From positions 1 through 31,656 of the forward strand of contig CBFGJG010000022.1 of assembly GCA_965649055.1 (NCBI GenBank): DNA of 31,656 nucleotides, read 5' to 3'. Both the position numbers and the translations under genes were made by a program. This DNA comes from a candidate division WOR-3 bacterium. Its GTDB lineage: Bacteria > Hydrothermota > UBA3072 > B12-G15. The notes under the pieces are model-generated. The model was not told the DNA's origin. It ran no database searches and was given only the letters and a program-made list of their open reading frames with translations. Within the stretch, counting starts at the first letter, position 1. The number at the start of each line of letters is the position of its first letter. Positions 1-31,656 of the stretch are shown here, piece after piece.

Positions 1-28
1 CCCGACTTCTACCAACGAAAAAAGGGGT

Positions 29-162
29 TTGGGGAAAGACGCTTTCCCCAACTACCATTGAAGGGGGTATATTAAGGGGGAAATATGCCTGATAATAAAA
101 GAACGAGTATAAAGGGTTCCCCAAAAATGAAATTTTTGGGGATATCTATATTTCCCCCTTAA
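29..162. repeat. Nested REP/MITE-like palindromes: 10-bp hairpin (29-38/42-51); 15-bp inverted repeat (72-86/148-162) enclosing an 11-bp hairpin (118-128/132-142)
   Basis: TTGGGGAAAG-acg-CTTTCCCCAA; TTAAGGGGGAAATAT...ATATTTCCCCCTTAA; TCCCCAAAAAT-gaa-ATTTTTGGGGA are all perfect inverted repeats. Confidence 0.85.
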
Positions 163-180
163 AGCGAAACAGAGTGAAGC

Positions 181-207
181 CCGGTGGTTCAAATCCACTC
201 GCCCCGA
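181..207 (+). other. 3' fragment of a tRNA (T-arm plus acceptor 3' strand), tRNA-Pro-like; not a complete gene
   Basis: GGTGG-TTCAAAT-CCACT T-arm followed by CGCCCCG-A, which complements the CGGGGCG 5' end typical of tRNA-Pro. No D-arm or anticodon arm upstream and no CCA. Confidence 0.7.
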
Positions 208-237
208 ATTACTTAATTTTTTATTCTTTTAGATATT

Positions 238-1284
238 TTAAAATCTGTGTGTCAGAGTAAGAAAAGTATGGTTGTGTAGATAATTTATTTTTTCAAAAAC
301 ATTTGAAAAATGGTCTAATTCAATACCTTCAAATATGTAAAATGATGTATTCTTTGAAAAATTTATCGTTAATGCTAAAACAAGCCTCTGCTCAAAATTA
401 TTTTTTATCTCATTATCCTTCTCCATCTTCTTTCTTGAATCCTGAAATCCCAATGTTATAAAAAAATAATTATTCAATATCTTTGTAATGTTCAAACCAG
501 AAATATAATCAATCCTATTAAATAGAACCGAATCCTTTTCTTCAAAATATTCAATTGAAAAAGATGGTTCTATTTTTAATCTATCCCCTGTTCTAATAAA
601 GATATTCGAAATAGCCTGTTTTAAAAAAGTTTTATCTCCAAGATAATCTTTATTTTTATACCAGTATTCTCCTTTAAAACCCAAATAAAAATTTCTATAA
701 ATTGGAATTAAAAATGAGATATTACCTTCAAAATCTTTTGAATACTCATATCCTAAAAATGTATCATTTATTATCACTTCTTTTTTACTCATAAAAGTCT
801 TATCAAATTCAAAATTGATATAACCATTAAATATCTTTTTAAAATTAAAATAGATAAAAAACGGAAAAATATTATATGGATCCCTTGTTGATTCTCTCTT
901 CTTTGAAAGAACATAATTATGGACAAAATCCTTCATCCCGAAATCAATTTCAAGCATAAAATCCTTTTCTTTCTTTAATAAACCTAAAAATAACCTGTCT
1001 TCTTTCTTCATAAAATTTGGTGATATACCTGCCTGTATTGAGATATCATTAAAACAATATCTTATATAAAAAGTGTGCCTTAAATAGTATCTGTAATAAT
1101 CATCCATTGATTTTAGGTTATAAAACAATGAGAATTTTTTATAAAGATTCGCATTTATTTTTATTTCATATTCCTGAAACCATCTATCCAGGTCAAGACA
1201 TCCCTGTCTTGTCCTTAAACCATTTTCGTTAAATAAAAATATTGATTCCTGTTCAACAGGATAAAATGATAAGACCCTGTCCAT
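238..1284 (-). CDS. Hypothetical protein, probable outer-membrane beta-barrel (true start possibly ATT at 1332)
   Basis: 348 aa ORF rich in aromatics, with alternating hydrophobic strands and C-terminal ...FLTLTHRF (terminal Phe). Frame is open upstream through a hydrophobic stretch. Confidence 0.55.
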   Translation of the reverse strand: MDRVLSFYPVEQESIFLFNENGLRTRQGCLDLDRWFQEYEIKINANLYKKFSLFYNLKSMDDYYRYYLRHTFYIRYCFNDISIQAGISPNFMKKEDRLFLGLLKKEKDFMLEIDFGMKDFVHNYVLSKKRESTRDPYNIFPFFIYFNFKKIFNGYINFEFDKTFMSKKEVIINDTFLGYEYSKDFEGNISFLIPIYRNFYLGFKGEYWYKNKDYLGDKTFLKQAISNIFIRTGDRLKIEPSFSIEYFEEKDSVLFNRIDYISGLNITKILNNYFFITLGFQDSRKKMEKDNEIKNNFEQRLVLALTINFSKNTSFYIFEGIELDHFSNVFEKINYLHNHTFLTLTHRF

Positions 1285-1322
1285 ACCATAGAGTGTGTTG
1301 TAATCAAAGATTGAAAATATTA

Positions 1323-3509
1323 TCAGTATAATTTTATCACCTTCCCTTTAATCTCCTGTTTTCCTGTCTTAAGAATATAGAAATAAATCCCCTTAGGACT
1401 ATCTTCCCCGAAAATAATATTTAGAATTCCATTACCTTTCTTTATAAGTAAAGCCCTACCAGAAGTATCAACTATCTTAAATTCATATTCTCCCTTTATT
1501 TTCCCAACAAAAATAACATAATTCTTAAAAATATTTGAACTTATGTTAAAATACTCAACAATATTTGTATCAGGAATATTAACCAGTGATGGAATAACAA
1601 CCTGTTTAATTATGATATCTTCACCAAACTCAAGTCCATTCCTGTAAAACCTGAATGTATCCTGAACAAAAGTAGTTTCCTGAACAAAGGGTGCTCTAAG
1701 AATAGCATATCTATAAAAAGTCTGATTAGGAAGACCATCATAACCTGTTGTTATAGACTTATTTCTGTCTTCCCATGTTAATGAATCATAGAATGGTGAA
1801 TTTAATGAATATATGTATGTTTTATCATCGAATGGGCCAAAACCCGTGTTTTGAACCTTTATCTTTACTGTGAATGTATCAAGTGAAAACACCGTATCAC
1901 CATATTCTAAAGATACAATATCCGCATCATAATCATTTGAATCTTCCGGGAAAGGGATAATCCTAAGATAATTCAAACTGGACCAACCTGTTGTATGTGT
2001 ATCAATTGGTGGAATATATATTTTAGCCCACCCATTATATATTGAATCAACAACAAAAACTTGACCATATGCTATTCTGGTTATGATTGAATAACCAGTT
2101 CCAGGACCTTCACGAACATTAAGCAATGATGCTGTAACACGGACTAATGTATCACCTGTTGAACCTTTCAGATACTGATAATTTATACCATCGCCTCCCC
2201 AAACATATGCATAATAAGCACCACTATCCGAAGGAAAATATATTTTATACCAGTTGTTGAAAAATTGGAATGCTGAAAATTTTTGCCCTATATTTGAAAC
2301 AGAAAGTATCTTCCAATCAGTCCCCGGACCTTCACGAACATTCAGTTCATTCACATTTACCTTAACAACAAAATGTCTTAAAGGTGGTTCAACCCAGAAA
2401 ACACTGTAAATAGAATTCCATACATCATCGTAACCATCATCATAACCCAGAGCCCAGCAACCAGAACCTTTTAAAGAACTATCCCTTGCCTGTGTAAATT
2501 TTAGAAAAAGAGAGAATGAATCATCATACCAGCACTGGTGCCAACCATCACCATCAACATAATATGTATAATATGGTGTTAAAGAATATGTATCCCATAA
2601 TCTCCCGTAAATTCCAGCATTAACTATAGCATTCTTCAATAAAACTGCATCCCCTGAACCCCTTGTAGAAGAACCTATAGATGAAGATGTTGTAGGCCAG
2701 TCAAAACCATAATATGGAAGACCTAAAATCAGTTTTTTTCTATCAGCACCATAACTGATATATGATTTTATTGTTGATGAAGTTGCCCATGAACCCCAGA
2801 ATCCACTTGGGATAGCTGGAGAAACCGGTCCTGCAACTGATGAACCTGAATAATGATAATCATACCCCATTATAAATAAACCATCTGAATGTGAAGAAAG
2901 ATATGCATAATCATAACCTGGATACCATGGTGGAACAGCAGGCATTGCAATATAAAGTTCTTTTCTTCCATCAGGATGATTTAAAAGAACATAGTATAAA
3001 TCATTTATGAATTTTGAGAAACTATCCTTAACCGATGAAGTAACAAATTCAAAATCTATATTCACACCATCAAGACCATAATTTGATACCATCTGTGAAA
3101 TTCCTGATATTGCATTCTGTCTTGAAGATGCTTTATTCAGGAATTTTGTCACATTTGAACTACCAAACAGAGTAAATGTCATATGAACTTTAACACCCCT
3201 TTCGTGTGAAAGGGAATAAAGGTAAGTGAATCTGCTTGAATTTGGTATTGAACCAAGATTTCCAAGTGTATCAATAGAGACAGAAAAATATGCGATATGT
3301 GTTAACAGATGAAATCTGAAATTAGCATATGCATCAGTACTTATCCAGTACGGACAATAACCGTAAAAATCAAATAACAATCCTTTTTTTTCTTTTAAAG
3401 GCGTTATCTTATGCGGATAATATGAAAAATCAGCATCTTTTAAATGATTAAAATATTCAACTGAATGAACACCTTCAAATTCACTTATTAAAAACAAAAA
3501 ATATATCAT
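1323..3509 (-). CDS. Secreted glycoside hydrolase family 18 with two SH3b domains, an Ig-like domain and a T9SS-type-A-like C-terminal domain
   Basis: GH18 motif DGVNIDFE, MGYDY, KLILGLPYYG, WALG; SH3b repeats LNVREGPGT (x2); C-terminus KGIYFYILK...GKVIKLY. Confidence 0.85.
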   Translation of the reverse strand: MIYFLFLISEFEGVHSVEYFNHLKDADFSYYPHKITPLKEKKGLLFDFYGYCPYWISTDAYANFRFHLLTHIAYFSVSIDTLGNLGSIPNSSRFTYLYSLSHERGVKVHMTFTLFGSSNVTKFLNKASSRQNAISGISQMVSNYGLDGVNIDFEFVTSSVKDSFSKFINDLYYVLLNHPDGRKELYIAMPAVPPWYPGYDYAYLSSHSDGLFIMGYDYHYSGSSVAGPVSPAIPSGFWGSWATSSTIKSYISYGADRKKLILGLPYYGFDWPTTSSSIGSSTRGSGDAVLLKNAIVNAGIYGRLWDTYSLTPYYTYYVDGDGWHQCWYDDSFSLFLKFTQARDSSLKGSGCWALGYDDGYDDVWNSIYSVFWVEPPLRHFVVKVNVNELNVREGPGTDWKILSVSNIGQKFSAFQFFNNWYKIYFPSDSGAYYAYVWGGDGINYQYLKGSTGDTLVRVTASLLNVREGPGTGYSIITRIAYGQVFVVDSIYNGWAKIYIPPIDTHTTGWSSLNYLRIIPFPEDSNDYDADIVSLEYGDTVFSLDTFTVKIKVQNTGFGPFDDKTYIYSLNSPFYDSLTWEDRNKSITTGYDGLPNQTFYRYAILRAPFVQETTFVQDTFRFYRNGLEFGEDIIIKQVVIPSLVNIPDTNIVEYFNISSNIFKNYVIFVGKIKGEYEFKIVDTSGRALLIKKGNGILNIIFGEDSPKGIYFYILKTGKQEIKGKVIKLY

Positions 3510-3515
3510 ATTTTA

Positions 3516-3543
3516 AAAATATTTAAAATTTTTATAATGTCAA
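3516..3543 (-). promoter_or_regulatory. Sigma70-type promoter for GH18 gene (TTGACA-N16-TATTTT), predicted leaderless
   Basis: -35 at 3543-3538, -10 at 3521-3516, ATG begins 7 nt downstream at 3509; no SD. Confidence 0.6.
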
Positions 3544-3611
3544 TTGATAAATGAAAGGTTTCAGGTCTTGAGATTTGACAGAATAATGTATAAGTTTTAA
3601 AAAGAAATCAT

Positions 3612-3651
3612 TTGCAAATTTTTGAACCCTATTTAAAATAAAAAAAAGGAG
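3612..3651 (+). promoter_or_regulatory. Promoter TTGCAA-N16-TAAAAT plus SD AAGGAG for the M28 peptidase gene
   Basis: -35 at 3612-3617, -10 at 3634-3639, AAGGAG at 3646-3651, ATG at 3657. Confidence 0.5.
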
Positions 3652-3656
3652 TGTTT

Positions 3657-6542
3657 ATGTTAAAAAGATATTCTATAGTTTTTTTTATCTTTGGTTTTTT
3701 TCTTTATGGTGAATATCTTACAAAGGTGAAACTTGATAACAGGAGGTTGGAACCATTCTTCTTAAAGAATATTTCTGTTATTAAGGACTTATACAATTAT
3801 GCACTTGTGATTGTTGATGATAATGAGCTTTACAAACTTAAAAAAATGGATTATGAGATTCTTGATACTATCAGAGATACTGCATATTATCTTGTTAAGA
3901 CAAAAAATCCTGTTGAATTATCAGATTACGGGAAAATACTTATGAAAGACAGGGATATTTATATCTTAAAAATTCAAGACGAAAAGATTGCATTCAAATT
4001 AAAAGAAAAATACCTCATTCATAAATTAAGATTAATTCCTATTGTTCAATCTAAAGATAAATTTAATATTCAATTTAAATATAATCCGTATATACAGGAG
4101 ATTGTAAATAATGTGAATCCTGATACAGTTCTGAGTTTTGTTCGTAATCTACAAAATTACAAAACAAGGTATTCAACCCATGACTCCTGTTTTAAAGCAG
4201 CATTCTGGATAAAGGAGAAATTATATGAGTATGGATGTGATACTGTGATATTGCAATACCATACAGCAGGTCATTCTCCAAATGTTATTGGTGTAAAATA
4301 TGGGACAGTTTACCCATCTAACAAATATTCAATAATATGTGGGCATTTTGATTCCTATTCAAATTACATACCAAATTTAGCTCCCGGTGCAGACGATGAT
4401 GCAAGTGGTATTGCAGGAATCCTTGAATGTGCAAGGGTTTTGAAGGATTACAGGTTTGAATACACAATAAAATTTATAGCATTCTCGGGCGAAGAATTCT
4501 GGATGCTTGGAAGTTATTACTATGCACAGATGGCAAGGAACCAGAATGATTCAATCATTGCTGTCATAAATGGTGATATGATTGGTTATGCAAATTCTTA
4601 TCCAGAATCTATAGATGTAATTGGTAAAATATCAGACCCTTCCTGTGAATGGATTGTTGATTTCTATATTAACTGTGCAAACTCATATACAAACCTTAAA
4701 ACATTAAAAATGTTGCTGCCAACATCCCCGGCCGACCAGGAAGCCTTCTGGGATTATGGATATGCAGGGATTTTACTCATAGAAGATGAAGATGTCTGGG
4801 GTGGAACAAATCCTTTTTATCACACACTCGGTGATACAATAGGTGGTGGATACAATGATAATCTATTTGCAACAGAAGTTATAAAAGCTGAGATTGCCAC
4901 TATTGTTTCTTTATCAGATATAAGTTATTCACCGTATTCACCTGAAAAACCGATATTGTTCCAACCATTTGATTGTGCAAAAATCTCAACAAATTATCCT
5001 GAATTTATCTTTAAATCAAAAGACCTTCAAAATGACCAAATACAGTATGAAATTTTTATTGATGATAATCCCGAATTTTTATCGCCTGAAATCATCCTAA
5101 CATCAGTATATCAAAGTGATTCTATTGTAAAATACGATATAACATTCCCACTGGAAGATAAGAAGATATATTTCTGGAAGGTTCAATGCAAAGACCCTTC
5201 CGGAACAAATCTCTGGTCTAATTTTTCTGATATATATTCTTTCACAATAGATACATCATTAAAAAATACATGTTCTTTCTTTCAGCATAATTCATTCCAG
5301 TTTTTAAAAAACTCATTTTATAATACTAAAATTTTTGGGGATAGTGTTGGAATTGAACCTTATGGATACATATACGATACACTTTTATACGAAGATTTTG
5401 AAGGTTCTTTCCCATCCAGCTGGAGTATTTACGATGGTAATAGTGATGGGATATACTGGAATAATGGAACAACAAATGATATTGGAATATTTACACCACC
5501 GAATTACAATTCAAAATATGCATACTATTCAGATGATGACGCAGGTTATACAAGTAATTCAGCAGAAGAAATAATATCACCAAAAATATACATTCCACAG
5601 GGTTCTTTTGAGCTTGTTATTATATATGATTTTGGGATAAAGATAAGGGAATCCGGTGAAAAGATGATATTAAAAACAAAAAAATTCAATAATAGCTGGT
5701 TAAACTGGATAAACAGATATTCGCATTATTTTAATTCATCTTCAGGAACATTCATTTATCAAATCCCTTCAAATTATTTCCCGATGGAATCTTTGCAATT
5801 AAAATGGTCATACACAGATGCTGGAACAAGTAATCACAGAGGATATGCGTGTGGAATAGACAATGTAACATTATTAAGAAAAATACCACAAGCGATTAAT
5901 TATGCTGAAATGATAACGAAAGAAATTTCGTTTGAAGAATTGAATTTTTTAGATGGAAGAGAATTATGGGGAGATTTAATATGGGAAAAGAAAAGCCTTG
6001 ATGATTCAATCGGTATTAAAATAGAATACTATGATGGTTCTGAATGGTTATCTGTCCCTGATGAATTAATACCCGGAAACTCCAATGGAATATATTCAGA
6101 TAAAATTAGTGATACAATCTCTTTAAATCCACTTCCCACTGATATTTTTAATAAAATCAGGGTAAAGGTATTATTCAAAAGATATTCGCAAGGTGTAAAA
6201 TCACCTGAAGAACCATTACTTTTAAGCCTTGAAGTTGGTAATATATCAGGATATGTAGGGATAAAAGAGAAGAATGAACAAATTTTTTCAATATCAAATA
6301 ATATAGTTTATTCAGGGATTGATATATCTTTTTATTTGAAAAAAGAAGGATTTGTTTCAATAGACCTGTTCGATATAACCGGAAGAAATATTGAAAAAAT
6401 ATTAGAGAATAAAAAATACAGTAAAGGGATACATAAATTAAATATGAGTCTTAAAGATAAAAAAATTAAAAACGGTGTTTACTTCATCGTATTCAGCGCT
6501 GAAAATGAAAGAATAATCAGAAAGATAATTATGATAAGATAG
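3657..6542 (+). CDS. Secreted M28 family Zn aminopeptidase with Ig/FN3-like and beta-sandwich domains and a T9SS-type-A-like C-terminal domain
   Basis: GHFDS, PGADDDASG, FSGEE, NGDMIG, PFYHT (all M28 metal ligands); signal peptide; LFDITGR...NGVYFI...RKIIMIR. SD spacing favours ATG 3657 over GTG 3651. Confidence 0.88.
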   Translation: MLKRYSIVFFIFGFFLYGEYLTKVKLDNRRLEPFFLKNISVIKDLYNYALVIVDDNELYKLKKMDYEILDTIRDTAYYLVKTKNPVELSDYGKILMKDRDIYILKIQDEKIAFKLKEKYLIHKLRLIPIVQSKDKFNIQFKYNPYIQEIVNNVNPDTVLSFVRNLQNYKTRYSTHDSCFKAAFWIKEKLYEYGCDTVILQYHTAGHSPNVIGVKYGTVYPSNKYSIICGHFDSYSNYIPNLAPGADDDASGIAGILECARVLKDYRFEYTIKFIAFSGEEFWMLGSYYYAQMARNQNDSIIAVINGDMIGYANSYPESIDVIGKISDPSCEWIVDFYINCANSYTNLKTLKMLLPTSPADQEAFWDYGYAGILLIEDEDVWGGTNPFYHTLGDTIGGGYNDNLFATEVIKAEIATIVSLSDISYSPYSPEKPILFQPFDCAKISTNYPEFIFKSKDLQNDQIQYEIFIDDNPEFLSPEIILTSVYQSDSIVKYDITFPLEDKKIYFWKVQCKDPSGTNLWSNFSDIYSFTIDTSLKNTCSFFQHNSFQFLKNSFYNTKIFGDSVGIEPYGYIYDTLLYEDFEGSFPSSWSIYDGNSDGIYWNNGTTNDIGIFTPPNYNSKYAYYSDDDAGYTSNSAEEIISPKIYIPQGSFELVIIYDFGIKIRESGEKMILKTKKFNNSWLNWINRYSHYFNSSSGTFIYQIPSNYFPMESLQLKWSYTDAGTSNHRGYACGIDNVTLLRKIPQAINYAEMITKEISFEELNFLDGRELWGDLIWEKKSLDDSIGIKIEYYDGSEWLSVPDELIPGNSNGIYSDKISDTISLNPLPTDIFNKIRVKVLFKRYSQGVKSPEEPLLLSLEVGNISGYVGIKEKNEQIFSISNNIVYSGIDISFYLKKEGFVSIDLFDITGRNIEKILENKKYSKGIHKLNMSLKDKKIKNGVYFIVFSAENERIIRKIIMIR

Positions 6543-6551
6543 AATCTTTCC

Positions 6552-6579
6552 TTGACATTAATCCAAAGAATATTAAATT
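6552..6579 (+). promoter_or_regulatory. Promoter TTGACA-N16-TAAATT for ADH/radical SAM operon, predicted leaderless
   Basis: -35 at 6552-6557, -10 at 6574-6579, ATG at 6586; no SD. Confidence 0.6.
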
Positions 6580-6585
6580 TTCTCT

Positions 6586-7575
6586 ATGAGAGCAATGGTT
6601 TTATATAAACAGGAAAATATAGAGAAGAATCCTTTAGCCCTAAAAGATATCCCTGAACCTGATATAAATGATAATGAAATAAGGATAAAAATAAAGGTAT
6701 GCGGTGTTTGCAGGACTGATTTGCACATTGTGGAAGGTGATCTTCCAGCTCATAAGTTACCTGTAATACCAGGTCATCAAATCGTAGGTTATGTTGAAAA
6801 AATCGGTAAGAATGTAAAAAATTTTAAGATTGGTGATAGGGCCGGAATACCATGGTTGAATAAAACCTGTGGGGTTTGTGAATACTGTAAAGAAGGAAGG
6901 GAAAACCTGTGTGATAATCCAAAATTTACTGGTTATGATGTTGATGGTGGATTTGCAGAGTATACTGTTGTTCATAAAGATTTTGCATATCATCTACCTG
7001 AAAAATATTCAGATATAGAGGTCTCTCCACTCCTTTGTGCGGGTGTTATCGGATACCAGACATTCAAAAAATCAGGTTTAAAGTCAGGGAAAATAGGACT
7101 TTTCGGATTTGGTTCTGCTGCACATATCCTAATACAGGTTCTTGTATATTTGAAATTTGATGTCTTTGTTGTCTCAAGGACTGAACATGAACTTGAACTT
7201 GCAAGAAGACTTGGTGCCTTCTGGACAGGTAAAATAGATGAACTTAAGGAAAAACTTGATGGTGTTCTTGTCTTTGCACCAAGTGGCGAACTTCTTGTAA
7301 AGGCACTTGAGAAGATAAAAAAAGGTGGAATAGTTGTTTCAGGTGGAATCTATGCAACACCACTCCCAGGTTTTGAATATAGTTACATATTCCCTGAAAA
7401 AACATTGACTTCTACAGCACATACGACAAGGGAAAATGTGAAGGAATTCTTAAATGTTGCAGATAAATTTAAGATAAAAACAGAGATAAATGAATATAGT
7501 CTTGAAGAGGCAAATAAAGCACTATATAATATAAAACATTCAAAGGTTAAAGGTTCATCTGTTTTAGTTATTTAG
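6586..7575 (+). CDS. Zinc-dependent alcohol dehydrogenase family protein
   Basis: CGVCRTDLH, PGHQIVG, structural Zn CGVCEYC...NLC, PLLCAG, GLFGFG Rossmann motif. Confidence 0.93.
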   Translation: MRAMVLYKQENIEKNPLALKDIPEPDINDNEIRIKIKVCGVCRTDLHIVEGDLPAHKLPVIPGHQIVGYVEKIGKNVKNFKIGDRAGIPWLNKTCGVCEYCKEGRENLCDNPKFTGYDVDGGFAEYTVVHKDFAYHLPEKYSDIEVSPLLCAGVIGYQTFKKSGLKSGKIGLFGFGSAAHILIQVLVYLKFDVFVVSRTEHELELARRLGAFWTGKIDELKEKLDGVLVFAPSGELLVKALEKIKKGGIVVSGGIYATPLPGFEYSYIFPEKTLTSTAHTTRENVKEFLNVADKFKIKTEINEYSLEEANKALYNIKHSKVKGSSVLVI

Positions 7576-7576
7576 A

Positions 7577-8848
7577 GTGAAGATACTATTAGTAAACCCA
7601 CCAATATATGATTTTTCTGCATACGATTACTGGATAAAACCCCTCGGTCTTTTATACATATCTTCAATCTTGAGGAGAAACAGTAATATAAATGTTAAAC
7701 TGCTTGATGTTATGGATAGACAGGACGAATTTTATAAAAATGTGAAGAGCGACGATTTTGGAAGGGGTAAATTCCATTATAAAAAAATACCAAAAATCAA
7801 TCTGTTAAAAGATATACCCTTTTATTTCAAAAGATACGGGATACCGGAAGAAATAATAAAAGATAGAATAAAGGAATATAAACCTGACTTTGTTCTTGTG
7901 ACAACCACAATGACTTACTGGTATTTAGGTGCAAAAGAAATACTTGATACTGTAAAGAAAATAGATGAAAAGATTCCCGTTTTTTTAGGCGGGATATACC
8001 CTACATTAATGTTCGAACATGCTTCAGGATTAGGATTTGACTTTGTTTTTAGAAATAAAGATATATTAAAACTCAAGGATATATTCGGGATAAATATTCC
8101 TGAAAACTTCTGTGATTATCCTGTTCCAGATTATTCGCATTATAAAATATTAAAATATGTTGCATTCACTACATCTTTAGGATGTCCTTTCAGATGCTCA
8201 TACTGTGCATCTTACAGGATTATTGAAAATTTTCAGTTCAAAGAACCTGAACAGGTTTTTGAAGAGATAAAATTTTATTATGAAAAGGGCGTAAGGGATT
8301 TTGTTATATATGACGATGCATTACTCTTTCCACAGGATAGGTTCATAAGCTCTTTTAAAGATGTGGGTGAAAAACTAAAAGGTGTAAGATTCCATACACC
8401 TAATGGTCTTCATGCAAGATTTATCGACCTTGAGATAGCAGAGATTTTAAAAAAATCAAATTTTCTGGAACCAAGGATATCACTTGAAACTATATATAAA
8501 GATAAACAATTGAAAACAGGTGGTAAAGTATTCACAGAAGAGTTTGAAGAGGCAATAAGAAGACTTGTTAAAGCAGGTTATAAAAAATCCGAGATTATAG
8601 CATATATTATTTTTGGTCTTCCTGATGATAAAGTTGAAGAATGCGTTGAAACTATGAATTATTTAAATGGTTTAGGTGTCAAAATCTATTTAAGTGAATT
8701 TTCACCAATTCCTGGTTCAGTATACTATGATGTTGAAGACCCTGTCCTATCTAATAACACTATATACCTTTATTATAAAAAAAGAGGAAAAGAACTCCAA
8801 TATTTAAAAGACTACAAGAACAAACTGAATAGAGGACTCAAAGATTAA
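7577..8848 (+). CDS. Cobalamin-binding-domain radical SAM protein
   Basis: KILLVNPP, KPLGLLYI, LGGIYPT, CPFRCSYC (CxxxCxxC), YDD, SPIPGS. Confidence 0.88.
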   Translation: MKILLVNPPIYDFSAYDYWIKPLGLLYISSILRRNSNINVKLLDVMDRQDEFYKNVKSDDFGRGKFHYKKIPKINLLKDIPFYFKRYGIPEEIIKDRIKEYKPDFVLVTTTMTYWYLGAKEILDTVKKIDEKIPVFLGGIYPTLMFEHASGLGFDFVFRNKDILKLKDIFGINIPENFCDYPVPDYSHYKILKYVAFTTSLGCPFRCSYCASYRIIENFQFKEPEQVFEEIKFYYEKGVRDFVIYDDALLFPQDRFISSFKDVGEKLKGVRFHTPNGLHARFIDLEIAEILKKSNFLEPRISLETIYKDKQLKTGGKVFTEEFEEAIRRLVKAGYKKSEIIAYIIFGLPDDKVEECVETMNYLNGLGVKIYLSEFSPIPGSVYYDVEDPVLSNNTIYLYYKKRGKELQYLKDYKNKLNRGLKD

Positions 8849-9573
8849 AGATTATTTATTATCCTGAATTTATGAATCCACTTTCCTTTTCTCTCGCGAT
8901 TAGGTATAAGTTTTATATAAAATTTTGGGAGGTATTCCTCATCTATATCAATATCTATTCCTGCACTGTAAAGGATGAAGGCAAGCCTTGCAATAAGACT
9001 TTTATCACCCATTCTTATTGAATATTTCAACATCCTGTCTATAGAAAATTTATCCTTACCTTCATTTATGATTCTTATAATCTCTTCTATCTCAGGTCCA
9101 TATTCCTGTAACATAATTGAATCAATAATAGCCTTTTCCGGTAATGCTATTTTTATACTCTTTTTTTCAACAATTTCGTCTGTAAAACCAAAAAATTTAT
9201 AAGATTTCATAAAAACATACTTAAAGATATAAGAATGGAATTTAAAAGATGCCTTTCTTTTTGGGGTAGCGAGATAAATCTCTTCTTCACTGTTTTTTAT
9301 AAATTTGTAAAATGAAAGAGCTGTCTTGAATGAAATATAAGAAGGTCTTATCGAGAAACATCCTATTGAAAGAGGGTCTTCTGCTCCTTCAAGGACATAC
9401 TTGCCTTTCTCAACTTCTTTTATTGCCCCTTCCCTCTTAAGCCTCAATATCACCTGTGCAGCATAATTCCTTTTAAGATTAAATATAGATGCAAAATCAT
9501 TAAGATCAAAAACACATATATCATTTTCTCTTAAATATTTTATTATGTCATTTAAATTCATTCTTTTACGCAT
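8845..9573 (-). CDS. AbiEi-family (type IV TA antitoxin-like) winged-helix transcriptional regulator
   Basis: N-terminal wHTH (RLKREGAIKEVEKGKY), PSYISFKTALSFY, KFFGF, PEKAIID, RLAFIL, typical of the COG5340/AbiEi family. Confidence 0.8.
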   Translation of the reverse strand: MRKRMNLNDIIKYLRENDICVFDLNDFASIFNLKRNYAAQVILRLKREGAIKEVEKGKYVLEGAEDPLSIGCFSIRPSYISFKTALSFYKFIKNSEEEIYLATPKRKASFKFHSYIFKYVFMKSYKFFGFTDEIVEKKSIKIALPEKAIIDSIMLQEYGPEIEEIIRIINEGKDKFSIDRMLKYSIRMGDKSLIARLAFILYSAGIDIDIDEEYLPKFYIKLIPNRERKGKWIHKFRIINNL

Positions 9574-9579
9574 AATTAT

Positions 9580-9607
9580 ATTATAAAAAGATTTTTAGTT
9601 CTGTCAA
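9580..9607 (-). promoter_or_regulatory. Promoter TTGACA-N16-TATAAT for the abiEi-like gene, predicted leaderless
   Basis: Consensus hexamers at 9607-9602 and 9585-9580; ATG begins at 9573. Confidence 0.72.
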
Positions 9608-9631
9608 GCGTCTGAATATAATTTTTATTAT

Positions 9632-9659
9632 TTGCATTTTTTTTTATTTATTCTATAAT
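9632..9659 (+). promoter_or_regulatory. Promoter TTGCAT-N16-TATAAT for the cyclase-TPR operon, predicted leaderless
   Basis: -35 at 9632-9637, -10 at 9654-9659, ATG at 9666; no SD. Confidence 0.62.
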
Positions 9660-9665
9660 GATAAA

Positions 9666-12359
9666 ATGAAAGATAACAAGAATATTAAAGTTTTTTTAGA
9701 ATCTTTAATATCTTTTCTTCCAAGAAATTTTATAAAATACAAAATTTCATCTATTGAGAGGGACTCTTTCAATGCAATATTACTTTTTGCAGATATATCC
9801 GGTTTTACAGCTATGAGTGAAAATTTATCAAAATTAGGTAAAGAAGGTTCGGAAGAAGTGAACAAAATTATAAATAATTATTTCTCACCACTTATTGATA
9901 TAATATATAAACATGATGGTGATATAATTTATTTTGGTGGTGATGCATTCCTCGCATACTTTAGATATGATAGTTTAGAATCAACGGAAAATGCAATGTC
10001 AACTGCAAAGGAAATTTTAAACTTTGCAGAAGAAAACTCAAATGTTAATACAAAGAAAGGTATATTTAATATTAAACTTCACATTGGATTAAATAAAGGT
10101 AATGTTCATTATTTTGATTTAAAAAATACATATTTTATAGCAGGTGATACTATCAACGAACTTATGAGAATTCTTGATCTTGCAAGTGCCGGTGAGATAG
10201 TGGTTGGTGAATCTGTCAGGAAAGATTTAAAAAGTATAAGTTTTAAAGAAGTAAATGATGCCTATAAATATGTAAAAGATGATTATTCGGTGGAAAGTTA
10301 TTTTGGGAAAAAGGAACAGAAAAAATCCTCAAATGCTATTTCTTTAGAAATAATAAAAGAATATATACCAGATTGGCTTTTAAAAGGGATACAGATTAAA
10401 CCATATTTTGATTACAAAGATGGTGAACATAGAAAGATAACTTTTTCATTCATCCATTTCTCTGGAATATCCTATGATAAAAATGATTCAGAACAATTGT
10501 TAAAAAAATTCTACATGATTATAAAAGAAACAGCAGATAAATATGATGGCTGGATAAATCGTCTCGATGTTTATAAAGATAGTGAAAGGATGATTGTAAT
10601 ATTCGGTTTTCCAAATGCTTATGAAGATGAGGAAAAAAGGACGATGATTTTTATAAATGAACTTGTTAATAACCCTGAAATTAAAAATATTAAAATAAGG
10701 GCTGGTGTTAACTCAGGATTCGTATTTGTCGCACCCCTTGGTAGTAAAACCCGTAGAGAATATACAATGATAGGAGATGCAGTTAACCTTTGTGCAAGGA
10801 TTGCAGCATCTGCAAAGGCTGGAAATATATTAGTGACAGAAGATATATACAATAAAACTTATGATTTATTCGAATATGAACCTCTCGGGTTGATGGAATA
10901 CAAAGGGAAAAAAGATAAAATACCTGTATTCAAACTAATAAGGAAAAAAGACATTTATTATAAAAGGTCAAAGAAATGGATTGGAGAAAGTGAAAAGATA
11001 GTAGGGAGAAAAAAGGAATTAAACACCATAAAAAAAATTGTTGAAGTTTTAACCAGGTCAAAAGGACAAATTATAAGTATTGTGGGAGAGCCAGGGATTG
11101 GAAAATCCAGACTTGTGGAAGAGGTAGTAAAAATATGTAAGGAAAAAGATTTTAAAGTATATACAGGCGATTGTATATCTTATGGCAATTCATTTACTTA
11201 TTATCCTTTTATCAATATTTTAATGGATTTATTTTCAATATCTCAAAATGACGATATGGAATCAAGAAAGAAAAAAATTAGAGAAAAATGTGAAAAAGTA
11301 AATAAGGAACTTATTAATTGGTTACCTATCATTGGGAATATAATAGGATTAGAATTTCCTGAAACAAATTTAACAAAATATATCGACCCAAAAACAAAAA
11401 AACAAAGAATAAATGAGATAATTCTCGAACTTATAAGATTTGAATCAAAGATACTTCCTGTAAATATAATAATTGAAGACCTACACTGGTCTGACTCTGT
11501 ATCAATGGATGTTATTAACTATATCAGTAGAAATATTGAAAATGATAGAATAATGCTAACATTGGTTTACAGATCGCTTAACACAAAAGAAGAATTTATG
11601 GAAAAAAAATGGTCAAATAAATTAGAACTTGCCGAACTGAAAAATGAAGAAATAAGTGAGCTTATTGAAAATTTGTTAAATATAAAAAATATACCTGAAG
11701 ATTTAAAAAATATCATATTCGAGAAATCACAGGGTAATCCTTTTTATGTTGAAGAACTTATAAAATCATTGATAGAACAGGGTAATATTATAGAAGAAAA
11801 AGACGGATGGAGTTTTAATATTGAAACAAAGGATTTGAAACTACCTGATACAGTTGAATCTATTATACTCTCAAGGATTGATAGACTTGACTTTCAGGAT
11901 AAAAATATATTACAGATTTCATCTGTTCTTGGTAATGAATTTGACGAGTTTTTAATAAAAGGAATATATGGAGATAAAGAACAGCTTAATAAATCATTGA
12001 AGAACCTTCAAATACTTGATTTATTAAGGAAAGAGGCAGGAGAAGGTGGAATAAAATTTTATTTTAAACATATTCTCACAAGGGAAGTTGCATATGGAAC
12101 ACTTTCCTATGCAAGAAAAGAAGAACTCCACAGAAAAATAGGCGTTTACATTGAAAAAGAAATGGAGGAAAGAAAAGATGAATTTTTACCTCTTCTTTCA
12201 TATCATTTCTATATGGGTAAAGATTATGAAAAATCGTTAATATATTCAGTTCAGGCTGGTGAAAAAGCAAAGAAGGTTTATGCAAATGAAGAAGCAATTG
12301 AGTTCTTTACAAGGGCAATAGAATCTTTTGAAATGCTTGAAAACCAGAATATTGTATGA
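9666..12359 (+). CDS. Tandem class III nucleotide cyclase domains plus STAND-class AAA ATPase (soluble adenylyl cyclase-like), ending at the start of the TPR region
   Basis: C1: FADISGFT, FGGDA; C2: IFGFP, EYTMIGDAVNLCAR; IVGRKKE, Walker A GEPGIGKS, Walker B IIIEDLHW, GNPFYVEE, FKHILTREVAY. Confidence 0.92.
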   Translation: MKDNKNIKVFLESLISFLPRNFIKYKISSIERDSFNAILLFADISGFTAMSENLSKLGKEGSEEVNKIINNYFSPLIDIIYKHDGDIIYFGGDAFLAYFRYDSLESTENAMSTAKEILNFAEENSNVNTKKGIFNIKLHIGLNKGNVHYFDLKNTYFIAGDTINELMRILDLASAGEIVVGESVRKDLKSISFKEVNDAYKYVKDDYSVESYFGKKEQKKSSNAISLEIIKEYIPDWLLKGIQIKPYFDYKDGEHRKITFSFIHFSGISYDKNDSEQLLKKFYMIIKETADKYDGWINRLDVYKDSERMIVIFGFPNAYEDEEKRTMIFINELVNNPEIKNIKIRAGVNSGFVFVAPLGSKTRREYTMIGDAVNLCARIAASAKAGNILVTEDIYNKTYDLFEYEPLGLMEYKGKKDKIPVFKLIRKKDIYYKRSKKWIGESEKIVGRKKELNTIKKIVEVLTRSKGQIISIVGEPGIGKSRLVEEVVKICKEKDFKVYTGDCISYGNSFTYYPFINILMDLFSISQNDDMESRKKKIREKCEKVNKELINWLPIIGNIIGLEFPETNLTKYIDPKTKKQRINEIILELIRFESKILPVNIIIEDLHWSDSVSMDVINYISRNIENDRIMLTLVYRSLNTKEEFMEKKWSNKLELAELKNEEISELIENLLNIKNIPEDLKNIIFEKSQGNPFYVEELIKSLIEQGNIIEEKDGWSFNIETKDLKLPDTVESIILSRIDRLDFQDKNILQISSVLGNEFDEFLIKGIYGDKEQLNKSLKNLQILDLLRKEAGEGGIKFYFKHILTREVAYGTLSYARKEELHRKIGVYIEKEMEERKDEFLPLLSYHFYMGKDYEKSLIYSVQAGEKAKKVYANEEAIEFFTRAIESFEMLENQNIV

Positions 12360-13396
12360 ACAGTAAACAAAGAAGGGAACTATATATAAAAGCATTAAAT
12401 AATTTAGGAGAGATTGAATATATACTCGGGGAATATGAAGAATCAATAAAAAGATACGAAAAGGTCATTGAAATATGTAATAATAATCCTTATATCATAC
12501 ATGATGCAATAAGTCAGATTTGTATTAATCTAATATTTGGTAAAGGAGAAAATAATAAGGCAAAGGATATAATATTAGAGGTATTGAAAAAATTGGATAA
12601 GGATAAGGAAAAAAAATTATATATAAGATTTATAAATCTCCTCGGTATTATAGAAAGAAGAAAAAGTAATTATGATGATGCAGTAAGATATTTTAAAGAA
12701 GCATTAGAATTAACAGAAGAATCAAATAATAAAAGCGATATAGCTGTAATGCAATGTAATCTTGCATTAGTTGCTTATAACAAAGGCAAATTTGATAATG
12801 CGATTGAATTGTACCAAAAAGCATTAGAACTTGTTAATGATTCCGACGACCTTATAGGTTTGGGAATAACATACAATAATCTTGGACTCGTATATCAGGC
12901 AAAAAATGAATTTGATAAGGCACTTGAATATTATAATAAAACCTTAAAAATTATGCAAAAGGTTGGTTATAAAAGTAATTTTGGACATACGCTTGGAAAT
13001 ATTGGTGCAGTTTATAAAGATAAAGGAGATTATAATAAGGCACTTGAATATTATAATAGTTCACTTGAAATAGCAAAGGAATTGAACGATATTAAACAGA
13101 TTGGAATTGTTTACTCTCTTATTGGTGTTGTTTATCTAAAATTAAATGAACTTGATAAGAGTCTTGAAAATACAAATAATGCATTGATAATCTACGATAA
13201 AATAGGGGATAAAAGGCTGATTGCAACCTGTTATAAAACATTAGGTGAAATTTATATTAAATCAAAAAAATATAAAGAGGCATTAGAGAATCTTAAAAAA
13301 AGTGAAGAGTTGTTTGTAATGATTGGGAACAATTTAGAAATTGGAAATATTCAAAATCTCATTAACGAAATTGAAAAAATAAAAAATGTTGATTGA
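12356..13396 (+). CDS. Tetratricopeptide repeat protein (40-aa period)
   Basis: Repeated NNLG.VY...G.YDKALEYY..AL units; ATGA overlap with the cyclase gene. Confidence 0.92.
   Translation: MNSKQRRELYIKALNNLGEIEYILGEYEESIKRYEKVIEICNNNPYIIHDAISQICINLIFGKGENNKAKDIILEVLKKLDKDKEKKLYIRFINLLGIIERRKSNYDDAVRYFKEALELTEESNNKSDIAVMQCNLALVAYNKGKFDNAIELYQKALELVNDSDDLIGLGITYNNLGLVYQAKNEFDKALEYYNKTLKIMQKVGYKSNFGHTLGNIGAVYKDKGDYNKALEYYNSSLEIAKELNDIKQIGIVYSLIGVVYLKLNELDKSLENTNNALIIYDKIGDKRLIATCYKTLGEIYIKSKKYKEALENLKKSEELFVMIGNNLEIGNIQNLINEIEKIKNVD
12915..13058 (+). repeat. Identical 24-nt direct repeat at 120-bp spacing within adjacent TPR units
   Basis: ATAAGGCACTTGAATATTATAATA at 12915-12938 and 13035-13058. 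Confidence 0.85.
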
Positions 13397-14684
13397 AAAA
13401 GAAAAACTGTTCGTTAATTCACTTCTAAAAAGGGCAGAAATTTACTCATTCACAGGAAAGAACGAAAATGCAATTGAAGATATAAAAAAAGCACTTGACT
13501 TTTCTATTAAAAGAAAGGATAGATATTTAGAATCAGAATGCAGACTTGCATTTGCAATATTACATAATAAAATTTGTGAATATGAAAAAGTAATTGAATT
13601 TGCAGATGAATCATTAAAATTCTTTGAGACTGTTAAAGACTTTGAAAAAATAGAAGAAATAATGAATACAATGGGATATGCATATCAGTATTTGGGAAAT
13701 ATCGACAAGGCATTTGAATGTTATAAAAAAGGACTGGAAATAAATGAAAATACCAAGAATTTTATAGATCTTTGTGAATCACTTAACAATATAGCAAATC
13801 TTTATGCCACACAAGGAGATTATAACAAGGCACTCGAATTCCACATGAAGGCATTATCTTTAAGGGAAAATATTGGAGATTTGAATGGAATTGGATTCAG
13901 TCTTCACAATATAGGTTCTATGTATTATATGTTAGGAAATTACAATTTGGCACTTGAATATTTCGAGAAAGCTTTAACAATCAGGAAGAAAATTGGATTT
14001 AAACAAGGTATAGGATACACATTAAGCAATATTGGTGCATTAAATCTTGTTCTCGGAAATATGAAAGAGGCAATTGAAAACCTCTCAAAAGCACTCGAAA
14101 TACATGAAGAAGTTAATGACCTGTCAAGCGAAATATCAACATTAAATAATATAGGTATGGCTTATCAAAATTTAGGGAAAATAAATTTAGCCTTTGATAT
14201 TTTTGAAAAGGCATTAGGGATTTCAAAAAAAATAAAAGATATAAATTTGGAAGGATATGTACTTTTGAATTTAGGAAAGATTTGCATGGAAAAAAGGAAA
14301 TTTTCAATTGCAAAGAAATACTTAAATGATTCTCAGAGGATCTCTGAAAAAATAGGTAATAAAAACCTGAAAATAAGAGTGCTTCTAAGCCTTTTCTCTC
14401 TGGAATTAATAAAAAGGGAGATACAGGAAAAAATTAGTGATGAAGATATTAAAGATTTAAAGAAGGATTTTGAATCCTTAAGAAAAGAGGTAACAGAAAC
14501 AGGGTCTAAAATTGTCAATGCAGAAATTTTACTGTTTGAAGCAAGAATTGGTATTCTTGAAGGAAAAATAGATTTTGCAAAAAAGAAATTTGAAGAAGGT
14601 ATAAAAATTTACGAAAGACTTAAAAGGAATTTTGAAGCGGCTAAAGCATACAGAAATTTTGGAAAAAGCATAGAGATGAGATAG
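13386..14684 (+). CDS. Tetratricopeptide repeat protein; TAG at 14682 may be premature (frame stays open to 14777)
   Basis: Repeated LNNIG..Y...G.Y..ALE...KAL units; overlaps the upstream TPR gene by 11 nt. Confidence 0.9.
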   Translation: MLIEKEKLFVNSLLKRAEIYSFTGKNENAIEDIKKALDFSIKRKDRYLESECRLAFAILHNKICEYEKVIEFADESLKFFETVKDFEKIEEIMNTMGYAYQYLGNIDKAFECYKKGLEINENTKNFIDLCESLNNIANLYATQGDYNKALEFHMKALSLRENIGDLNGIGFSLHNIGSMYYMLGNYNLALEYFEKALTIRKKIGFKQGIGYTLSNIGALNLVLGNMKEAIENLSKALEIHEEVNDLSSEISTLNNIGMAYQNLGKINLAFDIFEKALGISKKIKDINLEGYVLLNLGKICMEKRKFSIAKKYLNDSQRISEKIGNKNLKIRVLLSLFSLELIKREIQEKISDEDIKDLKKDFESLRKEVTETGSKIVNAEILLFEARIGILEGKIDFAKKKFEEGIKIYERLKRNFEAAKAYRNFGKSIEMR

Positions 14685-14814
14685 GATAAACTTAAAGATT
14701 TCATTGATCATAAAAAGTATTTAAAAAAATCCGAAGAATATCTTTCAAAGATAAAAAATCAAAAACAACCAAAATAGATATAATATAAAATATTTTTGAA
14801 GGGGATTAAAGAAA

Positions 14815-14831
14815 CTTTGACAACTGGAAGG
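14815..14831 (-). other. 3' arm of the 16S precursor processing stem
   Basis: CTTTGACAACTGGAAGG is the perfect reverse complement of 16426-16442. Confidence 0.85.
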
Positions 14832-14842
14832 TTTTCTCCGTT

Positions 14843-16404
<1,562 letters not shown>

Positions 16405-16425
16405 TTAAGAGGATTATTCAATTTT

Positions 16426-16447
16426 CCTTCCAGTTGTCAAAGAACAA
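16426..16447 (-). promoter_or_regulatory. rrn leader boxA antiterminator and 5' arm of the processing stem
   Basis: Minus strand TGTTCTTTGACAACTGGAAGG resembles boxA TGCTCTTTAACA. Confidence 0.75.
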
Positions 16448-16464
16448 ATTATTGTTTTTGTTAT

Positions 16465-16492
16465 AAAATAATAAAAATTTTAATTTTGTCAA
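16465..16492 (-). promoter_or_regulatory. rRNA promoter TTGACA-N16-TATTTT with AT-rich upstream tract
   Basis: -35 at 16492-16487, -10 at 16470-16465, just upstream of boxA. Confidence 0.6.
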
Positions 16493-16519
16493 GGGGTTTT
16501 TAAAAATTTTTTTAATTTT

Positions 16520-17683
16520 TCAGATTGAAAGAATAACACCTTTAAGATATTCTGTTTCATATACATATAAACTGACCGGATGGTCTAAAGGATGGGAAGA
16601 CTGGTAAATAAGGTTTATATCTTTATTCATCTTAAGTCCTGCCTCTGTAATAGCCTTAATAAAATCGTTTCTTTTAATCCAACCCGAGCAACAGAATGTG
16701 AATAATAGTCCTTTATCCATCTTATAGAATACATTTCTATGTAGAGAAGTGTATTTTTTAAGTCCAGAATTTATGTCTTTTCCCTTCTTCACATAATTGG
16801 GGGGGTCAAGTATAATCATCGTTCCATAATCCCTGATTCTTTCCATATTTTTTAAAAAATCTTCGCACTCTGAATGAATTTCACTGTGAAAAGAGTCTGG
16901 TATTCCGTTAATCCTGAAATTCTCTTTTGCTATTTCTAATGCTTCATTTGAGGAGTCTATATTAACGATTTCCCTTGAACCTGAAATTGCTGCGTAAACA
17001 CCAAAACTTCCCGTATAAGAATAAAGATTAAAAACCCTTTCTGGTTTCAATTCAAGAATCTTTTTTCTGTTTTCTCTCTGGTCAAGGTAAAATCCAGTTT
17101 TCTGCCCCATTTTGATATCAACAAGGAATTTTATTCCGTTTTCCTTTATCTGAATAAGTCCTGGAGGTTCTTTACCGAACAAAGTCCCTTTAAACAAAGA
17201 TAGGCCTTCTAACCTTCTTATATCTATATCACTTCTTTCATAAATCCCTTCAGGCTTGAATAAATCTATAAGAATCTCCACTATTTTTTCCTTTAAAACT
17301 GTCATTCCAAGTGTTTCTATCTGTATCACAAGATAATTATCATATTTATCAACGATAAGGCCAGGAAGAAAATCAGACTCTGAATAAACTATCCTGAATG
17401 CATTTGTGTCTTCGTTTAACAATTTCATCCTCTTATAGTAAGCTGCTTTTATCCTTCTTAAAAGAAAATCCTTATTAATTTTCTCTTTCTCGAAGCTTAA
17501 AACCCTCACAGCAATGGTTGTTTTAGGATTATAATAGCCTGAACATAAAAACTTATTATTTTTATTATAACACTCAACAATCTCTCCAGGTTCAACATCA
17601 ATAACTTTTTTTATTGCACCTGAAAAGATTCTCAAGTGTCTTTTTTCCCAAAAATCTTCCTTTTCGATTATTATTCTTCCCAT
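16520..17683 (-). CDS. rlmI: Class I SAM-dependent rRNA methyltransferase, RlmI (23S m5C1962)-like
   Basis: PUA-like N-terminus, ESDFLPGLIVDKY, GQKTGFYLDQRENR, NLYSYTGSF, LDPP, FCCSG, ETEYLKG. Confidence 0.85.
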   Translation of the reverse strand: MGRIIIEKEDFWEKRHLRIFSGAIKKVIDVEPGEIVECYNKNNKFLCSGYYNPKTTIAVRVLSFEKEKINKDFLLRRIKAAYYKRMKLLNEDTNAFRIVYSESDFLPGLIVDKYDNYLVIQIETLGMTVLKEKIVEILIDLFKPEGIYERSDIDIRRLEGLSLFKGTLFGKEPPGLIQIKENGIKFLVDIKMGQKTGFYLDQRENRKKILELKPERVFNLYSYTGSFGVYAAISGSREIVNIDSSNEALEIAKENFRINGIPDSFHSEIHSECEDFLKNMERIRDYGTMIILDPPNYVKKGKDINSGLKKYTSLHRNVFYKMDKGLLFTFCCSGWIKRNDFIKAITEAGLKMNKDINLIYQSSHPLDHPVSLYVYETEYLKGVILSI

Positions 17684-17684
17684 A

Positions 17685-19580
17685 TCACATTAAATCATAA
17701 GGTTCAATCTCAACTTTTATTTTTACCCTTGATTTGATTTCTGTCAATAAGGAAATTGCATTCTGTATCGTTCCATCCTCTTCTGACTTAATCAGTATCT
17801 GATATCTATAATTCCTATTCTTTTTCTTAATCGGGCAAATAACAGGACCGATGATATTTATCCTCTCATCTTTTGAAAGTTTCGAAGAATATTCCCTTGC
17901 AATATCCTGGACATCCCTTAAATTCTTCCCTTCAAAAAGAATCCTTCCAAGGAATACAAATGGTGGATATTTTGCCTTCTCCCTGTATTTAATCTCTTTT
18001 TCAAAAAACATCTCATAATTATGTTCTTTAGCAGCGGCGATTACATAATGGTTCGGATGATATGTCTGTATTATCACTTCACCTATATTTCCCCTTCCTG
18101 CCCTTCCTGCAACCTGTGAAAGAAGTTGTAAGGTTCTTTCAGTTGCCCTGAAATCAGGAAAATTTAATATATTATCCGCCTTCAATACTACAACAAGACC
18201 AATATCAGGTATATCTAAACCTTTTGTTACCATCTGTGTTCCTACAAGAACTTTTATCTTTCCTTCTTTTAAATCCTTATAAATATTCTTGTAGTCTTCC
18301 CTCTTCTTCATTGAATCCCTGTCCATTCTTCTCAGTTTTTCACCAAATAACTCTTTTAATCTTTCTTCAACCTTTTCTGTCCCAAGGCTCTTATAATCAA
18401 GCTCACCACTGCATCTTTCACATTTATCTATTCTATTTTTTCTGTAGCCGCAATGATGACACAGAAAGATATCATCTTCCAGATGATATGTCATTGCTAT
18501 ATCACATTTCTCACATTTTATTATAAAATGGCATTTTTTGCATATAATGAATGGGGAATATCCCCTTCTATTGAGAAAGATTATTATTTTCCCTTTTTCA
18601 TTCATTATCCTGTTCTTTAATTCATCCGATAGAAAATCCCTCTTTCTTAAATCAAATATTTCAACATCTGGAAGTTTAAGTCCTTTTATCCTTTCCCTCA
18701 TCTTTAAGAGTATATATTCACCTTTCAGAGCTCTATAATATGATTCGACAGATGGTGTTGCACTTCCAAGGATAACTGGAACATTCTCAATTTGAGCCCT
18801 TTTCAAAACAACAGCCCTTCCGGAATAATATGGAACCTGATTTGTTTGATAGTATGAAGAGTCGTGCTCTTCATCCATTATAATTAGTCCAAGATTTTTC
18901 ATAGGAAGAAAAATAGCGCTCCTTGCACCAACAACTATTCTGATATTCCCTTCAACACAATTTTTGAACAAAAATAACTGATGTGCTTCTGTTAATTTGC
19001 TATGATATTCTTCACCTTCACCGAATCTTCTTCTAATCCTTTCAAGAACCTGTGGAACCATTCCTATTTCTGGAACAAGATAAAGAACAGACTTCCCATT
19101 TCTTAGGATATCTTCTATCACATGAAAATAGACCTCTGTTTTCCCACTACCTGTAACACCAAAAAGCAAGAATACATTTTTACCAATAAGGTTCTCAACT
19201 ATCTTTTTGTAACATTCTTCCTGTTCTAATGAAAGTTCAAGTTTTTCTTCAACGAACTCTTTATCTTTATAAATACTGAATTCTTTACTTCTTTTCTTAA
19301 ATTTTGGAAGTATTGAATCAAAAACAATACCTATTTCAGAAACAAAATAACTGGAAAGCCATATACCCAGATTCAATATGTTTAAAGGAAGGTCGTATAT
19401 CTTTTCTATTATCTCTTTTGCCTCTTTTTCCTCACCTTCCCTTATCACAACACCTTGAAGGACCCTATTTCTAAAAGGAACATTTACAACACTACCTATT
19501 GAAATATCCATATTATCAGGGGCAGAATAGGTGAATAACATCCTTGTTTTTACAGGAACGGCAACATCAAAATATCTCAT
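17685..19580 (-). CDS. priA: Primosomal protein N' (replication restart helicase)
   Basis: GVTGSGKTEVY, LVPEI, VVGARSA, DEEHD, SATPS, NRRGY, four CxxC, GTQMVTKGLD, QVAGRAGR. Confidence 0.96.
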   Translation of the reverse strand: MRYFDVAVPVKTRMLFTYSAPDNMDISIGSVVNVPFRNRVLQGVVIREGEEKEAKEIIEKIYDLPLNILNLGIWLSSYFVSEIGIVFDSILPKFKKRSKEFSIYKDKEFVEEKLELSLEQEECYKKIVENLIGKNVFLLFGVTGSGKTEVYFHVIEDILRNGKSVLYLVPEIGMVPQVLERIRRRFGEGEEYHSKLTEAHQLFLFKNCVEGNIRIVVGARSAIFLPMKNLGLIIMDEEHDSSYYQTNQVPYYSGRAVVLKRAQIENVPVILGSATPSVESYYRALKGEYILLKMRERIKGLKLPDVEIFDLRKRDFLSDELKNRIMNEKGKIIIFLNRRGYSPFIICKKCHFIIKCEKCDIAMTYHLEDDIFLCHHCGYRKNRIDKCERCSGELDYKSLGTEKVEERLKELFGEKLRRMDRDSMKKREDYKNIYKDLKEGKIKVLVGTQMVTKGLDIPDIGLVVVLKADNILNFPDFRATERTLQLLSQVAGRAGRGNIGEVIIQTYHPNHYVIAAAKEHNYEMFFEKEIKYREKAKYPPFVFLGRILFEGKNLRDVQDIAREYSSKLSKDERINIIGPVICPIKKKNRNYRYQILIKSEEDGTIQNAISLLTEIKSRVKIKVEIEPYDLM

Positions 19581-21166
19581 AAATATATCCCCAATCCTAC
19601 TTTGTATCTATTCTCTTCTTTTATATCTATTGATGTTTTGAAGTGTAGCTTAAATTTATTACTTCTTATAAAAATATATATATTTTTACCTTTTCTATAA
19701 TAAGGGATTGTAGAATACTCTCCAGGCAGGTCGTCCTCATAGATATATATTGCAGAGTTATAAGAATCTGTTGAGTAGATTGTAAATCTTGTCTTAAATT
19801 CAATATCACCATTTAAACCTGCTTCAAAGAAAGTTCCGTATCCTTTTTCATCTTTAAGCAAATTATAAAAGACCTTAAATCTGATATTAAAAGGCTTATC
19901 TATAAATGAAAATTCTGAATTCCCGCTAACTTTTTTCTCATTCACTTTCATAGTGAAGTTTGTATTTAGATTCCTTAACGGCTTATAATTTAAAGATATT
20001 CCAGTTTCATTATTATAATTAATACTATCCTTCACAAAATCAGTGTAAAAAGTTGCAAAAAACTCAAGTATCTTTCTTTCGAAGAAAAAATAAATCCCTT
20101 CTTTATTTTCGAGTGGACCGCTTCTTAGACTGAAAAAATTATCTGAAAAATACCTGTAAAGACCCTGTATACCTATTGGTGTTTTTATTCCAAGTGCAAA
20201 GGAATATCCATTTGATTTTGCAACTTCAAATATAAATTTTGTTTTCCTGAATCTTCTTTCAGTTGAGAGTGAAAATGCATAATTCTCAGCATTTTCAGGG
20301 AAGAATGGTTCATATTTCTGATACATAAAGACGCCTTTTATACTGAATATATCTATACCTGTCCCTAAAATTATCTCTTTTCCCTTATCCTTCTTCTCTA
20401 TCTCGGTCTCTGTTCTGTGATAACCTGAAAAATAAGGAATAAATACGGAATCTCTTATATTGCCATCTAATTTATAATATGAGAAGAACGGAAAAATAAA
20501 TTTTAAATCAATAGTAGTGCCAAAATACGAACTATTTTCACTTGATGATAGATGTGGTTTGAAAAATCTATTAATCTCGTTTATTCCCCCAAATTTATAG
20601 AAAAAACCCTGTTCTCCAAGGAGGAGTCCAAGACCATTATAAACATCATACCCGCCAATTAATATATTTTTGTATGAGAAAAAAAGATTATAATAATCCA
20701 GATAATTCCTCTCATAATAATCCTTTTCTGTGATAAATCCAAAAGCAAAATCATTTATCTCTGCGTTTGCACGGAGATAAATCTTTGAAGGACTTCCTGA
20801 ATATGATGTATCAGGTGGATATGGATAGATGTATTTAAAAAGGAAACATTTTTTCCCTCTGAATCTTTTTTCTTTTCCAATTGTAAAAAAATCCTTTATT
20901 CTTAGATATATAGAAGGTGAAACACTCTGTAATGTTAATAATTCTTCTACCATCTTGAATTTTTCTATTTTCCTTCTCTCTATAATTTCCATAGCAATAT
21001 CTTTATTTATAAATGGGATATCGATAATCTCAATGTAAGATGCCTCATTCAAATCTACTTTATTCTTTGTAAAATATTCTATTTTGAATTTTGTCTCTTC
21101 GTCAATCTCCTCAAACACTATATTTTCCGAGAAAGAAAAGAGAAAGACCAATAATAGTTTTACCAT
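19577..21166 (-). CDS. Helix-hairpin-helix (ComEA-like) domain fused to a probable outer-membrane beta-barrel
   Basis: Signal peptide; VDLNEASYIEIIDIPFI...IIERRKIEKF..VEELL HhH; EKDYYE, YSTDSYNSAIYIYEDDL; barrel-like C-terminus VGLGIYL. Confidence 0.72.
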   Translation of the reverse strand: MVKLLLVFLFSFSENIVFEEIDEETKFKIEYFTKNKVDLNEASYIEIIDIPFINKDIAMEIIERRKIEKFKMVEELLTLQSVSPSIYLRIKDFFTIGKEKRFRGKKCFLFKYIYPYPPDTSYSGSPSKIYLRANAEINDFAFGFITEKDYYERNYLDYYNLFFSYKNILIGGYDVYNGLGLLLGEQGFFYKFGGINEINRFFKPHLSSSENSSYFGTTIDLKFIFPFFSYYKLDGNIRDSVFIPYFSGYHRTETEIEKKDKGKEIILGTGIDIFSIKGVFMYQKYEPFFPENAENYAFSLSTERRFRKTKFIFEVAKSNGYSFALGIKTPIGIQGLYRYFSDNFFSLRSGPLENKEGIYFFFERKILEFFATFYTDFVKDSINYNNETGISLNYKPLRNLNTNFTMKVNEKKVSGNSEFSFIDKPFNIRFKVFYNLLKDEKGYGTFFEAGLNGDIEFKTRFTIYSTDSYNSAIYIYEDDLPGEYSTIPYYRKGKNIYIFIRSNKFKLHFKTSIDIKEENRYKVGLGIYL

Positions 21167-21641
21167 CCTTTATCTTCCCTTCTTTTAACATATTAAAGGT
21201 TTCTTTAAAATCATAAGAGACAACCTCTATTTCTTCATCAGGGTCCTTACCACCTTTTTCTTCTTTCAGGTTTTCAGCAACGAAAAGATGAAGAATCTCA
21301 TTAGTAAAACCAGGTGTTGAAAAATATGAAAGAAGGTGTGTAAGCCTTCCTGGATTGAAACCTATCTCTTCAACCAACTCCCTTTTTAATGTTTCTTCTG
21401 GTTTTTCACCTATTTCCATAGTCCCTGCTGGTATCTCTATCAAATATTCATTCACTGCATACCTGAATTGTTTTACAAAGATAATTCTATCATCTAAAAC
21501 AGGTATTGCAGCAACAGCACCTCTATGCATCACATATTCTCGAAAAGACCTTTCTCCATTTTCCATTTCAATCCTATCAACATTTAGGTTTAAAATCTTA
21601 CCTGTATAAATTCTTTTACTTTCAATACATTTTTCCATCAT
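21111..21641 (-). CDS. nudF: Nudix hydrolase, ADP-ribose pyrophosphatase family
   Basis: HRGAVA, QFRY, EIPAG..EIGEKPEETLKRELVEEIG Nudix box, STPGFTNE, DGKTIIGL; SD GGAGG. Confidence 0.88.
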   Translation of the reverse strand: MMEKCIESKRIYTGKILNLNVDRIEMENGERSFREYVMHRGAVAAIPVLDDRIIFVKQFRYAVNEYLIEIPAGTMEIGEKPEETLKRELVEEIGFNPGRLTHLLSYFSTPGFTNEILHLFVAENLKEEKGGKDPDEEIEVVSYDFKETFNMLKEGKIKDGKTIIGLSLFFLGKYSV

Positions 21642-21648
21642 ACCTCCA

Positions 21649-22314
21649 TTATTTTATTAATGAAAACGTAAAATTCTCCGTGAAACCAAGTAATGGATGT
21701 GAGATAAAACCAAATTCAAATCTCATCTTTTCTTTAAATACTCCGAAACCAAAAACCGGTGTAAAAGGGCTTGTATTAAAACCAAGCCTGACAATTAATG
21801 GAAAGGTGTTTATTTCCATACCATAAATAAAATTAAAGTCTTTTTCAAAAGAGTATGATAATTTAAAATTATGTGAAAAATTATCAATTTTATAGGATAG
21901 AAAAATTTCTTCTATTGGTGTAATTTCATCCTTAAAAAAATATATTATATTCCTTAAAAGAAAGCCTCCTTCATAATTAAGATATTTTATCTTTATACTT
22001 AATTCCTCTGTGAATCCTGTATTTTTTATATCTCCTGCATTAAAAAAAATAAAATAAGGGATAAATCTAAAATCAAGGTTCTGTGTTTGAAAAATCTTCC
22101 CTACTCCTAACATCAATTCATTACAATAAGAAAGACCAAGAAGAGAAACATCGTAAAGTAAAATTTTTTCACCTTTTAATCTAAAACCCGTAAGTTCGGG
22201 AATATTATAATAATTTATGATGGTCAGGGAGAAATGCGAATCAATATTTTGAAAATTTACGATTGAAGACGCATCTTTGATCTCAAAAAAAGATGATATA
22301 AAAAGAAAAATCAT
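21649..22314 (-). CDS. Hypothetical exported protein, probable small beta-barrel
   Basis: Short hydrophobic N-terminus, amphipathic strands, IVRLGF...FGFGV...SHPLLGFT. Confidence 0.55.
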   Translation of the reverse strand: MIFLFISSFFEIKDASSIVNFQNIDSHFSLTIINYYNIPELTGFRLKGEKILLYDVSLLGLSYCNELMLGVGKIFQTQNLDFRFIPYFIFFNAGDIKNTGFTEELSIKIKYLNYEGGFLLRNIIYFFKDEITPIEEIFLSYKIDNFSHNFKLSYSFEKDFNFIYGMEINTFPLIVRLGFNTSPFTPVFGFGVFKEKMRFEFGFISHPLLGFTENFTFSLIK

Positions 22315-23753
22315 TTAAGTGAGATAAACTTTATTTCAGTATATTCATCAATTGCATAATGTGGTCCTTCTCTACCAAGCCCACTTTTCTTCACACCACC
22401 ATAAGGCATATTATCTATCCTGAATGTTGGATAATCATTAATAATTACACTTCCCACCTCACATTCCTTTATTGCATAAAGAACATTATGAAGGTTATCA
22501 GTATATATACCTACATTCAAACCATAATCCGAATTATTAACAAGGTTAATCCCTTCTTCAAAATAAGAAAATGGTTCGACACAAACAACAGGTGCGAAGA
22601 TTTCTTTTGAAACAACATCCATCTCCGGATTTGTATTTGTGAGGATGGTTGGCCATAGTATTGCTTTTTCTCTTTTTCCCAAAAGCAATGGTTTTGCGCC
22701 CATATTTATGCATTTCTGAACAATACTCTCAACCTCTTCTGCCTTTTTTTCACTTATCATTGGTCCATAAAGGACATCCTCGTCAAGTGGATTTCCTATC
22801 TTTACATTTTTTGATGCTTCAACAAATTTATCACAGAATTCACTGAAAAGTGATGAATGGACATATATCCTCTGTATGGAAATACATATCTGTCCTGCAT
22901 TAGCGTAAGAACCTATAACTGCCTTCTGGACAATCTCGTCCAAATTCTTTACACCTTCATCAATTACTAATGCAGAATTAGAACCAAGTTCAAGTAACAT
23001 CTTTTTCATCCCTGAAATGGAGTGGAGTTTCAAACCGACAGGGACACTACCTGTAAAGCTTACAAGTTTTATATCTTCATGTGATGAAAGGTATTCACCA
23101 ATATTTTCACCTTTCCCGAAAATAATATTCAGTATTCCCTTAGGTGCGTTTATCTCCTGAATTATCCTTCCAAAAATAACCGCTGTTAAAGGTGTAAAAG
23201 AAGAAGGTTTCCATACAATTGTATCTCCGGCAGCAATTGCAGGTGCAATTTTATGTGCAGGAAGATTCAATGGGAAATTAAAAGGTGTTATTGCGGCAAC
23301 AGGACCGATAGGAACCCTTATATAAAATCCTACCCTTCCCTCTCCATTTTTTGCAGCATCCATAGGTATAGTCTCTCCACACAATGTATCCGCCTCATCA
23401 GCGGCAAAATTGAATGTGTCCACTGCCCTGTCAACCTCAAGCCTTGAAAACCTTATTGCCTTTCCTGATTCAAGTGTTATAATCCTTGCTATCTCTTCTT
23501 TCTTTTCTTTTAATTTCCTTCCAATCTCCCTTAACAGATTTGACCTTAAATAAGTGGGTGAATTTTTGAATGTCTTGAATGCATTTCTTGCTGCGTTAAC
23601 AGCAATTTCCACATCTTCATTATTGCATAGTGGAACAGAACCTATCTTTTCGTTTGAATAAGGATTATAAACATCAATTCTATCTTTTTTATCCACCCAG
23701 TTATTATTAATAAAAAAACCTGAATTTATATTTTCAAAATCTCTTTCTTCCAT
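22311..23753 (-). CDS. NAD(P)-dependent aldehyde dehydrogenase (lactaldehyde dehydrogenase/GAPN-like)
   Basis: ITPFNFP, KPSS, FTGS, LELGSN, catalytic NAGQICIS, EIFAP, PYGGVKKSG. Confidence 0.95.
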   Translation of the reverse strand: MEERDFENINSGFFINNNWVDKKDRIDVYNPYSNEKIGSVPLCNNEDVEIAVNAARNAFKTFKNSPTYLRSNLLREIGRKLKEKKEEIARIITLESGKAIRFSRLEVDRAVDTFNFAADEADTLCGETIPMDAAKNGEGRVGFYIRVPIGPVAAITPFNFPLNLPAHKIAPAIAAGDTIVWKPSSFTPLTAVIFGRIIQEINAPKGILNIIFGKGENIGEYLSSHEDIKLVSFTGSVPVGLKLHSISGMKKMLLELGSNSALVIDEGVKNLDEIVQKAVIGSYANAGQICISIQRIYVHSSLFSEFCDKFVEASKNVKIGNPLDEDVLYGPMISEKKAEEVESIVQKCINMGAKPLLLGKREKAILWPTILTNTNPEMDVVSKEIFAPVVCVEPFSYFEEGINLVNNSDYGLNVGIYTDNLHNVLYAIKECEVGSVIINDYPTFRIDNMPYGGVKKSGLGREGPHYAIDEYTEIKFISLK

Positions 23754-24373
23754 TCTTCCATTCCTTCTTTTGTCTTGGAAGAGATCTTAAATATTTTTAA
23801 ATCCGGATTAATCTTCTTTGCATTCTCAATTATCCTATCCATATTGATATCAAGATAGGGCAATAAATCTATCTTTGAGATAACAAGATAATGAGACCTT
23901 CTAAACATAAGTGGATATTTCAAAGGTTTATCTTCACCTTCTGTTACACTCAATATGATTATATTTTTATGTGCACCTGTATCGAACTCAGCAGGGCATA
24001 CAAGATTACCAATATTCTCTATAAATATATAATCAATCCCCGAAAGATTCATCTCGCTTATTGCTGATTTTATCCATGAAGCCTCAAGATGGCAATCTCC
24101 GCCAAATGGTCCGGTATTTATCTGATATACTGGAATATTCAGTTTTGATAACCTCTCCGCATCGATTGATGTCTCAATATCACCTTCAATAACCGCAAAT
24201 CTCTTATCCGGTATCATACTTATTGTGTTTTCAATCACAGATGTTTTACCTGAACCCGGTGAACCCATAAAATTTAAAAGTTTTATATTTTTTTCTTCAA
24301 GTTCTTTTCTTAAAATCTCTGCAATCTGGTCATTTGCAGCAAATACACTTTTTAATACTTTTATTTCTTTCAT
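23726..24373 (-). CDS. hypB: Hydrogenase nickel incorporation GTPase
   Basis: GSPGSGKT, VIEGD, CHL, ENIGNLVCPA, EGEDKPLKYP, SKIDL. Confidence 0.95.
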   Translation of the reverse strand: MKEIKVLKSVFAANDQIAEILRKELEEKNIKLLNFMGSPGSGKTSVIENTISMIPDKRFAVIEGDIETSIDAERLSKLNIPVYQINTGPFGGDCHLEASWIKSAISEMNLSGIDYIFIENIGNLVCPAEFDTGAHKNIIILSVTEGEDKPLKYPLMFRRSHYLVISKIDLLPYLDINMDRIIENAKKINPDLKIFKISSKTKEGMEEWKKEILKI

Positions 24374-24933
24374 TTCTTCTCCTGTATATAGACCTTTCTC
24401 ATATAAACATTATTAACAGGTCTATCATTTTTATCCCTTTCTACAATAGCAATATTTTTTGCAACATCCATACCTTCTATAACCTGACCAATTATAGTAT
24501 ACTTTCCATCAAGCCTTGATTGTGGTGCAAGACAGATAAAAAATTGGCTCCCATTTGTGTTTGGTCCTGCATTTGCCATACCTACTGTTCCCTCAAGGAA
24601 TTTTAATTTTTGAGAGATTTCATCCTCAATATAATAACCTGGTCCACCATAACCATCATTTGTAGGGTCTTCATCTTTTGAATTAGGGTCTCCACCCTGT
24701 ATTACAAAACCCGGAATAACCCTATGGAATGTTGCACCATCAAAGAAACCATTCCTCGCAAGATTGATAATATTAGATACATTCTTAGGTGCGTCGTTTC
24801 TGAACATCGCTATCTTGATAATCCCATAATCTGTTTCAATAACCATAATCTCTTTCTGTTTCCCTGCATATTTTAATTGATTAAACTCCATAGAACATCC
24901 TAATAAAAAGGTAAGAATAAGAAATTTTTTCAC
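24370..24933 (-). CDS. Cyclophilin-type peptidyl-prolyl isomerase, lipoprotein
   Basis: Lipobox LLGC; FHRVIPGFVIQGGDP, GMANAGPNTNGSQFFI; SD AAGGAGG before GTG. Confidence 0.95.
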   Translation of the reverse strand: MKKFLILTFLLGCSMEFNQLKYAGKQKEIMVIETDYGIIKIAMFRNDAPKNVSNIINLARNGFFDGATFHRVIPGFVIQGGDPNSKDEDPTNDGYGGPGYYIEDEISQKLKFLEGTVGMANAGPNTNGSQFFICLAPQSRLDGKYTIIGQVIEGMDVAKNIAIVERDKNDRPVNNVYMRKVYIQEKK

Positions 24934-24944
24934 ATAACCTCCTT

Positions 24945-25220
24945 TTATAGATTCCCATAATTTTTACTCTTAACTATCCCTGTTTTTGAATCATAAATAT
25001 ACTCTTCAGGATAATTTAATTTAAGATTAAGTTCATCAATTGAATAAGGTAATCTACCCTCTTCAATCTTAAATCTTTCAATACTCATTCTTATATTTCT
25101 TAAATCCTCTATTACAAGCAATCTTTCCGGTATTTTAACAACATTCTTGGGAAGCTCTTTTATCTTTCTTTCACAGGATAAGGATATAAAAATTAATGGC
25201 AAAAGCATTAAATATTTCAT
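24945..25220 (-). CDS. Small hypothetical lipoprotein with weak pilin/pseudopilin-like soluble domain
   Basis: MKYLMLLPLIFISLSC lipoprotein signal favours ATG 25220; DLRNIRMSIERF...GRLPYSIDEL. Confidence 0.6.
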   Translation of the reverse strand: MKYLMLLPLIFISLSCERKIKELPKNVVKIPERLLVIEDLRNIRMSIERFKIEEGRLPYSIDELNLKLNYPEEYIYDSKTGIVKSKNYGNL

Positions 25221-25229
25221 TGCTAAATT

Positions 25230-25257
25230 AAAATACACAATAGAAAATTTTTGTCAA
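25230..25257 (-). promoter_or_regulatory. Promoter TTGACA-N16-TATTTT heading the lipoprotein-to-rlmI operon
   Basis: -35 at 25257-25252, -10 at 25235-25230; ATG at 25220; no SD. Confidence 0.55.
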
Positions 25258-25396
25258 GGATTTTTAAAATCCCAATTTACATTATATTTTGAATTTATCT
25301 TTCGATCATCTTTATTTTGCCATTTCAACTTAATATTGTTCTTTTAACGGAAATATTCTAAATGTGCAAAATAACTTTTTGTATAAAATAATTTCA

Positions 25397-28300
25397 TTAT
25401 ATAATTTTTAAGACCTTAAATATCTTATCAAACTTATTAATTTTTAAATGTATAAAATATATTCCTTGATTGAGCCTATCCAGTTCAAACTTGTAATAAC
25501 CTGGTTTCAAAATATCCTTTTCTTCCATTATTTTTCTACCTGTTATATCATAAATTATTAAGGAAAAATCTGATTTACCTTTAAGTGCTAATTCTATGTA
25601 AGTTTCTTTCTTAAATATTATTTCCGGTATCTTTATTATATCTTCTTTTATTTCCGGGATATTTGTCCCAGGATATAGATATATAAAGCCTGTATCAGGA
25701 TATCTTGCCATATTATCCGCAATATCCCAAGATTTAAAGAAAAATGCAACACTTTCGGAGAACATTGGAATAGTGTAAAAGAATGTATCATAATGGACAC
25801 TTTCTGCATTTGTTGAGTATGAAAACTTAGGAATAAATAGAGAATCCCATTTTATTCCAAGACCATCATAAATCCTTAATCTAAAAATATAATTATCAGG
25901 GAAATAAAATGTCGTTGTATCTGAAAATCTTGGTGGGATGTTATCGTATATCACTGTGTACGGACTGCTAACAAATTCCCTCAATGGTTCTTTAAGAATT
26001 GTTCCTATGAAGTAATTATAAACCATTTCATTCTGAATTGTTTTATCAACAAATGAAGTATCATTTATTGTGGTTAAAAGTTTCGAATCATTTTTTGAAG
26101 ACCTATATATCTTATAACCTGAAACAACTGACGAAGTATCATATCTTATTTTTGGTCTTATAAGGATATTCCCATATATCAGGTTTAACCATTCATTATT
26201 CTTTTTATAATATGAATAAACTGGTATCTCACCATCCCCAAAGAAACTAACCATTGAAGGTCTTAATAATATCTTCAATGTCTCATCTATCTCTTTACTT
26301 AAAAGAAATTCAAACCACCCTGTTGTTTCAGGTGGAACATTAAATGAAAATGTTTCGTTCTCTATCTCAAGATTTAAAATTGATATATTGTTTTCAGGGT
26401 TTTTTAGATAAATATCAATATTTGAAAGGAGCCCTTTCCCTCTTGGTAATCCCATCTTGAGCATCAATGTCTCTTCTTTTATCTCATAAAATGGGACACC
26501 ATTATCCATCGCAAATCTCTCTTCTGGATAACTCCATACAAAACTTATTGAAGTATCTGAAATGGTATGTGAGGATATTGATGTCTTGAGCCCTTTAAGA
26601 ATGAATAAATCCCTTGTTCCAAAAGGTGGTTCCCTTCTCATATTTCCTTTAATATCCTTAAAAATCCCATAGAATTCAATTTCATTATTCCCATCAAAAT
26701 AACCAAATTTATATAGCAGTGTTGTGTCATCTATTCTCTCACCCGATATTTTATTCCATTCGTTTTCCCCTTTCGTCCTTAGATATAATGTGTCATAGAA
26801 TTGGGATGCTTCTCTTATAAACAATCTTATCTTTAATGATTCATCCTCATAAATCCTTTCAGGATAAAGAAATGAAACTATCGGTGGTGTTGTATCTATA
26901 CTTATAATATTTATCCATTTCCCAGAAGAGAAGGAAAGAATAGAATCTGCATTTATCGTATAATTTAAAAACCAGTTCCCACCTTGAATATTATTTAGTG
27001 GATATGAAAAATTCAGGAAGTTATTTCCCTTACCCAATGATAAAATCTCGTCCCTAATACTAATAGTATCATCTTTTATAAGTTCAAAATAGATATATGT
27101 TTTATCAGGGACCATATCCGGGATAAATACATTCATACTTATCCTCAATGAATCATCAGGATAGATTGTATCTGGTTTCACTATAAAATTCTTAATATTT
27201 AAGTCTATCCCCTTTATTTCTATATCAAAAGAACCTTCTTTTAATATTTCACTATAAAAGAATTTATAATTCACATCATAAAATCCACTTATACCTTTAT
27301 TATTCAAAATCTTGTAAAATGAAGTATCACCAGTTATATCAAGGATAGATGAATCATCATCCCAGAAATATGTATTTAATCTTCCTGTTGTGTTCGATGA
27401 AACAATGAATCTTATTGTATCACCAAAATTATATCTTATTTTTTCAGGATATAATGCAAAATTTGTATCTCCACTAAACAATGGATATGTCCTCAAAAGA
27501 TACCCATTCATTGATGGCCAGAGATATATACCATAAAAGAGATTCACAGGTAATGTATCAATGACAAAATCAAATCTAACTATCTTTTCGGGTGATGGAA
27601 ATTCTTTAATTAATGTATCTAATGATTTAAAAATCCTCACTGAATCACATCTTTCTGTATCATTATCAGGTATAATAATCTTGAACTGATAGTATTCATA
27701 AGGAGGGAATATTGTATCAGACCATTCGGTGATTGGTTTCCCTTTCCTATTGCATTTTCTGAATTTAATTATTTTTTCAGATTCAGGATAGATTATACCT
27801 GAAATTATTCCTGTTTCATTCGTTTTAAACAAAGGAGAAACATAAATACCTGATGATTCTGGTTTTTCAATCCTTAATCCTGTATCAATAAGCACATTTT
27901 TTATAAATCCTGTCACAAAGAGGAGTGTATCATCTTCAAAGTTTGGTGTTGAAATAGTTGCAAGGATATTGGGATTCAATTCATTTAGATTCTTTATCTT
28001 TAGGCTGAATCTCACAGTATCCTGTATTGAATAGAATCTCTTATCAGTGAATGGAAGTATAGAAAGTTTGTATCCTTCAAATCTCACTGGCTTAAAAATA
28101 ATCCTATCATTTATATCAAATTGGATATAATATATCCCTGAACCAATGTAATCGGGATTGAAAAGTGTTAATGTATCCACAATGATTGAATCAGTTCTAA
28201 TATTAAAATTAACATTTGCTAAGTCATCAAACCATCTTATCTCACAATTCCCATCCCCTCTTGAAGTCCCTTTATTTTTTATCATTATTGGAACATTAAG

Positions 28301-31300
28301 TGTTGTATCATCAGAATGAACATAGAAAGTATCTTCTGTTTCAACGAAGTAATTTGGTGAGAATCTTCTCTTCCAGTCCTTTGAGAATATACAAGCTCTA
28401 TCTATGTTTTCAATCCTTATATTTATATTATGTTCCCCTTTCTCCCATTCAGGTAAGACTGAAAATAAAAGTGTGTCATATTGTGAGATATATCTTGATA
28501 TAGTATCATAACCTGCTGGATGTTTCAGAATGAAATGGAAGAATTGTGAGTTTGAATATGGAAGGTAAACAGGAAATTTGAATTTAACATAGCCTTCTTC
28601 ATCAGCACCATCAACAAACATTGTATCAATCACTACATTATTATTAATGTTGAGATAAAGGAAAGTTAAGGATGAATCAAGAATCATCCCTGATTTTTCC
28701 TCTTTTAATATTGATAAAATACTATAAATACCTGCTTTATTTATTGTAATATTCACCCTTCCTATCTTTTCATCTTTCTCAGGAACAGTATCAATGACTG
28801 AATAATATCCTAATGTATCTGAATTTATGTCGATTATGAAGATATCTGTCCTATATGATGTCAAAATATTAGAAGGATTTATTATCTTAAAATCAAACAA
28901 AAAAGAACCAACATCATCATAGATTGATGGCTCTGTTTCTATATTTCCACCACCATTAAACTTCATATTAAAAACATAATCTTTACTTTCAGTATATGTT
29001 GAAAGTGTGAGGAAAAGATTTGAATTTTCAGGGAAATGCGGTTTAAGAAAATGTTTTAGAGCAATCTCATCATTCGCATTTATAAAGAATGTATCGCAGA
29101 ATGTATCATTCTGGAAGACCATTCTTGAGAATATATTACCTTCACCGAAAACCGTTCTTAGTTTTAATTCCAAATTAAAACTATCATAATTGAAACAATC
29201 CTGTGAAATGGATACAGGGATTATATCAATCTTCACTGGTGAGATAATCAAAGAATCAAAGACAGTATCTACATCATTATAGAACATACCAAAAAGAGAT
29301 AAGGTATCCTCTGCATAAGTCTTAAAATGATAGTTCTTTATTTCAGCAGAATCAATGGATGAAGTATCACTCATTATAGTATCATTATTAATAGTGAACA
29401 ATATATTCCCATTTTTAGGAAGATATGTGAGATTCCAAAGTTTTAAATCAATATCAAGGGAATCTCCTTTAAATGGATTATGGGTTAAAGGTGATACCTT
29501 TATACCAATACTATCAGAGACAATATCAAAGAAATAGAAAGATTTTATATTAAGAGGGTAATTATCCTTTCCAAGTAATGATACAGAAGCAGCATATTTT
29601 CCAGGTTCAGGATGATAAAAATCAAAAGTTACAGTCGTATCCCAAGAAGAATTAGGCCCAAATCCATTTTTCCCTTCCCATCCTGTTATCCCTTGAATAT
29701 CCATATATGTATATTTAGCTTCAAAACTATAAAGTTCAGGTGAGAGATCTTGAACATCGTTCCTTAAAAGATTAAAAGAGAATGCAAAGCCATTACATGT
29801 TTCTATTATTAATGAAAGAAGGGAATCAATTGGATACCATTTCTCCAATTCAGCATAACCATATTTCCCCCCATATAAATATGGCATAAAATAGTCCCTT
29901 ATTGAACCAAGATTTTCATTCTGATTTACCTTATAATCAATAAATTTCACATTATTCCCAACATCATTAAAATAATGATAATATATTATCTTCCCAAATA
30001 TTCCACCAACAGGTAGATATTTTGTCACAAAAACGTCAATAGTGTTGATTGTATCTAATGTGAGTGAATATAATATTGGGTCTTTTTGTCCTTCCAAAAT
30101 AAAATCAATTGCTTCACCTAATGACCAATCTAAAATCAACTCCATCTTATTCCCATTCTTTAAATACCTTTCATATTCACCGTCTGTTTTTAATGTCCAT
30201 ATTGTATTCAATGGATCAACGAAGATAAGTTCATAAAAACCATCCCCTGCTTCAAAGATTGTATTCCCTGAATTATCCATCTTTATAAGTCTTCTTTTAT
30301 CATAATCAGAGACCCAGAGATATCCTTCTTTATCAAATTTTATATCAATTGGTGAAACAAGACCTGTATCCCTTATAACATCAATCAAATTGAAATTTTT
30401 ATCAATTTTTAGGATCCTTGAATTCCCTTTCTCAACAAGGAATAAATTACCATCTTTTGAAGTAATCCCAAAAGGTTCAAGGTAGTTAAAAGAAGAATCT
30501 TCAACGACACCTAAACTCCCTGTCTCACTATATTCAGAGTTTGTTGGCTGGTATCTTATCTTATATATCCTATTTCCATTCGTTGTTATATAAATATAGC
30601 CATCCAAAAATGTCATACTATGAATAGAAGAAACATTTGAAATAATTAATGTATCAATGAAACGACCTCCACCATAATATGGGAACTTCTTCCCAAGGCA
30701 GACCTTTAATGTATCTCTGAATGCAAATGCATAAAGAAGGTTATCTTTATCAAGTAAATATGTCCTTGAATTTATAAAATTCTGATTAAATTTTGAACCT
30801 ATTTTTTTCGTGTTAAGAGATTTCATAAGAGGTGGAACCCAGAATTCATAATCATCCCAGAATTCAAGTCTTGTTGTATCATCAAGATAAAATTTTCCCT
30901 CTTCATTCCTTACCCCATAAAGATAAATAACTCCTTGTGTTAATGTATCAAAATATACTGTATCTACCATTGTGATATACTTCCCTATTTTGTATTCAAA
31001 TGTTCTCGCATCAGTTGGGTATATTGATGAATTGTTTGAATAATGAATATTCAAAGGGATATCTTCACCTTCAATGAATAAATCTCTTCCAAGGTCAAGG
31101 TGTACTGAATCCTCAGGACCATTTTTGTAAAATATAGCTCCGTTTATTGTATCTTCTTTTCCTGTACCTAATTTATAATGTATCAACTCAAAAGGGATAT
31201 AAGAATTCTTTGGGAAATAATAAGAAGGGAAAGATAATTCCTTTATCTCAAATGGTTCAAAATGTAGTGAACCTGAACCTCCGTATGTATTTCCCTGCTT

Positions 31301-31656
31301 AAAATAATAATCTATATCTTTTGGAAAACTACCATAATTCAGTAATGGTATTATTATTGAATCATTCACAGGTTCGCAGGGACTTCCTGTTAAAGGTAGA
31401 ATATAAGGTTCTATTATCTTCAATGTATCTGTTGCGAATTCCCCAATGAAAGGAAGGTCCCCTTCAAGGACATATTCCCCTGTATCTGCATCTTCTGGAA
31501 CATAGAAAGAATCAACAACTATTATTGTATCATTAGGGTTTATAACAAATTCCCAATCCTTTTCTTCGCCAAATGGTGGTTTGTAATACCCATAGCTTCT
31601 TATTTTAAATGCAGTATGGGGCCTTAACTTATAACCATACACAAACCATTTCCCTG
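25397..31656 (-). CDS. Very large secreted/surface protein (5' end outside the window): NHL-type beta-propeller, many Ig-like domains, FN3, T9SS-type-A-like C-terminal domain
   Basis: Frame open to the window edge; PFGIT/SPIDIKFDKEGYLWVSD propeller blades; GYKIYRS...SFVDKTI FN3; IYDITGR...QGIYFI...KVLKII. Confidence 0.85.
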   Translation of the reverse strand, partial: GKWFVYGYKLRPHTAFKIRSYGYYKPPFGEEKDWEFVINPNDTIIVVDSFYVPEDADTGEYVLEGDLPFIGEFATDTLKIIEPYILPLTGSPCEPVNDSIIIPLLNYGSFPKDIDYYFKQGNTYGGSGSLHFEPFEIKELSFPSYYFPKNSYIPFELIHYKLGTGKEDTINGAIFYKNGPEDSVHLDLGRDLFIEGEDIPLNIHYSNNSSIYPTDARTFEYKIGKYITMVDTVYFDTLTQGVIYLYGVRNEEGKFYLDDTTRLEFWDDYEFWVPPLMKSLNTKKIGSKFNQNFINSRTYLLDKDNLLYAFAFRDTLKVCLGKKFPYYGGGRFIDTLIISNVSSIHSMTFLDGYIYITTNGNRIYKIRYQPTNSEYSETGSLGVVEDSSFNYLEPFGITSKDGNLFLVEKGNSRILKIDKNFNLIDVIRDTGLVSPIDIKFDKEGYLWVSDYDKRRLIKMDNSGNTIFEAGDGFYELIFVDPLNTIWTLKTDGEYERYLKNGNKMELILDWSLGEAIDFILEGQKDPILYSLTLDTINTIDVFVTKYLPVGGIFGKIIYYHYFNDVGNNVKFIDYKVNQNENLGSIRDYFMPYLYGGKYGYAELEKWYPIDSLLSLIIETCNGFAFSFNLLRNDVQDLSPELYSFEAKYTYMDIQGITGWEGKNGFGPNSSWDTTVTFDFYHPEPGKYAASVSLLGKDNYPLNIKSFYFFDIVSDSIGIKVSPLTHNPFKGDSLDIDLKLWNLTYLPKNGNILFTINNDTIMSDTSSIDSAEIKNYHFKTYAEDTLSLFGMFYNDVDTVFDSLIISPVKIDIIPVSISQDCFNYDSFNLELKLRTVFGEGNIFSRMVFQNDTFCDTFFINANDEIALKHFLKPHFPENSNLFLTLSTYTESKDYVFNMKFNGGGNIETEPSIYDDVGSFLFDFKIINPSNILTSYRTDIFIIDINSDTLGYYSVIDTVPEKDEKIGRVNITINKAGIYSILSILKEEKSGMILDSSLTFLYLNINNNVVIDTMFVDGADEEGYVKFKFPVYLPYSNSQFFHFILKHPAGYDTISRYISQYDTLLFSVLPEWEKGEHNINIRIENIDRACIFSKDWKRRFSPNYFVETEDTFYVHSDDTTLNVPIMIKNKGTSRGDGNCEIRWFDDLANVNFNIRTDSIIVDTLTLFNPDYIGSGIYYIQFDINDRIIFKPVRFEGYKLSILPFTDKRFYSIQDTVRFSLKIKNLNELNPNILATISTPNFEDDTLLFVTGFIKNVLIDTGLRIEKPESSGIYVSPLFKTNETGIISGIIYPESEKIIKFRKCNRKGKPITEWSDTIFPPYEYYQFKIIIPDNDTERCDSVRIFKSLDTLIKEFPSPEKIVRFDFVIDTLPVNLFYGIYLWPSMNGYLLRTYPLFSGDTNFALYPEKIRYNFGDTIRFIVSSNTTGRLNTYFWDDDSSILDITGDTSFYKILNNKGISGFYDVNYKFFYSEILKEGSFDIEIKGIDLNIKNFIVKPDTIYPDDSLRISMNVFIPDMVPDKTYIYFELIKDDTISIRDEILSLGKGNNFLNFSYPLNNIQGGNWFLNYTINADSILSFSSGKWINIISIDTTPPIVSFLYPERIYEDESLKIRLFIREASQFYDTLYLRTKGENEWNKISGERIDDTTLLYKFGYFDGNNEIEFYGIFKDIKGNMRREPPFGTRDLFILKGLKTSISSHTISDTSISFVWSYPEERFAMDNGVPFYEIKEETLMLKMGLPRGKGLLSNIDIYLKNPENNISILNLEIENETFSFNVPPETTGWFEFLLSKEIDETLKILLRPSMVSFFGDGEIPVYSYYKKNNEWLNLIYGNILIRPKIRYDTSSVVSGYKIYRSSKNDSKLLTTINDTSFVDKTIQNEMVYNYFIGTILKEPLREFVSSPYTVIYDNIPPRFSDTTTFYFPDNYIFRLRIYDGLGIKWDSLFIPKFSYSTNAESVHYDTFFYTIPMFSESVAFFFKSWDIADNMARYPDTGFIYLYPGTNIPEIKEDIIKIPEIIFKKETYIELALKGKSDFSLIIYDITGRKIMEEKDILKPGYYKFELDRLNQGIYFIHLKINKFDKIFKVLKII

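Follow-up and report, generated by a model that had tools for sequence, protein, structure and literature searches.

How might a signalling protein of the STAND type work when its sensor is encoded apart from its ATPase? STAND/NLR proteins are usually viewed as single chains in which the sensor keeps the ATPase shut. In the window analysed here, a 31,656-nt stretch of DNA from the metagenome-assembled genome of a candidate division WOR-3 bacterium, three overlapping genes lie in the order core, ORF2, ORF3 on the + strand. ORF1 (9666..12359; 897 aa) encodes the putative catalytic and oligomerising core, the C-terminus of which consists of TPR-like helices; ORF2 (12356..13396; 346 aa) encodes a TPR module that is collinear with the C-terminal TPR part of fused relatives; and ORF3 (13386..14684; 432 aa) encodes a separate TPR subunit of the type found 3′ of split cores in relatives. 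The C-terminus of ORF1 reads ...YANEEAIEFFTRAIESFEMLENQNIV*, its TGA overlaps the ATG of ORF2 as ATGA (12356..12359, + strand), and ORF2 and ORF3 overlap by 11 nt. The ORFs agree exactly with the first-pass annotation, which described a double-cyclase and STAND gene followed by two overlapping TPR genes. That annotation carried the system to 14777, the position of a second in-frame stop 31 codons beyond the ORF3 TAG at 14682-14684. We consider that the locus probably encodes a signalling switch resembling soluble adenylyl cyclase (sAC), in which a cyclase-STAND core is served by a TPR sensor in trans and from which ORF2 was cut off by a one-base change. A promoter/terminator scan found no + strand terminator between the three genes, and the 36 sites that it reported were not above those in shuffled sequences (34.1 +/- 5.4). 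No SD-like motif preceded ORF2 or ORF3, which is uninformative because the pattern used found none at 12 of the 17 ORFs of the window for which upstream sequence is available. An alternative genetic code was ruled out, because TAA, TAG and TGA each terminate long ORFs in the window.

The core combines two enzymatic modules. ORF1 matched Pfam Guanylate_cyc (PF00211) in two tandem stretches (86.4 bits; cut-off, 21.9), AAA_16 at residues 445-627 (65.9 bits; cut-off, 32.6) and NB-ARC at residues 454-500 (28.1 bits; cut-off, 23.5), and among solved structures its best match is human soluble adenylyl cyclase (ADCY10; 4clf, E 1.6e-23), of which both cyclase domains, C1 and C2, align with it. Cyclase domain 1 (C1-like, approximately residues 32-212, Pfam stretch 38-212; 9759..10301, + strand) carries FADISGFT and GGDAF, which pair in the alignment with FVDISGFT and AGDAL of sAC; its putative metal-binding residues, D43 and D93, do not vary among 37 relatives. 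In cyclase domain 2 (C2-like, approximately residues 230-426; 10353..10943, + strand), the first metal Asp is replaced, FIHFSG standing where domain 1 has FADISG, and N374 and R378 are kept, being invariant in 37 relatives as well. From the sAC alignment and general knowledge, the two domains would form a pseudo-heterodimer, with the metal Asp supplied by domain 1 and the transition-state Asn and Arg by domain 2. The Lys of VYKDSER in ORF1 aligns with the Lys of MFDKGCSF in sAC, and this pairing suggests that ATP is the substrate. The STAND nucleotide-binding domain (residues 445-627; 10998..11546, + strand) contains a Walker A motif, GEPGIGKS, and a Walker B motif, IIIEDLHW; GEPGIGKS and IIIED, including G474-K480 and D605, are unchanged in all 37 relatives. 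The core closes with nearly invariant helices (residues 855-891; 12228..12338, + strand), which form the predicted docking surface for a TPR subunit, and stops 11 residues past the last TPR-like helix. STAND proteins are expected to carry sensor repeats past the NOD in the same chain; ORF1 lacks them, the TPR arrays being encoded by ORF2 and ORF3. Separate TPR genes in place of fused sensor repeats are a variant feature relative to single-chain STAND proteins.

This arrangement can be set against two known systems. MalT/AfsR-type STAND regulators likewise place a helical-repeat sensor after the NOD; TPR_MalT matches both ORF2 (57.9 bits) and ORF3 (46.4 bits), and the NCBIfam match to the AfsR TPR region lies under its cut-off. 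In those regulators, however, the output is DNA binding and the sensor is in the chain, whereas here the output is a cyclase and the sensor a separate protein. The alignment with ADCY10 places a Tyr of ORF1 at the position of the Lys in KFAGD of sAC, which we take to be a bicarbonate-site residue. The full-length form (sACfl) is one polypeptide, whereas the TPR region of the window lies in separate genes, and PMC12802110 describes a predicted STAND/P-loop region after C1-C2 of sACfl.

Is the separation of core and sensor peculiar to this window? Single-chain bacterial cyclase-AAA_16/NB-ARC-TPR proteins of 1100-1500 aa (for example P0004 and those of the Chloroflexota/Herpetosiphon loci L079-L082) have the same domain order, and this "class 3 adenylate cyclase/TPR repeat protein" family is 27-68% identical to ORF1 over the whole core. 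In contrast, the TPR gene is separate here and among the close relatives, often as tandem paralogues: 63 of the 72 clusters with at least 41% identity to ORF1 are core-only proteins of 865-966 aa without a TPR family, six are fused and three are fragments. An FFxRAIE-like motif pattern matched in 54 of the 63 core-only clusters, with the protein ending 7-26 residues past the motif; ORF1 ends 11 residues past it. A search of genome contigs for related loci gave no relative with ORF1 alone and succeeded with an alignment (A1) as the query. Twelve of 17 species-representative loci (41-56% identity) have one to four same-strand TPR genes directly downstream of the core, four have no adjacent TPR gene and one stops at a contig end; at L036, L037, L050 and L051 the core is followed by at least two separate TPR genes. 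The survey of relatives proposed in the first-pass annotation thus reveals a core/TPR split that is conserved in a large clade, with 0 to 4 tandem TPR genes. This split is real and not an artefact, and it appears to be the prevailing and evolutionarily stable form in the WOR-3-type lineage. In the literature searched, which covered few subscription journals, we came across no account of a cyclase-STAND protein whose TPR part is encoded by one or more genes of its own.

We then asked which part of a fused protein each TPR gene represents. Most TPR genes downstream of cores begin with one shared N-terminal motif. A profile of this motif matched separate TPR genes only at their N-termini, including those of L036_9441 (32.6 bits), L038_7698 (37.1), L048_7313 (36.4) and L037_8325 (24.6), none of which was a training sequence. 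In the fused P0026, P0064 and L052-L055, the motif occurs directly past the core end (12-34 bits), and internal repeats scored 11.3 bits or less. Because the motif that opens most separate TPR genes is the one that follows the core end in fused relatives, ORF2 and ORF3 map to equivalent parts of a fused homologue, namely the stretch past the core end, and not to consecutive parts; collinearity and the TPR module tree agree with the motif profile. In that tree, a quick one in which 9 of 20 inner branches are unresolved, ORF2 forms a group with the tails of the fused proteins P0006, P0004 and P0007 (SH-aLRT 100), and it is 67% identical to the tail of P0006.

ORF2 and ORF3, both of which consist of TPR_12/TPR_1 arrays in Pfam, are 31% identical over 327 residues (E 2e-31), and their residue numbers nearly coincide from approximately residue 64 on; alignments out of register gave E values of 0.11 or worse. 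The resemblance of their N-termini, also noted in the first-pass annotation, holds in part. ORF3, itself a training sequence, scored 65.3 bits against the motif profile and matched NCBIfam TPR_END_plus at residues 16-40 (53 bits; cut-off, 32), whereas ORF2 is in register but weak (7.8 bits, residues 6-43). The ORF3 capping motif (residues 5-47; 13398..13526, + strand), a predicted plug onto the core, includes R16, G24 and D32, which are invariant among 14 TPR subunits. Otherwise ORF3 is highly divergent: its homologue search found generic TPR proteins only, at 38% identity or less and over partial length. An ORF2-type alignment searched against metagenome contigs, which captures generic TPR patterns (KALEYY...), gave only matches of 39% identity or less, a result that does not bear on close ORF2-type loci or on ORF3-type genes beside fused relatives. 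ORF3 also lacks a C-terminal segment of approximately 45 residues that is present in 9 of 13 aligned relatives. The 30 in-frame codons past its TAG, up to a second TAG (14685..14777, + strand), are possibly this lost tail, although the assignment is uncertain: read-through raised the tail-profile score by 3.4 bits (from 16.7 to 20.1), and the whole-sequence score of the read-through product, 28.5, falls within the range of 200 shuffles (mean 24.5, sd 1.7, maximum 32.3).

How did ORF1 and ORF2 come to be separate? Conservation of the split does not extend to this junction: the three nearest relatives are all fused across it, namely P0006 (78% identity), P0004 (68%), a paralogue in the same genome, and P0007 (59%), and ORF1 plus ORF2 is collinear with all three. 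P0006 aligns with the junction residue for residue, an internal Met of P0006 corresponding to the start of ORF2, and the window lacks exactly 1 nt relative to an in-frame fusion. The core tree joins the window to P0006 (support 1.0), then to P0004 (0.862) and then to P0007 (1.0), and this fused subclade is nested among split cores. The first-pass annotation had regarded a fused ORF in close relatives as evidence against the split, and such fusions are what we found at this junction. The break appears, from these alignments, to be a recent one-base frame change specific to the window; being unique among the nearest relatives, it may be a recent lesion rather than an adapted state. Programmed -1 frameshifting, which would yield a fused ORF1-ORF2 product, was rejected because the sequence before the stop, CAGAATATTGTATGA, contains by reading no slippery heptamer.

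These observations also bear on a less favourable explanation, in which the locus is a decaying or mis-assembled fused gene, broken by the deletion of one base or by a consensus error at low coverage, with ORF2 untranslated or the locus being lost and ORF3 an ordinary TPR neighbour. The position of the window inside a fused subclade, its single missing nucleotide and the early end of ORF3 relative to most relatives are all consistent with such decay, and the fused paralogue could cover the function. Yet apart from this break the two frames remain open throughout their 897 and 346 codons, the stop of ORF1 coincides with the stop position in 54 split relatives, and the ATG of ORF2 lies in an ATGA overlap that is classic for coupled translation. 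As to mis-assembly, Logan contigs from run X1, which is probably the source sample, reproduced both junctions with 0 differences and 0 gaps; these contigs come from an independent assembler and carry no indel but have a depth of only approximately 5. The break lies outside any homopolymer. Of the other runs, X3 contains an 87% relative whose contig ends at 12343, just 5′ of the junction, and X2 and X4 contain small pieces that do not include it. A core with at least two separate TPR genes is, moreover, also found at the four loci named above. We regard decay or mis-assembly as unlikely and retain the reading of a switch with a sensor in trans.

A complex of core residues 445-897 with ORF3 was predicted with an ipSAE of 0.65 (runs, 0.64, 0.66 and 0.65), against 0.00 for the best of three controls, which were unrelated proteins and not decoy TPR proteins; our own alignments served as input. 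The mark that it reached is attained by 116 of 157 solved complexes and by 2 of 215 mismatched pairs. At least 97% of contacts were shared between the runs, and the pLDDT of the partner was at least 86. Split halves of one fold tend to pass complex prediction through their likeness to fused structures. In the predicted interface, ORF3 residues 5-23 (contacts L8, F9, S12, L13, R16, I19 and Y20) pack against core residues 855-891, on the hydrophobic face of the last helix (A877, I878, F881, A884, I885, F888 and L891), and the TPR loops of ORF3 rest against the nucleotide-binding domain, an arrangement resembling that of an autoinhibited STAND protein. The core-TPR complex suggested by the first-pass annotation is thus borne out at the level of prediction for ORF3. 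TPR arrays stack end to end, and we considered whether ORF2 might sit on the core and ORF3 on the C-terminal end of ORF2, giving one long superhelix like the 560-aa TPR region of the fused P0026. The fixed order core-ORF2-ORF3 would suit such stacking, as would the longer TPR regions of some fused relatives (P0026, 1459 aa; several Chloroflexota tails, approximately 450 aa). However, ORF3 carries the motif that follows the core end in fused proteins, the high-confidence prediction places it on the core itself, ORF2 ends where fused relatives end, and where a locus has a single TPR gene its ORF3-type product can dock only on the core. We regard serial stacking as very improbable.

We propose the following mechanism for the switch with a sensor in trans. 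One chain would combine a C1-C2 pseudo-heterodimeric class III cyclase with a STAND (NLR-type) ATPase, and ORF3 would be a trans subunit whose N-terminal helix plugs onto the last helix of the core. The capping helix of TPR subunits would thereby continue the last helices of the core, as is directly seen in fused relatives. ORF2 would be a second, paralogous TPR module, covalently joined to the core in its closest relatives and separated again by the one-base frame change, which left the ATGA overlap at a Met codon that was already there. If the switch works like MalT, AfsR and Apaf-1-type STAND proteins, a ligand bound by a TPR module would release the ATPase domain, leading to ATP-dependent oligomerisation and to a rise in cyclase output, probably of cAMP. 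For MalT, PMC4381067 gives autoinhibition via sensor/arm-NOD contacts as the published model. The cyclic-nucleotide signal would be read by six cNMP-binding proteins, all encoded on other contigs of the genome.

Because the two TPR modules are equivalent and the docking site is one, the core would have two alternative inputs. A bolder form of this idea, which we put forward only tentatively, is that several paralogous, fast-diverging TPR subunits compete for one docking site on the last TPR-like helices of the core, so that a single cAMP-producing switch could be re-addressed to different ligands; the junction would have been fused and split repeatedly, and the window would represent a fresh re-split by which a sensor in cis became a second one in trans. 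The multi-TPR loci suggest the one-core/several-sensor logic of the NAIP-NLRC4 inflammasome as a functional analogy. There, several sensors feed one oligomerising partner, and NAIPs are complete NLRs, whereas the sensors here consist of TPR arrays alone, which would complete the fold of the core itself.

A lineage with stably separate sensor and switch genes provides a natural test system for trans-autoinhibition, sensor exchange and the minimal docking interface, which are difficult to probe in fused proteins. Judging from sequence comparison, the split seems common in the phylum of the window, and the core appears to be the closest bacterial relative of human soluble adenylyl cyclase. As no regulator specific to the full-length form is identified in the accessible part of PMC12802110, a separable bacterial sensor could guide experiments on sACfl. 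Caution is warranted in that one of the two splits in the window reflects the change of a single base in a gene whose nearest relatives are fused.

Might the locus instead serve in anti-phage defence? As an Avs- or Pycsar-like cyclase-STAND receptor, it would use exchangeable TPR subunits to recognise phage proteins and trigger a cyclic-nucleotide defence. Such a role, raised in the first-pass annotation, would suit the variable number of TPR subunits, their rapid divergence (ORF3, 38% or less to anything found; core, 55% to split relatives) and an AbiEi-like gene upstream in divergent orientation. Avs/NLR-like anti-phage STAND proteins, described as single polypeptides, share with the locus a STAND ATPase, TPR-type sensors and an effector-NOD-sensor logic. 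However, the window contains no defence-type effector or defence island, and PADLOC matched no Avs, bNACHT or effector model, giving PycC for both ORF1 cyclase domains (best E 6.1e-19) and generic TPR/C3a198 models for ORF2 and ORF3. The PycC matches reflect generic class III cyclase homology; PycC proteins, to our knowledge, carry no STAND module, and no cNMP_binding effector gene of a Pycsar arrangement lies beside the cyclase or elsewhere in the window. The anti-phage role thus found no support; we regard it as highly improbable, and a cAMP signalling switch as the more likely function. Housekeeping genes surround the locus (radical SAM, Zn-ADH, 16S rRNA and PriA), and neighbours differ between loci, none of six neighbouring window proteins being matched in 21 related loci. 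The genome itself encodes at least eight paralogous cyclase/STAND-TPR genes, a number typical of signal-transduction expansions.

Is the separation of the cyclase-STAND core from its TPR proteins a genuine property of this lineage? The three-gene arrangement described in the first-pass annotation was borne out in its overlaps and domains. ORF1 (9666-12359, 897 aa) is co-directional with ORF2 (12356-13396, 346 aa), whose ATG overlaps the TGA of ORF1 as ATGA, and with ORF3 (13386-14684, 432 aa), which overlaps ORF2 by 11 nt. Because TAA, TAG and TGA each stop long ORFs in the window, the standard code applies. ORF1 carries two class III cyclase stretches together with AAA_16 and NB-ARC, and ORF2 and ORF3 consist of dense TPR_12/TPR_1 arrays. 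Among solved structures, ORF1 is closest to the C1-C2 catalytic unit of human soluble adenylyl cyclase, sAC (4clf, E 1.6e-23), in an alignment that takes in both cyclase domains. Domain 1 retains both metal-binding Asp residues (D43 and D93), and domain 2 lacks the first of them (FIHFSG) and retains N374 and R378; these four residues are invariant across 37 relatives. With residue roles assigned from general knowledge and the alignment to sAC, the pattern reads as that of a single-chain pseudo-heterodimer with one putative active site. Walker A (GEPGIGKS) and Walker B (IIIED) are both intact in the STAND module, and the last ~45 residues of ORF1, which form TPR-like helices, belong to its best-conserved stretches.

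Searched against the database, ORF1 returned 72 clusters with an identity of at least 41%, of which 63 are core-only proteins (865-966 aa; cyclase and AAA_16 families only), six are TPR-fused proteins (1226-1459 aa) and three are fragments. An FFxRAIE-type helix was matched in 54 of the 63 core-only clusters, the protein ending 7-26 residues beyond it; ORF1 ends 11 residues beyond it. Among 80 species-representative loci surveyed, 17 (L035-L051) have identities of 41-56%, and in all 17 the core frame ends no more than three residues from the end of ORF1. As the first-pass annotation had anticipated, the split is kept while the number of TPR genes varies: 12 of these 17 loci have TPR genes immediately downstream on the same strand, with one gene in L035, L043, L045, L046, L047 and L049, two in L050 and L051, two plus a fragment in L036, three plus a short ORF in L037, broken pieces in L038 and a complex arrangement in L048. 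Four loci (L039, L040, L042 and L044) have no downstream TPR gene, and one stops at a contig end. Intergenic gaps are short or negative, and an 11-nt overlap is also found in L051. Because the split is kept across both clusters and loci, it represents a gene architecture that is stable, rather than an artefact of assembly. Homologues below about 41% identity (from Chloroflexota, Verrucomicrobiota, proteobacteria and others) form one polypeptide each, whose tails measure 150-479 aa. The spread of the split type is patchy: close matches occur in 6 of 40 relatives' genomes (G024, G025, G027, G031, G033 and G039), and none was found in the three same-family genomes searched.

The claim of a split receptor thus stands for the core and TPR genes of the clade; it does not stand for the particular break between ORF1 and ORF2, which lies one base from the fused nearest relatives. 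First, the junction matches the fused homologue P0006 residue for residue over 18 residues, and the start Met of ORF2 falls on an internal Met of that protein. Second, the window is exactly one base short of an in-frame fusion, having GTATGAAC where GTNATGAAC would be needed. Third, in a core tree rooted on the clade at 37-38% identity, ORF1 groups with P0006 (support 1.0), then with P0004, a fused paralogue from the same genome (0.862), and then with fused P0007 (1.0). This fused subclade sits among split cores, and the fused P0026, P0075 and L052/L054 emerge at separate places. The most parsimonious history is an ancestrally split clade with several re-fusions at the same hinge, followed in the window by a fresh re-split through a one-base deletion; three independent fusions are the alternative. 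Could the break itself be an error? An independent assembler applied to run X1, which is probably the source sample, gave contigs spanning 11900-12395 and 12374-13452 with 0 differences and 0 indels at a depth of 4.6-5.1. Because these independent contigs lack any indel, an assembler artefact is unlikely; at such depth, the break may still stem from an error due to low coverage or from an allele carried by a minority. The claim for this junction should accordingly be lowered to a recent one-base re-split. Elsewhere in this genome, every paralogue is fused (open frames of 1073-1385 aa).

The suggestion that the two TPR genes are interchangeable predicts that they correspond to equivalent parts of a fused protein, and alignment to fused homologues bears this out. 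ORF1 plus ORF2 is collinear with P0006 (78% identity to ORF1, 1238 aa), P0004 (contig C62, 68%, 1230 aa) and P0007 (59%, 1226 aa), and ORF2 ends where these proteins end. ORF3 begins with the motif L..sL..RaEiY.f.G....Ai.D (TPR_END_plus by NCBIfam, 53 bits), in which R16, G24 and D32 do not vary among 14 TPR subunits. Its profile matches the N-termini of separate TPR genes, four of them outside its training set, as well as the position directly after the core end in the fused P0026, P0064 and L052-L055; internal repeats reach at most 11.3 bits. The match of ORF2 is weak (7.8 bits, residues 6-43) and in the same register. ORF2 and ORF3 share 31% identity over 327 residues (E 2e-31), their residue numbers matching from about position 64 onward, and out-of-register alignments are far weaker. 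Judged from these alignments, the two modules are equivalent, not consecutive, parts of the fused protein. In a quick TPR-module tree, poorly resolved outside this group, ORF2 joins the fused tails of P0006 (67% identity), P0004 and P0007 (SH-aLRT 100); ORF3 sits in the opposite half, alongside the lone downstream TPR genes of several relatives, with which it shares at most 29% identity, and no relative above 38% was found in the large protein collection searched. Past the TAG of ORF3, 30 in-frame codons (14685-14777, + strand; ..HKKYLKKSEEYLSKI..) run to a second TAG. The C-terminal tail absent from ORF3 is present in 9 of 13 aligned relatives, and the early TAG is possibly a nonsense mutation.

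The complex of the core (residues 445-897) and ORF3 was predicted from our own alignments, of 37 and 14 rows respectively. The ipSAE was 0.65 (runs of 0.64, 0.66 and 0.65), against 0.00 for the best of three controls, which were unrelated proteins and not TPR decoys; the ipSAE mark is attained by 116 of 157 solved complexes versus 2 of 215 mismatched pairs, and two parts of a fold that relatives have in one piece are prone to pass such a prediction. Contacts agreed between runs by at least 97%, and the partner pLDDT was at least 86. In the model, ORF3 residues 5-23 pack on core residues 855-891 through faces conserved on both sides, and ORF3 loops 127, 163-168, 202-207 and 242-244 make a second contact with the nucleotide-binding region (548-584, 619-623 and 643). 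The predicted pose resembles a closed STAND state, and the prediction supports binding of ORF3 to the core.

We propose that the locus would act as a cAMP signalling switch whose TPR sensors work in trans and may double as autoinhibitors, the two equivalent modules competing for, or alternating at, a single docking site. Six proteins with cNMP-binding domains are encoded in the same genome (a 2.08-Mb MAG in 85 contigs), all on contigs other than that of the window. The anti-phage role also raised in the first-pass annotation is a weak reading: PADLOC gave only generic PycC and TPR matches at the locus and none to an Avs or effector model, the neighbours are housekeeping genes that vary from locus to locus, and the system has many paralogues in its own genome. 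Contigs C1, C5, C9, C48, C61 and C62 hold eight or more additional fused paralogues of the cyclase and/or STAND-TPR kind, a large share for a genome of 2.08 Mb. Single-chain cyclase-STAND-TPR proteins are already known, as is sACfl (PMC12802110); these are single polypeptides, whereas the window and its split relatives have separate TPR genes. No account of a stably split form with several TPR subunit genes turned up in the literature searched, outside which most subscription journals lie.

Other partner arrangements were also seen. Cores of a sister clade (955-963 aa, 37-38% identity; L031 4025-8004, L032 1178-5184, L033 1095-5152, and also L056, L058 and L064) end differently and overlap by 4 nt the next gene, for a membrane-type protein of 371-389 aa, and these six loci have no TPR gene. 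In L031 this protein matches Wzy_C (O-antigen ligase-like), and its N-terminal sequence is shared by the other copies; it appears to be a conserved partner of another sort, paired with the same type of core. One family of relatives has, directly upstream of the split core, a TPR protein of 544-572 aa whose N-terminus resembles a signal peptide (L027 596-2293; L028 9722-11440, - strand; L030 561-2195; L039 395-2092). Of the four loci, or their duplicates, three lack a downstream TPR gene or are cut at a contig end. In L048, a 1269-aa protein (3315-7124) with a TPR-like C-terminal part lies between the split core and the TPR subunit gene.

Upstream of the locus, 3651-8848 (+) encodes an M28 peptidase with a T9SS sorting domain, a Zn-dependent alcohol dehydrogenase and a B12-binding radical SAM protein, with no conserved link to the cyclase locus. 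A 242-aa ORF (8845-9573, -), divergent from ORF1, matches AbiEi in PADLOC over its full length (E 1.5e-46) and is matched by neither Pfam nor NCBIfam; no partner of the AbiEii type follows it, at its 3' end it shares 4 nt with the end of the radical SAM gene, and a perfect TTGACA-16-TATAAT lies on its strand at 9607-9580. Between ORF3 and a PUA/SAM methyltransferase gene sits a complete 16S rRNA gene (14844-16404, -; 1521 bits) with no adjoining 23S gene, and the rRNA genes appear to be unlinked; an ORF at 14912-15307 inside the 16S gene was rejected as spurious. A giant ORF, exceeding 2085 aa (25397-31654, -), continues past the end of the window.
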